Of a stretch of 64,000 bases of DNA, positions 1 through 64,000 are shown piece by piece; position 1 is the first letter of the stretch, and each line of letters starts with the position of its first letter. The notes under the pieces are model-generated. The model did not search any database and was not told where the DNA came from. It saw nothing but the letters and a program-made list of their open reading frames with translations. A program made the position numbers and the translations under genes. Where the stretch lies: contig JAJFIV010000031.1 of assembly GCA_021774625.1 (NCBI GenBank), positions 64,180 through 128,179 of the forward strand, in the 5' to 3' direction. This DNA comes from Alphaproteobacteria bacterium (lineage in GTDB: Bacteria; Pseudomonadota; Alphaproteobacteria; Sphingomonadales; JAKSBY01).

Positions 1-12
1 GCGCGGACAGTT

Positions 13-1164
13 ATGAAAATCACCTTTGTGCCCCATAAGCCTTTGCCTGATCGGGATGCCGATGCGGAACAACTGGTCAATAGTGCGGCAGCCCTGGCGC
101 GGGCCGGGCATGAAGTGACGCTGCTGGCGCCCTGCTATCCGGGTCAGACCGCGCCCGATGCGTCCATGCTTGCGGATTATTATAAGCTTGAGGGGAATTT
201 TTCCGTTGCCGGGCAGGCCATCCCGAATTTGCCGCACCCTTTTTTGCGCAGTTTGTATCACGCCGTGAAATCCTTGCGGCATCCGGCTGTAAGAAATGCG
301 GACGTGGTTTTCACCCGGCGGCTGGAAATGCTGGCCCCTGGTCTGCTGTGCGGTTTGAACATGGCGTTTGATCATTACCGCCCCTGGGGGGATAATCTGC
401 CCATGCTGCGGCCCTTTTTCAGGTGGGCCCTGCGGCGGCGGAATTTTGTGGCGGCCTTTCTTCATTCTGGTTTTGCGGCGGAAAGTTACAAGCGGCTCGG
501 CGTCAGGCAGGATAAAATCTTCGTAGCCCATAACGGTTATACGCCGGCGATCATGGAACCGCGGCTGTCCCGGCTGGAGGCCCGTAAAAAGCTCGATCTG
601 CCGCCGGATATTCCCGTTGTGACCTATGCGGGGCGGCTGTCGCAGACCAAAGGTCTGGATCAGCTGATGGCCATGGCCGGGAAACTGCCGGATGTGCGCT
701 TTCTGCTGGTCGGCGGTACAGGCGGCCCGCTTGAAAAAGCGGCGGCCCGCTTTGCCAATATAACAATCATTCCCTGGCAGCCTTTCGACGCCCTTCCCCC
801 TTATCTTTATGCGGCGGATATTCTGGTTATCCCGCCGTCGTGTGCGCCGCTGCAAAAGCACAAAAATGCCGTTCTGCCGATTAAGACTTTTCTCTATCTA
901 GCGGCCGGCCGGCCCATCCTGGCGCCGGTGTCGCCGGACACGGAAGAATTGCTGATCCATGGTGAAACGGCTTATCTGGTTGCACCCGACGATCCAGGAC
1001 GGGCAGCGGCCGCCGTACGGGAACTGATTGGTAATGCGGAACTGGCAGCAACGCTGACAAAAGGGGCGCTGCGTCTGGCGCAGAATCTCACCTGGGACAA
1101 ACGGGGGCAAAAAATCAGCGCTGTTCTGCGGGAAAAACTGAAAACCGGGTCTGCGGTATCATGA
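13..1164 (+). CDS. Glycosyltransferase, GT-B fold (family 4-like)
   Basis: 383-aa ORF. The C-terminal half has a GT4-like layout (VTYAGRLSQTKGLDQL, LPIKTFLYLAAGRPILAP, GETAYLVAPDDP). Its stop overlaps the next start (ATGA at 1161-1164). Confidence 0.75.
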   Translation: MKITFVPHKPLPDRDADAEQLVNSAAALARAGHEVTLLAPCYPGQTAPDASMLADYYKLEGNFSVAGQAIPNLPHPFLRSLYHAVKSLRHPAVRNADVVFTRRLEMLAPGLLCGLNMAFDHYRPWGDNLPMLRPFFRWALRRRNFVAAFLHSGFAAESYKRLGVRQDKIFVAHNGYTPAIMEPRLSRLEARKKLDLPPDIPVVTYAGRLSQTKGLDQLMAMAGKLPDVRFLLVGGTGGPLEKAAARFANITIIPWQPFDALPPYLYAADILVIPPSCAPLQKHKNAVLPIKTFLYLAAGRPILAPVSPDTEELLIHGETAYLVAPDDPGRAAAAVRELIGNAELAATLTKGALRLAQNLTWDKRGQKISAVLREKLKTGSAVS

Positions 1165-2663
1165 AAGATCTATCGGATCAGGAACAGTCCGTCAGGGATT
1201 TTTCCGATATTTTGCGGGGCGCTGCCGCCGTTTTCGGCGGGTTTCTCAGCCGCACCGGAACACGTCTTGCCTTCCTGTTTGTCGCCGGGAATCTCTATGG
1301 CGCGGCGGCGCTTGGCGAACTCGCCTTTTTCCTTGCGGTGGTGGAAACCCTGGCTGCGGTCGCGGTCTTCGGCCTAAAAAAATCCCTGTTCGGCTTTGTC
1401 GATCATGATAAACGGGATCCGGCGCGCACGGCGGCCATTGTCAAGAATGCCCTTGTATTCAGCTGCGGGCTTGCCCTTTTGTTTGCCATTGTGCTTGCGG
1501 GGTTTGCCTGGCCGTTTCTGGATTTGCCGGGCAGCCCGGCTTACCTGCGATTTTTCTCATTCATCATCCCGCTGATCGTTTTGACGGATATCCTGTTGAC
1601 AGCGACCCGCATCACCCGGGTCATGCGCTATCTCGTCTATGCCCGTTCTGTTGCCGAACCCATTGCCCTGCTTCTGTTTGCGCTTTTGTTTTTCTTCACG
1701 GATCTGCAGGCCGAAGGGCTTTTGTTATCGTATGCCGGATCTATTTTTGTTGCCTTCACCGTTGCGCTTTATGGCTATGGCAGTTTGCTGTCTTTTCAGG
1801 GGCTGGTGCGGGCGAAGATCAGTATCCGTGATATAAGGCGCATTGCGCGGGTTTCGCTGCCGACAACCCTGGCGGACATTGGCAGCCTGCTGATCCGCCG
1901 GATCGATGTTTTCTTTCTCTGGCATTTTACGTCGGAGGAAGTTGTCGGCATCTATTATGCCGTCCAGAGCATCGCCACCAATATTCAAAAAACCCGGCAG
2001 CTTTTCTCCCCGGTTCTCGCGCCGGTTATCGCCCAGAGCATGGCCAGGCGGTCCATGGAGGCGGCGGCAAACCGCCTTCGGCTGGTCTCCCGCTGGATAT
2101 TGACCCTGCAACTGGCGCAACTGATTTTGCTGTCGCTTTTCGCCGCGCCGCTGCTCGGGCTTGTCGGTCCGGGAATGGAGGCCGGGGCCGTTGCGTTGAT
2201 GATCATTCTGGCCGGGGAAGTTTTTGAGGGAACCTTTGGCCTGCTGGATCTTCCCATCGTGTTCAGACGTCCCTCCATCAACACATATCTGGTTTCGGCG
2301 GGTCTTCTTCTGATGGCTGTTCTTTGCTATATTCTGGTTCCTCTTTACGGGCTGGAAGGCGCGGCGCTGTCGCTAACCTCGGTGTTTATTTTTATCAATG
2401 GCGCCCGGCTTTATATCCTGAAACGGGTTTTTGGATTTTCCGGGCTGGAACGGGCCTATCTCAAACCGGCCGCCGCGGCGGTTGTTACGGCCGTGATGCT
2501 GTTCTTTGCCGTTGGATTCCCGGTATTTAGAAGCGGCTTTGGGCTGGCGGCAGTCTTTATGCTGACAATTTTCAGCTATGCCGGTCTGCTCATGCTTCTG
2601 GGCATCAGCCAGCAGGACAGGGATTTGTACCGGATGATGCGAGGCAGGAAAAAAGACCGCTAG
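1161..2663 (+). CDS. MOP/Wzx-type polysaccharide or oligosaccharide flippase-like membrane protein
   Basis: 500-aa ORF that is almost entirely hydrophobic helices (about 12-14), with the size and layout of 'polysaccharide biosynthesis protein' flippases. It is translationally coupled to the upstream glycosyltransferase. Confidence 0.6.
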   Translation: MKDLSDQEQSVRDFSDILRGAAAVFGGFLSRTGTRLAFLFVAGNLYGAAALGELAFFLAVVETLAAVAVFGLKKSLFGFVDHDKRDPARTAAIVKNALVFSCGLALLFAIVLAGFAWPFLDLPGSPAYLRFFSFIIPLIVLTDILLTATRITRVMRYLVYARSVAEPIALLLFALLFFFTDLQAEGLLLSYAGSIFVAFTVALYGYGSLLSFQGLVRAKISIRDIRRIARVSLPTTLADIGSLLIRRIDVFFLWHFTSEEVVGIYYAVQSIATNIQKTRQLFSPVLAPVIAQSMARRSMEAAANRLRLVSRWILTLQLAQLILLSLFAAPLLGLVGPGMEAGAVALMIILAGEVFEGTFGLLDLPIVFRRPSINTYLVSAGLLLMAVLCYILVPLYGLEGAALSLTSVFIFINGARLYILKRVFGFSGLERAYLKPAAAAVVTAVMLFFAVGFPVFRSGFGLAAVFMLTIFSYAGLLMLLGISQQDRDLYRMMRGRKKDR

Positions 2664-2672
2664 GTCCTGACC

Positions 2673-3383
2673 CTAGGCGTTCAGGTATCGCCTGGCTTTT
2701 TCAAAGGCGGCTGCATCGTCCATGTCGATCCAGAATTTATCGCCAATATCATGGGTGCGGGCATTTCCGTGGTCCGCCAGCCAGCGGACACCGCCGCTTA
2801 ATGATGCGTCGCCTTTTTCAGCAATGCTGTGTTCAATCGCGCTGAAAACAGCCGGGGTCGCCAGTAACACACCGGTATCGAAGGCATTGAAGGAAGCCAG
2901 ATCCTTGCCGATATCCCTGATATGACCATCCTGCTGCAAAACCCGGGTGACATCATCCAGATCGACATCCGGGTTATCCAGCCTTTGGTCGATGGCGAGG
3001 ATGAGTTCATGTTCGCCGATGGGCCGCGCCGCCAGGCCGCGTATGATATCGGGATCAACGATATGATCGCACATGGTCAGGATAAACGGCCCATCAAGGC
3101 GGCCTTTTGCAGTCAGTACCGAATAGCCGTTGGGTTTTGCAAAATCATTATTTTCAATACAGATAATTTCCACCCGGCGCTTTTCGGCCAATTGGTGCAG
3201 ATGGCGGCGCAATTCACCCGACCGGTAACCGGTCACCACAAAGAAACGCCCGGCGCCGCCGCTGCGGGCGCGGCAAATGACATGATCGATCAGGGTTGAA
3301 TGGCCGAGCCGGGTCAGGGGCTTGCTTTTGCTGACGGCCTTAAGCCGTGTGCCCTTGCCGGCGGCGATAATCAGGCAGTCCAT
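2673..3383 (-). CDS. Sugar-phosphate nucleotidyltransferase, candidate CTP:inositol-1-phosphate cytidylyltransferase
   Basis: 236 aa with the N-terminal signature LIIAAGKGTRLK (GxGTRL). Size and layout resemble LicC/IPCT-type cytidylyltransferases. It starts 4 nt after the ino1 stop on the same strand. Confidence 0.6.
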   Translation of the reverse strand: MDCLIIAAGKGTRLKAVSKSKPLTRLGHSTLIDHVICRARSGGAGRFFVVTGYRSGELRRHLHQLAEKRRVEIICIENNDFAKPNGYSVLTAKGRLDGPFILTMCDHIVDPDIIRGLAARPIGEHELILAIDQRLDNPDVDLDDVTRVLQQDGHIRDIGKDLASFNAFDTGVLLATPAVFSAIEHSIAEKGDASLSGGVRWLADHGNARTHDIGDKFWIDMDDAAAFEKARRYLNA

Positions 3384-3387
3384 GGCG

Positions 3388-4533
3388 TTATTCGGCCGCG
3401 TCCGCCTTCTCGAAGCGGATGGATGGCTTTTTCTCCTGATTCTGCCGGATAAAGGCTTCTGTCAGCGCATAGGCTTCGTCGTCGGCATGCTGAACCGGAG
3501 GGTGTTTGCAGAGAAAGGCGGATGGACCTTCCAGAACGCCGCCGAGCCCCTTGTCCAGCGCCAGCTTGCACATGCGAATGCTGTCTATGGCCACGCCGGC
3601 GGAATTTGGCGAATCTTCCACGGATAGCCTGAGTTCCAGATTCAGCGGCATATCGCCGAACATGCTGCCCTCCATACGGATAAAGGCTACCTTGTTATCA
3701 TTCTGCCAGGGCACATAATCGCTGGGCCCTATATGGATATTCTCATCGTCAAGCCGCTCGCCCGCGACCGACTGCACGGCTTCGGTCTTGGAGATTTTCT
3801 TGGAGGCCAGCCGGTCATAATTCTTCATATTGAGAAAATCGGTATTGCCGCCGGTATTCAACTGATAGGTCCGGTCAAGCCGGATGCCGCGCTTTTGGAA
3901 CAGATTGGCCAGCATGCGATGGACGATGGTCGCCCCGAGCTGTGATTTTATGTCGTCGCCGACAATCGGCAGGCTTTTTGCCGCAAACCGGTTCGCCCAC
4001 GAGGGATCGCTGGCGATAAAAACCGGAATGTTGTTGATAAAACCGCAGCCCGCTTCAAGGGCGCATTCCGCATAGAATTCTGTCGCTTTCTGGCTGCCGA
4101 CCGGAAGATAGTTGACAACGATATCGGTCTTTGTTTGACGCAGAATATCCACAATCTCATCCTTTGTCAGTTCCGGCTTATCGGAAACCAGGAATGTCCG
4201 GTCTTCGGATTGCGTGGCCATGTGATCTGAAAAACCGTCCAGCACCGGACCTTTTTTAACAATAACACCGGTCGGCGGCACGTCTTTGCAGATGACGGTT
4301 GTGCAGTTTGGTTTGGCAAAAATTGCCTCGGCCACATCGCGGCCCACTTTGCGTCTGTCGATATCGAAAGCGGCTGCGACCTGGATATCCGTGGATAAAT
4401 ACTGACCTATTTTCAGGTGCATCAAACCGGCGGGCTGCACCTCATGACCGGCTTTATAATATTGGATACCCTGTATCAGAGCGCTCGCACAATTGCCGAC
4501 ACCGACAATAGCGATATTAATTTTATGATTCAC
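3388..4533 (-). CDS. ino1: myo-inositol-1-phosphate (inositol-3-phosphate) synthase
   Basis: 381 aa with the NAD-binding N-terminus IAIVGVGNCASALIQG. Blocks GDDIKSQLGATIVHR, NTGGNTDFLN and SKKISKTEAV are typical of bacterial/archaeal MIPS. Confidence 0.9.
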   Translation of the reverse strand: MNHKINIAIVGVGNCASALIQGIQYYKAGHEVQPAGLMHLKIGQYLSTDIQVAAAFDIDRRKVGRDVAEAIFAKPNCTTVICKDVPPTGVIVKKGPVLDGFSDHMATQSEDRTFLVSDKPELTKDEIVDILRQTKTDIVVNYLPVGSQKATEFYAECALEAGCGFINNIPVFIASDPSWANRFAAKSLPIVGDDIKSQLGATIVHRMLANLFQKRGIRLDRTYQLNTGGNTDFLNMKNYDRLASKKISKTEAVQSVAGERLDDENIHIGPSDYVPWQNDNKVAFIRMEGSMFGDMPLNLELRLSVEDSPNSAGVAIDSIRMCKLALDKGLGGVLEGPSAFLCKHPPVQHADDEAYALTEAFIRQNQEKKPSIRFEKADAAE

Positions 4534-4764
4534 AAACGCCCTCCAACCTCTTTATGCTCTCTAGCGGAATAGTCTGTCCAACATGAACACAGCATTAAAA
4601 TGCAAACCATAAGAAGTGATATGGCGCAAATACATCGCTCATACGCTTCCCAGAGCCATACTTGTTTTCCTATATATGATCCTGACGCGAACGCAAACCC
4701 CAGAAGCGCTCTCTATGACAAATTCATTACTGTCGGTCCTGTCTATATAAGACGAAGCCGCTCA

Positions 4765-6120
4765 TTAAAAATATTCCGTGTCTTTGAAATTTTTAGCGAT
4801 GACGGAACTTTGCGCGCCGGCATAATCCCGGACCTGGACCATAAAGCGCCACTGGCCGAGCAAAAAAGTGATAACGGTATAAAAGGCCATAACCCAGAGC
4901 CCCAGCCACCAGGCTCCAAACAGCGCAAACGGGATGAAACTCCAGAAAATCGTATTGCGCCGGGCTCCGACAATGCGAATCTGCCGTTCCAGCGGCCCGG
5001 CATCATCCAGTTGGCGGCCGGTCATCCGGCGGAAAAATTCCGCCTGAACGGCTTCCGCCCAGGAAAAAAGCACCAGCAGAGTTGCCAGAACCCAGGGCCC
5101 GCTGTCATTATTGGCGCTTGAAAGATAGTAGGCAAGACCGAAATACCAGGAATATTCTACCAGTTTATCCAGAATATGTTCAAGCTGCCCCGCATTCGAC
5201 GCGAGCATTTTGACCCGCGCCAGCTTGCCATCCACGCCATCCAGAATGCCGATCGCCAGGGTGCCGATCAGGGCGGGCCATAAATAGCCGGTGGCAAACA
5301 GATAGGTGATGAAAAATCCCAGAACGCCCGTCAAAACCGTAACCATGTTGGGTGTAAGGGGTGTATTCAGGCTATAGCGGACGATAAAATTCTCCGCTGC
5401 GGGATGCAGCCACCTGCCCGGCCAGTCGAGAACGCCTTTTTGGGCGGCTGCAATCAGACCATCCGTTGCTTTTCCGGCTTCCTCCGCATTTCCGGCAGGC
5501 CGCCACATCAAGGGCACATCACGGCGCCGGCCCGGAATATATTCAGGAAGCTTGCCGATATCGATCATTTTGACCCGTTTGTCCGCCAATGCCTTTTCCA
5601 GCAGCGATTCCATGGTGCGGTCAGTAATATCCTGTGAGAGCACATTTTTTAAAAGATCCGCCGGGACTTTGGCGGCGGACGCGAACAGCCGGTCTATACC
5701 ATTATGCTGCATGGAAATCCCGTCCGCATGACCGGCAACCACGGCCTTGGGCGGAAACAGGGCCAATACAGGGGCAGTCCGGTGTTGATAGACCGCTTCG
5801 ATGATCCGGTCATCAACCACGACGCTCTCTTCAAGGATGAGGAATTCATCGCCGTCCTGCAGCCAGGATGCCATGCTCATGTCCGTTTTCAGATCAATGA
5901 CAGAGAGGGAATCCGGGACTTTTCGGAAATTCCCCTTTTCCCGATGCAGTATTTCCGGAAAATCGCGGGAAAGTATGATGGTTTCATCCAGCCCCAGTTT
6001 TTTGATCTGGCGGAGCTGTCTTTCGATCAGACTGATGCCGCCGGCGCTGAGCAGGGCGCGGGGCTCACCGGGTTGTTCCTTGATTGTCTTGTCGGCAAAA
6101 ATAAGCGCCTTCGTCGCCAT
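4765..6120 (-). CDS. Fusion protein: nucleotidyltransferase-like N-domain (degenerate signature) plus CDP-alcohol phosphotransferase membrane domain (IPCT/DIPPS-like architecture)
   Basis: The ORF track gives 4765-6276. I prefer Met53 (MATKALIF, nt 6120), which removes the overlap with the divergent gene at 6206. The N-half is NTP-transferase-like but lacks GxGTR (ALIFADKTIKEQPGEPRALL). The C-half is multi-TM with DGVDGKLARVKMLASNAGQLEHILDKLVE. Confidence 0.65.
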   Translation of the reverse strand: MATKALIFADKTIKEQPGEPRALLSAGGISLIERQLRQIKKLGLDETIILSRDFPEILHREKGNFRKVPDSLSVIDLKTDMSMASWLQDGDEFLILEESVVVDDRIIEAVYQHRTAPVLALFPPKAVVAGHADGISMQHNGIDRLFASAAKVPADLLKNVLSQDITDRTMESLLEKALADKRVKMIDIGKLPEYIPGRRRDVPLMWRPAGNAEEAGKATDGLIAAAQKGVLDWPGRWLHPAAENFIVRYSLNTPLTPNMVTVLTGVLGFFITYLFATGYLWPALIGTLAIGILDGVDGKLARVKMLASNAGQLEHILDKLVEYSWYFGLAYYLSSANNDSGPWVLATLLVLFSWAEAVQAEFFRRMTGRQLDDAGPLERQIRIVGARRNTIFWSFIPFALFGAWWLGLWVMAFYTVITFLLGQWRFMVQVRDYAGAQSSVIAKNFKDTEYF

Positions 6121-6205
6121 AGGTATGGACCCGGAATTTAAATGAGTGGATGATTTGCCAAGGATTTGTCTGTATGTCCAGAAAAGATGGTGAAAATATG
6201 AAACT

Positions 6206-7105
6206 TTGCAAGACCTCAAGGATTTTATGAGCGCGCACCCTGCCCAACGCCCTCGGGAAATCGAGGAGCTGACCAACCGCTTCCTGATCCATCCGGCTGG
6301 CCAATTTCTCCTGAAGCCACTGGCCAGTGCCGGTATTCATCCCAATTTCGTCTCTTTCGCCGGCTTGTTTGCAGGGATGGGCGCGGCCTATTTTTACTAT
6401 AATTATTATCAGAACCCCCTGGCGGCGACGCTGGGTTTCCTGTTGATGCTTGTCTGGCATATCACTGATGGGATTGATGGCCGTCTGGCCCGGATGACCG
6501 GGAAAGACTCGCAGCTTGGCAAGGTAATTGATGGTCTGGTCGATTATGTGGTTTTTATTCTGGTCTATGTCTTCATGTCTTTGGCGTTTGCTGAAAAGGA
6601 AGGGTATTGGATTGCGTGGTATGGCCCTTTTGCCGGTTTATTCCATATCATACAGGCGGCGGCTTATGAAAAAAGACGGGAAGACTATATCGCCTGGAAA
6701 TATGGTTCAGAGCTGAACTCTTCCGCGGTCTTGAAAGAAGAGAAAAGTTTCAAATTGTCGTCGCTGGCAGTCATTTTTGACTGGTTCTATCAGCAAATAC
6801 AGAAGGCTGGCGGACAAAGCCAGACGATGCAGGAATTGAAGTCCCGCATAGACCGTCTCGCACCCGCTAAACAACAGCGCATACGGCGGGAATATTGTAA
6901 CCGCTACGCGCCCCTCTTGCGTCAATGGTCTTTGCTGAGCGCCAACACCCGGACCATGGCAATTTATATTGCCTGTCTGGCGGCGGGCCCGCTCTATTAT
7001 TTCCTGTTCGAGATCATCCTTCTCAATCTGGTCATGCTTTGGCTGTTAATCAGACAAAGGCGTTTCGACCAAAGATTTTGTGAATGGACGCTGCAACGAA
7101 TATAA
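6206..7105 (+). CDS. CDP-alcohol phosphatidyltransferase family membrane protein
   Basis: 299 aa with the canonical motif DGIDGRLARMTGKDSQLGKVIDGLVD (D-x2-DG-x2-AR-x8-G-x3-D-x3-D) from nt 6467, plus several hydrophobic helices. The ORF starts with TTG at 6206. An alternative ATG lies at 6227. Confidence 0.75.
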   Translation: MQDLKDFMSAHPAQRPREIEELTNRFLIHPAGQFLLKPLASAGIHPNFVSFAGLFAGMGAAYFYYNYYQNPLAATLGFLLMLVWHITDGIDGRLARMTGKDSQLGKVIDGLVDYVVFILVYVFMSLAFAEKEGYWIAWYGPFAGLFHIIQAAAYEKRREDYIAWKYGSELNSSAVLKEEKSFKLSSLAVIFDWFYQQIQKAGGQSQTMQELKSRIDRLAPAKQQRIRREYCNRYAPLLRQWSLLSANTRTMAIYIACLAAGPLYYFLFEIILLNLVMLWLLIRQRRFDQRFCEWTLQRI

Positions 7106-7196
7106 TACAAATCCTGCCCGGCTTGTGTTTGTATGGTAAAAATATGGTGAACAGGCAACGCTCCGTTAACTTTTTTGCCCGACGCTTTGTAAATCG

Positions 7197-9551
7197 TTGA
7201 AGGAATCTGTGGTGATCAGGCCGACGCTTTTACCCGTATTGGTTTTTCTCTCAATCTTTTCTTTAGCTGCCTGTGGCGGCGGGTCCGGCACGCCTGTCGC
7301 GCCAAGACCGGTGGCGGCGCCCCCGCCCCCTCCTCCCCCTCCTCCACCACCGCCGTCACCCTTCAACACACAGGAATTCAGGCTTAATTTTGGTCTGGGC
7401 AGCATCAATGCGATTCCAGCCTTTGAAGACGGTTTAACGGGCGAGGGGGTGATTGTTGGTGTCATCGACACCGGAATTGATCTGGATCATTCCGATCTCA
7501 ACGCCAATATTCATCCGGCGAGCACGGATGTCGGCCCGCGCGCCACGCCCAATGCCGATGATGTGGACGGTCATGGCACTCTGGTGGCGGGTATTATCGC
7601 TGCGGAAAAAAATAATAACAGAACACATGGCGTGGCGTTTAATGCGCAAATTCTGTCGGTGCGCGCGGAAGAGTCGAATTGCGATGAAACATGCCAGTTT
7701 ACTGACAATGATATTGCGGTTGGCATCCATCACGCACTCGATAACGGCGCTCGCATCATCAATCTAAGCCTTGGCGGCGAGGGGATCAGCTTCAACCTTA
7801 GAACGGCTCTGATCCGCGCTGCGACGGAAGGCGCAGTTGTTGTTATCTCAGCCGGCAATACGGAAGAGGATGAGGATGGCCCCAGACCCAATCCCACAGA
7901 ACTGGCTCAATTTGCGCTGAATCCGGCCATGGCAGGGCATATGATTATTGTTGGCGCTACCGATGAGGGCAATCAGATTGCCGATTTTTCTCACCGGGCC
8001 GGCAACAGCCGGGCGCTCTATATTGTTGCTCCCGGGGTGTCAGTTGCGACCACGCTTCTTAATCCCGCCAGCATGTTCCAGTTTGCGATAGCCAGCGGCA
8101 CATCCTTCTCGGCGCCGCATGTTGCGGGGGCGGCGGCGCTTCTGCTGGAACAGGACCCGACGCTGACCGGCGCGGAAGTCGTGCAGATTCTTCTGGAATC
8201 TGCCACTGATCTTGGCGCTGCGGGTATCGATACTATTTTCGGGAACGGGCTGCTTAATATCGGCGCAGCCGTCCAGCCTATCGGCACCACATCCATCCCC
8301 CTCAGCGTGACCAAGGCTGAGGACGAAAACAGCAAGCCGGTTTCGACCAGCGCCGTCTCGGCGGCGGCGGCTTTCGGCGATGCGCTGACCCGCGGCGATG
8401 CTTTTTCCGATGTCATATTCCTCGATAAGTTTGGCCGGTCCTTTCACGGGGATTTTTCTCTCAAAATTCTTTCCCAGTCGCGGACCTTCAGCCTTGATGG
8501 CGTCTTAGAGAGGGACCTGTTCCAGCGGTCCGCCTCGGTCGCTTTTGCACAAGGAAATTATCTGTCACTGTCCTACCGGGACAGCCGGCTGCGGAATGAA
8601 GCCTTCCGATCCTCTCTCAGCGCATCGAGCCAGACGCTGCAGGACCCGCCGAAGCCGCGCGCCCTCTTCACATCCGATTTGACCGCGTCCCTGCATCTTT
8701 CAATGAGCTCTAATCTGCCCGTTGAAGCCTCGCTGGCGGCAAAGGACAGTCTGTATCGCCGGACCGCTGACTTCATGAATGAGGCGGCGTTTTCTGTCCC
8801 CTATATGGGGCTGGAAAACGGTCCGCGGGCGATGACGCTGGCGCAGGATCTGGGAAGCCGGTCCCGCATCGCCATGGCCGTGGCGACGGTCGAGCATGAT
8901 TTCGAGGAAACCCTGTTTGGCTTTACCGGCGAGACCTCCCGCACCACATCGGCCATGACGCGGCTCGATCACTCTTTCGGGCCGCTACATCTGGAATTTA
9001 CCGCCGGCGCTCTCATCGAGGAAAATTCGATCCTGGGAAGCCGGTCGGCGGGCGCTTTCGATATCGGCGCCGGGGCGACAACCGGCTTCACCAGCCTTGG
9101 CGCCAACTGGCGGATCAGCGAAAGGTTCAGCCTGCTTGGTCAGATTGTTCAGGGGGTAACGAAAATCCGGGACGGCGGTTCCAGCGTGTTTCAGGATGTC
9201 AGCAATTTGCGCGGCAGCGCTTTTTCCGCCGCTCTCACCGGCAGCGGGATATTTACCGCCGGCGACCGTATCGGGATTTCGCTCAGCCAGCCGCTGCGCA
9301 TTGAATCCGGTTCAGCGAATCTGATTGTGCCGACCGCACGTGATTTTGCCGCAGACCGGATCGTATATTCATCGTTTGATATTCCGCTCACGCCTTCCGG
9401 CCGGGCGCTTGACCTTGAGGTGAGTTACCGGTTCCAGCTTTTTGAGCTGCTCGATGTCGGGGCAAATTTCCTTTATCAGCGTCATCCGGGGCATGTGTCG
9501 GACCGGCCCGGTGCGGCCGCCTTTTTGCTGCGGGCATCGAGGATATTTTGA
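7197..9551 (+). CDS. Lipidated subtilisin-like (S8) autotransporter serine protease (SphB1/NalP-like)
   Basis: Lipobox LSIFSLAAC is followed by GGGSG and a poly-Pro tract. The catalytic triad blocks are VIDTGIDLDHSDL (Asp), DGHGTLVAG (His) and SGTSFSAPHVAG (Ser). The C-terminal roughly 280 aa are beta-rich and end in an aromatic residue (..LLRASRIF), as in autotransporter barrels. Confidence 0.85.
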   Translation: MKESVVIRPTLLPVLVFLSIFSLAACGGGSGTPVAPRPVAAPPPPPPPPPPPPSPFNTQEFRLNFGLGSINAIPAFEDGLTGEGVIVGVIDTGIDLDHSDLNANIHPASTDVGPRATPNADDVDGHGTLVAGIIAAEKNNNRTHGVAFNAQILSVRAEESNCDETCQFTDNDIAVGIHHALDNGARIINLSLGGEGISFNLRTALIRAATEGAVVVISAGNTEEDEDGPRPNPTELAQFALNPAMAGHMIIVGATDEGNQIADFSHRAGNSRALYIVAPGVSVATTLLNPASMFQFAIASGTSFSAPHVAGAAALLLEQDPTLTGAEVVQILLESATDLGAAGIDTIFGNGLLNIGAAVQPIGTTSIPLSVTKAEDENSKPVSTSAVSAAAAFGDALTRGDAFSDVIFLDKFGRSFHGDFSLKILSQSRTFSLDGVLERDLFQRSASVAFAQGNYLSLSYRDSRLRNEAFRSSLSASSQTLQDPPKPRALFTSDLTASLHLSMSSNLPVEASLAAKDSLYRRTADFMNEAAFSVPYMGLENGPRAMTLAQDLGSRSRIAMAVATVEHDFEETLFGFTGETSRTTSAMTRLDHSFGPLHLEFTAGALIEENSILGSRSAGAFDIGAGATTGFTSLGANWRISERFSLLGQIVQGVTKIRDGGSSVFQDVSNLRGSAFSAALTGSGIFTAGDRIGISLSQPLRIESGSANLIVPTARDFAADRIVYSSFDIPLTPSGRALDLEVSYRFQLFELLDVGANFLYQRHPGHVSDRPGAAAFLLRASRIF
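7320..7355 (+). repeat. 12 consecutive proline codons inside the autotransporter (CCN run)
   Basis: Read directly: ccc ccg ccc cct cct ccc cct cct cca cca ccg ccg. It produces a mirror poly-Gly ORF on the opposite strand. Confidence 0.95.
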
Positions 9552-9559
9552 GGGTAATC

Positions 9560-9859
9560 ATGCAAAAGCGCTTTCTGATCGTACTGAGTCTTTTTCTTGT
9601 GGGCGGATGTTTTTCAAACTCGGGAGAACGGCTTGTGGGCGAAACGGTATTTAACCCCAATACCCTGCCGCCGGGAACGGTTCAGGTTTCAGACTCTCTT
9701 TTTATGATTCCGCTGGAAGGGGTGGATGACGACGGCTGTAGAGGCTATCGTGCCTATTCGCCGGACGGCTTGGTGGTGCAGGCGCTGCATTACCGGACGT
9801 CGACCGGCGGCTTTACGATGAATAAGCTGGATGCCGCCTGTTATGAGAATAAGACATAA
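9560..9859 (+). CDS. Small hypothetical lipoprotein
   Basis: The signal peptide and lipobox are MQKRFLIVLSLFLVGGC. The ATG lies 9 nt after the autotransporter stop. No family was recognised. Confidence 0.5.
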   Translation: MQKRFLIVLSLFLVGGCFSNSGERLVGETVFNPNTLPPGTVQVSDSLFMIPLEGVDDDGCRGYRAYSPDGLVVQALHYRTSTGGFTMNKLDAACYENKT

Positions 9860-10247
9860 TTTCTGGTTAGTCCTGGCGGCGGTCAATGCGTCCCTGGCAG
9901 TGTTCGCCAGCGCCTACCGGGTTTATTTTCTTGAAGAAAAACTGACAGATAATGCGCTTGAGCTGTTTGAATGGGCGGGGATTTTTCACATTGCCCATGC
10001 GATCGCTCTTTTGGCTGTTGGTCTGCTGTTGAGCCTGACACCGGACACCCAAAAACGTCTGGTCCGTTTTTGCGGATCGGCCTTTCAATTGGGCATCCTG
10101 TTATTTTCAGGGGTTTTATACTGGCTGGCTCATCTGGAGCCGGGGCAATATCCGTTATTTCTGTTTCTGATAGCGGTTGGCGGCGGCTGTCTGATTATTG
10201 GGTGGTCCAGCCTGTCCTATGCAAGCTGGACCATTATCGTGCGCTGA
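9843..10247 (+). CDS. DUF423 family small membrane protein
   Basis: Four hydrophobic helices with DUF423-like blocks FHIAHAIALLAVG, GILLFSGVLYWLA and GGGCLIIGW. It overlaps the upstream lipoprotein gene by 17 nt. Confidence 0.65.
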   Translation: MRIRHNFWLVLAAVNASLAVFASAYRVYFLEEKLTDNALELFEWAGIFHIAHAIALLAVGLLLSLTPDTQKRLVRFCGSAFQLGILLFSGVLYWLAHLEPGQYPLFLFLIAVGGGCLIIGWSSLSYASWTIIVR

Positions 10248-10318
10248 AAATCCTGTCCCTATGAACATCCTGGCTGGCCCGCTCCCCCGGCCCTACCAAG
10301 TGAATTTCAGTGCATAAA

Positions 10319-10819
10319 CTATCCGCTGACAATTTTCCAGGAACCATCAGGTTGACGGCAGGCCGTGCCGTAGCCGGTTTCATGCTTTCCGCCGACAGTG
10401 ATGGTTTGGGTATATTCGCGGCAGTATCCGCCATTTTCCATCTCATAAGCCGGTTTTGGCGTGACGGAGCCGTAACTGCCGCTGTCCGGGTTGTACCAGG
10501 TGCTGCGTTCGCCGGACGGACTGCTTTCCAGCGCCCGGTAGCGGGCTTCCGCCAACGCCAGCCGGTCCGCCCGGTCAAGAGATTTGCCGACGGAATTGCC
10601 GATCCCGGCTCCGACCAGGGTGCCGATTGCAGCCCCCGCGGCCTTGCCGTTACCATGGCCGCCGATTTCCGCGCCAAGCCAACCGCCAAGCCCGGCCCCC
10701 AGCAATGTGCCGAAAACTTCTTTGTCATTTTCACCGGTGCAGGCGGCGAGAAAAGAGGAAGCCGCAATTACCACAATTGCCTGCTTGATTTTTGTTCCGT
10801 TCAGTCGGCGTGTCAGCAT
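10319..10819 (-). CDS. Glycine-zipper / 17-kDa surface-antigen-like lipoprotein
   Basis: The lipobox is SSFLAAC and the Gly-zipper is GTLLGAGLGGWLGAEIGG..GAAIGTLVGAGIG. The conserved C-domain is ..YCREYTQTITVGGKHETGYGTACRQPDGSWKIV. A paralogue lies at 60090-60563. Confidence 0.7.
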   Translation of the reverse strand: MLTRRLNGTKIKQAIVVIAASSFLAACTGENDKEVFGTLLGAGLGGWLGAEIGGHGNGKAAGAAIGTLVGAGIGNSVGKSLDRADRLALAEARYRALESSPSGERSTWYNPDSGSYGSVTPKPAYEMENGGYCREYTQTITVGGKHETGYGTACRQPDGSWKIVSG

Positions 10820-10904
10820 TTTCCTGCTCCAAGATATTGCCCTTGTTCACAGCAAAGATACGGAAAGTAAACTGAACGGGGGATGAATGGGCACCGGCCC
10901 CAAA

Positions 10905-12302
10905 TCAGATAGAAAGAGGCAGTGTAACATTTGCCTTCAAACCGCCGAGGGGAGAAGCCTCAAGACGGACACTGCCGCCGCAAAGCTGGGCGATGTCTTT
11001 AACAATGGCGAGGCCTAATCCGCTGCCGGGCACGGTTTCATCCATCCGTCTGCCGCGTTCGAACAACCGGTCGCGTTCGGATTCGGGAATGCCCGGTCCA
11101 TCGTCCTCAATGGTGATTTTGAAGGCGGTCTCCCCGTTCCCGTTCCCGGTTTTCTTGGCGGTGACCCGAACCTGGCTTTTGGCCCATTTGCAGGCATTAT
11201 CCAGCAGGTTGCCCAGCATTTCGTCGAGGTCCTGGCGCTCTCCCCAGAAAAACAGGCCTTCTTCACATTCGGTATCGAAGGTTAAATCCTTTTCCTGATA
11301 TATGCGAGCCATGACGCGGATCAGATCGGCGATGGCTTTGCCCGTATCGGCCCGGACGCCGATCACTTTCGAGCGTCCCGCCGCTCTGGCGCGGGCGAGA
11401 TGGTGATCGATATGCCGGCGCATGATCGTAGATTGTTTCTGCACCGTTTCCGCAAGGTTGCCGGAAGATTTTGCCTCGGCTTCATTGATAATGACGGAAA
11501 GGGGCGTTTTTAAAGCATGGGCCAGATTTCCGACATGGGTGCGCGCCCGCTCAACTACAGCTTCATTATGTTCCAGCAAGGCATTGACCTCGCTGACAAG
11601 CGGCATGATTTCCGGCGGAAAATCATCACTCAGCCTTTGCGCGTTGCCCGAGCGGATGGCCGCCAGACCCCGGCGGATAAACCGTAACGGCCTGAGACCA
11701 TAACCGATCTGCAGGGCGATAGCGACCAGAAGACCCATCCCCAGGGCGCTGAGGGAGCGGAACAGAAGACGGTTAAATTCATCGACATCAGCATCAATTT
11801 CGGAAGAATCACCGGCAACAATGAAGCGGTAACGGACATCGCTATCGGGCAAAAGGATATCGCGTTCCAGAATGCGCAGGGTTTCCTCGTTCGGTCCCTT
11901 ATTCAGATAGGTGTGACCGGAAAAATCCGGATGGGTGAGGTCCGGTTCCAGTTCCTGATCCCACAGGGAGCGGGAGCGCAAGGGTTCCACGCCAGCTGCG
12001 GAAATCTGCCAGTACCAGCCCGAATAAGGCTGCAGAAAACGCTGATCGCCCAGAGCGCGGTTCAGGTTGATGGTTCCGTCCTCCGACAGTTCGATCGAGC
12101 CGACCATAGCGTCCAGCGTATCGCTGAGGTGACCGTCGAAATTCCTGACGGCATATTTGCGGAAACTGCTCGACAGCGCCAGACCGCCGGCAAAAAGACC
12201 GATGACGGTCCAAAGTCCGGCCGCGATCAATAGCCGGAAAGTCAGCGATTTGAAGGATGACTTCATAAATCCCCGTTTACGGTACATCCAGCCGGTAGCC
12301 AA
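10905..12302 (-). CDS. Two-component sensor histidine kinase (two TM, HAMP, HisKA, HATPase)
   Basis: The H-box is HVGNLAHALKTPLSVI and the ATPase blocks are NLLDNACKW, DDGPGI and GSGLGLAIV. Alternative starts at 12287 or 12266 would reduce or remove the overlap with the regulator gene. Confidence 0.85.
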   Translation of the reverse strand: MATGWMYRKRGFMKSSFKSLTFRLLIAAGLWTVIGLFAGGLALSSSFRKYAVRNFDGHLSDTLDAMVGSIELSEDGTINLNRALGDQRFLQPYSGWYWQISAAGVEPLRSRSLWDQELEPDLTHPDFSGHTYLNKGPNEETLRILERDILLPDSDVRYRFIVAGDSSEIDADVDEFNRLLFRSLSALGMGLLVAIALQIGYGLRPLRFIRRGLAAIRSGNAQRLSDDFPPEIMPLVSEVNALLEHNEAVVERARTHVGNLAHALKTPLSVIINEAEAKSSGNLAETVQKQSTIMRRHIDHHLARARAAGRSKVIGVRADTGKAIADLIRVMARIYQEKDLTFDTECEEGLFFWGERQDLDEMLGNLLDNACKWAKSQVRVTAKKTGNGNGETAFKITIEDDGPGIPESERDRLFERGRRMDETVPGSGLGLAIVKDIAQLCGGSVRLEASPLGGLKANVTLPLSI

Positions 12303-12936
12303 GGCCGCGCACGGTCTCGATAATATCGACCGCGAGTTTTTTGCGCACCCGGTTCACGAACACTTCGATTGTGTTGGAATCCCGGTCAAAATCCTGATCA
12401 TAGATATGCTCGGTCAGTTCGGTCCGGGAAATGACCTCGCCCTGATGATGCATCAGATAGGAAAGGAGTTTGAATTCCTGAGCCGTCAGGCGAACAGGAT
12501 TGCCATCGACCGTCACCTTGCCGTTTCGGGTGTCCAGATGGACGGGGCCGCAGACAAGTTCCGGCGAGGCATGGCCGGCAGACCGGCGGATCAGCGCCCG
12601 GACCCGCGCCAGCAATTCTTCGGTTTTGAACGGTTTGGTGAGATAATCGTCCGCCCCCGCATCAAGCCCGGCAACTTTTTCGCTCCAGGTATCGCGCGCG
12701 GTTAGGATAAGAACGGGAATCATATGCCCGTCTGCCCGCCATTTTTCCAGCACGCTGACCCCGTCCATGACCGGAAGGCCAAGATCAAGAACAATGGCGT
12801 CATACGATTCCGTATCACCGAGAAAATGTCCTTCTTCGCCATCCGGGGCATGATCGACGGCGTAACCGGCATCCATCAGCGTTTCCTTTAGCTGGCGGGC
12901 AAGTTCAAGGTCGTCCTCAACAATCAATACACGCAT
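12277..12936 (-). CDS. OmpR-family response regulator
   Basis: The receiver is MRVLIVEDD...DAIVLDLGLPVMDG and the winged-helix C-terminus is ..IETVRGLGYRL. Confidence 0.9.
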   Translation of the reverse strand: MRVLIVEDDLELARQLKETLMDAGYAVDHAPDGEEGHFLGDTESYDAIVLDLGLPVMDGVSVLEKWRADGHMIPVLILTARDTWSEKVAGLDAGADDYLTKPFKTEELLARVRALIRRSAGHASPELVCGPVHLDTRNGKVTVDGNPVRLTAQEFKLLSYLMHHQGEVISRTELTEHIYDQDFDRDSNTIEVFVNRVRKKLAVDIIETVRGLGYRLDVP

Positions 12937-13247
12937 CAGCGCCCCCCCTTTCTGGATAAGACTCGGCCCGTTCGGGCATCCATAATGACCGACAATACTT
13001 TGCCGTCCTGCTGCAGGATTTTCAGATCATAGACCCAGTTGCGGCCGCGCTGACGCAAATTCTGGCCGACGACCCGGCCGCCAAACTGACTTGCGACAAT
13101 GCGGCTGATCTCGCCATAAGACATGATCTGCCCGGATCTCAGCGCTTCCCGGGCGTCTTTCTGGTCCTGAGCCTGTGCCGGGGCAGGGGTCAACCCGCCG
13201 AGAACAGCCGACAAAAATATAATTATGAATGGCCGCATATTTTCCAT
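12936..13247 (-). CDS. PepSY domain periplasmic protein
   Basis: 103 aa with a signal peptide and a PepSY-like core (..VYDLKILQQDGKVLSVIMDARTGRVL). It shows an ATGA stop/start overlap with the response regulator. Confidence 0.7.
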   Translation of the reverse strand: MENMRPFIIIFLSAVLGGLTPAPAQAQDQKDAREALRSGQIMSYGEISRIVASQFGGRVVGQNLRQRGRNWVYDLKILQQDGKVLSVIMDARTGRVLSRKGGR

Positions 13248-13388
13248 TACCTCGGCGGCAGATTACTGGAAACAAAGTGAACAGCGCATGAACAGGCGTT
13301 TCAGCTTCAGTTCAGACGCAATGCGGCATCCTCTATCCGTGTTCGCAATGGTGCGGCACCTTTGTAACGCTGAAAGAGAAAGGATTCA

Positions 13389-13706
13389 ATGATGCAAAGC
13401 GCACTGAAAAAAACTCTGGTGCTGACGGCCCTGCTTGCGGGGTTCGCGGCGCTGCCCGGCGGCGCCAGCGCCCATCCGCACGGTGGATACGGGTATTATA
13501 ATGGTGGATATTATGCTCCCTCTCATTATCGGCCGCGGCATTATAAGCGCCATTACAGGTCTTACTCTTACCGCGACCGGCATGATTATTATGGCCGCGA
13601 TCATAGAAGGGACCGTGGCCATCGTGACCGCCGCCGAGGTGATCACCACGCCCGACCCCGCCACCGGAGTCATGACCCGGGGCACGGCAAGCGCAGGAAC
13701 CATTAA
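13389..13706 (+). CDS. Secreted low-complexity His/Arg/Tyr-rich protein
   Basis: The signal peptide is MMQSALKKTLVLTALLAGFAALPGGASA and an SD-like gaaagga lies upstream. The mature 77 aa contain about 14 His, 19 Arg and 12 Tyr by hand count. It is the only one of four overlapping ORFs here with an export signal. Confidence 0.55.
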   Translation: MMQSALKKTLVLTALLAGFAALPGGASAHPHGGYGYYNGGYYAPSHYRPRHYKRHYRSYSYRDRHDYYGRDHRRDRGHRDRRRGDHHARPRHRSHDPGHGKRRNH

Positions 13707-13788
13707 GAAACATCAAAGAGTTTCTTGATGGATATCAAGGCCGGAACAAACAGGGTGTCGCATCTTCATTATAATTTGTTATACTCAG

Positions 13789-14676
13789 ATGCGAGAAGGG
13801 AGACAGACGATGTCACTCAGAAACCTGTTGGTTCCGGTTCTTGATCATGGCGAGCAGAATGCGGCCCTTGCGGCCGGTTTTTCACTGGCGAAAATATGCA
13901 GCAGTCATCTGACCGGACTTCATGTCATGACTGATCCCAGAACGGCCATTCCCTTTATCGGCGAAGGCCTGACCGTGGAGGTGATACAGGATCTCTGCGA
14001 TGCGGCCGAAAAGGAGGGGCGCGCCAAGGCCGGCAAAGCCCGGAAACTGTTTGATCAGGCGGCTCAATCCTATGGCTTTCCCTACAATGGCGGAACGGCG
14101 GAAGCCTCCAAACCCAGTGCCGCCTGGCAGGAAAAAACCGGTTTCTTTGCCGAGATGCTGGGCCGGACCGCCCGGCTGGCTGACCTGACAATCATTCCGC
14201 ATCCGAAATCAATTGCAAAACCGGGTCCAGAAGATTTCCTCAATGAAGTGTTGTTTCGTTCCGGACGGCCTTTACTGCTTGCCCCCCAAACGGCGCCCCG
14301 GAAACTGGGAGAAACTCTCCTTGTGGCCTGGAATGGCCGGGCGGAAGCCGCCCGCACCGTGGCAAGCGCTCTGCCGCTGCTGGGCAGGGCCGGCCGGGTG
14401 AAATTACTTACCATCGGACAGGAGAAGGAAGATCGGCCCGGCCTTGGGGAACTGCAGCATTATCTCGCCTGTCACGGCATAAAGTCGGACAGAGTATCAA
14501 AGCAGCCGGGAGATAAATCCGTCGGGGCCACCATTCTTGACAGCGCCGAAGAATTCAGTGCGGATTTAATTGTGATGGGCGCCTATTCCCATAATCGCTG
14601 GCGGGAAATGGTGCTGGGCGGTGTCACCCGTTATGTCATCGAAAACACCAGCGTGCCGATTTTCATGAGCCATTAA
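13789..14676 (+). CDS. Universal stress protein, tandem Usp domains
   Basis: There are two Usp-like halves, with the C-terminal block LIVMGAYSHNRWREMVLGGVTRYVIENTSVPIFMSH. The likely true start is the ATG at 13810 (MSLRNLLVP), preceded by gaaggga. Confidence 0.8.
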   Translation: MREGRQTMSLRNLLVPVLDHGEQNAALAAGFSLAKICSSHLTGLHVMTDPRTAIPFIGEGLTVEVIQDLCDAAEKEGRAKAGKARKLFDQAAQSYGFPYNGGTAEASKPSAAWQEKTGFFAEMLGRTARLADLTIIPHPKSIAKPGPEDFLNEVLFRSGRPLLLAPQTAPRKLGETLLVAWNGRAEAARTVASALPLLGRAGRVKLLTIGQEKEDRPGLGELQHYLACHGIKSDRVSKQPGDKSVGATILDSAEEFSADLIVMGAYSHNRWREMVLGGVTRYVIENTSVPIFMSH

Positions 14677-14761
14677 ATTCCCGCCAAACAAACAATTGGC
14701 TATCGGTTGAGCGCTTTTGCTCCGGCCCGGAATATTGCCTTACGCGGGCCGTAAAAAGCGG

Positions 14762-14790
14762 TCAACCGAGTAATTTCTGCGACCGGTTGA
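14762..14790. promoter_or_regulatory. Inverted repeat TCAACCG-N15-CGGTTGA upstream of the first IorAB-like operon
   Basis: Read directly. A third copy (TCGGTTGA) lies at 14703-14710. The repeat sits 60-90 nt upstream of the ATG at 14850. Confidence 0.25.
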
Positions 14791-14849
14791 GGGGAATTTC
14801 GAGCGGAAATATATTATTGTAGTCCTGAAAATAAATAAAAAGCCGGGTT

Positions 14850-15314
14850 ATGATTTCATTTGCGGTCAATGGCAGTACGCATAATTTCGATGGCGATGAG
14901 GATATGCCGCTTCTGTGGTTCCTGCGGGAAGATGCGCAGCTGAAGGGAACCAAATTCGGCTGCGGCATTGCCCAGTGCGGGGCATGTACGGTGCATGTGG
15001 ACGGCGAGGCCATGCGGTCCTGCTCTATTCCGGTGGGATCGCTGAATGGCGCCCGGGTTACGACAATTGAAGGTCTGGCTGAAAATGGCGCGTTGCACCC
15101 GGTGCAGCGCGCCTGGCTGGAAGAGGATGTCCCGCAATGCGGCTACTGCCAGGCGGGCCAGATCATGGCGGCCGCTGAATTTCTGCAGAATTATCCGGAA
15201 CCGACCGATCATGATATCGACGACAATATCACCAATCTCTGCCGTTGCGGCACTTATGTAAGAATCCGCAGGGCCATCCACCGGGCGGCACAATTGATGA
15301 AGGCGGAGGGCTGA
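14850..15314 (+). CDS. (2Fe-2S)-binding small subunit of a molybdopterin oxidoreductase (IorA / aldehyde oxidoreductase small-subunit-like)
   Basis: The two cluster motifs are [16 protein letters not shown] and [10 protein letters not shown]...LCRCGTY. Confidence 0.85.
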
Positions 15315-15318
15315 TCCG

Positions 15319-17559
15319 GTGGCGGTTTTTGATCTTTCCCCTGACCGCCGTACGTTCCTGAAAGTCTCCGCTGTGGGTGGCGGGCTCATGATCTTTGCCC
15401 CGCAGTTGTCTGGCGCCAAACCGGCAGAGGCCGAAGGCGACGGTCAGATTGGTCTTTATGTGAAAATCAACTCCGACAATTCCGTCATCATCGGTAGCCC
15501 CGGCAGTGAGATTGGTCAGGGCACCCAGACGTCGCTTCCCATGCTGGTGGCGGAAGAGCTGGACGTGGATTTCGCGGCGGTAGAGACGGAACTCATGCCT
15601 TTCCTGACAGGGGCCGGCGAAAATGGACGGCCGCAGCAGCTTGCCTTTACATCCGGCGCCGGTGGGAGCGATGCAATCTGGGGTAGTTATGATGGAGCCA
15701 GACAGGCCGGAGCTGCGGCCCGGCACCTGATCCTGCGAGCAGCGGCAAGAAGGTTTGATGTGCCAGTCGCTGCGCTTTCGACGGAAAAAGGCACCGTCCG
15801 GCATGCGGCCAGCGGCCGTTCGCTGACTTATGGCGAACTGGCCGCCGATGCGGCGAGGGAAAGCCTTCCCGAGGGTGAATTGCCGTTGAAGGAACGTCGT
15901 GACCACACCATTATCGGTAAGCCGCAAAAGCATAAGGATGTGCGGGCGATTGTCACCGGCGAGCCGCGTTTCGGTATTGATCAGGACTATCCGGGGGCGT
16001 TGCATGCGGTGATCGCCCGCTCGCCCTATCTGGACGGCAGGGTGCGCAATGTTGACGATAGCGCCGCCCGCGCCATGCCCGGTGTCCGGCATATCGTCGC
16101 TATTGCCCGGCCCGGTCCCGGTGAAAACCCCGCCCTCAACAATCTGGCGGCCGGTGTTGCCGTTGTTGCGGACAGCCTCTGGATAGCGATGAAGGCCCGC
16201 GATGCGTTGCGGATTGACTGGGCGCCAGGGCCAGTGCGCGAAGACAGCCGCGCCGAATATGCCAAAGCGTATGAGGCCCTGAAGGGCCGCGGCCAGGTCG
16301 TCCATGAGGACGGGGCGTTCGATCGGGCGCTGGATCAGGCGGCGCAGGTGGTGGAAGCGCAGTATGAGGTTCCGCTGGTTTCCCATTCTCCGTTGGAGCC
16401 GCAAAATTGTATCGCCGATATACGCGGCGATTGTGTCACGATCATAGCGCCCACCCAGTCACCGGGCCGGGCCGCGCGGCTTGTTGCAGAAATTGCCGGT
16501 GTTGACCCATTGTCAGTCGAGGTCAGGGTTGTGCGGTGCGGCGGCGGGTTCGGGCGGCGGCTCTATCAGGACCCTGTTGTCGAAGCCGCGCTGATTTCCA
16601 AAGCCATCGGCAAGCCGGTCAAGCTGCAATGGAGCAGGGAAGACGATATGGCCCATGATTTCTATCGCCCCGGCGGCATCCATCACATGATTGCCGGGCT
16701 GGATGGAAATGGCCGGGTCACCGCCTGGGCACACCGGCTGGCGAGCCACAGCCGGATTTTCCGCGAGGCGGACGCGGCCGAAGGTTTCTGGCGATCAGAA
16801 CTGGTCCCCGATGATTTTCCAGGGCAACTGATCCCGAACTACCGGATGGAATATTTCTACCTGCCCTCTGCTGCTCCCCGTGGTTTTTGGCGGGCGCCTA
16901 TTTCCACTTCCAATGCCTTCGCCGTACAGAGTTTCGTTGATGAAGTGGCTGCTGCATCGGGGCAGGACCCGTTGGGCCTGCGACTTGCCTTGCTGGGCGA
17001 TCAGATGCGCGATATCCGCTACGATAATCACGGCGGACCGAACTGGAATCCGGGCCGCATGGCTAATGTTGTCAAAAAGGCTGCCGCCGAAGCCGGCTGG
17101 GGCGAAAATCTGCCCGGTGGAAAAGGCAGGGGCCTTGCCTTCCATTTCACCTTCGGCACCTATGTGGCGCAGATTGCCGATGTCACTGTACAGAGCAATG
17201 GCTCCTTCAAGGTCGAACGGGTCGTGGCTGCCGCCGATTGCGGCATTCCGGTCAATCCCAACGGCATCCGGGCGCAGATGGAGGGCGGGGTTAATGATGC
17301 TCTGTCAACGGCTCTGGGGCAGGAAATCACTATTCGTGACGGTCAGGTGGAACAAGCCAATTTTGACACCTATGATATGATGCGGATCGACCGGTCGGTA
17401 GCCAATGTTGATATGCATATCGTTGAAAGCGGTGGGCCGGTGCGGGGGATGGGCGAACCGCCCGTGCCGCCGCTGGCGCCTGCCGTTACAAATGCACTTT
17501 TCAATGCCACCGGCAAACGGATCCGCAAACTGCCGATCCGTGATCAACTCAGGTCTTAG
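15319..17559 (+). CDS. Molybdopterin-binding large subunit (IorB-like), Tat-exported
   Basis: 746 aa with a GTG start and the twin-arginine leader [20 protein letters not shown]. The C-terminal block [29 protein letters not shown] is typical of this family. Confidence 0.85.
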
Positions 17560-18740
17560 ACCACCTCGAACAGCCCCGCTGCTCCCATACCGCCGCCGAC
17601 GCACATGGTGACCACCACATATTTGACGCCGCGTCGTTTGCCCTCAATGAGGGCATGGGCGGTCATGCGCGAGCCGGACATGCCATAGGGATGGCCGATG
17701 GAAATGGCGCCGCCATTAACATTGAGATTTTCATTGGGGATGCCGAGCGTATCGCGGCAGTAAAGCACTTGAACGGCGAAGGCTTCATTCAGTTCCCACA
17801 GGCCGATATCGTCCATTTTAAGCCCGTTGGCTTTCAGGACTTTGGGTACGGCAAAAACCGGACCGATACCCATTTCATCGGGCTCGACCCCGGCAACGGC
17901 TATGCCGCGGTAAATGCCGAGCGGTTCCAGACCCCGTTGTTCCGCCAGTTTGCCATCCATCAGGACACAGGCGGAGGCGCCGTCGGATAACTGGCTGGCG
18001 TTTCCTGCGGTGATGCTGGTCTCCGGCCCGATCACCGGTTTTAAACTGTTCAGGCCTTCCAGGGTCGTATTCGGTCGATTGCCTTCATCCTGTTCCAGCA
18101 GGACTTCCTTGTCGCTGATTTCCCTGGTTTCCTTGTCCTGCACCTTCATGACAGAGGGCATCGGGACAATTTCATCGTCGAATTTGCCATCGCGCTGTCC
18201 GGCTGCCGTCTGCTGCTGGCTTTGCAGCGCATACTCATCCTGCACCTCGCGGGAGATGTTATAGCGCTTAGACACCACCTCGGCGGTTTCCAGCATACTC
18301 ATATAGATATGGGGGTGTTTTGCCTTCAGTTCGGGATCCGCCGCCCGGTACATATTCATTTTATCATTCTGCACCAACGAGATAGACTCAAGCCCGCCGC
18401 CGACAACAACTTTCATGCCGTCCGTCAGAATTTGTTTTGCGGCGATGGAAATGGCCATCAGACCGGAAGCGCATTGCCGGTCAACGCTCATCCCCGCGAC
18501 CGTCACCGGCAATCCGCCGGCAAGGGCGCATTTCCGGGCAATATTCATGGCGGTGGTTCCCTGCTGCATGGCGGCGCCCATAATCACATCGTCAATTTCC
18601 GCAGGGTCGGCTTTCGATCGTGCGACAGCCTGTTCGACGGCATGACCGCCTAGCCGGGACGCATCCGTGTCATTAAAAGCGCCGCGATAAGCGCGGCCGA
18701 TGGGCGTGCGGGCAGTCGAAACAATAACAGCGTCGGACAT
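17556..18740 (-). CDS. Acetyl-CoA C-acyltransferase (thiolase)
   Basis: [17 protein letters not shown], the active-site Cys block QCASGLMAI, then GHPYGMSG and CVGGGMG. The ORF track extends to 18770, and I prefer Met11. Its stop overlaps the convergent IorB-like stop (TTAG). Confidence 0.9.
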
Positions 18741-18773
18741 GGAGGGTCTCCCAGGATCAAAAAACGACAATTG

Positions 18774-18805
18774 GTGCCGGTCTCACATTAGCGCAAGGCC
18801 GGCAC
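18774..18805 (-). terminator. Hairpin GTGCCGG-N18-CCGGCAC between the fusion gene and the thiolase
   Basis: Perfect 7-bp stem. On the minus strand a T6 run (18759-18764) follows, but only after a 9-nt gap, so it is weak as an intrinsic terminator. Confidence 0.3.
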
Positions 18806-18838
18806 GATAAAACAGCAGAAATTCCAGAATTCCGGACC

Positions 18839-20731
18839 CTATACTTCCCGGAACAGGGCACCGAACAATGCGTAATTGACTTCTGCGGCTTCGATAATAG
18901 CTTCAACATCTTCATCATTGGTCATGCTATTCACCATATCCTTGAAGTGATGCACATGATCCATATCCATGGTTCCATGGGAGCCTAGGAAGCTGAAACC
19001 CGCTCCATCATTCACGCCAATGCGATGAGCTACAAGCGCGGATACCCGTGCGGCATATTTTGCGGAAATTTCCTCCAGGGAATGAATCATGCCAAGAACC
19101 CCATAGGGATTCCGCCTTTCCGCAATATAATAATTATAACCGATCATGGCCTGAACCGGGATGGCTGGTTTGGAATTCACGATTTCATCCACGTCGCCCC
19201 CAAGAGCCTTGATATCGTTCAAAACCCATAATTCATGGCCTTTTTCTTCCGCGATGTCGTGATAAAGCGCATACCGGAGATCGCGTTTACTATCGTCGCA
19301 ACGGGCAGCTGCCGCCGCCATAGTAGGGCAGAAATGCCAGACAATATGATAAAGCTGTTCCAGGAAGTCTAGATACTCTTCCCGTGACATGCCCTCACTC
19401 AGCAGACGTTCGACACCGGGTTGCAAAACAAGGGATGCCTTGGCTTCCGCTGTTCCCTCCAGAATGCGGTCATAAACCGAGTTAAACGAGCGGTTGGCGG
19501 GCATAGCCCTTTTTTCCTTCAGGCTATGCGGAAACGCAATTTTGGTTTTTGCCAGATGCAACACTGACGCTTTAATTTCGGATTGATCATTCATCTTTTG
19601 TACTTTCCCGGGACTGGTTTCTTTTGGTCCAGAAGATATGTGCGGGGCCTCCCAAATGTTATCTTCCTTATGCGTGTTTTTTATTTCACGGACGGGCTTC
19701 ATTTCTGCCCTATTTTCTTCATTATCCGTCCCGTCGCGCTCAGACCGTTCAATCTGTGCTTTGGCCAGACGGCGCATTTTACGGATATCTAATTCGCTCA
19801 AATTCATGGCCGTATCGACCCAGCGGTCGCCGACCCGGAGCAGTTCCTCCATCGTAACCGGGTTACATTGCCGCCTTATATTATATAAAGTCTGATGAGC
19901 GTCGAATCGTTTATCGAACTTTTTCAGGTAGCCATAGAGAGCCTCCTCACCCTTGCCCTTATCTGCAAGCACATCAACGATGCCAAGTTCATGCAGATAT
20001 TCCGCCGGGTACAGCCGGCCTGAAAAAATCATTTCTTCCGCAATCATTGTGCCAGCTTTTCTTGAAAGCAAACTATAAGCCCCCATTCCTGGAAAGAGGC
20101 CAAAGAGAATTTCAGGAAATCCGAATTGGGCCCCACGTTCGGCAACCACCAGATCATTAACAAGCACAGCTTCGAAGCCGCCGCCGAGAGCATCGCCCTG
20201 GATCAGGGCAATGGTGATGATCGGAGCGGCCATATTAGTGTGATTGAGATGCGCGATCTCAATACAGGAATAAGCGTATTTCTGCATTCCTTCACGGTCT
20301 TTCTCATTCAAAAGATCGACAAAATGAAGAAGATCGCCGCCCATATTAAAAATATTTTTCTTACGGGACGCCCAGATCAGATACTTCAGGGCGGCATCGT
20401 CCACCTGCCTTCCATCGACAAACATGGAGCCGACCGCTTCATGAACAGACTTGATGTCTGCAATCAGAGTATTGGTGAAATTGGGTCGCTCCGTGTGCTT
20501 TTTAAAGCACCATAGGGCGGAATATTTATCTTCATATTCAATATCGAGTTCCGTAAGATGACTGAGGTTATGGGCTTTACGGAACTCCTGCGCGGGCCAT
20601 GACGGATCGTTAACGGCTTTTTGTGAGAGTGTGCCCATCTTCAAGGCAGTATTCCCGCCAATCAGATTCCAGATATTCTCCGCCCCTGCTTCTGTAAGCT
20701 TTTTGCGAACCGCCATTTTGCCCCTTACCAC
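18839..20731 (-). CDS. Fusion: RpfF-type DSF synthase (crotonase) domain plus heme-oxygenase-like diiron oxidase (HDO) domain
   Basis: 630 aa. Crotonase blocks are NIFNMGGDL, ALIQGDALGGGFEA and GFPEILFGLFPGMGAYS, with E187/E207 spaced 20 residues apart. A charged linker spans residues 327-410. The C-domain carries E496-x2-H499, E553/E554 and H585-x3-D589-x2-H592. Confidence 0.8.
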   Translation of the reverse strand: MVRGKMAVRKKLTEAGAENIWNLIGGNTALKMGTLSQKAVNDPSWPAQEFRKAHNLSHLTELDIEYEDKYSALWCFKKHTERPNFTNTLIADIKSVHEAVGSMFVDGRQVDDAALKYLIWASRKKNIFNMGGDLLHFVDLLNEKDREGMQKYAYSCIEIAHLNHTNMAAPIITIALIQGDALGGGFEAVLVNDLVVAERGAQFGFPEILFGLFPGMGAYSLLSRKAGTMIAEEMIFSGRLYPAEYLHELGIVDVLADKGKGEEALYGYLKKFDKRFDAHQTLYNIRRQCNPVTMEELLRVGDRWVDTAMNLSELDIRKMRRLAKAQIERSERDGTDNEENRAEMKPVREIKNTHKEDNIWEAPHISSGPKETSPGKVQKMNDQSEIKASVLHLAKTKIAFPHSLKEKRAMPANRSFNSVYDRILEGTAEAKASLVLQPGVERLLSEGMSREEYLDFLEQLYHIVWHFCPTMAAAAARCDDSKRDLRYALYHDIAEEKGHELWVLNDIKALGGDVDEIVNSKPAIPVQAMIGYNYYIAERRNPYGVLGMIHSLEEISAKYAARVSALVAHRIGVNDGAGFSFLGSHGTMDMDHVHHFKDMVNSMTNDEDVEAIIEAAEVNYALFGALFREV

Positions 20732-20824
20732 TAATAGTGTTTTATATCGTTCGTTTGCTACTTCCTTATTCTAACAGTATTTCTCCAGCTTTGTGAACCA
20801 CTTATTCATACTTTGTTAAGCATC

Positions 20825-20852
20825 TGGTTCTAGTAATAGTAGGATGGTTCTA
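20825..20852. promoter_or_regulatory. Direct repeats TGGTTCTA-N12-TGGTTCTA in the AT-rich divergent promoter region
   Basis: Exact 8-mers lie at 20825-20832 and 20845-20852, 20 bp apart. Degenerate copies are GGTTTTCCTA at 20871 and GAGTTCTTA at 20892. Confidence 0.3.
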
Positions 20853-20953
20853 AAAATATTAAAATTTCAAGGTTTTCCTAGGCTTGAGCTGGAGTTCTTA
20901 GATTCAGCATTTGATGATTTGGGCCATGCAGGGCGGTAAAATTGTGAGGCCGG

Positions 20954-22543
20954 ATGTCTTATATCATAATAGTTGATGACCGTGTAACGAATCGGAAGAT
21001 TTGGGCGCAAATGGCCGCCAAGGTCGAAGACGATGTTGAGATTGAGACATTTTCCAATCCGCAGGAAGCGCTGGAACGGGTCCAGCGTAAAATCCCTGAT
21101 CTCATCATAACAGATTTTAAGATGCCCGAAATGGATGGCGCGGAATTCATCCGTCGGTTCCGCAAACTCAGATTTTGCGTTGATGTGCCGGTCATCGTTG
21201 TTTCGGTCTATGAGGATAAAGAATTCCGTTATGAGGCCCTGGAGGCTGGTGCAACGGACTTTCTGATGAGCCCCATCGATCAGTATGAGTTCCGGACCCG
21301 CGCCCGCAACCTGCTGATTCTGCGCCGGCAGCAGGAATTACTGAAGAAAAAGGCAAGCTCGCTCGAAAATGAGCTTGTTTACTCGCTCCGAAAACACCGT
21401 CAGGCGATGCATGGAAGCCGGCGGCAGCTGATTACGGTGATCGATACGGTTCCGGCCATGATTTACGCGGCGGATACCGAAGATACCTGTCTTTTTATTA
21501 ATCAGTATGCGGCAAATTACATGGGCGGCGATTCTGTTGATTTTGTCGGCAAATCCCTGAGCGAGGTTTTTGGAACCGAAAAGGCTGAACGGGATGCAAA
21601 ATTTGACGCAGATATTTTGACTCATAGGGAGAGCCTTCCCAGTTATGAAGAAGTTTTTATTGATCAATATGGCGTTTCACGAACCTTTTTGACCACGAAA
21701 TCTCTTCTTAAGGACCCCGAGGGGGGGGAGGATACAGTCATAACGGTATCCATGGATATTACACCCCGCAAGCTGATGGAGGATGCGCTCAGAACGGCCA
21801 AGGAGGCCTCAGAGGCGGCGAACAGGGCAAAGACCGAATTTCTTGCCAATATGAGCCATGAACTAAGGACACCATTGAATGCCATTATCGGCTTTTCCGA
21901 CTTGATGCTAGAGGGAAAACTGGGGCCACTCGGCAATGACCGCTATTCGGAATATGCCAATGACATTAATTCCAGCGCCCGCCATCTTCACGGCATTATT
22001 AACGATATTCTTGATCTGGCTAAAATTGAGGAAGGCAAGCTCGACCTCTATGAGGAAGAGGTCAAACTCAAGGATATGATGCTGGAATTGACCCGTATGC
22101 TCTCAGATGAAGCAGCACGCCGCAAAATTTCACTTGAAACAGATATTGATGAAAATTTACCGAATGTTCTGGCCGACGAAAACAAAATCAAGCAAATCAT
22201 TTTAAATCTGCTCTCTAATGCTGTGAAATTCTGTAAGGCGGAGGGGCGGATATCCGTTACTGCAGAACTACTTTATGATGACTGCATCCAGATATCCGTC
22301 CAGGATACCGGGATTGGCATGTCTGAAGAGGAAATTGCTGTCGCCAGGTCCCGTTTTGGCCAGGTGCATGATGATACACATACAAAACCTTATCCAGGAA
22401 CCGGGTTGGGCTTGCCGCTTTCCATTGGATTGATCGAGTTGCATGGCGGTACACTTGAAATTTTCAGCGAGAAAGGAAAGGGTACAAAGGTTGCGATTGT
22501 CTTTCCTTCGGCAAGGACATGTTTGCCGGCTGAAGCGCAATAG
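20954..22543 (+). CDS. Cytoplasmic REC-PAS-histidine kinase
   Basis: The N-terminal receiver is IIIVDD...DLIITDFKMPEMDG, followed by a central PAS-like region. The H-box is MSHELRTPLNAIIGFSDL and the ATPase blocks are LLSNAVKF, DTGIGM and GTGLGLPLS. No TM segments are present. Confidence 0.85.
   Translation: MSYIIIVDDRVTNRKIWAQMAAKVEDDVEIETFSNPQEALERVQRKIPDLIITDFKMPEMDGAEFIRRFRKLRFCVDVPVIVVSVYEDKEFRYEALEAGATDFLMSPIDQYEFRTRARNLLILRRQQELLKKKASSLENELVYSLRKHRQAMHGSRRQLITVIDTVPAMIYAADTEDTCLFINQYAANYMGGDSVDFVGKSLSEVFGTEKAERDAKFDADILTHRESLPSYEEVFIDQYGVSRTFLTTKSLLKDPEGGEDTVITVSMDITPRKLMEDALRTAKEASEAANRAKTEFLANMSHELRTPLNAIIGFSDLMLEGKLGPLGNDRYSEYANDINSSARHLHGIINDILDLAKIEEGKLDLYEEEVKLKDMMLELTRMLSDEAARRKISLETDIDENLPNVLADENKIKQIILNLLSNAVKFCKAEGRISVTAELLYDDCIQISVQDTGIGMSEEEIAVARSRFGQVHDDTHTKPYPGTGLGLPLSIGLIELHGGTLEIFSEKGKGTKVAIVFPSARTCLPAEAQ
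21721..21728 (+). repeat. G8 homopolymer inside the REC-PAS-kinase CDS
   Basis: Read directly (ga gggggggg ag, encoding PEGGED). Confidence 0.9.
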
Positions 22544-22554
22544 CGTCGATTGCA

Positions 22555-25152
22555 ATGGACAAGTCAGTAAAATCCAGCCGCAAACCGACGATGTTAAGAA
22601 GGGCTGTTTATCTTCTGAAGCGGGCCAAACACCAGCAATCTCTTGAATTCGAACAATTACTGATCCGCTACGTTATTTTTATGTTTTGTACCGGTTACGT
22701 CCTGACCATGGGGATTTCATTTGCTGAACTGACTGACGATGAAATATCCTCTTCATTTCTTGTTTCCCTTTTCGGCAATACATTCAATACCATCCTTTTT
22801 ATCCACCTTTTGCTTAGGCCCTTAAAAACACACTTGCGCCGGGTTGTTGGCTTGATTGTCGATGTCGTCTCCTTGACCCTCTTCATTAAATTCGGAGCGG
22901 AGGTCGCGAGCCCATTTGTTGCTATTTATATATGGATCACAATGGGTTATGGATTCAGATTTGGTGTGAAATATCTGTTTTCTGCGACCACACTATGCGT
23001 GCTGGCCTTTTCTTATATCATTGCGACAACGCACTTCTGGCAGCAATATTTTGCCCTTTCCGTCGGTCTTTTGATGTCGCAGGTTATCCTGCCATTTTAT
23101 TTTGCAACGCTAATAAAAAAATTGACGGAAGCCAAAGCGCAGGCGGAACAGGCCAATGCTGCCAAAAGTCAGTTTCTTGCGACTATGAGCCACGAGCTGC
23201 GAACACCGCTGAACGCCATTATCGGCTTTTCCGATGTTTTGCGGTCATCGAAATTATCCGGCGATCAGAGACAGATGGTGCGCTCCGTCGGGTCCGCGGC
23301 CGGCGCGCTTTTACATCTGATGAACGGTCTTCTGGATTTTGCCCGGATTGAATCCGGCAAGGTCAGCAAGGTGAGTGAACCTGTGGACCTCCACAAATTG
23401 CTGGCCAGCATCGAATCCATCATTCTTGCACAGGCGAAGCACAAAGGCCTTGGCCTGTCATTCTCCCTTTCCCCTTATGTGCCGCCGCTGGCTGTTGGCG
23501 ATTTTCAGCATTTACAGGAGATTCTGATCAATTTATGCGCCAATGCGGTTAAATTTACCGAAAGGGGGTTTATTTCCGTTCATTTGGATCTTCAGCCTGC
23601 GGCGACCGGCAATGGTCAAAATATCCGCTTCAGCGTGACCGATACCGGTGTGGGAATTCCCAAAAGCCAGCAGGAGCATATATTCGAGAGCTTTACCCAG
23701 GCCAAGGAAACCCGAAAAAGTTCGCATGGCGGGGCCGGTCTCGGGCTCGCCATTTGTAAGCATCTGGTTGAGCTTATGGGCGGAGAGATCGGCGTCGAAA
23801 GCACTCCCGGGCAGGGCAGTATGTTTTATTTCACCGTTCCTCACCAGAAAACCGCTTCTGCAGGGCAGGGGGATCAGCTGGTTTTCGCGCCGGATCAGAT
23901 TTTTTATATATCTAATCAGGTGGAAGACCGTATCACCAACAGAATAGCCGGGCTGGGTTTGGATACGTTTATCATATCCGATGTCGGCAAGGCTGTGCGG
24001 ACGGTTATTGAAAAAGTCGCGGATAACGGTCTCAGGCCGGTCGTCGTAATTGATTGCCGTGATCCGGCCGTTGATATCTCTCTGCTGGCCAATCAGTTTG
24101 CTCAGGAACGTCTGTTGTTTGATCCGGTCCTGATTGCTGTCGCCGATGCCGCCGATGCCGATATGAAGCGGTTTTTGGATCTTGAGTGTTTGCTGGCCGT
24201 CCTAACGGACAATGATACTGACCAGGCTTTAAGGAATATCTTCAGAATGGCCTCGGCGCTCGTCTCGGAACAGGCTGCTGACTTGGAGGGGCGCGCCGAG
24301 AATTCACGGCACAGCCGGAGCCTGAACATTCTTGTCGCAGAAGACAATCGGGTCAACCGCATGGTTGCCGCCAAGATACTGGAGCATGTCGGCCACAAGG
24401 TTTTTCTGGTCGAAAATGGCGAACAGGCGCTGGATGCCCTTGATCATGATGAATTTGATCTTGTTTTCATGGATATCAACATGCCGGTTATTGATGGTCT
24501 GGAAGCGACCCAGCTTTACCGCTATTCGCATCCTGACGAGCCGCATCTGCCTATCGTTGCGCTGACGGCGGATGCCACCGAAGAAGGTAAAAGGCGCTGC
24601 TATGAGGCGGGAATGGATAAAGTGATCCATAAGCCGGTCACGACCGATATGTTTCTTGATGTGATTGAAGCGCTGGTGCCGCAGATAGAGCGCCGGGACC
24701 GGGAAGGGCTTGCAGACACCGGGGCCGCTGCCGGCAATGCTGTTAATGTTGAAACGCATCCGCGTTTCCAGAATGCCAAAGCCGCTATTCTTGATCCTGA
24801 AAAACTGAAAGAACTGAGGACATTAGGCGAAGGCAGCGATTTCTTTGAAACTCTGATGCGGGATTTTGCCGAGGATGCCCGGATTCTGTCCGATGAATTG
24901 GAAAAATCGGTCAACGGGCGCGATGTTCCGGCCTTTCGCGATGCCAATCATGCGCTGCGCAGCGCCGCCGCCAATATAGGCGCTTTGCGGATATTTAATT
25001 TATGCGACAAAACAGGCGGGATGAAGCGCGAGGAAATCCCCGTCAAAGGCCCCCAATTTATCGCCGCCCTCAAAGAAGAATTATTGCTGGTGACCAAAGA
25101 GATCAGCGACCTCCACCACGAGCCCCCGCTGGAACTCGATCCCATTGCATAA
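22555..25152 (+). CDS. RpfC-like membrane hybrid sensor kinase (multi-TM, HisKA, HATPase, receiver-like, REC, HPt)
   Basis: 865 aa. There are about 5 hydrophobic helices in residues 35-185. The H-box is MSHELRTPLNAIIG (H213) and an ATPase block is GGAGLGLAICKHL. The receiver is ILVAEDNRVN...DLVFMDINMPVIDG and the HPt motif is NHALRSAAANIGA (H799). It starts 11 nt after the preceding kinase. Confidence 0.85.
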   Translation: MDKSVKSSRKPTMLRRAVYLLKRAKHQQSLEFEQLLIRYVIFMFCTGYVLTMGISFAELTDDEISSSFLVSLFGNTFNTILFIHLLLRPLKTHLRRVVGLIVDVVSLTLFIKFGAEVASPFVAIYIWITMGYGFRFGVKYLFSATTLCVLAFSYIIATTHFWQQYFALSVGLLMSQVILPFYFATLIKKLTEAKAQAEQANAAKSQFLATMSHELRTPLNAIIGFSDVLRSSKLSGDQRQMVRSVGSAAGALLHLMNGLLDFARIESGKVSKVSEPVDLHKLLASIESIILAQAKHKGLGLSFSLSPYVPPLAVGDFQHLQEILINLCANAVKFTERGFISVHLDLQPAATGNGQNIRFSVTDTGVGIPKSQQEHIFESFTQAKETRKSSHGGAGLGLAICKHLVELMGGEIGVESTPGQGSMFYFTVPHQKTASAGQGDQLVFAPDQIFYISNQVEDRITNRIAGLGLDTFIISDVGKAVRTVIEKVADNGLRPVVVIDCRDPAVDISLLANQFAQERLLFDPVLIAVADAADADMKRFLDLECLLAVLTDNDTDQALRNIFRMASALVSEQAADLEGRAENSRHSRSLNILVAEDNRVNRMVAAKILEHVGHKVFLVENGEQALDALDHDEFDLVFMDINMPVIDGLEATQLYRYSHPDEPHLPIVALTADATEEGKRRCYEAGMDKVIHKPVTTDMFLDVIEALVPQIERRDREGLADTGAAAGNAVNVETHPRFQNAKAAILDPEKLKELRTLGEGSDFFETLMRDFAEDARILSDELEKSVNGRDVPAFRDANHALRSAAANIGALRIFNLCDKTGGMKREEIPVKGPQFIAALKEELLLVTKEISDLHHEPPLELDPIA

Positions 25153-25236
25153 AAGCGCCGCCGCTTTCCCAATAGGCGGAAGACCTCGTTCGACCGCTTC
25201 TTGAATTCAACGGCAATGAATCTGCAGGGGAGTGGA

Positions 25237-25270
25237 ATGGCGCGTCCGGCGGGATACCGGCACGCGCCAT
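25237..25270. terminator. Strong hairpin between convergent genes (kinase / esterase)
   Basis: ATGGCGCGTCCGG-cgggata-CCGGCACGCGCCAT gives a 13-bp stem with one bulge. No U-tract follows on either strand. Confidence 0.4.
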
Positions 25271-25282
25271 ATTGAAAAGACT

Positions 25283-26485
25283 CTATTGGCTTGGCGAAGC
25301 CGAAAGCGCCGCTTCCAGTTGCTGTACGCGCATTTTCAGAAACTCGGCTGCCGGATGGTTTTGCTCACCGGCCAGTTTTTGGGCGCGCACAGCGGCATCG
25401 CGTGCCTGCTCCAACTGCCGGTCCGCCGCCAGCATGCCGGAAAGATTGGCGAAGGCCTGCCATGAGTCAGGGTAATCGGCGGCATTGATTTTGAGAATTT
25501 CAATGGCGCCTTTTATATCGCCCCTTTGCTGGGTCACGGCGGCAAGCGTGTTCACGGATTTTTCCGCCGACAGTTTGTAGCCGTATTTTCTTTCCGAGAG
25601 ATCCTCATAATAGGCTTTTACAGCTGTGACGCCGTTCTGGAACACCGCCGAATCGCCGGCAAGCGCAAGGTCGGAAAAAATCTGCCGCAGCGCTTCATAG
25701 ATCGCCGCGCCCGGTGCAGACATATGCGAATGACCGGCAATGATTTTGCTCTGCCATTCAAGCCCTTGCGGCGCACTTGCCTCAATCACGCTGACCAGCT
25801 TGTCATAGTGCGGACGCAGGTTGCCTTCGTCGTCACCGAGACTGAGTTCGAGCGTGACCGGCAGACGCTCCGTATTTTCAAAATAACGCCCGGCGCGCGC
25901 CAGCAGACCTTCATCGCTCTGATTGGCGATAAGGTAGGGACTGACGGCGATATAGGCACCGAATAAATCCGGCTCCGTCATCATTGTGTCCAGCACAAAA
26001 AGCCCGGCGAGCGAGTGCCCGGACAGGACCCGGAACGGCTGTGTCCGGTAGGTCCGGTCAATATAAGGGATGACCTCTGAGGAGATGAATTCCCTGAACA
26101 GCGCGGCTCCGCCACCGGCGCCATTCGGCATTTTGGCGGCGGTCAGATCGCGCCCCCGCGACGTTGCGGTGTTGGGGATGGCGACGATGATCATTTCCGG
26201 TATTTCGCCGGCGCTCTGGCTGAGCCAGTCAACCATGCCGCTGACCAGGGAAAAATGCGTCTCGCCATCCAGGGTGTAAAGAACCGGGTAGCGGGTGTCA
26301 GGAGACGTCTGGTAGCTTTTGGGCAGGCTGACGATCAGGTCCCGCTCTTCTCCCAGGGGCTGGGAGTTTATGCTGATCCGATCACCGGCAACAACCGGGT
26401 TCTGACCGGTATTTTCGGCAGCCAGCGCGGCCGAAAAAAGAGTGAGTGAGAGTGCTGCGCAAAATGCGCATAATCTGTAAAACAT
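25283..26485 (-). CDS. Secreted alpha/beta hydrolase (putative esterase family) with C-terminal TPR-like region
   Basis: It has a signal peptide. YPVLYTLDGE and the nucleophile elbow GHSLAG are present, and the helical repeat tail is ..GDIKGAIEILKINAADYPDSWQAFANL.. Confidence 0.7.
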   Translation of the reverse strand: MFYRLCAFCAALSLTLFSAALAAENTGQNPVVAGDRISINSQPLGEERDLIVSLPKSYQTSPDTRYPVLYTLDGETHFSLVSGMVDWLSQSAGEIPEMIIVAIPNTATSRGRDLTAAKMPNGAGGGAALFREFISSEVIPYIDRTYRTQPFRVLSGHSLAGLFVLDTMMTEPDLFGAYIAVSPYLIANQSDEGLLARAGRYFENTERLPVTLELSLGDDEGNLRPHYDKLVSVIEASAPQGLEWQSKIIAGHSHMSAPGAAIYEALRQIFSDLALAGDSAVFQNGVTAVKAYYEDLSERKYGYKLSAEKSVNTLAAVTQQRGDIKGAIEILKINAADYPDSWQAFANLSGMLAADRQLEQARDAAVRAQKLAGEQNHPAAEFLKMRVQQLEAALSASPSQ

Positions 26486-26532
26486 GGTTTTTCCTTTCGG
26501 TTTGGTAGGTGATATTATGTGATTACGTGCCG

Positions 26533-26748
26533 TCAGGCGGGCGGATTTTTCAGGGAGAAAATATCCTCGACCGGGACGCCGAATTGCCGCGCAAGTTTCA
26601 GGGCGATCACGGTCGAAGGGACGAACCTGCCAACCTCGATGGTGCTGATCGTTTTACGGGAAACGCCAATCAGTTCTGCAAGCTCGCCTTGGCTGAGCCG
26701 GTGTTCGGCGCGAAAGACGCGGATACGATTATCAAGTTCATGGCTCAC
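26533..26748 (-). CDS. XRE-family helix-turn-helix transcriptional regulator (71 aa)
   Basis: The HTH is LSQGELAELIGVSRKTISTIEVGRF. It overlaps the upstream membrane gene by 4 nt. Confidence 0.85.
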   Translation of the reverse strand: MSHELDNRIRVFRAEHRLSQGELAELIGVSRKTISTIEVGRFVPSTVIALKLARQFGVPVEDIFSLKNPPA

Positions 26749-27233
26749 TTTTCCACCCCTTCGCCATCGTCAAACAAATCCGTGTCCGCCCTGTGGGACA
26801 GAAGGAAAAATGCTATACCGAACGAGCCGAGCATCACCACAAGGATAATTTCGATAAAAAACGCCGTTGGAATTTCCGTGAAGTGCCGTTTGGTGGCGAC
26901 ATCAAGGATCACCAGCATCAAAAAGGTTATGGAAAAACCCTTTTCAAAAGAGCGTCTAAAGATATCAATAACGTAGCCGTTCGGCTCAAAGAAGCGGTGC
27001 TCCGGTTTGTATTTTAAAAGCTTGAATCGAAAACCGGCGGGTATCAGGATAATAACCGCGAGCCCTGTCAAAACAATTTCGGTCCAATCCAGGATATTGA
27101 GAAGAGAGCCATCCGCAAAATGCATGGCCGCGGATGTGGCAAATTTCAGAGAGAATAACAATAAGGCAATCGCAACGGCATGCATGAATTTATCAAGCAC
27201 TTCAGCAATCGGTTCCGGTTTCTTTTTACTCAT
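26745..27233 (-). CDS. Small integral membrane protein co-transcribed with the XRE regulator
   Basis: 162 aa with 4 hydrophobic helices. No family was recognised. Confidence 0.6.
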   Translation of the reverse strand: MSKKKPEPIAEVLDKFMHAVAIALLLFSLKFATSAAMHFADGSLLNILDWTEIVLTGLAVIILIPAGFRFKLLKYKPEHRFFEPNGYVIDIFRRSFEKGFSITFLMLVILDVATKRHFTEIPTAFFIEIILVVMLGSFGIAFFLLSHRADTDLFDDGEGVEK

Positions 27234-27308
27234 TGGTCTTTCCTTTGATTATTTTACTCGGGTATCATAATGAGATTAAAAGTTATCAATAAGATACTCA
27301 TAGGTATC

Positions 27309-27337
27309 ACATAGGGCAATAAAACTCCCATGTCAAG
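27309..27337 (-). promoter_or_regulatory. Sigma-70-type promoter candidate CTTGAC-N17-CTATGT
   Basis: Read on the minus strand. It matches 11 of 12 positions of the rhizobial/alphaproteobacterial consensus CTTGAC-N17-CTATAT. It sits about 70 nt upstream of the membrane/XRE operon start. Confidence 0.35.
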
Positions 27338-27690
27338 AAGTTTGCTTTGAAAGAAAACTTGACCGGGCTGCCGGCCGTGAATGCAGGCCGCGCGGGGTTG
27401 TTCACAGCTGACGTCTATGCGCGTTCGGCCAGTCAATCCTCGACATCGCGAAAACTCATGGTGCAGCACAAGCAGGGACAAATGGTTTGCCGGATGGTAT
27501 CTGGGTGAAAGCGATGGCGATGATACGAGATTCCCAGCATCCCCTCCATTAGCAATAAAAGAATCCAATTTCCGAGTTAACGCGGCAGACCCGTAATTTA
27601 CGCCAGCTTGCTGCCGCGTCTGGTAAAAGAGCCGCGCCGGCTAGCGTTCCGCCTGTCGCTATGACACTGGAGGATCTGATTACAAACCGG

Positions 27691-30600
27691 TCATTTCTGG
27701 ACCGGGCCCTGGTCCTGATACCAGAGCTTTGGCAGAGTTTTTTGACGGGGCCACAGTTCCTCCAGCGTGTCATCATCATAGAGGCGGCCATTCATCATCA
27801 CCCGGTGAATGTCGGCGGTATTCTTGAGATCGCTGCGCGGATCGGCATTCAAAATCACCAGATCGGCAAACTTGCCGGGCTCGATAGATCCCACTTCATC
27901 GCCATGTCCGATAATATGCGCGCCGTCTATCGTCGCGGCTTTTAAGACCTCCATCGGGGTGGCGTTGCCCGACCCCAGAGCCCACATTTCCCAGTGATAG
28001 CCAAGCCCCTGGAACTGGCCGTGACTGCCAATCCCGACCTTGCCGCCGGCGCGCTGTACCGCAATCGCGCTATCGGCCACCCGGGTGAAGGCATATTCCT
28101 CGGTTCTGACCCACGGGCGGCGCTTGGTTGACTGGTCAAGCACATTATGCGGCATAAAACGGTTCATCTTGACATTATCGTGCGGGTTCATTGTGGTATA
28201 AAAGAAATTCTCCCCCCACGGTCCGCCATAAGTCACCAGAAGGGTTGGCGTATAGCCGATCCCGGTCTGCGCGGCCAGTTCGACGACGTCCTTGTAAAGC
28301 GGGATGATCGGCAGATTATGTTCGTTACCGGCAAACCCGTCAATCATATGGGTGAGGTCAAGCTTGGCATCCAGCCCGCCCTCGGTCGTTGGCATAATCC
28401 CGACTTCTTTAGCGGCTTCGATCACATACTGGCGCTGTTGCCGGTTGCCCGTCAGATAGGCCTTGATATTTTTCGTGCGGTAATGGTCCTTATAGCGGGT
28501 CAGCACTTTGACCGCCTGTTCCTTCGATTTGATGACCGTATCGGAGAACACGCCAGGACCCGTTGACCACGCCCGTAAACCGATCATCCGGCCGGCTTCC
28601 ACCATATCCTGAAAGACAAAAATATCGGTGGTGCCGGTTTGCACATCAAGGCCGCTGGTGACGCCAAAGGCCACATTTGCCAGAAACGGCCAGAAATACT
28701 CCTCTATGACATCATTGCGTGACCAGTTGCGCCAATGGCCGTGACTGTCGACAAAGCCCGGAGTGATAAACTTGCCGGACATATCGCGGATTTCCGCGCC
28801 ATTCGGCACGTCAAGGCTGCCGCGTGCGCCAACGGCCGCAAACCGGCCGTCAGTGATCAGCAGATCGGCATTTTCAATAACACCCTGCCCGCCCATCGTA
28901 ATAACGGTTGCTCCCTGAAGCAGGATAGTCCCTTGCGGATGATCGCGCGGCACAACCACATCCGCCTTATAGCTTTTGTATGGCTTCGGCTTTTCTTTTT
29001 CCTCCGCCTCAGCGTCAGCCTCGGCATCGGCGGAATCCCCGCCCTGCGCAGCCGCTTCGGCGTCTTCGGCATTTTCTTCGCTCTTTTCGGGCTTCACCCA
29101 TTCAACATCGGCAAGCGCCTGCGTGTAAATGGTGCTGCCGACCGACCAGATGATGCTTTTTCCATCCTTGGACCAGTCAAAATAATCCACGCCGTAATCC
29201 GAAAGGGTATTGAGCGGCAGGACCGGCCCGCCAAGATCAACCGTTACCGCCTCGCGGTTTACAGTTGGCACAGCGATAAGCTGCAACTGTTCCTGAGACC
29301 TGGCGAGCGCATAACGGCCGTCAGGGCTGAGACGGATATCGCGCGCAGGCACCGGCTTGGTCGCGGAATAGAAACCGACGCCCGTTACCTTCAGGTGTTC
29401 GCGCCGGTCGGTGCCGTCAAGCCGGACAGAAAACAGCCCGCCCGGCCCGCCATACAGATAAACCCGGTCCCTGGCGTTGCCGAAATGCACCGTTCCAAAC
29501 TGGTTGCCGGACAAAATAACCCGCGGCGCCCCGGTTTCTATATTCAGGGCAATCAAGTCACGCTGGGCATTTGCATCTCCGTCATTAAACTGGTCGTTGG
29601 AGGCTCGAATCACAACGATTTCATCGCCTGCCGGTGTGAAATTCGGCTCGGAATAATAGCCGGGGACCTTGCTGATTCGTTCCGGCCGCGACCGGCCGTC
29701 GGCGCGCATGCGCCACACATGGCCGCCATCCGCTGTCCAGCTGACAAATGTCAGATAGCGGCCATCCTGCGACCAGCCTGGCTGGAAAATCTGCGTCCCG
29801 GCCCGGGCTATTTTCGCCGGTTTGGCATCCGCCGCCAAGGTCATTGAATACAGCTCACCAAGCGCCGAGAAAACCACCGAGTTGGCGTTCGGAGATAAAG
29901 CCGGTTTCTGGATCATCCGTGCCACTACCGGGCCTTTTGGATCCCTGGTCTGATTGATCAGATCCGGTCCCACATCCATTTTCACCTTGGCCGTGAAGGG
30001 AATATTGGTGCGCCTGCCGTCGGCAATGCTGATCCGTTCTATTTTACCGCCGCTGGTGGTGATAATCGCGCTGCCGTCCGGCGTGAAACTATAGGCCGGC
30101 AGCAGATCGCGCGTGGCCCGGGATTCCTGATCGTCCCGCGTGATGGGATAAGCCAGCCAGCGGTCCTCGCCGGTTTCCAGATTCCGCACCCGGAAACCAC
30201 TATCGGTTTCATGCCTGGTGCCGTAAACCAGCATTTTACCGTCCGGCGATATTTGCGGGCGCACGGCGCCGCCATAGGCTGTCACGATCGTGTCCGTGGT
30301 GCCTTCCTGCAAATCCCGCCGCACGATACTCCAGGGAAAGCCCGTCATATTATACTGAAAGCCGCCCAGCCGGGTCGCGTAATAGAGGTAGCGGCCGTCT
30401 TTCGATACCGAAACGCCCTGCGCATTCGGCTGCTGGTCCCGCGGCGTCTCATCCCCTTTTGGAAGGGAATTGGTGATCTGAATACCCTTGCCGCCATGCT
30501 TGTGATACATCCAGATTTCATTGGCGCCGATCCCGTTTGAAAGCTGGGAAATGAAAATATAATTGCCGTCGGCCGACCAGGCCGGACTCATGCCCTCGCC

Positions 30601-31131
30601 TTTGGTCATTGAGGAGAGCTTCTTCGGCTCGCTGCCGTCCGCATTGGCTATATAGAGATTCTCCGACCCGTCCTGATCCGAGAGGAAGGCGATCTGTGCG
30701 CCGTCCGGTGAATAAACCGGCTGACTTTGAAATGCTATGCCGGTGACGAGCGGTGTGGCTTCGCCGCCGGTTGCCGGCAGTGTATAGATATCGCCCAGCA
30801 ATTCAAAAATGATGGCGCCGCCGTCAGGCGAAACATCCAGCGACATCCAGGTCGCTTCATCGGTTTCAAATTCAACGCTGCGTTCAGCCTTCAGCGGCAA
30901 ACCCTTTTTCTTGTCTTTCTTGCCACCATTTGCTGTGGCGTCATCGTCTTGCGCCCATGCTGCGACAGGAGGTTCCACCCAGATTTCAGAGACCGCGTCG
31001 CTTTGCGGCGGAAAATCCTGGGCTGCTGTTGCCGGGGCAAGCAGAAGACTGCCGGCAAAGATAACGGCAATATTTCTTTTGTAGGATGTTTCGATTGGCA
31101 CGTCTGTTCCCTCCCCGGGTAAATGTCTCAT
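27691..31131 (-). CDS. Periplasmic TolB-like beta-propeller (PD40 repeats) plus amidohydrolase fusion protein
   Basis: The N-terminal two-thirds carry repeated S/W-PDG motifs (SPDGAQIAF, SADGNYIF, SKDGRYLYY, SPDGKMLVY, TPDGSAII, SQDGRYLTF, SPDGRYAL, SKDGKSII). An acidic linker follows. The C-terminal amidohydrolase has FVDSHGHW and ..ADLVILNADP... The preferred start is MRHLPG (31131, with an SD-like gaggt). The ORF track extends to 31254. Confidence 0.8.
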   Translation of the reverse strand: MRHLPGEGTDVPIETSYKRNIAVIFAGSLLLAPATAAQDFPPQSDAVSEIWVEPPVAAWAQDDDATANGGKKDKKKGLPLKAERSVEFETDEATWMSLDVSPDGGAIIFELLGDIYTLPATGGEATPLVTGIAFQSQPVYSPDGAQIAFLSDQDGSENLYIANADGSEPKKLSSMTKGEGMSPAWSADGNYIFISQLSNGIGANEIWMYHKHGGKGIQITNSLPKGDETPRDQQPNAQGVSVSKDGRYLYYATRLGGFQYNMTGFPWSIVRRDLQEGTTDTIVTAYGGAVRPQISPDGKMLVYGTRHETDSGFRVRNLETGEDRWLAYPITRDDQESRATRDLLPAYSFTPDGSAIITTSGGKIERISIADGRRTNIPFTAKVKMDVGPDLINQTRDPKGPVVARMIQKPALSPNANSVVFSALGELYSMTLAADAKPAKIARAGTQIFQPGWSQDGRYLTFVSWTADGGHVWRMRADGRSRPERISKVPGYYSEPNFTPAGDEIVVIRASNDQFNDGDANAQRDLIALNIETGAPRVILSGNQFGTVHFGNARDRVYLYGGPGGLFSVRLDGTDRREHLKVTGVGFYSATKPVPARDIRLSPDGRYALARSQEQLQLIAVPTVNREAVTVDLGGPVLPLNTLSDYGVDYFDWSKDGKSIIWSVGSTIYTQALADVEWVKPEKSEENAEDAEAAAQGGDSADAEADAEAEEKEKPKPYKSYKADVVVPRDHPQGTILLQGATVITMGGQGVIENADLLITDGRFAAVGARGSLDVPNGAEIRDMSGKFITPGFVDSHGHWRNWSRNDVIEEYFWPFLANVAFGVTSGLDVQTGTTDIFVFQDMVEAGRMIGLRAWSTGPGVFSDTVIKSKEQAVKVLTRYKDHYRTKNIKAYLTGNRQQRQYVIEAAKEVGIMPTTEGGLDAKLDLTHMIDGFAGNEHNLPIIPLYKDVVELAAQTGIGYTPTLLVTYGGPWGENFFYTTMNPHDNVKMNRFMPHNVLDQSTKRRPWVRTEEYAFTRVADSAIAVQRAGGKVGIGSHGQFQGLGYHWEMWALGSGNATPMEVLKAATIDGAHIIGHGDEVGSIEPGKFADLVILNADPRSDLKNTADIHRVMMNGRLYDDDTLEELWPRQKTLPKLWYQDQGPVQK

Positions 31132-31315
31132 TCTGACCTCAAAAGCTGCAGAAACCCTAGCGGCCCATTGAGCCGAGTTCAAATATAATTTGGCAAGGTC
31201 ACAGGAAAGTTGGCGGCCATGGAAGATAAAAAGTTTACAAGACTGTAATTTCATTCATAGTTTCCATGTCTGCCAGATGACGGCTGGAACATTCCGGGGG
31301 TATGGGGAGCGGTTG

Positions 31316-32551
31316 ATGACACTTGGTCTACTGATTTTGGCGGTTGCGGCTTTGGTGTTTGCCATGGTCGCCAAACGGCTGGCGACATCTCTTTTGACGG
31401 CCCCCATGATTTTTATTGCTCTTGGCTTTTTATTTTCAAAAACCGGATTGCTGCCGCATGAGGGCGCCGAGACCGGTCTTCATCTGGTTGCCGAACTGGC
31501 GCTGATTTTACTGTTATTTCTTGATGCGGCAAAAACCGATCTGATGGCGCTGCGCAGAAACCATTTATGGTCTGCGCGGATGCTTCTGATTGGCCTTCCA
31601 CTCGCGATGATGCTGGGGACCGCTGCGGTGTGGATATTCCTGCCGGATTGGCCGATCGTCGCGCTGGCGCTCATCGCCTCGCTGCTTGCGCCGACCGATG
31701 CTGCACTTGGGCAGGCTGTCATAACCAATCCCGCCGTGCCGCGAAGACCAAGAAGGGCCCTGACGGTTGAAAGCGGACTGAATGACGGATTTGCCCTGCC
31801 TGCGGTATTGCTGTTTGCGAGTCTTACGGCAAATGTGGCAGAGCAGGACAGCACCAACTGGCTCCTGTTCGGGGCAAAGCAATTAGCGTTTGGCCCGCTG
31901 ATCGGTATCATCGTGGGTCTGACCGGAGGGTTTATTTTGCTTCGCGCCAGGGATCGCGATCTGACGTCGGATACTTTTGAGGGAATTGGCGCGATTGCCC
32001 TGGCGGGCACCGCTTATCTTGGCGCAACGCAAATTGGCGGTAATGGTTTTATCGCCGCTTTCGTTGCCGGTCTCTGTTTTGGCAGCGTCACCAAGGGCCG
32101 GTGCAAGTTTGTCTATGAATTCACGGAAAGCGAGGGCCAGCTCCTCACCTGGGGCGCTTTCTTCCTGATTGGCCTGGTTCTGGTTCCCGAAGCGCTGAAC
32201 CATCTTTCAGCGCCAATTCTGGCTATTGTCCTGGTCAGCCTTTTTGTCGTCCGCCCCGTTGCAATATGGATCTCTCTTATCGGAACCGACGCGTCGGCGA
32301 CAACCCGTCTCTTCTTCGGCTGGTTCGGCCCGCGCGGACTTGCGACGGCGTTATTTGCCCTGCTGATCGTAGAGAAGATTGATCATGGGTTCTCTGAAAC
32401 CGCCTTGGCAGTCGCCATCAATGCCGTCTGGATCAGCGCTCTTCTCCACGGGCTGAGCGCCGCCCCCGGCGCAAAATGGTATGCGGCCCGGATCAAAAAA
32501 ATGGGCGACTGCGCAGAAACCAAACCGGTGAAAACACCGCCCGGCCGCTAA
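31316..32551 (+). CDS. Cation:proton antiporter (CPA1 / Na+/H+ exchanger family)
   Basis: About 12 TM, with the block LLAPTDAALGQAV and FGPRGLATALFAL. The preferred start is MTLGLLIL (31316), preceded by ggggag. The ORF track starts at 31190. Confidence 0.8.
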   Translation: MTLGLLILAVAALVFAMVAKRLATSLLTAPMIFIALGFLFSKTGLLPHEGAETGLHLVAELALILLLFLDAAKTDLMALRRNHLWSARMLLIGLPLAMMLGTAAVWIFLPDWPIVALALIASLLAPTDAALGQAVITNPAVPRRPRRALTVESGLNDGFALPAVLLFASLTANVAEQDSTNWLLFGAKQLAFGPLIGIIVGLTGGFILLRARDRDLTSDTFEGIGAIALAGTAYLGATQIGGNGFIAAFVAGLCFGSVTKGRCKFVYEFTESEGQLLTWGAFFLIGLVLVPEALNHLSAPILAIVLVSLFVVRPVAIWISLIGTDASATTRLFFGWFGPRGLATALFALLIVEKIDHGFSETALAVAINAVWISALLHGLSAAPGAKWYAARIKKMGDCAETKPVKTPPGR

Positions 32552-34671
32552 CGGTCTTCACTCTCTTCCGCTTCAAGCAACGCGCGCTGGGCCGCAATAG
32601 TATTTTGCATTTTCTGCTGCAATTCCTGAAAACCCGGTTCGCCTCTCAGGCTTTCCAGGGCGATATCGCGATCCAGCCATGGCGTGATGAAGCCCTTGTC
32701 ATAGGCCGTTTTCAGATGGGTTATGGCCTCGTCTGTCTTGCCGTCCAGGGCCGCCACGGCCGCTCGCATATAATCCGAACCATAGGTATTGATACCGATC
32801 GCTGCCTGGTTTTCAATGAAGGTTCGGATTTCCGCCAGCATCTCTTGGGCCGCTGCCTCATCGCCGGTTTTTTGCCGCAGAGCAGCCAATATGACTGCGG
32901 CAGGCTGATTGACATCGATTAGAAAGAGAAGAGATGCGCCGCCGCTCGTTATTTCCGCCAGCGGCTCCAGAAAATCCCGGGCTTTCTGATAATTTCCCGA
33001 ATAGGTTTCGACAAAGGCGGCGAGGGCAAGATTAACCGGCTGGCTGTTCGGTTGATCTTCGAAACGCTTTTGATAGATTGCGGCCGCTTCCTCATAGCGG
33101 CCTTCGATTGTAAAAAGAATATCCCTGACCTCATACAGATATTCGGCCGCTTTCCGGGTCATGCCGAGTGTGAGATAGACGCTTCCCAGCCCCTGGCGGG
33201 CGCCGGGACTGCTGGGGGCGAGTTCCAGCGCCTTTTTAATCCAGCGCGCCGCTTCAACATATTGACCGGCGGTCAGCGCAACATTACCCATCCCAAGATA
33301 TCCCGAAGGATTGGCCGGATTGAGGGTAATCAGCTTTTGATAGCGGACGCGCGCTTCCCCGGTTTTGCCGCGTGCCAGCATTTGTCCCGCATAGTTGCCA
33401 TTTGCGGGGATGGAAAAGGGGTCGATTTCAAGGGTCCGTTCCAGCATTTCGAGCGATTCTTCGTCTTTCCCGATGCCGCCAAGAAGATTGGCAAGCCACA
33501 AATGGGCGTTTGCAAGGTTCGGATTAAGTTCGATAGCGCGGCGCAATTCAGCCTCGGCGTCAGCCAGCTGAAACTGCTCACTAAGCAGCAAGCCAAGCGA
33601 TGCATGAGCCTCCGCGAGGCCCGGGTCGAGCGCCAAAGCCATCTCGATCAACGGTCGCGCCTTTGCCATTGCTTCTTCGGACGGGATGGTTCCATAAGCA
33701 GAGGTCGTGTTTCGAAGCAGCATATAGCTGTCGGCCAAGCCCACATAGGCGGGGGCGTAATCGGGATCTTCCGCGATGGCCTGTTGAAAAAAGGAAAGCG
33801 CCTTTTCCAGCTCGTCCCGGCGGCGCTGGGTAAAGTGATAACGGCCCTGCAGATAAAGATTATAAGCCTCCATGCTGGCCATATGCTGGACAGGCTCCAC
33901 AGTCATTTCCACACCGAGATGGGTTTTCAAAGCACCGGCAATGGCGCCGGATATCTCATCCTGTATGGCAAAAATATCATCCAGCTGCCGGTCATAGGTC
34001 TCCGACCAGAGATGGTAGCCATCCGCAGTATTGATCAATTGGGCCGTAATGCGCAGCTGGGTGCCGGCTTTTCTGACACTTCCTTCCAGCACGGTCGCCA
34101 CATTCAGTTCTTCACCGATGGTCTGTATATTTTCGTTGCGGCCCCTGAAAGCGAAGGAGGATGTGCGCGCGGCGACCCGAAGGCCATCCGTTTTGGCGAG
34201 AACATTCAGCAGTTCTTCCGCGATGCCGTCCGAAAAATATTCCTGATCCCGCTCGGGGCTTAAATCGACAAAAGGCAGGACGGCGATGGATTTGCCGGTG
34301 ATTTCCGCAAAACTTTTGTCCGGCTTCTGCAGGTGTTTGTCATATATAAAATAACTGAGCGCCACCAACAGGGCGCCGATAATCACGAAATCGATTCTGC
34401 GGCTGAGGAAAGCGGAAGAGGCAGCAGACTTATCCGTTTCTGTGGTCCGCTTAATGCCGTCCGGCGTAATGTCGAACAGCCATGTCAGCAGGATGACAAC
34501 CGGGAAACCGGCTATGACGATGATCACGACCGCACGGGCGGTCCAATCCGGCATCAGCAGGATCGGAAAAACATCACTGGCGATCTGAACGGCAATCCAG
34601 CCAATGACCGCGTAGGCGGCGATCACGCGAAAGACCCGCCGGCGTTTCAACTCTTCGATAAAATCGCTCAT
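32548..34671 (-). CDS. Membrane-anchored TPR-repeat protein with TolB-N-terminal-like domain
   Basis: The N-terminus is RRVFRVIAAYAVIGWIAVQIA plus a second TM. The SIAVLPFVDLS... domain follows, then many TPR-like repeats. Confidence 0.7.
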   Translation of the reverse strand: MSDFIEELKRRRVFRVIAAYAVIGWIAVQIASDVFPILLMPDWTARAVVIIVIAGFPVVILLTWLFDITPDGIKRTTETDKSAASSAFLSRRIDFVIIGALLVALSYFIYDKHLQKPDKSFAEITGKSIAVLPFVDLSPERDQEYFSDGIAEELLNVLAKTDGLRVAARTSSFAFRGRNENIQTIGEELNVATVLEGSVRKAGTQLRITAQLINTADGYHLWSETYDRQLDDIFAIQDEISGAIAGALKTHLGVEMTVEPVQHMASMEAYNLYLQGRYHFTQRRRDELEKALSFFQQAIAEDPDYAPAYVGLADSYMLLRNTTSAYGTIPSEEAMAKARPLIEMALALDPGLAEAHASLGLLLSEQFQLADAEAELRRAIELNPNLANAHLWLANLLGGIGKDEESLEMLERTLEIDPFSIPANGNYAGQMLARGKTGEARVRYQKLITLNPANPSGYLGMGNVALTAGQYVEAARWIKKALELAPSSPGARQGLGSVYLTLGMTRKAAEYLYEVRDILFTIEGRYEEAAAIYQKRFEDQPNSQPVNLALAAFVETYSGNYQKARDFLEPLAEITSGGASLLFLIDVNQPAAVILAALRQKTGDEAAAQEMLAEIRTFIENQAAIGINTYGSDYMRAAVAALDGKTDEAITHLKTAYDKGFITPWLDRDIALESLRGEPGFQELQQKMQNTIAAQRALLEAEESEDR

Positions 34672-34735
34672 ATGGCCAACCCCGATAGCCGAACCGGCCG
34701 GACCTTATCATTCAATGGCTTAAGCGGCCAGTTTT

Positions 34736-35608
34736 TTAAGATTGCGGGCCCATTGCCACATTAGCCACCAGTAGGTGAGGCGGTCCGGACTCAATGATTT
34801 CAACGGCCGCCCCCACGGCGATTGTTCCCAAATTGCGGGGAATGGCGTTCTGGCCAAAATACACGCCGCCATTGGCTCCCCGGCGCAATTTCGCCAGGGT
34901 CTTCAGGGGCTCTTTCGGCGTTGCTTCCCCACTGACCTGATCGACAATGGTCGTGGCGCAGCGGTCGCAGGGTTTGACGATGTCGAAGAGGATTGTCCCG
35001 ATGCGGATTTGCCGCCAGTTATCTTCCTCAAAAGCGCGGGCGCCTCTGATCACCAGATTGGGCCTGAAACGATCCATGGCAATGGGGCTGGTAAAGTGCG
35101 GATCAAGGGCCGCCAGTGAGGCCGCATTTGTAATCAGAACCGGATAGGCGTCGGCAAAGCCCACTTCATCGCCCGCCCTGCCAAAATCCGGATTTACCGG
35201 ACGTTTTTTATCATCATCGATCCGCACCAGCCGGACCGGCCTTTGCAGAATATTGGAAAGCCATGTGGCGGCTTCACCGCCTGCATCCCAGGCGGAACAA
35301 CGATCCCGCCATACCGTTGCCGTGACATTGATTCCCCTGTCTGCCGGGTTTGGGACGGCGTGTTGTTCCGCGCCATTTTTCAGAGTCAGCCCGCCCCGTC
35401 CGTCCGGGATGGCGGAAATCGCCGCAAGTTTCGGTGTGCTGCGCTGGCTGAGAAAAATATTATTCTGATCGACAATCATCCATAACCGGTCACCTTTTGG
35501 TCCGCGCATGGTTATTTCGACTGATGTTTTTTCGATCCCGCGCAATGATTTTACCGGATAAAAAAAGCTATGAGAAAGATGGGGTATAGGCATAGAGTTT
35601 AACCTCAT
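34736..35608 (-). CDS. MOSC domain protein (YcbX-like)
   Basis: The N-terminal beta-barrel block is YPVKSLRG, with FRPNLVI and the conserved Cys block KPCDRCATT. Confidence 0.8.
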   Translation of the reverse strand: MRLNSMPIPHLSHSFFYPVKSLRGIEKTSVEITMRGPKGDRLWMIVDQNNIFLSQRSTPKLAAISAIPDGRGGLTLKNGAEQHAVPNPADRGINVTATVWRDRCSAWDAGGEAATWLSNILQRPVRLVRIDDDKKRPVNPDFGRAGDEVGFADAYPVLITNAASLAALDPHFTSPIAMDRFRPNLVIRGARAFEEDNWRQIRIGTILFDIVKPCDRCATTIVDQVSGEATPKEPLKTLAKLRRGANGGVYFGQNAIPRNLGTIAVGAAVEIIESGPPHLLVANVAMGPQS

Positions 35609-35625
35609 GCGTCGGCCTGGAGGGA

Positions 35626-36432
35626 ATGGGTATGCTTAACCGAAAAACCGGAATTATGCGATTGATTTTGGCGGCTATTCTGCCGCTTGCCGCTGCCGGC
35701 TGGCAGGAGGAAGAAGAACCGGCCGCTGTCACCATCGATTACATTGCCCATGCGTCTTTTCAGATCACTTCACAAAAGGGCGTCCGCATCGTTATTGATC
35801 CCTATGCCGACAAAGTCTGGCTCGGCTATGATTATCCAAAAAATATTGAGACCGATGCGGTTCTGATCACGCACCCGCATTATGATCATGACGGCGGTGA
35901 ATATATGGGCCGGTCATTGCCTTTTCCGTCTGAGCCCCGGATATTCCGTCATCCCGGACAATTCCAGCTTGAGGATGTCAGGCTGACCGGATTCCAGGGA
36001 AGACATGCGGAGCCCTATGGCAGGGAATTTGGGCGGTTTAATACGGTCTGGGCTGTTGAAACCGGAGCCATCCGCATCGTCCACTGGGGGGATAATGAAC
36101 CGGTTTCCGACGCTCTTGCCGATCAGTTGGGGGCGGTGGATATCCTGATGCTTCCCATCGATGGTGAAGAGCACCTTTTAACTTTCGATGCGGTGAGCGC
36201 TATCCTGAAGCGCCTGCGGCCGCGCATTGTCATTCCGATACATTACAGAATTCCTGAACTGGAACCCGGAGACGGTCCCGATGACCTGGGTGAAATCGCG
36301 CCATGGCTGAATATTTATGATGGCCTGGTCATCCAAAAAAGTGATCACCGGGCCATATTTTCCGCAATTGACCTGCCCGAACCTTCCGAACAGCCTGTCA
36401 TCGTGATTTTTCAGCCTTCACCGGAAATTTAA
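35626..36432 (+). CDS. MBL-fold metallo-hydrolase
   Basis: LITHPHYDHDGG (HxHxDH-like) and an N-terminal export-like hydrophobic segment. Confidence 0.7.
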   Translation: MGMLNRKTGIMRLILAAILPLAAAGWQEEEEPAAVTIDYIAHASFQITSQKGVRIVIDPYADKVWLGYDYPKNIETDAVLITHPHYDHDGGEYMGRSLPFPSEPRIFRHPGQFQLEDVRLTGFQGRHAEPYGREFGRFNTVWAVETGAIRIVHWGDNEPVSDALADQLGAVDILMLPIDGEEHLLTFDAVSAILKRLRPRIVIPIHYRIPELEPGDGPDDLGEIAPWLNIYDGLVIQKSDHRAIFSAIDLPEPSEQPVIVIFQPSPEI

Positions 36433-36489
36433 CCATAAGTTGCAGCGGACAGTTACTTCCCCTTAACCAATTGCCGGTAAAAGGTTTAA

Positions 36490-38334
36490 GTGAAATTGGG
36501 GGGAACTGTAATGGCGCCGGGCCGGGCCATCGCCGACAAAGGGAATGATCGCGGAGCCGTGAGCTCCATGGTCGGACTTATCTGGAAAACGCATTTCATG
36601 CGCTATTACCACATCACGTTGTGGGCCATGGCGCTGGCGGTGGTGACAAGCTGGGCAACTGCTTTCCTCTGGTATCTGGCAACCATCGCAGGCGCCTGCA
36701 TCCGCTCCGTGCTTGAAAAGAAAATGCAGAAAAAGGCGCAGTCCGGAAATTTGCCGGCTTCCTCACACTGGGCCTATCCGCTGATCGCCACCTTCGCCAA
36801 TTCCTTCTGGGCCGTGGCCCCATATCTCGCCTGGACCGGCGGGCATCCCTATGGAGAAATGCTGGCGGTCATCCTGCTGGCCTCCGGCTATATGCTGGTC
36901 ACAACGCAGTTTCGCGGTTTCCCTAAATATATACTCCTGTTCGGCTCGCCCTATACACTCGTGATCGTTTATCTGCTGGCACTCGAAGTGAACGCGCCGA
37001 TTTTCTGGCCGTTCGCGGTGGGTCTTGTGGCGCTCTTTTCCGCCAAATATTTTGCGATCGTTTATGGATCATTGGCTCACCGGCAGATTGTTGAAGGTCA
37101 GGCGGCGCAGGATAAGCTTATCAAGGAGCTGGAAAAAGCGCGGGACGAGGCCGAGGCAGCCAATAAGGCAAAATCCACTTTTCTGGCGATGATCAGTCAT
37201 GAACTTCGCACCCCGATGAATGGAGTCTTGGGAGCCGCAAGGCTGCTGGCAAGATCCGACCTGAACAAGGACCAGAGGGACCATCTTTACATTCTTGAAG
37301 CTTCCTCCAGTTCGCTGATGACCCTGCTCAATGATATTCTCGATTTTTCCAAGATTGAGGCCGAACGCCTGACTTTTGAGCGAATTGAGGTGGATATCAA
37401 GGCGCTGCTGGAAAGGCTGGCCGGCGCGTGGCGGGGGATTGCCGCGGAAAAAGGCCTGACGTTTGACATGGCGATCCCGGATACCTTGCCGGGGCGGGTA
37501 ATGTCTGATCCGACACGAATCTCCCAGATTCTTCATAATCTTTTGTCGAATGCCGTCAAATATACACCGGAGGGCATTGTTCGCTTTGAGGCGCATGTCA
37601 GTGATCAAAATGATCGAAATATCGAATTGACGGTCCATGTGAAGGACAGCGGCCCTGGTATCAGGCGGGATGATTTGCAGCGTTTGTTCCAGCCCTTCGA
37701 GCAACTGGATGCGTCCCGCACCCGCACCCATGGCGGCACCGGTCTCGGTCTGGCGATTGCCCGGCAGCTTGCGAATAATATGGGCGGGGATATCCGGGTG
37801 GAATCAGAAGAGGGCAAGGGTTCGGTCTTCACCGTCATATTCCGGTTTGATGTCGTGGATTGGGCGACCGGCGCCGCCGGGGAGAATGCTGCCGACGTTA
37901 CAGGCGCGGTTTGCGCCATCCCCAAAAGGATTCTGGTGGTTGAAGACCATCCGTTGAACTGCAAACTGATAGAAAGCTTCCTTGTGCCTCTTGGGCACCG
38001 GCTGACTTTTGCCAATAATGGCCGGCAGGCGCTTGAGGCGCTGAGAGACACCTGTTTTGACGTGATTCTGATGGATGTCCACATGCCTAAAATGGACGGA
38101 TTGGAAGCAACCAGGCTTATTCGCGCAGGCGATTCCGCGAATGCCGGGCGGCCCATCATTATGCTGTCCGCCGGCGCCATGGCGGAGGAACGCAAGGAAG
38201 GCATGAAAGCCGGGGCCGATACCTATGTCACCAAGCCCATAGATCCCGATGAACTGGTTGCGGCCATTGAGCGGTTTACAGAGGATAAACCGGGCCAACC
38301 AACACGATCCGAGCCGGAGACAGTCGGCCCTTAA
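36490..38334 (+). CDS. Membrane hybrid sensor histidine kinase / response regulator
   Basis: Multi-TM N-terminus. The H-box is [14 protein letters not shown], the ATPase blocks are DSGPGI and GTGLGLAIA, and the C-terminal receiver is [10 protein letters not shown]...[14 protein letters not shown]. Confidence 0.85.
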
Positions 38335-39320
38335 GCGATTGCTGACAGATCGGCTTTCGCCGCCGATTTCGGCGACATTTCCAGCATCCGCTCCAGGGGT
38401 TTGAGGGCGCGAAGGCGGATATCTTCCGGTATTGTGATCCGTGGTTTTAAGTCCCGCAGCGCGAGATAAAGCTTTTCCATGGTGTTGAGCGCCATGAAGG
38501 GACAGGCATTGCAGTTGCAATTGCCGTCAGCCCCCGGCGCGCCGATAAAGCTCTTGTGCGGGGCCGCTTTTTCCATCTGATGTATGATATGCGGTTCGGT
38601 TGCGATGAGGAAAGTCCCGGCATCGCTTTCCAGTACATATTTCAGAATGGAAGATGTGGACCCCACATGATCCGCATGGTCCAGAATATGCGGCGGGCAT
38701 TCCGGGTGCGCGGCGACAGGAGCGCCGGGATTGCGGACTTTCAGTCTGATCAGTTCTTTTTCCGAAAACTGTTCATGAACGATACAGGCCCCGTCCCACA
38801 GCAGCATATCGCGGCCGGTCTTGCGGGACAGATAAGCCCCCAGATAACGGTCGGGCGCAAACAGGATCGGCTGATCCGCAGGAATCTGGCTGATGATGGC
38901 TTCCGCGTTGGAAGATGTGACAATGATATCCGTGTGGGCCTTCACGGCCGCCGAGCAATTGATGTAGGTCAGTGAAATATGGCCGGGATGTTCGGCGCGG
39001 AATTTGCCGAATGCGTCAGGCGGGCAGGAATCTTCCAGCGAGCATCCGGCCTTGATGTCCGGTAAAATAACGGTTTTTTCCGGCGAGAGGATTTTCGCCA
39101 CTTCCGCCATGAAACGCACTCCGCAAAAGGCGATGACATCGGCATCCGTAGCAGCGGCCTTACGTGATAAATCGAGGGAGTCGCCGACAAAATCGGCAAT
39201 ATCCTGAATGGCCGGTTCCTGATAATAATGGGCAAGGATGACCGCATTGCGCGCGGATTTCAAACGGCGAATCTCTGCTTCCAGGTCCTTACCGGCGGTA
39301 ATGGCAACGGGTGAATTCAT
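38331..39320 (-). CDS. nadA: Quinolinate synthase
   Basis: Blocks [17 protein letters not shown] and CSLEDSC, plus C-terminal Cys residues typical of NadA. Confidence 0.9.
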
Positions 39321-39393
39321 CGCTCTGTCTTCAGCTGTTTCATCATTCAGCCCATATATAGGGCATTTTTTTGAGATTCACACAACCGTCATA

Positions 39394-40296
39394 TTAAACC
39401 AGTGAAAAAATACTTTCTGCGCTTAACGGAGCACCGCATGCGACCCGTCCCTGTTGCGTCAGATCGATCAGATGGGCGAGGACGGACCGGGCCGCTGCGG
39501 CATGCAGGTTTTTCGGCGTAGAGGCGTAAAGCCGCTCGACAATTCCGCCAATGGTTGACGGGTTATTGCCAAGGACAGACAGGATTTGCCCGGCCCGCAT
39601 GTTGCGATGGGCGATCAGCGCGCGGATAAAGGATTTCGGGTTTTCGACCGGCGGGCCGTGGGTCGGATAAAGGATGCCGTCACCGCGGTCCAGAAGCTTG
39701 CGCAGGCTCGCCAGATAGGCGGCCATATCCCCGTCCGGCGGCGAAATGACCGTGGTGGCCCAGCCCATAATATGGTCGCCCGTGAACAGGGCTTTCTCTT
39801 CCAAAAGCGCATAACAGGTGTGATTGGAAGTATGGCCCGGCGTGTGCAGGACTTCGATGGTCCAGCCCGCGCCGGAAACCGTTTCCCGGTCTTTCAGAAA
39901 AATATCGGGGGTGAATTCTTTATCGGCGCCTTCTTCCACCTTATCGCCAAATCCCGCAATGACTTTCCCCGATCCATGGGGGCCGAATGCGTATATTTTC
40001 GCACCCGTTTGCTGCGCCAGGATTTTTGCGGCAGGGGAATGGTCGATATGCGTATGGGTGACCAGAATATGGCTGACGGTTTCTCCTTTTAGCGCCGCCA
40101 GAAGCGCTGCAATATGGCCATCAAGCAGCGGGCCCGGATCAATGACTGCCGGCGCGCCATGGCCAATGATATAAGTGCCGGTCCCGGTATAGGTATAGGG
40201 GCCGGGATTGCGCGCGGTTACGCACCGGATCAGGGGGCTGATCGCAATGGATTCACCGTAGCGGACGCGTGTATCATGGACAAAGGGAACGGACAT
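39394..40296 (-). CDS. MBL-fold metallo-hydrolase (glyoxalase II-like with C-terminal winged-helix-like tail)
   Basis: ILVTHTHIDHSPAA and TPGHTSNH. Confidence 0.8.
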   Translation of the reverse strand: MSVPFVHDTRVRYGESIAISPLIRCVTARNPGPYTYTGTGTYIIGHGAPAVIDPGPLLDGHIAALLAALKGETVSHILVTHTHIDHSPAAKILAQQTGAKIYAFGPHGSGKVIAGFGDKVEEGADKEFTPDIFLKDRETVSGAGWTIEVLHTPGHTSNHTCYALLEEKALFTGDHIMGWATTVISPPDGDMAAYLASLRKLLDRGDGILYPTHGPPVENPKSFIRALIAHRNMRAGQILSVLGNNPSTIGGIVERLYASTPKNLHAAAARSVLAHLIDLTQQGRVACGAPLSAESIFSLV

Positions 40297-40317
40297 CCGT
40301 TCATGCTATAGTCTGAT

Positions 40318-40683
40318 TCAGAAGGGTTGAATACGGATAATTTTAAAAGGCCGGGCAACGCCGTCATGCTCGGTGATGGTGACATATTCGCCCTCCGTGA
40401 GTTTATGGGATTCCAGATGGAAGAAGGGTTCATTGTCTTCCTCGCCCGGCTCATAGGAGATCGCCCACTTATTGCCGCGGCTATGGATCAGATTGCCATA
40501 TTCATCCGCTTCTCCTTCCCAGAAGCGATGGACGGTGCATTGTTTTTTATGAGCCCGCCATGTCTCCGCATCAAGAAAGCCGTCGTGGCTGATCGGCGCA
40601 ATAATATCATAACCATAAAGACTGCTGCCCTGGGGATGATCAGGGGTGCGTCCAAGTTCCAGCCGTATTTTTTTTAAGGTCAT
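40318..40683 (-). CDS. Hypothetical protein (121 aa)
   Basis: The ORF has non-shadow-like composition. No family was recognised. Confidence 0.5.
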   Translation of the reverse strand: MTLKKIRLELGRTPDHPQGSSLYGYDIIAPISHDGFLDAETWRAHKKQCTVHRFWEGEADEYGNLIHSRGNKWAISYEPGEEDNEPFFHLESHKLTEGEYVTITEHDGVARPFKIIRIQPF

Positions 40684-40843
40684 GACAATATCTTCCGCAT
40701 TGAATTTTTCAATTCAATGTAGGAGGGCTAATCTTCAGGCGGCTTTGATCTGGATCAATAATCCAGGTCTGGCCCTGTTAAATTCATCCATTATGTTTTC
40801 AACACAGTATCCCTCTGGGCAGAAACAGGCTTTGAGCATGACA

Positions 40844-41062
40844 CTAAGCATGGCCATACTGCTTGTGGGAAAGGCCGCTGAGGGCCAGCAACCACTTTGT
40901 TTCATCCTCAATAGCCCGCCAGTAAAGCCATTCATTCTTCCGGCCCTCAAGTTCCGCCATGCGCTGTTCGCGCCGTGCTTCCCCAATGGCGTTATCGCCA
41001 AACATGGCAATCAGAATGTCGGCGCCCTGCTCGATCTGGTTATAGTGATTGTGGGTCATCAT
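40844..41062 (-). CDS. Hypothetical small protein (72 aa), possibly the 5' part of a frameshifted gene
   Basis: ORF only. A second frame continues for about 35 plausible codons downstream (40735-40843). Confidence 0.3.
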   Translation of the reverse strand: MMTHNHYNQIEQGADILIAMFGDNAIGEARREQRMAELEGRKNEWLYWRAIEDETKWLLALSGLSHKQYGHA

Positions 41063-41223
41063 GGCCGTCTCTCCTCAAGCATAATAAGCAGACACGAGCA
41101 AAAGCCGGGCCAATACAGATGATTTTTACAAAGCATTGATATTAAATAGTTTTCGTGTTTTCGGAAAATTGAGACTCAGGATTTTTTGGCACAGAACGAA
41201 CCAGATGTATCATTTTGAAACAG

Positions 41224-42021
41224 TTATTGCTGTCCCGTTTCGGGATTCAGGCCTGGCCCGTTGTCCTCTGTTGAAAAGCCATAAGCCTGAAAGCGGAGTT
41301 TTGATGCCCCGCTCTGCAGGAATTTTAGGAACTGGCGGGCTTTTTTGCCGTCATTCTGTTTCATGATCACGGCCCAGTATTCGATGGGGCTGTGAAGCTC
41401 CGCCGGAACGGCAGCGATAAGAGAAACCCGGGTGCTGATATACGCGTCGGTCGCATAGACGATGCCATAGGGTGCGGCGCCGCTTTCTACCAGCGCCAGC
41501 GCAGATCGGACATTGGCCGCCGGGGCAATTTGCTTTTCAAGCGCTTTCCAAAGGCCGAGCGCTTCCAGGGCCTGTCTGGCATGGATACCGGCCGGGACGG
41601 TGTCTGGCGCGGCCATGGCGAGACGGTTTGCGCCTAATCGGGAGAGAGCGTCCGTGAAGGAAATATCCGGCTCGGCATTCAAGTCTGTCTGCGCAATCAG
41701 CACCAGCCTGTTGCCGGCGATTTTTACCGGACTGTCCGGAGCGAGGGTCGCCCTGTCCCCGAGATAATCAACCCACCGCCGGTTGGCGGAGATAAAAAGC
41801 GCCGCCGGGGCGCCAAATTCGATCTGGCGGGCGAGAATGGCGGAGGAAGCAAAAGACAATCTGACTTTGGCCCCCGTTTCCCGTTTATAATCGGCAGCGA
41901 TATCATTCATGACATTGGTCAGGCTGGCCGCCGCGAAGATCAGGGGTTCCTGGTTCTCGTCCGCCCGCAACGGCCCCGCTAAAAGGCCGAGAACGAAAAA
42001 TGGTAACAATCGAAAGATCAT
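41224..42021 (-). CDS. modA: Molybdate ABC transporter substrate-binding protein (orphan, no modBC nearby)
   Basis: The signal peptide is MIFRLLPFFVLGLLAGPLRA. Blocks FAAASLTNVM, SFASSAILARQIEFGAPAALFISA and GIVYATDA are present. The ORF track extends to 42069. Confidence 0.8.
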   Translation of the reverse strand: MIFRLLPFFVLGLLAGPLRADENQEPLIFAAASLTNVMNDIAADYKRETGAKVRLSFASSAILARQIEFGAPAALFISANRRWVDYLGDRATLAPDSPVKIAGNRLVLIAQTDLNAEPDISFTDALSRLGANRLAMAAPDTVPAGIHARQALEALGLWKALEKQIAPAANVRSALALVESGAAPYGIVYATDAYISTRVSLIAAVPAELHSPIEYWAVIMKQNDGKKARQFLKFLQSGASKLRFQAYGFSTEDNGPGLNPETGQQ

Positions 42022-42120
42022 GAAGGGGCCCCTTGCAATTTTTATCCCTGTTGGAGGCGACAGGGCCAATCAATTTCGCTATAGTTAACAAAATCACCGC
42101 AAATAAAAAAGGGAGGTATT

Positions 42121-42573
42121 ATGATTACCCTGTCTGTCAATGGCGAGGAACGGGAGTTTGACGGCGACCCGGAAATGCCGCTTTTGTGGTATCTGCGTGA
42201 TGAACTTGGTTATACCGGCACAAAATTCGGCTGCGGCGCAGGGCTATGCGGGGCCTGTACGGTGCATCAGGACGGGGTCGCAACCCGGTCCTGCATGACG
42301 CAGATGCTGGATGTGGATGGGGTTGCTATCACCACAATCGAAGGTCTGAGCAAAGACGGCAGCCATCCGGTTCAGCTTGCCTGGATCAAACATAAAGTGC
42401 CCCAGTGCGGCTATTGTCAGGCGGGACAGATCATGCAGGCGGCTTCCTTATTGGCGGAAAATTCCAATCCGAGCGATGAGGATATCGACACGGCCATGTG
42501 GGGCAATATCTGCCGCTGCGGCACCTATCAGCGGGTCAGGGCGGCCATCAAAACAGCGGCGGGAGACCTATGA
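42121..42573 (+). CDS. (2Fe-2S)-binding small subunit, second IorA-like copy
   Basis: [16 protein letters not shown] and [10 protein letters not shown]...ICRCGTY. It shows an ATGA overlap with the next gene. Confidence 0.85.
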
Positions 42574-44813
42574 TGAGAGCGATCCGGAATGTTTCCCGTC
42601 GGGGATTTTTGAAGAGCACAGCGGCCGCCGGTTTCATCATCGGGCTGCAACTGCCGAACAAGATCGTGCAGGGACAACAGGCGGTGGAGGACGACAAATT
42701 CGCGCCCAATCTGTTTGTCCGCATTGATGATCAGGGAACGGTCACCATCATTGCGCCCCGGCCCGATATGGGGCAGGCGGTGCGCACAGCCCTGCCGCAG
42801 ATTCTGGCCGACGAACTGGAAGCCGACTGGGACCGGATTGAAGTCGAACAGGCGCTGGCCGACGTGAAATACGGCCCGCAAGGGGTAGGCGCATCCGACA
42901 GTGTGCGCGATTCCTTTATGATGCTGCGCCAGGCCGGTGCGGCGGCGCGCCAGATGCTGGTGCAGGCGGCCGCAAATGAATGGGGCGTGGATGCCGGAGA
43001 CTGTGAAGCGCGCATGCACAAGGTGTATCACCCGGCCAGCGGACGCTCGGCGGATTACGGCGAACTGGCCATGGCGGCTTCCACCCTGCCGGTGCCGGAT
43101 GCGGACAGCCTGACCCTCAAGGACGCCGCCGATTTCCGTTATATCGGCCAGGATATGGAAATTGTCGATTTGCGGGATATCGTCCGCGGCAAGGCCCAGT
43201 ATGGTATTGATACGGTTGTCCCGGGCATGAAATACGCCAGCGTAGTGCGCTGCCCGGTTTTTGGCGGCAAGGTGAAAAGCTTTGATGACAGCGCCGCCCT
43301 GGATGTCGCCGGCGTTGAGCGGGTCTTCGAGATTGAAGGCGGCGGCGGTGCGCCGTCCTATAACAGCCTTGGCGGCGTGGCCGTGGTCGCCAATTCCACC
43401 TGGGCGGCGAAAAAAGGCGCCGATGCGCTAAGCATTGAATGGGATATGGGGCCCAATGCCGTCTATAATTCTGATGCCTACAAAACCCTGCTGCAGGAAC
43501 GGGTCCGCCAGCCGGGCAAACTGATCCGGGAACAGGGCGATGTGGAGCAGGGCATGGCCTCAGCCGCAAAAACTGTAGAGGCGGAATATTATGTGCCCCA
43601 TCTGGTGCACGCCACCATGGAACCCATGGCCGCCGTCGCCCATGTGGAGGGCGATAAGGTGCAACTGTGGATGCCGACCCAGGATCCGCAGGGCACCAAG
43701 AGCTTTATCAATCAGGCGCTTGGCTTCGCTGATGAGAATATCACCATCAACTGCACCCTGATGGGCGGCGGTTTCGGCAGGAAATCCAAGGCGGATTTCG
43801 GCGTCGAGGCGGTACGGATTTCGCGGGAAATCGGCGCCCCGGTAAAAGTGACCTGGTCGCGGGAGAATGAGATTCAGCACGGCTATTATCATGCGGTCTG
43901 CGCCCAGCGCCTGCGGGCGGGTCTTGATCATGACGGCCGCGCGATTGCCTGGCATCACTGCACGGCTTTCCCCTCCATCGGCTCCACTTTCCAGGAAGGA
44001 GCCACCTACGGCCTGGAGTTCGAAATCAATCAGGGGGTGGTCGATGTGCCTTTTGATATTCCCAACATCCGCTGTGAGAATGCCGAGGCCGAAGCCCATG
44101 TCCGGATCGGCTGGTTCCGCTCGGTCTGCAATATCAACCACGCCTTTGCGTTTAATTCCTTTGTTTCCGAAATGGCGGAAGCGGCAGGCGCAGATCCGGG
44201 CGCGTATCTGCTGCAGCTGATGGGCGAGCCCCGGTATTTCGATCCCAGCAATGAGAAAACCAAATTCTGGAATTACGGCAAGGAAACCGCCGATTATCCG
44301 TTTGATACGGGGCGGCTATCCCATGTGATCCGCGTTGCCATGGACAAGGCGGGCTGGGGCCGGGATCTGCCCAAGGGCCACGGCCTCGGCGTCGCCGCTC
44401 ACAGAAGCTTCCTCACCTATGTGGCGGCCGTGGTGGAGGTCGCCGTGGATGACAATGGCGATCTGAGTATCCCGGCGGTGCATTATGCTGTGGATTGCGG
44501 CCTTGTGGTCAATCCCGACCGCATCCGCGCGCAGGTGGAAGGTGGGGCGGTTTATGGCGTCAGCCTGGCGCTCAATGGTGAAATCACCATGCGCGAAGGC
44601 GCGGTGGAGCAGAGCAATTTCCATGATTATGAAGTCTGCCGGATCGATAATGCGCCGGAAGTCCATGTGCATATCATTGAAAGCGATGAAAAGCCTACCG
44701 GCATCGGCGAGCCCCCGGTGCCGCCCTTTGCCCCGGCGCTGATCAATGCGATCCATGCCGCCACCGGAAAACGCATCCGCACCCTGCCGATCCGGGATCA
44801 GTTGCGGGCATGA
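42570..44813 (+). CDS. Molybdopterin-binding large subunit, second IorB-like copy, Tat-exported
   Basis: The preferred start is [25 protein letters not shown] (twin-Arg). The C-terminal block is [29 protein letters not shown]. The ORF track starts at 42498. Confidence 0.85.
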
Positions 44814-44835
44814 GGCGCATCAAGGGTCGATCATC

Positions 44836-44869
44836 CGCGAATTTTGCGGTAAACAGGCCGAAATTCGCG
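44836..44869 (+). terminator. Hairpin CGCGAATTT-N16-AAATTCGCG just after the IorB-like stop
   Basis: Perfect 9-bp arms plus inner CGG/CCG pairs. No U-tract follows. Confidence 0.35.
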
Positions 44870-44941
44870 CCGGGTTGAGCCCCGAACGAACCTGTATGCG
44901 CTATACTCAGGCCAAAGAACGTTCACAAACAGGGGGACGTC

Positions 44942-46135
44942 ATGGCGACAGCAGCACATACAGATTTCCAGGGTCCACTGATCGTGGCCAAGGCAGGCGA
45001 GCGGCTGCAATCCATTGATATCCTGCGCGGTCTTGTGATGGTGATCATGGCGCTGGATCATTTCCGGGATTTTTTCTCAAGCGCAAATTTCTCGCCAACG
45101 GATCTTTCAAGCACCACGGTGATGTATTTTCTGACCCGCTGGATTACCCATTTCTGTGCGCCGGTTTTTGTCTTTCTGGCCGGCACATCCGCCTATCTGG
45201 CGCTGATGAAGGGAAAAAGCCGCAAAGAACTCGCCCGCTTCCTTGTCACACGCGGCTTATGGCTCATTGTGGTCGAGTTTGTTATTGTCGCGTTCGTTTG
45301 GAATTTTTCCTTTCTGGGTCCGATTTATGTTCAGGTGATATGGGTCATCGGCGTCTCGATGATTGTTCTCGGCGGGCTGATTTATCTGCCGCTGCCGGCA
45401 ATTGCGGCGTTCGGTCTCCTGATGATTGCCCTTCATCATCTTCTGGACGGGATTCAGGCGCAGGATTTCGGCTCGCTGGCCCTGGTATGGGCCGTTCTCC
45501 ATCAACCCTACCAAACCGGCATCGGCGGAATCGGATTTGCCATTATTTATCCGCTCATCCCATGGGTGGGGGTGATGGCCATCGGGTATGCCTTTGGCGT
45601 TTTTTATTTACGATCAGCAACGGATCGGCGAAAACTGTTTCTCACAATTGGCCTTGCCGTGATTGCCCTTTTCGTTATCGTCCGTTATCTGAATATCTAT
45701 GGCGATCCCAATCCATGGCAGGGCCAGGATAATATCGCCTTCACGCTGCTCTCTTTTTTAAACACAACAAAATATCCGGCCTCATTATTATTTCTTCTGA
45801 TGACGCTTGGTCCCGCCATTCTGCTGCTGGTGGCCTTTGAGAGCTGGTCCGGGCGGATCGCAGACTTTTTGCTGGTATTCGGACGTGTGCCCCTGTTTTT
45901 CTATATTTTCCATATCTTTCTCGGGCATGTCGCAATGATTGCCGCCGGGATGCTGCAGGGGTTTGAAATGACGCAAATGCTGGGGCCCTTTTGGGCGGCC
46001 CCGGGGGAGTATGGATTTGGCTTGCCCGGCGTTTACTTGATATGGGCGGGGCTGGTCTTGCTGCTATATCCTCTTTGCAAATGGTATGCCGGTGTAAAAA
46101 GGCGGTATAAACATCCGTTATTATCTTATCTGTAA
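44942..46135 (+). CDS. DUF1624 / heparan-alpha-glucosaminide N-acetyltransferase-like membrane protein
   Basis: RLQSIDILRGLVMVIMALDHFRDF and about 10 TM. Confidence 0.65.
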   Translation: MATAAHTDFQGPLIVAKAGERLQSIDILRGLVMVIMALDHFRDFFSSANFSPTDLSSTTVMYFLTRWITHFCAPVFVFLAGTSAYLALMKGKSRKELARFLVTRGLWLIVVEFVIVAFVWNFSFLGPIYVQVIWVIGVSMIVLGGLIYLPLPAIAAFGLLMIALHHLLDGIQAQDFGSLALVWAVLHQPYQTGIGGIGFAIIYPLIPWVGVMAIGYAFGVFYLRSATDRRKLFLTIGLAVIALFVIVRYLNIYGDPNPWQGQDNIAFTLLSFLNTTKYPASLLFLLMTLGPAILLLVAFESWSGRIADFLLVFGRVPLFFYIFHIFLGHVAMIAAGMLQGFEMTQMLGPFWAAPGEYGFGLPGVYLIWAGLVLLLYPLCKWYAGVKRRYKHPLLSYL

Positions 46136-46242
46136 TGGGGACTCCATCTTAAGGATTGAGTAAGCCGCTTTTGTCATAATCACCTCACTGAAATACAGGA
46201 CAAAAGGCCCGGGTTGGGGGCGGGTCTTGCCGGGAGGTAAGA

Positions 46243-46809
46243 TTGCCGCAGAATGATCAAGATTTACTGGACGCGCCATCGGTGGATACCGATGAGTTTG
46301 ACCTTCCGAAGGAAGCAACGCCCGAGGAATATTACCGCTGGCTGTCCGAGCGCAAACTTGAATTCCGCCATCCCAAGATCAAAGCGCTTTACGAATATTA
46401 TGAATCCAAGCGCCCCGGCCCGGATATCATGCCCTCCCGCAATGATCTGGTGCTGAGGGATATTACCGAACATCTGCCCCATAACGTGCTGACCGAGGTG
46501 ACTGGCGATCCCCGGGCCGGGCCGGACAGTTTTTTCTGCCGCATTTTTGGAAACACTCTCACCGAAGTTTTCGGTTATGAAATGTCGCGCAGGCTGCTTT
46601 CCGAATATCCCAAACAGGAGCGCATGCTGCGAACCTATTTCATCCATATGTTTGTAACGGAGAGTAAAAAGCCATTGTGTATTTATGGCCCTCTCATGGC
46701 TTCCGGAAAAGATTTCCTGAAAACCGAAGGGCTGTTTCTTCCCCTTTCCTATGACAAAGAACGGGTCGATCACATTCTCTGCGAACTGCGTTTCAGCGGC
46801 ATTTCCTGA
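46243..46809 (+). CDS. PAS_5 (DUF1457)-type PAS domain protein
   Basis: The layout is typical of the alphaproteobacterial family (..LYEYYESKRPGPDIMPSRNDLVLRDITEHLPHNVLTEV..). Confidence 0.55.
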   Translation: MPQNDQDLLDAPSVDTDEFDLPKEATPEEYYRWLSERKLEFRHPKIKALYEYYESKRPGPDIMPSRNDLVLRDITEHLPHNVLTEVTGDPRAGPDSFFCRIFGNTLTEVFGYEMSRRLLSEYPKQERMLRTYFIHMFVTESKKPLCIYGPLMASGKDFLKTEGLFLPLSYDKERVDHILCELRFSGIS

Positions 46810-46855
46810 TGATTCAAGTCTACAGATATTGAAAAATGCCTGCCGAGCAGGCGTA

Positions 46856-48568
46856 TCACAACCTTTCGGCCTCCACGAAAGACTTTGCCGCCGCGATAGC
46901 CTGTTTCCGCTCTCTGATAATCTGTGCGAACGGTATGTTAGTCAGGACGCCCAGCCCCTCAAGCGTCTTGAGCGCATCTCCCTCAAGCCCGGATATAATC
47001 ACATGGAGATTGTTTTTTTGGGATAGGCTGATCAGTTCATTGATCGCGAGTGCCGCGCTGGTATCAAGGTATCCCGTCAGGGAGAAATCATAGATAACAA
47101 CCCGGCAGCCCGTCAGGGTTGGCGGCGCGCGCCGGGCCAGGTCGCGGGCGGAGGCGTAGGAAAAGGAACCATGTAATATCGTCACCAGAATTTTTCCGTC
47201 AGCCTGCCGTAACAAGGCTTTTTCCTCTTCGCTCAGCTGTTCAAGTTCTTCGGCGTTTGATGTCTGCTTAAGGCCTTTGATTTGTTCCGCTGCCTGATAG
47301 CGGGCGGTAACAAAGCTCGCAAGGATAATGCCGACCGCCACCGCAGTGATCAGATCGACAAAAACGGTCAACCCTAGCGTCACCAGCATGACGATAAATT
47401 TTTCACGGGGGGCGTGCCGCATACGGACCAAATATCCCCAATCGATAATATCCCAGCCCACTTTGATGAGTATGGCGGCAAGCACGCTATGCGGCACCAT
47501 TGACACGATTGGTCCCGCTCCCAGCGCGACGGTCAGGAGAATAAGAGCATGTAAAATACCTGATACAGGGCTGTGTCCGCCAGCCCGCACATTTACGATC
47601 GTCCGCATGGTGGCGCCGGCGCCGGGCAGTGCGCCAAAAAGCCCCGCAATAAGATTTCCTATCCCCTGGCCTACAAGTTCTTTATCTGAGTCATGGTTCG
47701 TCTTCGTTATGGAATCGGCGACAAGCGAAGTGAGCAGGCTGTCTATGGTGCCCAGAAGCGCAAGAACGAATGCCGGCTGAAGTATTTTCATTATGTCGGC
47801 GAGGAAAAAAGACGGCGTGATGATGGATGGCAAACCCGAAGGCACAGCGCCGAGGACCGGCACCCCTTCGAAGATCGTGGCCCCCAATACGCTTCCGGCC
47901 AAAAGAGCCACCAACGGCGCGGGAATGATTCTCTGCAATTTAACAGGCCAGAAGATAATCAAAGTCAAACAGAATCCGGCAAGCATAAATGCCTTGAGAT
48001 TGGCGAATGACGGATCAATTTCCACCAATGCTTGCAGTGTGCCGTATATTCCCGCGTCCGATGACGGCAGACCGATAAAGGGCAGGGTTTGCAGAATAAG
48101 GATGATCACGCCGATCCCGGTCATGAATCCCGATATGACGGAATAAGGCGTGTAAACGATATATCGTCCCAGACGAAGCATGCCGAATATAATCTGAATG
48201 ACACCGCCAAGCATAACAATCAGAAAGGCTTCCGGAAGGTTGTTGGCGTGGCTGGCAATCACGGCCCCCATTACCACAGTCATGGGGCCAGTAGGACCAG
48301 ATATCTGGGAGGCAGTGCCGCCAAATAATGTGGCAAAAAATCCGACGGCGATAGCGCCATAAAGACCTGCAATGGGACCAGCGCCTGAGGCAACGCCAAA
48401 TGCGAGTGCAAGCGGCAGCGCAACAATGGAGGCGGTCAAACCGCCGAAAAAATCATTCTTGAAAGCCTTCAGGTTATAACCGGAGCGGAACGTTTTTAAT
48501 AGAGACGGGGTAAAAAGCTGAATAAGGCTGTGACCCTTGTGCGAAACTTTTTCCGGTGCCCTGTTCAT
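46856..48568 (-). CDS. SulP-family anion transporter with C-terminal STAS domain
   Basis: The N-terminus has FKNDFFGGLTASIVALPLALAFGVASG, followed by multiple TM. The STAS-like tail is ..VIYDFSLTGYLDTSAALAINELI.. Confidence 0.9.
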   Translation of the reverse strand: MNRAPEKVSHKGHSLIQLFTPSLLKTFRSGYNLKAFKNDFFGGLTASIVALPLALAFGVASGAGPIAGLYGAIAVGFFATLFGGTASQISGPTGPMTVVMGAVIASHANNLPEAFLIVMLGGVIQIIFGMLRLGRYIVYTPYSVISGFMTGIGVIILILQTLPFIGLPSSDAGIYGTLQALVEIDPSFANLKAFMLAGFCLTLIIFWPVKLQRIIPAPLVALLAGSVLGATIFEGVPVLGAVPSGLPSIITPSFFLADIMKILQPAFVLALLGTIDSLLTSLVADSITKTNHDSDKELVGQGIGNLIAGLFGALPGAGATMRTIVNVRAGGHSPVSGILHALILLTVALGAGPIVSMVPHSVLAAILIKVGWDIIDWGYLVRMRHAPREKFIVMLVTLGLTVFVDLITAVAVGIILASFVTARYQAAEQIKGLKQTSNAEELEQLSEEEKALLRQADGKILVTILHGSFSYASARDLARRAPPTLTGCRVVIYDFSLTGYLDTSAALAINELISLSQKNNLHVIISGLEGDALKTLEGLGVLTNIPFAQIIRERKQAIAAAKSFVEAERL

Positions 48569-48665
48569 GACTCATCCGTATTTATTATGACGTTTTATAT
48601 TCGGGAGCAGATGACGTATGCAACAAGCAATTTACTGCAAGAGGAAGATATCCGCTGCCCTGCAC

Positions 48666-49973
48666 CTATTCCAGCAAATCTGATGGCAGACGGGGCGAGG
48701 CCAGAAGGTCGGCATAGGCTTTCCAGCGGCCATCCTGACTGTCACCGCCATGGCGCGTCACATAGTCACGCGCCATCTCAGCACCCAGATTATAATTGAT
48801 GACATAGCCGCGATAGGTCTCGATGAAACTGACCGACTGTTCGGCCCGCTCAAACGATGTCATGCCGTATTTTTGCGACAGGGCGATGGCTTCCTCGCGG
48901 CTGATATCACCATTCAGATAATCGCGGGCGATTTCATTGCGGGAAAAGGCGAGATCGCCCGAAAGCTCGCGGAATTCAAAATAGGCATCGGTCAGCGTCG
49001 GGTCGAGGCCCGCCGCCGGGAACAGCACATCCCGTTCGAATTCCATCCGCGCCGTGCCGGGAAAGGCCATTTCAATCCCCAGGTTAGCCGTTCCTTCGGC
49101 GATCAGGGATTGCGGGCTGAACAGGGGGTAGACCGAGAATTCCACCCAGCCCCGCTCATTCACCAGACTGGTTTCCAGAAGCGCGTTATAGGTATGATGG
49201 CCCGGATAACCTTCATGACAGCCGAGATCTACGGCGCGGTCGAGGTAAATCGGAAAATCGGTGTTAATCTGGATCAGGGAATAGGCGTTGCCCTGATACC
49301 AGTTATAGCCGCTCCAGGGCTTGTCTTTGACATATTCCAGCGTAAAGCGTTCACCGTCCGGCAGGGTGATATGCTCCATGGTGCGCGCCCGGCAGCCGTC
49401 CAGCGCCGCCGTCATCACCGCATCCAGCCTGTCTTCGGGAATGACAAACTGGCTGCGGAAGGCGTTGACCCGGTCCGACAGCGGGGCATCGCCCGGTATC
49501 AGGGCGCTGATCTCATCAAGGATCGCGTCATAATAAGTGAGGTCGCGGTCCGGCGCCGTCGCATCATAAAGAAGAGCCGTTTCCTCATCGAAGGCCAGCG
49601 TTTCGCCGTCCAGCATCCGCAGGCGGGTGTGAACGGCGCGCAACTGTTTAATCTGATAATTGCGGCGGGCAGCTGTCATCCCGTCCCCGGCGGCGGGCAG
49701 GGCTGTGATTTGTTCCATCAGCGCCGCCGCTTCCGCCTTCAATTCCGCAATGCCGGTTTTGTTGGCCGTGGCCTCCGTGCGCCATGCCTCCGGCCCGTAA
49801 TAGGCATCGACGAAATTGGCGTCATGCGCACCCACCGCCAGCACCAGTTTCACATACTGTTCGGCGAAGGCGTCATAGTCCGGTGGGACGGGAGCCTCTT
49901 CCGGCGCGCAGGCCGCAAGGCCGAATGCGGTGATCGCGATGGCTGTGAATGTTCTGAATGTCGTTCCCGGCAT
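48666..49973 (-). CDS. DUF885-like lipoprotein (metallopeptidase-like HEGYPGHH motif)
   Basis: The lipobox is ITAFGLAAC and the motif is CHEGYPGHHTYN. It is shorter than typical DUF885 proteins. Confidence 0.55.
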   Translation of the reverse strand: MPGTTFRTFTAIAITAFGLAACAPEEAPVPPDYDAFAEQYVKLVLAVGAHDANFVDAYYGPEAWRTEATANKTGIAELKAEAAALMEQITALPAAGDGMTAARRNYQIKQLRAVHTRLRMLDGETLAFDEETALLYDATAPDRDLTYYDAILDEISALIPGDAPLSDRVNAFRSQFVIPEDRLDAVMTAALDGCRARTMEHITLPDGERFTLEYVKDKPWSGYNWYQGNAYSLIQINTDFPIYLDRAVDLGCHEGYPGHHTYNALLETSLVNERGWVEFSVYPLFSPQSLIAEGTANLGIEMAFPGTARMEFERDVLFPAAGLDPTLTDAYFEFRELSGDLAFSRNEIARDYLNGDISREEAIALSQKYGMTSFERAEQSVSFIETYRGYVINYNLGAEMARDYVTRHGGDSQDGRWKAYADLLASPRLPSDLLE

Positions 49974-50056
49974 GTGGTGTCTCCCATTATCGTTGCCCCA
50001 GGGGAAATAGCAGTATAGCTTTCCGCGAAACGGGTCCAGATATTAGGTGGTAAGAG

Positions 50057-50389
50057 ATGGCGAAAATCAGACTGAATCCCCTGCAGGCCCGCACCCTGGC
50101 CCTGTTCCAGGAACTGGCGGCGGATGAGGAAATCGCGGTCCGTGATGAGGAAAGCGGCGGTATCCGCATTCACGCCCTCCCCCGCGCCCATGGCGATCAC
50201 ATGCATGTCGGCCGCTTCAGTGTTTCCAGCCGCTTCGCCAGCGGGCTGACCAATGAAAATGTCTGGCGGGTGCTGGAACGGAAAGGGCTGATCCACCCGG
50301 ACTTTCCCCATTCCGTGCTGTTGCTGCCGGAAGGCCTGGCGTTCGAAACCGGCATTCGTGAGCGCATGCTGGCGGAATCGGATCACTGA
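50057..50389 (+). CDS. Hypothetical protein (110 aa)
   Basis: The ORF has normal composition. No family was recognised. Confidence 0.45.
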   Translation: MAKIRLNPLQARTLALFQELAADEEIAVRDEESGGIRIHALPRAHGDHMHVGRFSVSSRFASGLTNENVWRVLERKGLIHPDFPHSVLLLPEGLAFETGIRERMLAESDH

Positions 50390-50416
50390 TGAAATAAAGT
50401 TAATTCAAGCGTATTT

Positions 50417-50875
50417 TTATTCAAAATGCAGACTAGGAATTCTCATTTTAAGGCTGTTATCTGATGGGACGTATGGGGAGACGGTAGGGGGAGTGTCGTA
50501 ATACTCCTTCTCAATGCTTTTTCGATAGTTACGTAACTCATAAGTTGGATCTTCGAGCATAAGATATGCGCAACTACACATCAACCAATGGCGGCGGTCT
50601 TCACCGTCAAATATAATAGGACTCTTAGAAGCAGGACCAAAACATTCCAGTGTCTCCTGCGGTTGACGCAGGCTGCCTTCAAGATGCTTCAAACAAAAAC
50701 TTGGCCAATAATAGTTTCCTTTTTCAGGTATAGGAACCGGGCCGGTCCAGGCATTGCCGGAGGATATTGTAATAACAAGCAATCCGGCGATGGCGAGAGG
50801 CACCAACGGCGCCAGAAGGAAAGCGCCCAAAAACCGTCGTGATTGCTGTGACAGAGTGTTCATCGCAAACCCCAT
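50417..50875 (-). CDS. Low-GC hypothetical membrane-anchored/secreted protein
   Basis: The hydrophobic N-terminus is RRFLGAFLLAPLVPLAIAGLLVI and there are several Cys. Spot GC counts are 17/60 (50401-50460) and 23/60 (50521-50580). Confidence 0.45.
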   Translation of the reverse strand: MGFAMNTLSQQSRRFLGAFLLAPLVPLAIAGLLVITISSGNAWTGPVPIPEKGNYYWPSFCLKHLEGSLRQPQETLECFGPASKSPIIFDGEDRRHWLMCSCAYLMLEDPTYELRNYRKSIEKEYYDTPPTVSPYVPSDNSLKMRIPSLHFE

Positions 50876-50937
50876 TGCACACAGCCTATAGTATAGCAGG
50901 AAAGGAAGTTTTGCGCCAGCCTACGGTTAAACACCGC

Positions 50938-50985
50938 TGTCACCCCCGCGCCCGGCCTCCGCAGGGACAAGCTTTGCGGGAATGA
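50938..50985. repeat. Imperfect hairpin element GTCACCCCCGC...GCGGGAATGAC (REP-like)
   Basis: The minus strand reads GTCATTCCCGCAAAG.., which translates to VIPAK / SFPQS. This resembles the widespread alphaproteobacterial intergenic repeat that yields VIPAKAGIQ / SFPRRRES pseudo-peptides. Only one copy is present in this window. Confidence 0.3.
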
Positions 50986-51091
50986 CACGATATACCCGCC
51001 CTTCGACAGGTTCAGGACGGACGGCGGAGGAATGTATAAAAAGTCAAGCAACCGTTCGGGCTGAGACTGTCGAAGCCCTGGGATAAGATTG

Positions 51092-52435
51092 CTACTTGTA
51101 CCGCTTGCCCCCCTTGAAGACCATATCCACATCCTGCAACAGGCTGATATAGCGGAGCACGTCGCCCTTCACCGCGATGATATCGGCATAGCTTCCGGGT
51201 GTAACGGTGCCCCAGTTCTGATCGACGCCCATGAATTTGGCGGGCCAGTAGGTGGCGGCGCGGATGGCCTCCATGGGCGGGATGTCCATCACATTCACCC
51301 AGACATCCAGTTCATGCCAGGTGGACTGGCAGTGGAACTTCATGGGAATGCCGGAATCGGTGCCGATCATCAGGACAACACCGGCTTCGCGAAGCTGGGC
51401 GATCTTGTTTTTCAGGGTTGGCTTGCGGAGCGGGGTCAACTGGAAATAGGACAGCCGTTCCGGGTTTTCGATGGACTGCTGAATATCGGCGATGGTATCC
51501 GCCTCCAACCCTTCCTTCCAGCAGGTATTGTCCAGTTCCTCCCGGTTGGCCAGAAGATAATCGTGATTCCACAGCCCCTCCACCGTCGGTGTCCAGAACA
51601 GCGGGCCGCCAAAGACCCGGCCCTTGGCGGTGCGCTCCCGCAGCAAATCCATGATATCGTCCGGATAGCCGGGGGCGGCGGCAAGGCCGGTATGTTCAAA
51701 ATTATCGACGCCGATCTCAAGGCCGCGGCGGATTTCATCGGGCCGGTGGGAATGGGCGACGACGGGCAGGCCGTGTTTGTGGGCTTCATCGACCACGGCG
51801 GCGGCTTCCTCCAAGGTCATCAGATCCTGATCGATCAGCTTGATCACATCGACCCCGGCATCGGCGAGGCGCTTGACCTTTGTCCGGGCGTCCCGCTCGC
51901 CATCCACGCCCCAGCGGAACGCTTCCGTGCCGGGATAGGCTTCCTTCTGAAGGAAGGGGCCGGAAATGAACAGCCGGGGGCCGGGGATTTCACCGGTCTC
52001 GATCCGCCGTTTGACGGCAAGGGAATCGTCCAGCGGCGCGCCAAGATCGCGGGCCGATGTGACGCCCGCCATCAACAGCTGTCTGGCGGAAGCGGGCATG
52101 ATTTCCGTTGCGAACCGGTCGGGATAGGTCCTGTCCCAGTGATCATAGTCAGAATGGCCGGTGATCATCAGATGGACATGCATGTCCCACAGGCCGGGCA
52201 GCACGCTCATACCGTCCGTCGAGATCACTTCGTACCCGTCCGGCACCGGCAGCGTATCGACCGTTCCCACCGCCGTGATCCGCTCGCCATCAATCAGAAT
52301 GACGCTGTTATGGACCGGCTCCGCCTTATAGCCGTCAATCAGCGATCCGCCGACCAGAGCTTTTTTTGCGTTATCGGATTGGGCGGAAACCGCCGTTGAA
52401 AACAAAAAAACCAGAATGACCCCAAGAAAACGCAT
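51092..52435 (-). CDS. Secreted amidohydrolase family protein
   Basis: The signal peptide is MRFLGVILVFLFSTAVSAQ. LWDMHVHL, VVAHSH and the C-terminal ADIIAVKGD are present. The ORF track extends to 52489. Confidence 0.8.
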   Translation of the reverse strand: MRFLGVILVFLFSTAVSAQSDNAKKALVGGSLIDGYKAEPVHNSVILIDGERITAVGTVDTLPVPDGYEVISTDGMSVLPGLWDMHVHLMITGHSDYDHWDRTYPDRFATEIMPASARQLLMAGVTSARDLGAPLDDSLAVKRRIETGEIPGPRLFISGPFLQKEAYPGTEAFRWGVDGERDARTKVKRLADAGVDVIKLIDQDLMTLEEAAAVVDEAHKHGLPVVAHSHRPDEIRRGLEIGVDNFEHTGLAAAPGYPDDIMDLLRERTAKGRVFGGPLFWTPTVEGLWNHDYLLANREELDNTCWKEGLEADTIADIQQSIENPERLSYFQLTPLRKPTLKNKIAQLREAGVVLMIGTDSGIPMKFHCQSTWHELDVWVNVMDIPPMEAIRAATYWPAKFMGVDQNWGTVTPGSYADIIAVKGDVLRYISLLQDVDMVFKGGKRYK

Positions 52436-52583
52436 GCCCCTTCTCCCTTTTTGTCGCCGTAAGGTGACGGGAAAAAAGCCGGGCGTCAAGTTTGCGCCCT
52501 ATCGGCAGGATGGACCCTTTATTGACGTGTGGCCTGAAAAAGCGCTCCGTGAAGCCTGTTATATGTCTTCTCTATGTCTTCGG

Positions 52584-52612
52584 TTTGACCCTGGGACAAA
52601 CGCCGTCTATAT
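52584..52612 (+). promoter_or_regulatory. Promoter candidate TTTGAC-N17-CTATAT upstream of ilvE
   Basis: Read directly. It matches the alphaproteobacterial CTTGAC-N17-CTATAT consensus in 11 of 12 positions and ends 65 nt before the ilvE ATG. Confidence 0.35.
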
Positions 52613-52676
52613 GATTGGCCGGGAGTGAGCGTTGCGTGGAAAATTTTGTAAAGACAGAACGATAAGGAAGAACGAG

Positions 52677-53564
52677 ATGACAATGATCCCTTTTGATGAT
52701 CGCGATGGCGTAATCTGGTATGATGGTAAAATGGTGGACTGGCGGGATGCCAAACTGCATGTGCTGTCGCATGCCCTGCATTACGCAAGCGCGGTTTTTG
52801 AGGGTCAGCGGTCTTACGGCGGCGAGATTTTCAAGCTGAACGAGCATACAGAACGCCTGCATGCGTCCGCCAATCTGCTGGATTTCAAAATTCCCTATTC
52901 CGTGGGGGAAATCAACAAGGCCGCCAATGAGGCAGTAGCCGCCAATAATCTGGTGGATGCCTATGTCCGGCCCATTGCCTGGCGGGGATCGGAACAAATG
53001 AGTGTCCCGGCCATGGGGGCCACGGTCCATGTCGCCATTGCCGCCTGGCAATGGCCTTCCTATTTCACCCGCGAAGCCCGCATGAAGGGCATCCGGATGA
53101 ATATCGCCAAATGGAAGCGGCCGTCGCCGGAAACCGCGCCGTCGAAATCCAAGGCGGTCGGACTTTACATGATCTGCACCCTGTCGAAGCATGACGCCAT
53201 GCGGGCGGATTATGACGATGCCCTGATGTTTGACTGGCGGGGACAGATTGCCGAAGCCACGGGCGCCAATATTTTCTTTGTCGATGGCCAGCAGATTCAC
53301 ACGCCGACGCCGGACTGTTTTCTGGATGGCATCACCCGGCGCACGGTCATTGATCTCGCAAAAAAACGCGGTTTCGAGATTGTCGAGCGGGCGATCATGC
53401 CGGACGAGATGGAAGGCTTTCAACAGGCTTTCCTGACCGGAACGGCGGCAGAGGTTACGCCGATCCGGGAAATCGGCGATTATAATTTCGAGGTTGGCAA
53501 AATCGCCAAACAGCTTGTCACTGACTATGATGATCTGGTCAACCGCCGGCAGGTCGGGGTCTGA
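52677..53564 (+). CDS. ilvE: Branched-chain amino acid aminotransferase
   Basis: IWYDGKMVDWRDAKLHVLSHALHYASAVFEGQRSY, with the class IV aminotransferase layout. The ORF track starts at 52632. Confidence 0.9.
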   Translation: MTMIPFDDRDGVIWYDGKMVDWRDAKLHVLSHALHYASAVFEGQRSYGGEIFKLNEHTERLHASANLLDFKIPYSVGEINKAANEAVAANNLVDAYVRPIAWRGSEQMSVPAMGATVHVAIAAWQWPSYFTREARMKGIRMNIAKWKRPSPETAPSKSKAVGLYMICTLSKHDAMRADYDDALMFDWRGQIAEATGANIFFVDGQQIHTPTPDCFLDGITRRTVIDLAKKRGFEIVERAIMPDEMEGFQQAFLTGTAAEVTPIREIGDYNFEVGKIAKQLVTDYDDLVNRRQVGV

Positions 53565-53611
53565 TCCTGTCGGGCGGCAATCCCTCCTACTATCAGCGGG
53601 TTTATGAACTG

Positions 53612-53941
53612 GTGCGGATGATCCCGCCGGGGCGGGTAGCGACCTATGGCGGCATTGCGCGGTATCTGGCGGGCGTCAATGCGCGGATGGTGGGCTATGC
53701 CATGGCGGCGACGCCGGATGGTTCCGGCATTCCGTGGCAGCGGGTCATCAATTCCAAAGGCGAGATTTCCCCGCGCCACAGTTCCGACGGTCATGACCGG
53801 CAACGGGCTTTTCTGGAACGGGAAGGGATCCCGTTCAGTAAGAATGGCCGTATTAATCTCAAAACCCATGGCTGGGACGGTCCGCCCATGGAATGGAGGA
53901 TCGAAAACTGCATCGGTCCGGAAACCCTGTTTGACAAATGA
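53612..53941 (+). CDS. MGMT-family alkyltransferase-like (ATL) protein, active-site Cys replaced by Trp
   Basis: IPPGRVATYGGIARYL and GIPWQRVIN (PWQRV in place of PCHRV). Conserved-looking sequence (YYQRVYELV) continues upstream of the first GTG/ATG, so the 5' end is uncertain. Confidence 0.7.
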   Translation: MRMIPPGRVATYGGIARYLAGVNARMVGYAMAATPDGSGIPWQRVINSKGEISPRHSSDGHDRQRAFLEREGIPFSKNGRINLKTHGWDGPPMEWRIENCIGPETLFDK

Positions 53942-54000
53942 GCCATAAACCAACAGTGTCGGGGAAATTTTTTCAAAACTGATTTGGGAGGATCCTTACA

Positions 54001-54750
54001 ATGTTCAGATATGCTGTACTGGCTGTTGCTGTGGTTGTTTTCGCGAACGAAACGGCCTCCGCCGAAGGGGAGGGCGTGATGGAGGGCTATCTCTATCGCG
54101 TGACGCTGTTGCAGGCGGCTCCCGGAGAATATCATGATCTGATTGCCTTATACCGCGAACAAAAGGAAACGGGCGCATGGGAGATGCGCGGTGAGCATCC
54201 GCCTCATTTGATCCGCCATTCTCAGGGCGACCATTGGGATTTTTTTCTGATGCAGCCCATTGGCAGTTATGAAGATTATTTCAGCGCGGAAAATATCGGC
54301 AGGCGGGCGGCGGGCGGCGAAGCGGCGTTCCGGGAAGCGCTGGATAAAATCATTATCTTTAAGGAAGACCTTTTTGCCTATGGGCCGTCGCGGGAAGTGG
54401 TGGCGAACGCGTTTGCCGAAAACCGTTTTTATCACATTGAAATGTTTGCCGCCCTGCCCGGCAAACACGCCGAACTGCTGCATGAGCGTCAGATTGAAAA
54501 TGACTATCTCAGGGCTATCGGCAATACGGAAAACCTCATCTGGATCGGGGACCAGGGTTCGGATGTGGATGTGTTTACCATCGGCTTTTATCCGTCGATC
54601 GTTGAATATGCGGCGCCGAACAGCGTAAGCGATGAGGAAGCCAACCGTCTGGCCGTTGAGGCCGGCTTTGAGGGCCGCGGCTATATCGGTTCCTACCTTC
54701 GGGAACTGCTGGCCTCGCATCATGACACACTGGCGGTGGCCATTGATTAA
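54001..54750 (+). CDS. Secreted hypothetical protein with internal tandem duplication (NIPSNAP/ABM-like halves, tentative)
   Basis: The signal peptide is MFRYAVLAVAVVVFANETASA. The halves align: YRVTLLQAAPGEYHDLIALYREQ with YHIEMFAALPGKHAELLHERQ. Confidence 0.5.
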   Translation: MFRYAVLAVAVVVFANETASAEGEGVMEGYLYRVTLLQAAPGEYHDLIALYREQKETGAWEMRGEHPPHLIRHSQGDHWDFFLMQPIGSYEDYFSAENIGRRAAGGEAAFREALDKIIIFKEDLFAYGPSREVVANAFAENRFYHIEMFAALPGKHAELLHERQIENDYLRAIGNTENLIWIGDQGSDVDVFTIGFYPSIVEYAAPNSVSDEEANRLAVEAGFEGRGYIGSYLRELLASHHDTLAVAID

Positions 54751-54867
54751 TTCAGGTTTCTGAGACTTCTCCTTTGAATCCGGCCAACAGTCTCTATATA
54801 ACAACCATCGCCGGTGCCGGATTGTATAGGCACTGGACGATAGCGTAATTCTAATAGGCTTTCCTGC

Positions 54868-55833
54868 ATGGCATATTTTGAAACCGCGGCCGGGCTGATT
54901 ATTCTTATTCTTGGCGGAGACTTTCTGGTCCGGGGCGCGGTGACCCTGGCTCAGCGGTTCAACATTTCCAAGCTGGTGATCGGCCTGACGATTGTGGCCT
55001 TTGGCACTTCGGCCCCGGAATTGATGGTTGGTGTGGAAGCCGTTCTGAAAGGAGCGCCGACCCTGGCTCTCGGCAATGTCGTCGGCAGCAATATCGCCAA
55101 TATTCTGCTGGTTGTCGGCCTCCCGGCACTGGTTGCCCCCATGGCGTGTACCGCCCCGCGCCTGACCCGCCATATGGTCATGATGGTGGGTTCCATTCTC
55201 CTATTAATTGCTTTTTCCTTTGCCGGCCCCATTACATTCTGGCACGGCGGAATCCTTTTCGCGCTGCTGGTAGGCTTTCTCATTTATTCGGGTTTTCGCT
55301 CCCGGCAGCATGATGCGGACCTGCCGGACCCGCTGACGGATTTCGATGCGGTGGACGCCAAACCCGGCACACCGCTGATGTCCAGCCTGCTGATCGTTGG
55401 CGGACTCATTGGTTTGGTTTTGGGCGCCAATCTTCTGGTGGACGGCTCTGTCACCATAGCCCGGTCCATGGGTATTTCCGAAGCGGTTATCGGCCTGACA
55501 CTGGTGGCGATTGGTACGTCTCTGCCAGAGTTGGCCACTAGTCTGGCGGCCGCGCTTCGCCGTCACTGTGACGTCGCGGTCGGGAATGTCATAGGCAGCA
55601 ATATTTTCAATACGTTGGGCATTGTCGGTGTTTCCTCTTTTTTCGGCGATATTCCCGTGCCCGAGGAATTTCTGCAATTTGATCTCTGGGTGATGCTGGT
55701 GGCTTCGCTTTCCATTATTCCCTTTGCCCTATTCAGGACCCGAATCGGACGTGCAAGCGGCGTAATTTTTATCGGGGCTTATCTTGTATATCTGGCTTTG
55801 CTGGCCCACGGCGCATCGGCAATGAGCCATTGA
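54868..55833 (+). CDS. Ca2+/Na+ antiporter (CaCA / YrbG family)
   Basis: The two alpha-repeats are GTSAPELMV..GNVVGSNIANILLVVG and GTSLPELATS..GNVIGSNIFNTLGIVG. Confidence 0.85.
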   Translation: MAYFETAAGLIILILGGDFLVRGAVTLAQRFNISKLVIGLTIVAFGTSAPELMVGVEAVLKGAPTLALGNVVGSNIANILLVVGLPALVAPMACTAPRLTRHMVMMVGSILLLIAFSFAGPITFWHGGILFALLVGFLIYSGFRSRQHDADLPDPLTDFDAVDAKPGTPLMSSLLIVGGLIGLVLGANLLVDGSVTIARSMGISEAVIGLTLVAIGTSLPELATSLAAALRRHCDVAVGNVIGSNIFNTLGIVGVSSFFGDIPVPEEFLQFDLWVMLVASLSIIPFALFRTRIGRASGVIFIGAYLVYLALLAHGASAMSH

Positions 55834-55854
55834 GCCATTGGCTTTCGGGGGCGG

Positions 55855-56649
55855 TCACACGGTCAGGACGCCCGCAATAACCTCGACGCAATGACCGGAA
55901 ATATGAATCCGGTCGCCATCGACGGTTAGCCACAGAGTGCCGCCGCGCTCGGACAATTGCCGCGCTTTCAGAGTTTTTATTCCAAGACCGTCCGACCAGT
56001 ATGGGCCTGAAACACAGTGCGCGGAACCGGTCACCGGATCTTCGTCAATACCATAGGCCGGGAAAAAACAGCGGGAAATGAAATCGCAGTCCTCACCGGG
56101 GGCGCTGGCGATATAACCGTAAAGACCAAGATGGGAGAGATCGGGAAAGTCGGGTTCCAGCTCAAGCACATCGCTTTGCTCGGGATAGATTAACAGAAAG
56201 TCCCGCTCGCCCTTTAAAACTTTTGCCGGCGCTTTGCCCATGGCCTGGGCCAGGCCCTTGGGCGCCTCCACCGCTTCCGGCTTGCGGCCCGGAAAATCCA
56301 TTGTAAAACGCTCGCCGTCACGGGCAACAGACAGCAGTCCGGACTGACTTTGAAAGAGGATTTTTTTCTTCCGTTTCCGGTAATGGCTTAAAATTACGCT
56401 GCCCGCGGCAAGCGTTGCATGACCACATAAATCCACTTCCACCAAAGGCGTGAACCAGCGGAGTTCATAATCGAAATCCGCGTCTTTCGCCGCCTTCACA
56501 AAAAAGGCCGTTTCCGACAGATTATTTTCTGCTGCGATGGCCTGAAGGGTTTCAGCGGGCAGCCATGCGTCAAGCGGGCACACGGCGGCGGGATTGCCGC
56601 CAAAAGGCGCATCGGAAAATGCGTCCAGCTGATAAAAGGGAATCTCCAT
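55855..56649 (-). CDS. PhzF-family isomerase
   Basis: MEIPFYQLDAFSDAPFGGNPAAVC, ..NLSETAFF.., DPVTGSAH. Confidence 0.85.
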   Translation of the reverse strand: MEIPFYQLDAFSDAPFGGNPAAVCPLDAWLPAETLQAIAAENNLSETAFFVKAAKDADFDYELRWFTPLVEVDLCGHATLAAGSVILSHYRKRKKKILFQSQSGLLSVARDGERFTMDFPGRKPEAVEAPKGLAQAMGKAPAKVLKGERDFLLIYPEQSDVLELEPDFPDLSHLGLYGYIASAPGEDCDFISRCFFPAYGIDEDPVTGSAHCVSGPYWSDGLGIKTLKARQLSERGGTLWLTVDGDRIHISGHCVEVIAGVLTV

Positions 56650-56711
56650 AGAACCCTCGCCTGATACCGTCCCTTTATAGCCTGAAAATCCTTAGAAAGT
56701 TCCAATAATAT

Positions 56712-57062
56712 CTAAAATTGATTAGAAATCCGGTCTGTTACGGTCTTGCTGAAACCAACCATAAATTCATCCTTCAGTGCAAAAACCGGACGTTTGATCA
56801 AAGTGGGATGGGCCATGATCAAGTCCATTGCCTTTTCAGCGGTCATATCCGTCCTGTCGCTGCCGGACAAAGCCCGCCAGGTCGTGCTGCGGCGGTTCAA
56901 AAGCTGTTGCCAACCCAGGGCGTTCATCCAATCCTGCAGTTGCCCACGGTCCAGTCCGTCTTCGCGCAAATCGTGAAATTGATGGGCGATATTTCTTTCT
57001 TCCAGCCATTTCCGTGCCTTCCGGCAGGCATCACAATTTTTGATGCCAAAGAGGGTGATCAT
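56712..57062 (-). CDS. ArsC/Spx/MgsR-family protein (YffB-like)
   Basis: MITLFGIKNCDACRKARKWLEE, 116 aa. Confidence 0.8.
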   Translation of the reverse strand: MITLFGIKNCDACRKARKWLEERNIAHQFHDLREDGLDRGQLQDWMNALGWQQLLNRRSTTWRALSGSDRTDMTAEKAMDLIMAHPTLIKRPVFALKDEFMVGFSKTVTDRISNQF

Positions 57063-57150
57063 ATTTTTTGTCCCGGTTGAGATCAGTTGTCGACAGGCGG
57101 CGTTCTATTTTGCATGCTTATACAGTAATTCAGACAGGGAGAAAATTGCT

Positions 57151-58500
57151 ATGGCGCGGACATTTGATTTGGTGGTTATGGGTGCCGGCAATGCCGGCAT
57201 GGGCGCAGCCGGGGTTGCCAAAGCGGCCGGAAAGTCCGTTGCTGTGATCGAATCATGGGAAGTCGGCGGAACCTGTCCGCTCAGGGGCTGTGTGCCAAAA
57301 AAGGTAATGGTGGCGGCCGCGCAGGTGCTCGACCAGATTGCCAAGGCCGGACAGCATCATATCAGTGTGGACAAACCTTCTCTCGACTGGCCCAAACTGA
57401 TTGAACGTGTCCAGGGTTTTGTCGACGGTGTTCCAGACTCTTTCAGGGAAAGTCTCGATAAAAGGGGGATTGAACTGATCAAGGGCGAGGCGCGTTTTTC
57501 CGGCCCCGATACTGTTTCCGTTAACGGTGAGGAATTGCAGGCGAAAAAGATTGTGATTGCGACCGGTTCGCGACCCCGGCCGCTTGACCTTGAGGGCGCG
57601 GAACATCTGATCACCAGTGATGATATTCTGACGCTCCCCCGATTACCGGAAAGCATTATCTTTATCGGCGGTGGTGTGATCGCGCTGGAATTCTCCCATG
57701 TTTTTGCCCGGGCAGGGGCGGATGTTACGATTTTGGAAGCTATGCCCCGCTTGCTGTCCCGCATGGACCAGGACGCCGTTTCCGTCTTGCGGAAAGAGAC
57801 CGAACGGATCGGGGTTTCCGTCCATACAGACGTTGAGGTCGGAAAAATCACCAGGAAGGACGGATCGCTGATTGTTGAAGCCCGGGTTGATGGCCAGGAT
57901 AAAACGTTCCGCGCCGACGTGATTGCAAATGGCGCGGGACGAATCCCCAATGTGGATCAACTCGACCTCGCGGCCGGTAACATCGATCATGAAGGGCTGC
58001 GGATCAGCGTCGATGAGCATATGCGGAGTGTTTCCAATCCTGACGTGTTCATTACCGGCGATGCTTTGGCAATCTCGCCCCAGCTTTCGCCAGTCGCCAC
58101 ATATGAAGGCCGGCGGGTCGGGGAAATGATTGTCAGCGGCGAGTTGACAAAAGCTGATTATTCCCCGATTCCCGCCAATATTTACACGGTCCCGGCGCTG
58201 GCCAGCGTGGGTCTGACGGAACAGGAAGCCAGGGATCAGGGCCTTGATTTCGATGTCAAAGCCAATGACATGACGGACTGGCGGTCGGCAAAAACCTATG
58301 CCGAGTACGCAGCCTATGCCAAGGTTCTGATTGAAAAGGAAAGCGGAAAAATTCTTGGTGCGCACATGGTCGGGCACGGTGGGGAGGAAACCATCCATCT
58401 TTTCGCACTGGCTATTAAATACGGGCTTTCCGCGGGCGAACTCTCATCAAATGTCTTTGGCTATCCGACCTTTTCATCGGACATTAAATATTTACTCTGA
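57151..58500 (+). CDS. FAD/NAD(P)-dependent pyridine nucleotide-disulfide oxidoreductase (glutathione reductase / lipoamide dehydrogenase fold)
   Basis: DLVVMGAGNAGMGAA and the redox disulfide GGTCPLRGCVPKK. The C-terminal interface domain ends ..FGYPTFSSDIKYLL. The ORF track starts at 57040, which overlaps the divergent gene. Confidence 0.8.
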   Translation: MARTFDLVVMGAGNAGMGAAGVAKAAGKSVAVIESWEVGGTCPLRGCVPKKVMVAAAQVLDQIAKAGQHHISVDKPSLDWPKLIERVQGFVDGVPDSFRESLDKRGIELIKGEARFSGPDTVSVNGEELQAKKIVIATGSRPRPLDLEGAEHLITSDDILTLPRLPESIIFIGGGVIALEFSHVFARAGADVTILEAMPRLLSRMDQDAVSVLRKETERIGVSVHTDVEVGKITRKDGSLIVEARVDGQDKTFRADVIANGAGRIPNVDQLDLAAGNIDHEGLRISVDEHMRSVSNPDVFITGDALAISPQLSPVATYEGRRVGEMIVSGELTKADYSPIPANIYTVPALASVGLTEQEARDQGLDFDVKANDMTDWRSAKTYAEYAAYAKVLIEKESGKILGAHMVGHGGEETIHLFALAIKYGLSAGELSSNVFGYPTFSSDIKYLL

Positions 58501-58511
58501 CGGCTCCGGGA

Positions 58512-59432
58512 TTATTCCAGTTCCTTGATGATATCGTGGGGCTCCTCGACACCCAGCGGGTCTTTATGAATAAATATTTCCGCGCCCGGGAAAGCTTCAC
58601 CGACGGTCGCTTCAATCTCGTCGCCGATCATATGGGCTTTGCGTAAGGGGAGGTCCGGCTGCAATTCGATATGCATCTGAATGAAGCTATCGGTCCCGCT
58701 TTTCCGGGTTCTGAGATCATGCAGGCCCATCACATCGGGGTTTCCCAGCACCAGATTGAAAATTTTCTCACGGTCCTCTTTTGAAAATTCCCGATCCATC
58801 AGCATATCGAAGGAGGTGCGGCCAACCTGATAGGCGGCCCGGCCGATATAAAGCGCGATGCTGATGCCGAAAATGCTGTCCACCCACCAATATCCCGACA
58901 GATGAGTGATGATAAACGCGGCGATGACTGCCGCATTCATCAAGAGATCGCCTGTATAATGCAGACTGTCGGCGGAGATGGCGACGGACCCTGTGCGGTT
59001 CACCACGGCTTTTTGAAAAATCACCAGAGCCAGCGTCAGTATAATCGCCAGAATGGAAACCCCGATACCGATCTGGCTGTTGGTGACGGGTTCCGGTACG
59101 GCCAGCCTTTTTACGGATTCCAGGGCAAGGAAGGCGGCAGACCCGAAGATCACAGCACCCTGAAAAAGCCCGGCGATTGCTTCCGCCTTGCCGTGCCCGA
59201 ACCGGTGTTCCTTGTCGGCAGGTTCCAGCGCCATCTTCACGGCGAGAAAATTGATAAAAGAAGTGGCGAGATCAAGGCCCGAATCCACAAGCGATCCTAA
59301 AAGCGCCACCGAATCCGTCATGACCCAGGCTACCAGTTTGGCAACAACCAGAATGGCGGCAACGGCAATGGATGCCTTGGCAGCCATATTCATAAGGAGG
59401 GCGGATTGTTGCTTTTTCATTATTCCGTTCAC
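58512..59432 (-). CDS. Cation diffusion facilitator (CDF) metal efflux transporter
   Basis: Six TM, with the block DSLHYTGDLLMN and the C-terminal cytoplasmic domain ..VMGLHDLRTRKSGTDSFIQMHIEL... The GTG start abuts the pdxH stop. An alternative ATG lies at 59420. Confidence 0.85.
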   Translation of the reverse strand: MNGIMKKQQSALLMNMAAKASIAVAAILVVAKLVAWVMTDSVALLGSLVDSGLDLATSFINFLAVKMALEPADKEHRFGHGKAEAIAGLFQGAVIFGSAAFLALESVKRLAVPEPVTNSQIGIGVSILAIILTLALVIFQKAVVNRTGSVAISADSLHYTGDLLMNAAVIAAFIITHLSGYWWVDSIFGISIALYIGRAAYQVGRTSFDMLMDREFSKEDREKIFNLVLGNPDVMGLHDLRTRKSGTDSFIQMHIELQPDLPLRKAHMIGDEIEATVGEAFPGAEIFIHKDPLGVEEPHDIIKELE

Positions 59433-60023
59433 CTACGGATATAACATGCGGACGGTCCAGCCTGAACCATCCCGGATGAATTGTTCCCGCTCATGCAGGC
59501 GGAATTTTTTATTGGTCCAGAATTCCATGACCTGCGGCTTGATGCGAAAACCCGACCAGCGGGGTGGGCGGGGGATTTTACCCACCGCATATTTTGCCGC
59601 AATTTTTGCTATTGCCGCCTCAAATGTGAGCCGGCCTTCCATCGGCCTGGATTGCTGGGACGCCCAGGCGCCGATCTGACTGTCCCTTGGGCGGGTGGAA
59701 AAATAGGCGTCGGCTTCCACGCCCGTTACTTTTTCTACAGACCCTTCGATGCGGATCTGGCGTCTCAGGCTTTTCCAGTGAAACAGCATGGCGGCATGGG
59801 CGTTGCTCTCCAGTTCCCCGCCTTTGCGGCTGTCATAATTGGTGTAAAAAACGAACCCGTCTTGCCCCCAGTCTTTCAACAGCACCATCCGCACGCTGGG
59901 ACAGCCATCTGGAGTGGCCGTTGCCAGAGCGAAGGCGTTATGGTCATCAGGTTCTGACTTTTCGGCTTTTTCAAACCAATTGCCAAAGCGGTCAAACGGG
60001 ATATGATTTTCTGCTGTTTTCAT
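59433..60023 (-). CDS. pdxH: Pyridoxamine 5'-phosphate oxidase
   Basis: 196 aa from MKTAENH, with blocks PSVRMVLLK, FYTNYDSRKG, IRIEG and RPPRWSGFRIKP..EFW. The ORF track's upstream extension to 60353 looks spurious. Confidence 0.9.
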   Translation of the reverse strand: MKTAENHIPFDRFGNWFEKAEKSEPDDHNAFALATATPDGCPSVRMVLLKDWGQDGFVFYTNYDSRKGGELESNAHAAMLFHWKSLRRQIRIEGSVEKVTGVEADAYFSTRPRDSQIGAWASQQSRPMEGRLTFEAAIAKIAAKYAVGKIPRPPRWSGFRIKPQVMEFWTNKKFRLHEREQFIRDGSGWTVRMLYP

Positions 60024-60089
60024 TTGGCTTCTTACGTTAGAATTCTGCCAAACTAACGCAGCTTCTACGAAAAGGAAATCAGGTAAACC

Positions 60090-60563
60090 ATGAATTTTCG
60101 GCAAATAACTGCAATTCTGTTTGCCCCGCTGTTTCTGGGCGCGTGCGAGAGCAAGCAGGATGCCGGTATGATTCTGGGCGCCATCGGCGGCGCGGTTGTC
60201 GGCAATGCAATTGGCGGCGAAGGGGCCGGCGAAGTCGCAGCCATTGCCATCGGAACGCTTGCCGGTGCCTATATCGGCAGCGAAATCGGCAAATCCCTTG
60301 ACCGGGCCGACCGGGCAGCTATGGAGCGGACGACCCAGCAAAGCCTGGAACATTCGCCAAGCGGCTCGAGATCAAGCTGGGTCAATCCGGATTCCGGCAA
60401 TGCAGGCACGGTGACGCCTACCAATACTTATCAAAAGGATGACGGACAATATTGCAGGGAATATCAGCAGACCGTCACGGTCGGCGGCAAAGAGGAAGAG
60501 GCTTACGGCACCGCCTGCCGCCAGCCGGACGGCAGCTGGAAAATTGTCGGCAACCGTAAATAA
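60090..60563 (+). CDS. Glycine-zipper / 17-kDa surface-antigen-like lipoprotein (paralogue of 10319-10819)
   Basis: The lipobox is PLFLGAC with a Gly-zipper. The C-domain GKSLDRADR...YCREYQQTVTVGGKEEEAYGTACRQPDGSWKIV is collinear with the other copy. Confidence 0.7.
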   Translation: MNFRQITAILFAPLFLGACESKQDAGMILGAIGGAVVGNAIGGEGAGEVAAIAIGTLAGAYIGSEIGKSLDRADRAAMERTTQQSLEHSPSGSRSSWVNPDSGNAGTVTPTNTYQKDDGQYCREYQQTVTVGGKEEEAYGTACRQPDGSWKIVGNRK

Positions 60564-60637
60564 ACCGGTTTCTCCGCAAATTATGTTTTTGCCCGTTATT
60601 TTAGACAATCATTACGGATCATAGGTTAAACAGGTAT

Positions 60638-61561
60638 ATGCGTGATTTGTACGATATACTGGGTGTAAAAAAAGGCGCAGGCGAGGCCGAGATCAAAAAG
60701 GCCTATCGCGGGCTTGCCAAAAAATACCACCCGGACGCCAATCAGGATAATGCCAGGGCGGCGGAACGCTTCAAGGAAGTGTCTGCCGCCTACGCCATAT
60801 TGGGCGACAAGAAACGGCGCGCCAAATATGATTCCGGCGAAATTGACGCCACCGGCGCGGAGCGCAATCCGTTTGCCGGGGCCAATGCCGGCGCGGGCGG
60901 TGGTTATCAGGGATTTGAGGATATGTTCCGGGGTGCGCGCGGCCAGGGCAGTGGACAGGGCGCACAATTCGACGGCAGCGCCGAAGATATTTTTTCCGAC
61001 CTGTTCGGTTTTGGCAAGGCGAAGCGCCAGCCGCGGCAGGGCCCGAAAGGTCAGGATGTCACCTATACCATTACCGTCGGTTTTATCGATGCGGTGCAGG
61101 GAACAACCAAGCGTGTCAGCCTGCAAAATGGCAAGACCCTGGATGTCAAAATTCCCGAAGGGGTGAAGGAGGGCCAGCAGATCCGGCTTTCCGGCCAGGG
61201 GGGTGACGGTCATTTTGGCGGCCCAAAAGGCGATGCCTTGGTGAAAATCAAGATTGCGCCGCATCCTTATTTTACCCGGGACGGCGATGATATTCTGCTT
61301 GATCTTCCCATCACCATTGATGAAGCGGTTTTGGGCGCGAAAATCGAGGTGCCGACCATTGATAGAAAGGTGACTCTCTCGATTCCCAAAGGCTCGTCCA
61401 GCGGCAAGCGTCTCAGGCTGAAAGGCAAGGGGATCAAGGGCAATGGCGATCAGTATGTGACGCTCAAGATTGTTCTGCCCGACAAACCTGACGCCGATCT
61501 CGAAAAAGCCATAGCAGACTGGCGGAAGGACCACAGCTATTCCGTTCGCAGCAAATTCTAG
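60638..61561 (+). CDS. DnaJ-class co-chaperone without zinc finger (CbpA-like)
   Basis: The J domain is [34 protein letters not shown] Gly-rich linker and the C-terminal substrate-binding repeats follow, and no CxxCxGxG is present. Confidence 0.85.
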
Positions 61562-61747
61562 AAATTTAATAGATCCTCAGTATAATAGTTCAAAGTATAG
61601 AATTGCCACTCCTGATGGTGATTTTTTATTATTGCTGTTTTTTAATAAATTTTCTTTAATCATCGGCATCCCAAATACGAGTGCAATTTTTGCTCCGCCC
61701 TGTCCGCTTGAGAAGTGGGCGGTGAGAACGGAGCAGTATAATGGTAG

Positions 61748-61963
61748 CAAACGGCGGCAACGGGCGAAATTTCCGGGAGTGCGCAGCAGGCGGCGGCCCA
61801 TGCCGAAAATATATCGGCAAAAATCGGCGAACTGTCACAGGGAACCGATCAGGCGGGCGCGGCGGCCACCGACGTAAAATCGGCTTCCGGTGAACTGGCA
61901 AGACTGGCGGAAACGTTCCGGTCGGATGTTGGTAATTTCCTGCAGGAAATCAAAGCGGCGTAA
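61748..61963 (+). pseudogene. Orphan C-terminal fragment of a methyl-accepting chemotaxis protein (no start codon)
   Basis: A 71-codon open frame lies between TAG (61745) and TAA (61961). It reads QTAATGEISGSAQQAAAHAENISAKIGELSQGTDQAGAAATDVKSASGELARLAETFRSDVGNFLQEIKAA, which resembles an MCP signalling-domain tail. The frame contains no ATG, GTG or TTG. Confidence 0.45.
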
Positions 61964-62034
61964 CACACCTCTTGCAAGGGGGCGAAAATATCGCTTCAAT
62001 CGTCATCCGATAATCAACGGGATGACGATTATTC

Positions 62035-62892
62035 ATGTGGGCTGAAATCAAACGCCATTTTAGACTGATCGGGCTCGCGGTCCGGCGGCTATTTGTCGAT
62101 GACGGTATGGTGCATGCGGGAAACATGTCCTTTCTCGGCATGCTGTCATTATTCCCGTTTCTTCTTTTTCTGGTGACCCTGAGTGGTTTTTTCGGCCAGA
62201 CCCAGGCGGGGCTGGACGCCATAGGATTTGCGATGGAAAATATGCCGCCGGATGTTGCCGCGCCGTTACAGGAGGCGATCGGCGGCATTATCGTCAATGC
62301 GCGCGGTGATATCCTGACCTTCAGTATCCTGATTGCGCTCTGGACCTCGGCTTCCGGGGTGGAGGCCGCCCGTTCCGCCGTGCTGCGGGCCTATGGGGCG
62401 GAATATAGAAAGGCTTTTTGGCTGCACCGTCTGGAAAGCTTCGCTGTGGTTATTGTCACAGCCCTTCTTGCTTTCCTCAGTATGAGTTTTCTGGTGCTGG
62501 GGCCGGCTATTATTGAGGGTTTCAACGCGCTTGTGACCCTGCCGGACGTGATCTGGAAGGCATGGGGCTGGGTCCGTTACGGCGTCAGCCCGCTGGTCCT
62601 GTTTATTGCGATTTACGGGCTCTTTATGGCGCTGTCTCCCTGGCGGGCCATTCACCGGCGGTTCCGCGCTCCCGGCGCTTTTGCGGTGGTGCTGATCTGG
62701 ATGGCGACAGCGGGCGGTCTTTCGCTCTATCTGCGGCATTTCGGTAATTATGACGTGACTTACGGCAGTTTGGCCGGCATTGTCATCGCCCAGCTTTTTT
62801 TCTTTATTGTCAGCATCGGTTTTATTTTCGGCGCCGAGCTGAATGCCGCCTACAGCCGGCATCATCAGCCGGACGAGAATATAACTGAGTAA
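62035..62892 (+). CDS. YihY/BrkB-family membrane protein
   Basis: HAGNMSFLGMLSLFPFLLFL, six TM and ..FIFGAELNAAY. Confidence 0.8.
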   Translation: MWAEIKRHFRLIGLAVRRLFVDDGMVHAGNMSFLGMLSLFPFLLFLVTLSGFFGQTQAGLDAIGFAMENMPPDVAAPLQEAIGGIIVNARGDILTFSILIALWTSASGVEAARSAVLRAYGAEYRKAFWLHRLESFAVVIVTALLAFLSMSFLVLGPAIIEGFNALVTLPDVIWKAWGWVRYGVSPLVLFIAIYGLFMALSPWRAIHRRFRAPGAFAVVLIWMATAGGLSLYLRHFGNYDVTYGSLAGIVIAQLFFFIVSIGFIFGAELNAAYSRHHQPDENITE

Positions 62893-62979
62893 TTAATCAT
62901 GGCCGTGATACTGTCAGGATATTGACGCGATATTGCGTTGGTGTAGGATGGCGGCAAATCAGCGTCAAGGAAGGATTTT

Positions 62980-63792
62980 ATGAGCAGCAATCAACCCATT
63001 CTGGCAGGCAAGAGAGGTTTGATTATGGGCGTCGCAAATGATCGCTCATTGGCTTGGGGCATAGCAAAAGCGGCGCGCGATCATGGGGCGGAGCTTGCTT
63101 TCACCTATCAGGGGGAAGCGCTGGAGCGGCGGGTTAAGCCGCTGGCGGAAACGCTGGGTTCTGATATCGTTTTACCGTGCGATGTAACGGATGATGCCTC
63201 GATGGATGCCGTTTTTGAGGTTTTGGCAGATAAATGGGGCGCGCTCGATTTTGTTCTCCACGCCATCGGGTTTTCTGACAAGAATGAACTGCGCGGCCGT
63301 TATGTGGATACCACGGCCGGTAATTTCGCCATGACCATGAATATTTCCTGTTATTCCTTCACGGCCGTTGCCCAGCGGGCCGAAAAACTGATGAAGGATG
63401 GCGGCTCGATGCTGACTCTCACCTATTATGGGGCGGAGAAAGTGACGCCTCATTACAATGTGATGGGCCTGGCGAAGGCGGCGCTTGAAACCAGCGTGAA
63501 ATATCTGGCGAAGGATCTCGGCGAGAAAAACATCCGGGTCAATGCGATTTCCGCCGGCCCGGTCCGGACACTGGCGGCGTCGGGCATCGGCGATTTCCGC
63601 TATATTCTGAAATGGAATGAGCTGAACGCTCCCCTGAAACGGAATATTACCATCGAAGACGTGGGGGGCGCCGGTGTTTACCTGATTAGTGATCTTTCCT
63701 CCGGTGTGACCGGTGAAATTCACCATGTGGATGCGGGCTATAATGTGATGGCCATGAAACGGGAAGATGCGCCCGATATCGCGCTGTCGTAA
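62980..63792 (+). CDS. fabI: Enoyl-[acyl-carrier-protein] reductase (NADH)
   Basis: LAGKRGLIMGVANDRSLAWGIA, YNVMGLAKAALE (the Tyr/Lys catalytic pair region) and ISAGPVRTLA. Confidence 0.9.
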   Translation: MSSNQPILAGKRGLIMGVANDRSLAWGIAKAARDHGAELAFTYQGEALERRVKPLAETLGSDIVLPCDVTDDASMDAVFEVLADKWGALDFVLHAIGFSDKNELRGRYVDTTAGNFAMTMNISCYSFTAVAQRAEKLMKDGGSMLTLTYYGAEKVTPHYNVMGLAKAALETSVKYLAKDLGEKNIRVNAISAGPVRTLAASGIGDFRYILKWNELNAPLKRNITIEDVGGAGVYLISDLSSGVTGEIHHVDAGYNVMAMKREDAPDIALS

Positions 63793-63801
63793 GCGATAGC
63801 G

Positions 63802-64000
63802 ATGTCCTGCAATACTTTCGGCAGATTGTTCCGTTTTACCACCTGGGGGGAATCCCACGGGCCCGCCATTGGTTGTGTGGTGGATGGCGCACCGCCGAAG
63901 ATTGCGCTTTCGGAGGCTGACATCCAGCCCTGGCTCGATAAAAGGCGGCCCGGCCAATCCCGCCATACCACCCAGCGGCGGGAAGCGGATCAGGTCAAAA
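63802..64000 (+). CDS. aroC: Chorismate synthase, 5' part (runs off the window)
   Basis: [32 protein letters not shown]... It is absent from the ORF track because no stop lies inside the window. Confidence 0.85.

What the first reader, a model, noticed from the sequence alone, without database searches (positions are those of the whole stretch)
2673..7105. Inositol-phosphate cluster implying a CDP-inositol route in a proteobacterium
Seen in the sequence, within 4.4 kb:
- a clear myo-inositol-1-phosphate synthase
- a stand-alone GxGTRL nucleotidyltransferase 4 nt downstream of it
- a nucleotidyltransferase-like/CDP-alcohol phosphotransferase fusion
- a second, canonical CDP-alcohol phosphotransferase, divergently transcribed
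Established knowledge: the fused IPCT/DIPPS architecture makes CDP-inositol and then di-myo-inositol-phosphate in hyperthermophiles. Actinobacterial and Bacteroides-type phosphatidylinositol synthesis instead uses CDP-diacylglycerol plus inositol-1-phosphate and needs no inositol cytidylyltransferase.
Inference: this organism activates inositol-1-phosphate as CDP-inositol and transfers phospho-inositol to two different acceptors. Candidates are diacylglycerol or ceramide, another inositol phosphate, or a glycan. Neither an inositol lipid made this way nor DIP-type solutes are standard for alphaproteobacteria.
Basis: partly seen in the sequence, partly recalled or inferred. Interest (0 to 1): 0.65.

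Follow-up and report, generated by a model that had tools for sequence, protein, structure and literature searches.

The report
Conserved alphaproteobacterial CDP-inositol lipid gene module
This is a real four-gene set, conserved across sphingomonad-type bacteria, that most likely makes activated inositol (CDP-inositol) and attaches inositol phosphate to membrane lipids; the route has been shown in one bacterium and only predicted in this group.

Summary
They are myo-inositol-1-phosphate synthase (3388-4533, -), a 236-aa nucleotidyltransferase 4 nt downstream (2673-3383, -), a nucleotidyltransferase-like/CDP-alcohol phosphotransferase fusion ("Fus", true start 6120, 451 aa) and a divergent canonical phosphotransferase ("PT2", 6227-7105, +).

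- **Conservation:** 50 of 55 related genome loci with enough flank carry all four. They come from Sphingomonadales, Emcibacter and Kordiimonas.
- **Nucleotidyltransferase:** its three best solved relatives are all inositol-1-phosphate cytidylyltransferases.
- **Fus:** it has the fold and architecture of archaeal IPCT/DIPPS. Its N-domain has lost the GxGTR loop and the lysine, so it is not a second cytidylyltransferase.
- **PT2:** it belongs to the family of the phosphotransferase in the putative "alternative inositol lipid cluster" of Prevotella/Bacteroides.
- **Neighbours:** lipid transporters and a glycosyltransferase point to an exported lipid rather than a solute.

The best reading is a Kennedy-type CDP-inositol route to inositol phospho(sphingo)lipids. 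The acceptors are unknown. Precedent exists in the Rhodothermus marinus IPS-IPCT-BEPIS operon, whose authors reported alphaproteobacterial homologues. I therefore rate it a new variant of a known kind, of moderate interest.

The parts
13..1164 (+). GT4-family glycosyltransferase (383 aa). Probable accessory gene that would glycosylate the inositol lipid.
   Evidence: Pfam Glyco_trans_1_4, Glycos_transf_1 and Glyco_transf_4. Its only homologue among the fetched loci (35% identity over 378 aa) lies two genes from a PT2 homologue in Steroidobacteraceae locus L003, with a GT32-type glycosyltransferase between them and a sphingolipid-desaturase-like gene on PT2's other side. Linkage to the module is inferred.
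1161..2663 (+). MOP-superfamily (Wzx / Polysacc_synt) flippase-like membrane protein (500 aa). Accessory gene.
   Evidence: Pfam Polysacc_synt 54 bits and a weak NCBIfam WZX_like hit. Homologues adjoin the module in L004, L005, L007, Emcibacter L010 (operon Fus-PT2-unknown-flippase) and Kordiimonas L042.
2673..3383 (-). [quoted passage not shown] Predicted maker of CDP-inositol.
   Evidence: GKGTRL loop, K21 and D106 are invariant in the family alignment. Top PDB hits are 2xme, 4mnd and 4jd0, all IPCTs, with E 2e-16 to 5e-14. NCBIfam IPCT/DIPPS N-half 110.8 bits. The gene starts 4 nt after the MIPS stop.
3388..4533 (-). myo-Inositol-1-phosphate (inositol-3-phosphate) synthase (381 aa).
   Evidence: Pfam PF01658 124 bits; NCBIfam TIGR03450 449 bits, E 1e-134. 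It is 56-71% identical to the gene adjacent to Fus in 77 of 80 loci.
4765..6120 (-). 'Fus' (451 aa): a degenerate IPCT-like cytosolic domain (about residues 1-225) fused to a six-helix CDP-alcohol phosphotransferase domain.
   Evidence: The AlphaFold model has pLDDT 90. Foldseek's top hit is IPCT-DIPPS 4mnd (E 4e-15), followed by AF2299. The family profile aligns end to end with 4mnd (66 bits). The N-domain matches the IPCT family by hhalign at 93.7% probability, but the GxGTR loop and the lysine are lost. The motif is D294x2D297Gx2ARx8G311x2E314x3D318.
6121..6226 (.). AT-rich divergent intergenic region between Fus and PT2. Presumed shared promoter region.
   Evidence: Read directly from the sequence. 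The divergent PT2/Fus arrangement is conserved in most loci. No promoter was demonstrated.
6227..7105 (+). 'PT2' (292 aa): a canonical CDP-alcohol phosphotransferase with a helical insertion between TM4 and TM5. Predicted CDP-inositol:lipid inositolphosphotransferase.
   Evidence: Pfam PF01066 52 bits. The canonical motif plus H140, Q143, R151 and N240 are invariant. The model has pLDDT 90. The family profile's best PDB match is AF2299 at 63 bits, then DIPPS 40, CEPT1 40 and PgsA1 36. Full-length homologues are the phosphotransferases of the Prevotella MIPS/NTP-transferase/HAD cluster, including PT-HAD fusions.

Best explanation
The region is a conserved inositol-phosphate lipid module.

**Proposed pathway**
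1. MIPS makes L-myo-inositol-1-phosphate from glucose-6-phosphate.
2. The translationally coupled 236-aa enzyme condenses it with CTP to give CDP-inositol.
3. PT2 transfers inositol phosphate from CDP-inositol to a membrane lipid alcohol. This is a Kennedy-type reaction, as shown for R. marinus BEPIS and proposed for the Bacteroidota alternative cluster. The acceptor would be ceramide or diacylglycerol.
4. Fus is a DIPPS-architecture enzyme whose cytidylyltransferase domain is catalytically dead. It performs a second inositol-phosphate-related transfer. The most likely acceptor is an inositol-type one, either inositol-1-phosphate or the inositol head group of the PT2 product.
5. The adjoining GT4 glycosyltransferase and Wzx-like flippase would decorate and export the lipid to the cell surface. 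In relatives an MMPL exporter and a Wzi-like outer-membrane protein would play similar parts.

**Shown:** gene identities, domain architecture, motif states and conservation of the linkage.

**Inferred:** the CDP-inositol product, the lipid acceptors, the order of steps, and export.
For: - **IPCT assignment:**
- **Conserved linkage:** MIPS-IPCT-Fus with divergent or tandem PT2 across three orders. 50 of 55 adequately flanked loci carry all four genes. In Kordiimonas L042 MIPS, PT2, flippase, IPCT, MMPL and Fus are contiguous. Emcibacter L010 has the operon Fus-PT2-unknown-flippase.
- **PT2 family:** it is the family of the phosphotransferase in the Prevotella cluster of MIPS, a 236-aa NTP transferase, the PT and a HAD hydrolase. 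Heaver et al. 2022 proposed that this cluster acts through CDP-inositol (PMC9246714).
- **Donor type:** PT2 and Fus score best against enzymes that use soluble CDP-alcohol donors (AF2299, DIPPS, CEPT1). They score worst against PgsA and PssA.
- **Lipid context:** an MMPL/sterol-sensing-domain transporter, a MOP flippase, and a GT4 that recurs with a PT2 homologue beside a sphingolipid-desaturase-like gene.
- **Host range and an unexplained lipid:** the carriers are mainly Sphingomonadales, which are sphingolipid producers (established knowledge). Novosphingobium acidiphilum was reported to make a sphingolipid resembling inositol-phosphoryl-dihydroceramide (PI-DHC) with no known gene cluster (PMC9246714). 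Six Novosphingobium loci carry this module.
Against: - No biochemical data exist for any member.
- The cytidylyltransferase substrate is inferred from homology (NF041135 scores 110 bits against a cut-off of 580) and from context. Caulobacter CpgD is a relative of the same fold that uses 3-phosphoglycerate.
- Both phosphotransferases also resemble the inositol-1-phosphate-accepting clade (AIPS/PIPS). A CDP-diacylglycerol donor is therefore not excluded.
- Four loci (L049, L056, L065, L072) keep only Fus and MIPS, with no IPCT on the flank held for them (L072's downstream flank is only about 0.7 kb). If IPCT is truly absent from those genomes, Fus does not depend on CDP-inositol.
- No sphingolipid gene lies in the window.
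- The window's IPCT and the Prevotella NTP transferase align only over the generic N-terminal half (32% identity over 118 aa).
Confidence: 0.55

Rival explanations
1. Classical PIP route. One or both phosphotransferases use CDP-diacylglycerol as donor and inositol-1-phosphate as acceptor, giving phosphatidylinositol phosphate as in actinobacteria and B. thetaiotaomicron. An unlinked phosphatase would then act. The nucleotidyltransferase would serve another purpose or only one of the two enzymes.
For: - The second- and third-best NCBIfam matches of Fus, and the best two of PT2, are AIPS and PIPS.
- DIPPS, AIPS, PIPS and probably AF2299 all use inositol-1-phosphate as acceptor (established knowledge; PMC4634129).
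- Fus-MIPS is the tightest linkage (77 of 80 loci). It persists where no IPCT is nearby.
Against: - Scores lie far below the family cut-offs: 31-49 bits against 170-180.
- No phosphatase is linked.
- An IPCT-like gene is coupled to MIPS in 66 of 80 loci, and also in the Prevotella cluster.
- The structural neighbours are the soluble-donor enzymes.
Confidence: 0.17
2. Solute synthesis. Fus is a true DIPP synthase (CDP-inositol plus inositol-1-phosphate). The cell accumulates di-myo-inositol phosphate or a related phosphodiester solute. PT2 would be a separate lipid enzyme.
For: - Fus's closest characterised relative over its full length is A. fulgidus IPCT-DIPPS.
- Some sources already annotate homologues as IPCT/DIPPS.
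Against: - NF041135 scores 63 bits against a cut-off of 580.
- The motif is altered (Gx2E instead of Gx3D) and there is a 7-8-residue insertion before TM5.
- DIP is known only from (hyper)thermophiles (established knowledge), and these hosts are mesophilic Sphingomonadales.
- The linked flippase, MMPL and GT4 fit a membrane product.
Confidence: 0.12
3. The nucleotidyltransferase activates a phospho-alcohol other than inositol phosphate, for example phosphoglycerate (as CpgD does), phosphocholine or a sugar-1-phosphate. The phosphotransferases would then install that head group.
For: - The fold family is promiscuous. Caulobacter CpgD is most similar in structure to T. maritima IPCT yet uses 3-phosphoglycerate.
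- The NCBIfam score is far below the equivalog cut-off.
Against: - Coupling to MIPS is near-universal: a 4-nt gap in the window and adjacency in 66 of 80 loci.
- The three best PDB matches are all IPCTs, and the alignments run the full length, including the substrate-binding half.
Confidence: 0.06

Closest known systems
Rhodothermus marinus IPS-IPCT-BEPIS operon (Jorge, Borges & Santos 2015, Environ Microbiol; described in PMC4587543)
   Same: - A MIPS gene sits in an operon-like unit with a stand-alone IPCT and a CDP-alcohol phosphotransferase.
- CDP-inositol is the head-group donor to a lipid alcohol.
- By my recollection of the abstract, the authors reported homologues in Alphaproteobacteria.
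   Different: - This module has two phosphotransferases, one of them carrying a degenerate IPCT-like domain.
- The hosts are mesophilic sphingolipid producers, so the acceptor is more likely ceramide or diacylglycerol than dialkylether glycerol.
Bifunctional IPCT/DIPPS of hyperthermophiles (A. fulgidus AF0263, PDB 4MND)
   Same: - Fus has the same two-domain architecture and fold: a cytosolic nucleotidyltransferase-fold domain, a juxtamembrane helix and a six-TM CDP-alcohol phosphotransferase.
- The stand-alone enzyme matches the IPCT half.
   Different: - Fus's N-domain lacks the GxG(T/S)R loop and the lysine.
- Its phosphotransferase motif is one residue shorter, with Asp replaced by Glu.
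- Identity is only about 17%, and the score is far below the NCBIfam cut-off.
- The cytidylyltransferase activity is supplied by a separate gene.
Putative 'alternative inositol lipid cluster' of Bacteroides vulgatus / Prevotella (Heaver et al. 2022, PMC9246714)
   Same: - PT2 is a full-length homologue of that cluster's phosphotransferase: 23-31% identity, about 240 bits to the joint profile, with the same TM4-TM5 insertion.
- Both clusters combine MIPS, a 236-aa NTP transferase and this phosphotransferase.
   Different: - There is no HAD hydrolase here.
- There is no Fus in Bacteroidota.
- The MIPS is of a different type (381 aa here; 435 aa with NAD_binding_5 there).
- The two NTP transferases align only over the generic N-terminal half.
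- The Bacteroidota pathway is itself still unproven.
AF2299 of A. fulgidus (PDB 4O6M), a CDP-alcohol phosphotransferase with a cytidylyltransferase-like domain
   Same: - It is the best PDB match of the PT2 family profile (63 bits) and the second-best match of Fus.
- Like Fus, it has a cytosolic cytidylyltransferase-like N-terminal domain.
- It binds a soluble CDP-alcohol, CDP-glycerol.
   Different: - It is archaeal, and its physiological reaction is not established.
- Its extramembrane domain is much shorter than the 225-residue Fus domain.
PIP synthase route (PgsA1 in M. tuberculosis, BT_1523 in B. thetaiotaomicron)
   Same: - Same enzyme superfamily, with inositol-1-phosphate from MIPS as substrate.
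- The end product is an inositol lipid.
   Different: - That route needs no cytidylyltransferase for inositol.
- It needs a PIP phosphatase, which is absent here.
- Both window enzymes score far below the PIPS cut-offs.

Membership tests
CDP-alcohol phosphotransferase, class I (Pfam PF01066) | Score above the Pfam gathering threshold | tested here: met
   Fus scores 35.1 bits and PT2 52.1 bits, against a cut-off of 22.
CDP-alcohol phosphotransferase, class I (Pfam PF01066) | Signature Dx2DGx2ARx8Gx3Dx3D with eight conserved residues | tested here: met
   PT2 has D81, G82, D84, G85, A88, R89, G98, D102 and D106, a full match. Fus deviates: D294x2D297G298x2A301R302x8G311x2E314x3D318. It is one residue shorter, with Asp replaced by Glu. 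This variant is conserved across its family.
Bifunctional IPCT/DIPPS (NCBIfam NF041135; EC 2.7.7.74 / 2.7.8.34) | Equivalog-level sequence score (cut-off 580 bits) | tested here: not met
   Fus scores 63.2 bits, on the DIPPS half only. The stand-alone enzyme scores 110.8 bits, on the IPCT half only.
Bifunctional IPCT/DIPPS (NCBIfam NF041135; EC 2.7.7.74 / 2.7.8.34) | N-terminal domain with an intact nucleotidyltransferase active site (GxG(T/S)R loop and conserved Lys) | tested here: not met
   In Fus and 24 homologues these positions are non-conserved, and Arg replaces the Lys. The fold is retained.
Bifunctional IPCT/DIPPS (NCBIfam NF041135; EC 2.7.7.74 / 2.7.8.34) | Two-domain architecture: cytosolic nucleotidyltransferase fold plus six-TM phosphotransferase | tested here: met
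   The profile aligns end to end with 4mnd (positions 3-411). Foldseek's top hit is 4mnd, E 4e-15.
Stand-alone IPCT (EC 2.7.7.74; T. maritima 4JD0, A. fulgidus 2XME) | Full-length similarity to characterised IPCTs, including the G-rich loop, Lys and the metal-binding Asp | tested here: met
   The top three PDB hits are IPCTs, aligned over residues 2-232. G9, G11, R13, K21 and D106 are invariant in the family.
Stand-alone IPCT (EC 2.7.7.74; T. maritima 4JD0, A. fulgidus 2XME) | Catalyses CTP + L-myo-inositol-1-phosphate -> CDP-inositol | not testable with these tools
   This needs an enzyme assay. Only the context supports it: a 4-nt gap from MIPS and adjacency in 66 of 80 loci.
IPS-IPCT-BEPIS operon (R. 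marinus) | MIPS, stand-alone IPCT and a CDP-alcohol phosphotransferase in one operon-like unit | tested here: met
   The operon definition is taken from PMC4587543.
IPS-IPCT-BEPIS operon (R. marinus) | Sequence homology of the phosphotransferase to R. marinus BEPIS | not testable with these tools
   The BEPIS sequence and paper are not held.
IPS-IPCT-BEPIS operon (R. marinus) | Product is an inositol phospholipid made from CDP-inositol and a lipid alcohol | not testable with these tools
   This needs lipidomics or an in vitro assay.
Bacteroidota alternative inositol lipid cluster (Heaver 2022) | Phosphotransferase of the BVU_RS13105 / Prevotella type | tested here: met
   PT2 shares about 26% identity over 95% of its length with P0129, which lies in such a cluster. 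2476 relatives were found with the joint profile, including PT-HAD fusions.
Bacteroidota alternative inositol lipid cluster (Heaver 2022) | HAD-family hydrolase in the cluster | tested here: not met
   No HAD gene occurs in the window at 1-14 kb, nor among the conserved neighbours in 80 loci.
PIP synthase (NCBIfam NF045883 / NF052561) and AIPS (NF040950) | Equivalog-level score | tested here: not met
   Fus scores 41.6, 35.0 and 25.1 bits. PT2 scores 49.2, 30.7 and 19.5 bits. The cut-offs are 170-350.
PgsA / PssA (ordinary phospholipid synthases) | Best match to the PgsA or PssA models | tested here: not met
   PT2 scores 27.5 and 28.8 bits against cut-offs of 107-109. Fus gives no hit. PDB PgsA and PSS rank last.

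The most novel reading that the evidence does not exclude
Sphingomonad-type Alphaproteobacteria would use two successive CDP-inositol-dependent transferases to build a surface lipid unknown in bacteria.

- PT2 would make inositol-phosphoceramide directly from CDP-inositol and ceramide. This differs from the eukaryotic synthesis, which depends on phosphatidylinositol.
- Fus, a DIPPS derivative with a dead cytidylyltransferase domain, would add a second inositol phosphate to the inositol head group. GT4 could instead add sugar.
- The result would be a lipid like the eukaryotic glycosyl-inositol-phosphoceramides (GIPC) or the yeast M(IP)2C. It would be exported by the MMPL and Wzx-like transporters to an outer membrane that lacks LPS.
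Probability: 0.15. Interest if true: 0.8.

Novelty: new variant of a known kind. Interest (0 to 1): 0.52.

Why it matters
- **Rarity.** Inositol lipids are rare in bacteria. The CDP-inositol (Kennedy-type) route has been shown in only one organism, R. marinus.
- **A defined candidate.** This module is a widespread and compact candidate for the same chemistry in Alphaproteobacteria. Relatives of Fus were found at 376 places in a collection of 185,579 bacterial and archaeal species genomes.
- **An open observation becomes testable.** Novosphingobium acidiphilum was reported to make a sphingolipid resembling inositol-phosphoryl-dihydroceramide with no known gene cluster (PMC9246714). This module is a candidate explanation.
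- **Two distant lineages are linked.** Alphaproteobacteria and Bacteroidota, both sphingolipid producers, share one phosphotransferase family.
- **A natural pseudo-enzyme.** Fus is a DIPPS-type enzyme whose cytidylyltransferase domain has become non-catalytic. That bears on how these membrane enzymes evolve and are regulated.
- **Surface biology.** If the product is a surface glycolipid, it matters for the envelope of LPS-less sphingomonads.

Tried and rejected
- **BEPIS orthology.** The 2015 paper is not held. Four further literature searches found only secondary mentions. Whether BEPIS matches PT2 or Fus stays open.
- **Source record.** An exact look-up of the window's own contig found no record.
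- **Sphingolipid genes in the window.** None were found among the ten long ORFs scanned by Pfam between 15 and 38 kb, nor by eye in the first 14 kb. Sphingolipid production by this organism is therefore inferred from its relatives only.
- **Active fusions in relatives.** I asked whether loci lacking IPCT and PT2 (L049, L056, L065, L072) carry a fusion with an active cytidylyltransferase domain. In L049 and L065, where the Fus ORF could be read, the N-domains are equally degenerate.
- **First search with PT2.** It found only 7 relatives, because the search depends on shared words. tblastn on the fetched loci showed that PT2 is in fact conserved. The idea that PT2 is a rare addition was rejected.
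- **RNA and signal scans.** Rfam found nothing in the window. The promoter and terminator scan gave only generic consensus hits.
- **GT4 against PDB.** There was no informative PimA or MshA match.
- **Later characterisation.** Literature searches found no later study of this cluster in Alphaproteobacteria or of the Bacteroidota alternative pathway.

Full report
**Observation**

- **MIPS:** 381 aa at 3388-4533 (-). Pfam Inos-1-P_synth 124 bits; NCBIfam inositol-3-phosphate synthase 449 bits, E 1e-134.
- **Nucleotidyltransferase:** 236 aa at 2673-3383 (-). It begins MDCLIIAAGKGTRL, and its ATG lies 4 nt after the MIPS TAA stop.
- **Fusion ("Fus"):** the longest ORF is 4765-6276 (-).
- **Second phosphotransferase ("PT2"):** a divergent ORF at 6206-7105 (+).

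Homologue alignment and the database copies of the two proteins fix the real starts. Fus starts at 6120 (451 aa, MATKAL...). PT2 starts at 6227 (292 aa). A 106-bp AT-rich divergent intergenic region lies between them. Upstream of the finding, and convergent with the nucleotidyltransferase gene, lie two more genes. One is a GT4 glycosyltransferase (13-1164). The other is a Polysacc_synt/Wzx-type membrane protein (1161-2663).

**Is the grouping more than chance?**

One scan of species-representative genomes with a profile of the fusion found 376 places encoding relatives, and 80 loci were kept. Nearly all are Sphingomonadales, plus Emcibacter, Paremcibacter and Kordiimonas. The genera include Sphingosinicella, Sandaracinobacter, Sandarakinorhabdus, Polymorphobacter, Novosphingobium, Glacieibacterium and Thermaurantiacus.

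tblastn of the window proteins against these loci gave the following counts.
- MIPS lies next to Fus in 77 of 80 loci.
- PT2 is present in 67 and the nucleotidyltransferase in 66.
- Of the 55 loci with adequate flank, 50 carry all four genes.

The usual arrangement is that of the window: PT2 divergent from Fus-MIPS-IPCT. Emcibacter has Fus and PT2 in tandem. Kordiimonas has two convergent operons, Fus-MMPL-IPCT and MIPS-PT2-flippase. The linkage has therefore survived rearrangement, which argues for a shared function.

The first protein search suggested that PT2 was nearly unique, with only 7 hits. That was an artefact of word-based candidate selection.

**The stand-alone nucleotidyltransferase**

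- Its three best solved relatives are all L-myo-inositol-1-phosphate cytidylyltransferases: A. fulgidus 2XME and 4MND, and T. maritima 4JD0. E-values run from 2e-16 to 5e-14, and the alignments cover residues 2-232.
- Its best NCBIfam match is the IPCT half of IPCT/DIPPS, at 110.8 bits against 56.5 for the next family.
- The G-rich loop (G9, G11, R13), K21 and D106 are invariant across family members.

Taken with the translational coupling to MIPS, CDP-inositol synthesis is the most economical reading. It is not proven. The score is far below the equivalog cut-off of 580. A Caulobacter relative of this fold, CpgD, uses 3-phosphoglycerate.

**The fusion (Fus)**

Fold and architecture:
- An AlphaFold model built on 25 homologues is confident (pLDDT 90, pTM 0.86).
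- Its best structural matches are IPCT-DIPPS 4MND (E 4e-15) and AF2299. PIP synthases follow, and then soluble nucleotidyltransferases matching the N-domain.
- The family profile aligns with 4MND from the first strand of the N-domain into TM5 and TM6 (66 bits).
- Profile-profile comparison shows that the N-domain is homologous to the stand-alone IPCT family (93.7% probability, 204 columns, 16% identity).

The N-domain is degenerate:
- The positions of the GxG(T/S)R loop are unconserved in all 25 sequences.
- The KPL lysine is replaced by Arg.
- Fus is therefore a DIPPS-architecture protein with a degenerate cytidylyltransferase domain. This explains why a separate IPCT gene is kept.
- The domain keeps an invariant Asp-x-Arg where IPCT has its metal-binding Asp. 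It also keeps strongly conserved RRR and QKGxLDWPxR motifs at the membrane interface. A ligand-binding or docking role is possible. This is inference.

The phosphotransferase motif is a conserved variant: D294x2D297Gx2ARx8G311x2E314x3D318. It is one residue shorter than the canonical form, with Glu in place of the third Asp.

**The second phosphotransferase (PT2)**

- It has the canonical motif plus family-specific invariant residues: H140, Q143, R151 and N240.
- A confident model (pLDDT 90) shows a helical insertion between TM4 and TM5.
- Its family profile scores best against AF2299 (63 bits). DIPPS (40), CEPT1 (40) and PgsA1 (36) follow, and PSS and PgsA come last.
- Fus and PT2 are distant paralogues. 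hhalign gives 98% probability and 20% identity over TM1-TM4.

The most informative result concerns its wider family.
- PT2 is a full-length homologue of a Prevotella protein, P0129.
- P0129 lies in a cluster of a HAD hydrolase, MIPS, a 236-aa NTP transferase and this phosphotransferase.
- That is the "alternative inositol lipid cluster" for which Heaver et al. 2022 proposed a route from CDP-inositol to inositol lipid (PMC9246714).
- A joint profile recovered 2476 relatives, including the PT-HAD fusions noted in that paper.

A gammaproteobacterial PT2 homologue (38% identity) has three telling neighbours.
- One is a sphingolipid-delta4-desaturase-like gene.
- One is a GT32-type glycosyltransferase.
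- One is a GT4 that is 35% identical to the window's GT4.

**Context pointing to an exported lipid**

- The closest relatives of the window (L004-L007) and Kordiimonas carry an MMPL/sterol-sensing-domain transporter inside the module.
- Five loci besides the window carry the Wzx-like flippase.
- In 39 Sphingomonadales loci a Wzi-like outer-membrane protein adjoins IPCT.
- In 50 loci an unannotated coiled-coil membrane protein follows PT2.

No phosphatase or HAD gene is linked. This fits a direct Kennedy-type transfer better than a PIP intermediate.

**Mechanism proposed**

1. MIPS makes inositol-1-phosphate.
2. IPCT makes CDP-inositol.
3. PT2 transfers inositol phosphate to a lipid alcohol. 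Ceramide is favoured by the host range and by the desaturase context, but diacylglycerol is not excluded.
4. Fus carries out a second transfer. All its characterised relatives (DIPPS, AIPS, PIPS and probably AF2299) use inositol-1-phosphate as acceptor. Fus-MIPS is also the tightest linkage. The acceptor is therefore likely to be inositol-type: free inositol-1-phosphate or the head group of the PT2 product.
5. GT4 and the transporters then modify and export the product.

Only the gene identities, domain states and linkage are shown. All substrates are inferred. I put 0.55 on the overall CDP-inositol-to-lipid reading. The rivals are a CDP-diacylglycerol/PIP route for one or both enzymes (0.17), DIP-type solute synthesis by Fus (0.12) and a different phospho-alcohol (0.06).

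The main caveat is that four loci retain only Fus and MIPS, with no IPCT on the flank held for them.

**Comparison with what is known**

- **It works like the R. marinus IPS-IPCT-BEPIS operon** (PMC4587543; Jorge et al. 2015). By my recollection of its abstract, that paper reported homologues in Sphingobacteria and Alphaproteobacteria. Membership could not be tested, because the BEPIS sequence was unreachable.
- **It is not an IPCT/DIPPS.** The score and the N-domain active site were tested and not met.
- **It is not a PIPS, AIPS, PgsA or PssA.** The scores were tested and not met.
- **It shares one enzyme family with the Bacteroidota alternative cluster** but lacks that cluster's HAD hydrolase.
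- **No paper in the held library describes this module in Alphaproteobacteria**.

**Verdict**

The module is a new variant of a known kind. It is widely conserved, uncharacterised and experimentally tractable.

Its most useful consequence concerns the PI-DHC-like sphingolipid that Heaver et al. reported in Novosphingobium acidiphilum without a known gene cluster. This module is a concrete candidate, and six Novosphingobium loci carry it.

Noticed in passing
window 7197-9551 (+): A 784-aa S8 subtilase with a lipoprotein-type signal, a run of 13 prolines and a C-terminal region that weakly resembles a porin or autotransporter barrel (OprB, EprS). On the opposite strand the same DNA gives a poly-Gly ORF. 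It lies next to PT2 here and in L005-L007, so it may be syntenic rather than functionally linked.
   Followed up: partly
L013-L082 (for example L014 13157-14716; L084 4408-6489): In Sphingomonadales a Wzi-like capsule-assembly outer-membrane protein adjoins IPCT in 39 loci, in either orientation. An unannotated coiled-coil membrane protein of about 700 aa follows PT2 in 50 loci, overlapping it by 4 nt in L084. Neither is present in the first 20 kb of the window, the only part compared.
   Followed up: partly
L003 6964-11349 (Steroidobacteraceae MAG): A PT2 homologue sits between a sphingolipid-delta4-desaturase-like gene (Lipid_DES + FA_desaturase) and two glycosyltransferases: a GT32 Gly_transf_sug and a GT4 related to the window's. 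No MIPS or IPCT is nearby. This may be a glyco-phospho-sphingolipid cluster in a gammaproteobacterium.
   Followed up: partly
L004 7505-8221; L007 14898-15698: A membrane-anchored class I SAM methyltransferase lies beside the Wzx-like flippase in two of the window's closest relatives. It could modify the product. It is absent from the first 20 kb of the window, the only part compared.
   Followed up: no
window 18839-20731 (-): A 630-aa protein fusing an enoyl-CoA hydratase/isomerase domain to a Haem_oxygenas_2 (iron-containing redox enzyme) domain, next to a thiolase (17556-18770). This is an unusual domain combination.
   Followed up: no
window 13389-13706 (+): A small ORF with a signal peptide followed by a His/Arg/Tyr/Gly/Asp-rich low-complexity region (…HRRDRGHRDRRRGDHH…). 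Overlapping ORFs occur on both strands, and its coding status is unclear.
   Followed up: no
window 20954-25152 and 36490-38334: Three hybrid histidine kinase/response-regulator proteins lie within 18 kb. A 1187-aa PD40 beta-propeller/amidohydrolase protein lies at 27691-31254.
   Followed up: no
L010 12277-13407; L042 19835-21040: A protein of about 380-400 aa with no Pfam match. In Emcibacter it carries a probable signal peptide and lies between PT2 and the flippase; in Kordiimonas it lies just beyond MIPS. It may be a further member of the module.
   Followed up: no

Follow-up and report, generated by a model that had tools for sequence, protein, structure and literature searches.

We propose that the gene described here, which lies in a 64,000-nucleotide stretch of DNA (the window, meaning the whole stretch that was analyzed), encodes a two-enzyme signal synthase belonging to a DSF-type (rpf-like) cell-cell signaling module, and we give this reading a probability of about 0.55. 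The protein joins an RpfF-like crotonase to a heme-oxygenase-like (HDO) oxidase domain. The product of the fusion protein is probably an undescribed, oxidatively modified signal, its chemistry being inferred. To our knowledge, DSF-family signaling has so far rested on one chemistry, that of cis-2-enoic acids made by RpfF alone. Our literature search found no paper tying rpfF, DSF or a crotonase to an HDO-family oxidase, and the words quorum, fusion, fused and enoyl are all absent from a 2026 mini-review of HDOs.

An earlier note on this DNA, made from the sequence alone, had described an uninterrupted ORF of 630 codons. This description is correct for the maximal ORF, which is read from a GTG codon, but probably not for the translational start. 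We prefer the ATG at 20716, giving a predicted protein of 625 aa, because M6 is invariant in 17 of 17 aligned fused proteins, because a Shine-Dalgarno-like sequence (AAGGGG) is located 4 nt 5' of this ATG, and because a database protein (P0001) that is 100% identical to the fusion protein is also 625 aa long. The earlier note did not give the strand of the ORF, which is the minus strand (Table 1). Every motif that it had listed was found in its place, and the key codons were confirmed by translation: NIFNMGGDL at residue 126, GGGFEA at 183 (with E187) and FPEILF at 205 (with E207) in the N-terminal half, and EEKGHE at 495 (with E496 and H499), LEEIS at 552 (with E553/E554) and SHGTMDMDHV at 584 (with H585, D589 and H592) in the C-terminal half. 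The expected domains, ECH_1 (3.4e-22) and Haem_oxygenas_2 (PF14518; 2.6e-21), were returned by a domain search of the translation, and as sequence-based calls both are far beyond chance. In the full-length AlphaFold model (pTM 0.50), the placement of the two domains relative to each other is not confident.

Table 1. Positions of the fusion gene, its domains and putative catalytic residues, and neighboring features in the window
Feature	Position	Strand	Basis or remark
Fusion gene, maximal ORF	18839..20731	minus	630 codons from GTG, uninterrupted
Stop codon of the fusion gene	18839-18841	minus	
RpfF-clade crotonase domain, residues ~50-334	19730..20584	minus	Domain profiles, sequence and structure matches, confident AlphaFold fold
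Codons of the predicted catalytic Glu pair	E187 20171-20173; E207 20111-20113	minus	Translation, alignment
Disordered charged linker, residues 335-416 (~82 aa)	19484..19729	minus	pLDDT, alignment, composition
HDO domain, residues 417-630	18842..19483	minus	PF14518, AlphaFold, Foldseek, alignment
Codons of putative ligands	E496 19244-19246; H499 19235-19237; E553 19073-19075	minus	Translation
Codons of putative ligands	H585 18977-18979; D589 18965-18967; H592 18956-18958	minus	Translation
Divergent intergenic region, AT-rich (GC 0.37)	20732..20953		Between fusion gene and kinase operon
Promoter-like site of the fusion gene	20797-20768	minus	Consensus match 10/12, not above shuffle expectation
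Soluble REC-PAS-HisKA-HATPase histidine kinase, 529 aa	20954..22543	plus	Divergent from fusion gene
RpfC-like hybrid sensor kinase, 865 aa	22555..25152	plus	Architecture like that of Xcc RpfC
Thiolase (acetyl-CoA C-acyltransferase, ordinary)	17556-18770		Directly downstream of fusion gene; GC 0.574

The fusion is real and recurrent. Besides the window protein, 16 fused homologues were found (17 in all; 43-55% identity), and no in-frame stop separates the two halves in nine fused loci representing about four distinct lineages. An artefactual fusion, arising from chimeric assembly or an overlooked stop codon, is ruled out by these nine stop-free loci together with the 17 fused protein clusters.

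The N-terminal half is of the RpfF type, as the earlier note had claimed, in that known DSF synthases outscore ordinary hydratases by both sequence and structure. In sequence searches, this half matched RpfF, DfsA and RpF-1 with E values of 6e-49 to 2e-44, the best match being RpfF 3m6m (5.8e-49), whereas ordinary hydratases were matched only at about 1e-14. In Foldseek searches, 12 of the 12 best matches were solved DSF synthases (TM 0.89-0.92, rmsd 1.8-2.6 A), whose E values of 5e-17 to 8e-15 compare with 7e-9 at best for ordinary hydratases and 4e-8 for DspI. The DSF synthases compared, namely RpfF of Xanthomonas campestris (3m6m/3m6n), DfsA/Bcam0581 of Burkholderia cenocepacia (5fus), RpfF of Cronobacter (6dgn) and RpF-1 (7zq7), have the same crotonase fold and are 31-35% identical to the window crotonase in structural alignments, the identity to Xcc RpfF being about 39% over 218 aligned residues. 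Also common to both are a pair of glutamates 20 residues apart, the GGGFEA and PE(I/V)LF motifs, and an adjoining gene for an RpfC-type hybrid kinase. The two glutamates, whose spacing the earlier note had pointed out, align with those of GGGFEA and LPEVLF in 3m6m and are invariant in all 17 fused proteins; we take E187 and E207 to be the counterparts of E141 and E161 of Xcc RpfF. Unlike the known synthases, the window protein has an extra N-terminal extension of about 50 residues and an oxidase domain of about 210 residues. With 324.9 bits, the crotonase half passed the cut-off of the PRK08788 crotonase family (177), but at 201.5 bits it did not reach that of the NCBIfam RpfF equivalog NF053515 (550). 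For this reason we call it, on these profile scores, RpfF-like and not an RpfF orthologue. The partner crotonase of the clusters that we call beta-type (described below) scored alike, at 338.6 and 217.7 bits, respectively.

The charged linker that had been proposed at residues 327 to about 410 is supported by a pLDDT below 50 in the full-length model, by its composition (33% D/E/K/R) and by its lack of alignment among homologues, in which its length varies; we place its bounds at 335 and 416. That it hides no stop or frameshift is borne out by the 16 independent homologues carrying the same fusion.

The C-terminal half was matched over residues 455-620 by Pfam PF14518 with 76.6 bits (gathering score 28.9), and its AlphaFold model is all-helical with a pLDDT of 90.6. 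The earlier note had proposed a set of six metal ligands, leaving the choice between E553 and E554 undecided. The order of the residues holds, all six (E496, H499, E553, H585, D589 and H592) are invariant in the 33 domain homologues of alignment A2 and are retained by all but one of the 17 fused proteins, and a profile alignment places four of them, E553, H585, D589 and H592, exactly on the CADD ligands E142, H174, D178 and H181. The ambiguity is resolved to E553, the invariant residue of alignment A2 that is opposite CADD E142; E554 is not invariant in that alignment, though 90% or more of the 17 fused proteins have it. Judged by these alignments, the domain carries the 3His/3carboxylate ligand set; that it binds metal, activates O2 and brings the six residues together in three dimensions is inferred. 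Six such primary ligands on three core helices are the criterion for HDOs (PMC13108848). An additional carboxylate on an auxiliary helix (3H/4C) marks the N-oxygenase type of HDO and is lacking in the C-H-cleaving type. In the helix at 450-477, which comes before the six residues, neither alignment A1 nor A2 has a conserved acidic residue (sequence only, without structural superposition); the conserved motif of this helix is LYH(I/V)VWHFCP, which includes H462 and H466. Other invariant residues of the domain are R486, Y490, N533 and Y534.

Among solved structures, the best match to the HDO domain is 3dde (Sden_3740 of Shewanella denitrificans, from structural genomics), with a profile E value of 1e-19, a TM of 0.87 and 22% identity. 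It shares the EE-x-GHE, E and H-x3-D-x2-H residues, stands alone and has no assigned function. The closest characterized HDO is CADD/CT610 of Chlamydia trachomatis (1rcw/8va9; profile 1e-6, TM 0.82-0.84), in which the first helix reads Ex6H where the window protein has ExxH, its H88 lying opposite W502. CADD is a self-sacrificial p-aminobenzoate synthase with K152 as the amine donor and tyrosines in a radical-transfer path. An activity of this type was rejected for the window protein, since V563 is opposite K152, and F456 and L460 are opposite Y43 and Y47, in the profile alignment. Identity with TenA or PqqC, which the earlier note had said would refute its reading, was rejected as well: PF03070 scored 23.8 bits (cut-off 22), 53 bits under the iron-containing HDO family PF14518, and the TenA folds (TM 0.68-0.79, the top-ranked at about 0.77) and PqqC folds (TM 0.62-0.79) fall below both 3dde and CADD. 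The names PqqC and TenA carried by some relatives are automatic labels. Of the conditions under which the earlier note would have given up its reading, none that can be examined without resequencing was fulfilled.

UndA of Pseudomonas (4wwj/6p5q), which converts lauric acid to 1-undecene, shares the heme-oxygenase-like helical fold (TM 0.77-0.81) and the same E-x2-H ... E ... H-x3-D-x2-H order, the window HDO domain being about 40 residues shorter. The earlier note gives the UndA ligands as E101/H104/E159/H194/D198/H201, with the ExxH spacing; of these, only D198 is confirmed by the literature consulted (PMC7848743). UndA was absent from the phmmer and profile matches of the HDO domain, even at E values up to 10. 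On the modeled fold, the domain may work like UndA, and a fatty-acid-type substrate is plausible, but it is not a member of the UndA family.

The gene neighborhood includes two kinases. The REC-PAS kinase has no hydrophobic segments and is kept at the same position, with 43-57% identity, in the eleven loci of fused and split relatives that, like the window, have clusters of the alpha type, in which this kinase replaces RpfG; no RpfG HD-GYP regulator is present within the window, which counts against the reading as an rpf-like module. The second kinase begins with about five hydrophobic segments (residues 35-187), followed after a gap of about 16 residues by HisKA (from 203), HATPase, REC and Hpt domains, and the REC domain of RpfC (3m6m_D) was its third-best match in a PDB search (2.3e-23). 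We call it RpfC-like on the strength of this architecture and REC match, without a direct comparison of its input domain with that of Xcc RpfC. The fusion gene and both kinase genes have a GC content of 0.48-0.51 against 0.57-0.61 in the flanks, suggesting that the three genes probably arrived together. An esterase gene at 25283-26485 was considered as a member of the cluster and rejected, as it has host GC content and is unconserved in relatives.

To place the pairing in a wider context, we used a census of the best 80 species-level genomes encoding the oxidase subfamily in a GTDB scan, 218 further GTDB hits being left out. An RpfF-like crotonase gene lies within 3 kb of the oxidase gene in 77 of the 80 genomes, and in the remaining three the contig stops less than 850 bp past the oxidase gene. 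An RpfC-like kinase is present in 67 genomes. The full, beta-type layout, found in 55, consists of an rpfG-like gene (encoding a REC-HD-GYP regulator), an rpfC-like gene and the oxidase gene, followed by a convergent crotonase gene. In these genomes, the oxidase subfamily is thus near-obligately paired with RpfF-like and RpfC-like genes. The beta-type layout is the rpfGHC/rpfF layout of Xanthomonas (PMC4504480) with one extra oxidase gene, and rpfF-rpfG-rpfC clusters are also known from Methylophaga, Leptospirillum, Thiobacillus and Methylobacillus (PMC4504480). Compared with the xanthomonad cluster, the oxidase is additional, being part of the synthase protein or encoded between rpfC and rpfF, there is no adjacent rpfB or rpfH, and the window has its REC-PAS kinase in place of RpfG. 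RpfC-like kinases encoded in fused, split and beta-type clusters have homologous membrane input domains (34-43% identity, E values from 1e-35 to 1e-55), suggesting that the sensor travels with the crotonase-oxidase pair. The identities of crotonase and oxidase to the window copies are correlated (Pearson r = 0.95, 83 loci), but since these loci are mutually related, this shows co-inheritance only. The occurrence of the pair inside rpfG/rpfC/rpfF-type clusters, together with the RpfC-like kinase beside the fusion, strengthens the interpretation that the product is a signal.

Our proposal for the pathway is as follows. The RpfF-clade crotonase would dehydrate 3-hydroxyacyl-ACP taken from fatty-acid synthesis and hydrolyze the thioester, releasing a free medium-chain acid; this would be the cis-2-enoic acid, along with saturated or 3-hydroxy acids released by a general thioesterase activity. 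The HDO domain, held on a flexible tether of about 80 residues, would bind two metal ions through its six putative ligands, activate O2 and oxidize the free acid. The modified product would then be the ligand of the neighboring membrane RpfC-like hybrid kinase, with onward signaling through the REC-PAS kinase. In the absence of biochemical data, the crotonase activity, the metal- and O2-dependent activity, the order of the reactions, the action of the oxidase on the crotonase product and the type of reaction are all inferred. The two halves are compatible in what they are known to handle: RpfF enzymes release free acids (PMC4504480), characterized HDOs mostly use free fatty or amino acids (PMC13108848, PMC7848743), and UndA binds the carboxylate of its substrate on Fe1 (PMC13108848, PMC7848743) and has been crystallized with beta-hydroxydodecanoic acid (PDB 4wx0). 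UndA-like C-C cleavage or decarboxylation, desaturation and hydroxylation all remain open as the oxidase reaction. We rank C-H-cleaving chemistry near the carboxyl group first because of the six-ligand 3His/3carboxylate set. DSF itself is an unlikely substrate for UndA chemistry in the strict sense, since UndA attacks an sp3 C3-H and a cis-2-enoic acid, the expected substrate, lacks that hydrogen. An HDO product acting as a signal would have a precedent, in that UndA-derived 1-undecene is described as an aerial communication molecule of P. fluorescens (PMC10614000). A narrower proposal, which we advance only tentatively and as somewhat short of an even chance, is that the crotonase and the oxidase subfamily together produce a fatty-acid-derived quorum signal of a new chemotype, for which a clade of RpfC-like kinases in the membrane would be the dedicated sensor. 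Candidates for it are an oxidatively decarboxylated hydrocarbon and a 4-hydroxylated cis-2-enoic acid that spontaneously cyclizes to a butenolide.

The arrangement of the genes bears on whether the oxidase builds the signal or removes it. The oxidase might destroy the signal, or clear the saturated acids that RpfF releases, for example by decarboxylation to volatile alkenes, and so replace RpfB, the acyl-CoA ligase of Xanthomonas. We consider this unlikely, but it has some support. The oxidase gene of the 55 beta-type genomes ends the rpfG-rpfC operon and is co-oriented with these genes and not with the synthase gene, to which it is convergent, so that turnover or perception of the signal would explain this layout equally well. 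No acyl-CoA ligase gene was found among the neighbors of the crotonase in those loci whose gene tables were examined, no systematic search having been made. Furthermore, RpfB counteracts the saturated fatty acids that are released by the thioesterase activity of RpfF (PMC4504480), and the substrates of UndA are saturated C10-C14 acids (PMC7848743). On the other hand, a synthase covalently fused to the destroyer of its own product would be futile, and yet fusion occurs in four lineages. The earlier note had proposed looking for separate, adjacent halves, and these exist as co-directional neighbors in four loci, in one of which (L094) the crotonase and oxidase genes overlap by 4 bp. Set beside the four fused species-level genomes, in which no stop separates the halves, they make the fusion a Rosetta stone for the pair. 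Sequential catalysis fits the fused lineages and the translationally coupled split genes better than product destruction does. In addition, two clusters (L092 and L093) have relatives of the crotonase beside the same kinase types but no HDO, so that the oxidase is dispensable for a working module, which tells against the proposed pathway as well as against a need for the oxidase in clearance. RpfF-like crotonases are joined to other domains as well, in three cases to SAM methyltransferases, in one to a PF10118 domain and in one to a weakly matching acyl-ACP-desaturase-like piece, suggesting a general pattern of a synthase plus a tailoring enzyme.

It is also conceivable, though we regard it as improbable, that the HDO domain leaves the signal untransformed and, responding to O2, iron or redox state, gates the crotonase or the contact of the crotonase with the RpfC-like kinase. 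The control of Xanthomonas RpfF by binding to the RpfC REC domain (complex, PDB 3m6m) is a precedent for such regulation, many HDOs have a labile metal cofactor (PMC13108848), and one fused homologue (P0017) has retained the domain while losing the metal ligands, which hints at a non-catalytic role. The conservation of the six ligands in all 33 domain homologues and in the other 16 fusions is, however, what one sees in a functioning catalytic site, and a purely sensory HDO is not described in PMC13108848 or PMC7848743, the only sources consulted on this point. Finally, that the pair serves lipid or hydrocarbon biosynthesis and stands beside kinases by regulatory coincidence is very improbable, for although a thiolase gene directly follows the fusion gene, an MMPL lipid-transporter gene lies downstream in some relatives, and neither a crotonase nor a kinase is encoded near a close stand-alone oxidase relative in Thiohalorhabdus (L007), the thiolase was rejected as a pathway partner (its GC of 0.574 is that of the host and not of the island, and it is conserved in no relative), and both the frequency of RpfC-like and RpfG-like genes in the census and the presence of the sensor input domain beside the pair in clusters of both the alpha and the beta type argue against coincidence.

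Returning to the reading of the fusion as a signal synthase, its significance is that, of more than 10,000 HDOs, no more than about a dozen have a known reaction (PMC13108848), and the fusion provides one uncharacterized subfamily with a class of probable substrates, namely the free acids that RpfF releases, as well as with a signaling role and a cognate receptor, which makes both the enzymology and the signaling directly testable. The recurrence of the pairing in at least 77 species-level genomes suggests an unrecognized class of signal in soil bacteria; all 77 genomes are metagenome-assembled, which would explain its absence from model organisms. The parallel fusions to methyltransferases and other tailoring domains point in the same direction: the RpfF scaffold may serve as a modular starting point for a range of signals. 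If the new-chemotype proposal is true, the pair would represent a third, O2-dependent branch of DSF-family signaling, occurring widely among uncultured Burkholderiales of soil and in some Alphaproteobacteria, by which cell density would be coupled to oxygen availability.

The fusion gene (see the table) was translated, and every motif and residue number that the earlier note had read from the sequence was correct, so that the fusion ORF is now virtually beyond doubt. Translation probably begins at the ATG at 20716 and yields a protein of 625 aa: every fused homologue keeps M6, this ATG is preceded at 4 nt by AAGGGG, and the database entry with the same sequence (P0001) also has 625 aa. Pfam analysis assigned residues 111-254 to ECH_1 (3.4e-22) and residues 455-620 to Haem_oxygenas_2 (2.6e-21; 76.6 bits vs a gathering score of 28.9), and the match to TENA_THI-4 was marginal (23.8 bits). 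The linker that the note had placed between the halves also proved real: residues 335-416 had a pLDDT below 50 in the full-length AlphaFold model, were 33% charged, and varied in length and sequence among homologues. Residues 1-45 were likewise disordered. No stop separated the halves in nine fused loci from about four distinct lineages.

Location of the features discussed (window positions unless a related locus, L, is named)
Feature	Location	Strand	Remarks
Fusion gene	18839..20731	minus	uninterrupted ORF, 630 codons from GTG
Soluble REC-PAS-HisKA-HATPase kinase	20954-22543	divergent from fusion gene	from domain architecture
HisKA-HATPase-REC-Hpt hybrid kinase	22555-25152	divergent from fusion gene	865 aa; from domain architecture
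Motif LYH(I/V)VWHFCP	~19330-19360	minus	residues 460-469
Molybdenum hydroxylase	14850-17559		[2Fe-2S] and MoCo-binding subunits
Molybdenum hydroxylase	42498-44813		MoCo-binding subunit
Further hybrid histidine kinase	36490-38334		
1187-aa protein	27691-31254	minus	PD40 beta-propeller repeats, C-terminal amidohydrolase domain
LuxR-LuxI-ORF-PhyH block	L094 4171-8756; L095; L001-L004 ~14680-17350		
MMPL/RND-type transporter	L001-L005 12308-14635; L013 8746-10998		directly downstream of fused gene
Stand-alone oxidase locus	L007 9597-12381		Thiohalorhabdus methylotrophus

The fusion is genuine but rare. Fused proteins formed 17 clusters at 90% identity (43-55% identity to the window protein, covering about 90% of it) and only three at 50% identity (P0007, P0015 and P0017) among 1.84 billion representatives. 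Elsewhere, the halves are separate, adjacent, co-directional genes (loci L006, L015, L016 and L094), overlapping by 4 bp in L094. RpfF-like crotonases joined to other pieces were also seen (P0308, P0365, P0344, P0399 and P0332): in three a SAM methyltransferase forms the C-terminus, in one a PF10118 'metal-dependent hydrolase' domain forms the N-terminus, and in one the N-terminal part weakly resembles a fragment of soluble acyl-ACP desaturases (E 1.7e-4, which does not reach the Pfam cut-off). Such fusions support the idea that joining a synthase to a tailoring enzyme is a recurrent design. No Pfam family matched the 170-370 aa by which P0367, P0117 and P0274 are extended at the N-terminus.

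The crotonase half fell into the NCBIfam family PRK08788 (324.9 bits vs a cut-off of 177) and did not reach the RpfF equivalog cut-off (201.5 vs 550 bits). In a PDB sequence search its top four chains were all DSF synthases, namely Xcc RpfF (3m6m, 5.8e-49), RpF-1 (7zq7, 5.2e-48), Cronobacter RpfF (6dgn, 5.2e-45) and DfsA (5fus, 1.9e-44), and ordinary enoyl-CoA hydratases appeared only from about 1e-14. The domain was confidently folded in the full-length model, and its 12 best Foldseek matches were without exception DSF synthases (TM 0.89-0.92, rmsd 1.8-2.6 A, E 5e-17 to 8e-15); the next match was at 7e-9, and P. aeruginosa DspI at 4e-8. The two catalytic glutamates of RpfF align with E187 and E207, invariant in 17/17 fused proteins. 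Given these matches and residues, the crotonase half belongs to the RpfF clade, yet it is no RpfF orthologue by the NCBI criterion.

The oxidase domain, modelled with AlphaFold from 33 domain homologues, was all-helical (pLDDT 90.6, pTM 0.87). Its Foldseek matches in the PDB were 3dde (Sden_3740, of unknown function; TM 0.87), CADD (0.82-0.84), UndA (0.77-0.81) and TenA proteins (0.68-0.79, the top-ranked about 0.77), with heme oxygenases, HrmI and PqqC lower; a profile search gave 3dde at 1e-19, CADD at 1e-6 and MboA at 1e-4. With CADD chain residues counted directly, the profile alignment placed CADD E142, H174, D178 and H181 at E553, H585, D589 and H592, and E81/E82 at E495/E496. CADD H88 stands opposite W502, so that the first-helix histidine lies at i+3 rather than i+7, and E496-x2-H499 is a UndA-type ExxH. 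A 3His/3carboxylate set defines most HDOs (PMC13108848), and judged from the alignments the oxidase half has this putative ligand set: E496, H499, E553, H585, D589 and H592 are invariant in 33/33 domain homologues, and all but one of the 17 fusions retain them. The note's two family assignments, DSF synthases over ordinary hydratases and HDOs over TenA/PqqC, both held. A CADD-type self-sacrificial reaction is unlikely, because V563 occupies the position of CADD Lys152.

The exception, P0017, is degenerate: it has SAKGFSD in place of the ExxH motif and MDD in place of LEE, and it lacks the H585-H592 segment. The rest of the helical domain is retained, which hints at a non-catalytic role there. 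That the oxidase half is in general a regulatory domain is a rival reading, to be set beside the invariance of the six residues elsewhere. Separately, the LYH(I/V)VWHFCP motif, with conserved H462, W465, H466 and C468, lies one helix ahead of the first that carries ligands. Judged by the spacing of residues in UndA, without superposition, we estimate that this region corresponds to the auxiliary helix lining the UndA and SznF substrate sites; it may serve as an extra ligand, in substrate binding or in redox.

In the window, two kinase genes are divergent from the fusion gene. Near the N-terminus of the hybrid kinase are about five hydrophobic segments, the last ending at residue 187, and HisKA begins at 203, an architecture that is also that of Xanthomonas RpfC, with five TM helices, a 16-residue juxtamembrane segment, DHp-CA, REC and HPt (PMC5391125). 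The RpfC REC domain (3m6m_D) was the third-best PDB match of its REC domain (2.3e-23). The GC content of the three genes (18839-25152) was 0.48-0.51, and 0.37 in the intergenic region, vs 0.57-0.61 in the thiolase, Mo-hydroxylase and esterase genes on either side, suggesting that the module was horizontally acquired as a unit. The same two kinases (~53% identity) accompany the fused gene in loci L001-L005, and also the split pair in L006. The Mo-hydroxylase loci and the further hybrid kinase appear unrelated to the fusion; the gene for the 1187-aa protein matches the host in GC, and relatives do not keep it near their fusion gene.

With only the oxidase domain as query, 915 relatives were obtained, mostly stand-alone proteins of 213-250 aa (46-69% identity); when each GTDB species was represented by a single genome, 298 genomes encoded a relative. 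We took the best 80 loci of the 298 genomes in a tblastn census; all were metagenome-assembled, mostly Burkholderiales or Betaproteobacteria. Among these best 80, an RpfF-like crotonase lay within 3 kb of the oxidase gene in 77, the contigs of the other three ending less than 850 bp past it; an RpfC-like kinase was present in 67, and the full layout, REC-HD-GYP (RpfG-like), RpfC-like, oxidase and convergent crotonase, in 55. Apart from one additional gene, this layout is that of Xanthomonas, where rpfGHC and rpfF converge (PMC4504480). Crotonase and oxidase identities to the window copies co-varied (r = 0.95, 83 loci), which shows co-inheritance only, since the loci are related. Together with kinase input domains homologous across all layouts and the low-GC block, this fits a single inherited system.

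The oxidase subfamily is not exclusively rpf-linked, since the T. methylotrophus relative (53% identity) has no crotonase or kinase nearby; it adjoins a bacterial globin gene, with a ferrochelatase gene two genes away. Conversely, at the counter-example loci L092 and L093 a crotonase without HDO adjoins an RpfC-like kinase and REC-HK, near alpha/beta-hydrolase or thioesterase, SnoaL-like, PNPOx-like and penicillin-amidase-family genes, which may encode other enzymes for tailoring or quenching. Beside the crotonase and oxidase genes of two separate lineages stands a block of LuxR, LuxI, a 58/59-aa ORF and PhyH (Fe/2OG dioxygenase), and in L094 all six genes are co-directional; the block could link AHL-type and DSF-type systems or reflect a shared acyl precursor. 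The MMPL/RND-type transporters of several relatives (54-100% identical among themselves) may export a lipophilic product. The window contains neither the block's genes nor a transporter equivalent.

The substrate of RpfF and Bcam0581 is 3-hydroxyacyl-ACP, which they dehydrate before cleaving the thioester to give cis-2-enoic acids, and promiscuous thioesterase activity yields saturated free acids (PMC4504480). The substrates of HDOs are mainly free fatty or amino acids, and UndA coordinates the substrate carboxylate on Fe1 (PMC13108848, PMC7848743). We infer that the crotonase half would release a free acid, that the tethered oxidase would then modify it using O2, and that the modified acid or hydrocarbon would be the ligand of the RpfC-like kinase. 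We put the probability that the fusion is part of an rpf-like signalling module at about 0.85; that the oxidase converts what the crotonase makes into a modified signal is favoured only slightly. Several types of reaction are conceivable. UndA chemistry in the strict sense is unlikely on a 2-enoic acid, which lacks an sp3 C3-H. Saturated or 3-hydroxy acids released alongside it might be decarboxylated; also possible are allylic hydroxylation, after which a cis-2-enoic acid could lactonise, and, by analogy, a desaturation like that of MboA. The oxidase might instead serve signal turnover or RpfB-like clean-up. Non-signalling lipid synthesis by the pair is a further rival, to be set beside the kinase genes of the census.

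No literature linking rpfF or DSF to HDO, PqqC, TenA or iron-containing redox enzymes was found, and a 2026 HDO mini-review (PMC13108848) mentions neither quorum sensing nor such fusions. Both halves belong to known families; what is new is their covalent and genomic coupling and the signal that it implies. The main new finding is the gene context, in which an oxidase subfamily is paired with RpfF-like crotonase and RpfC-like kinase genes.
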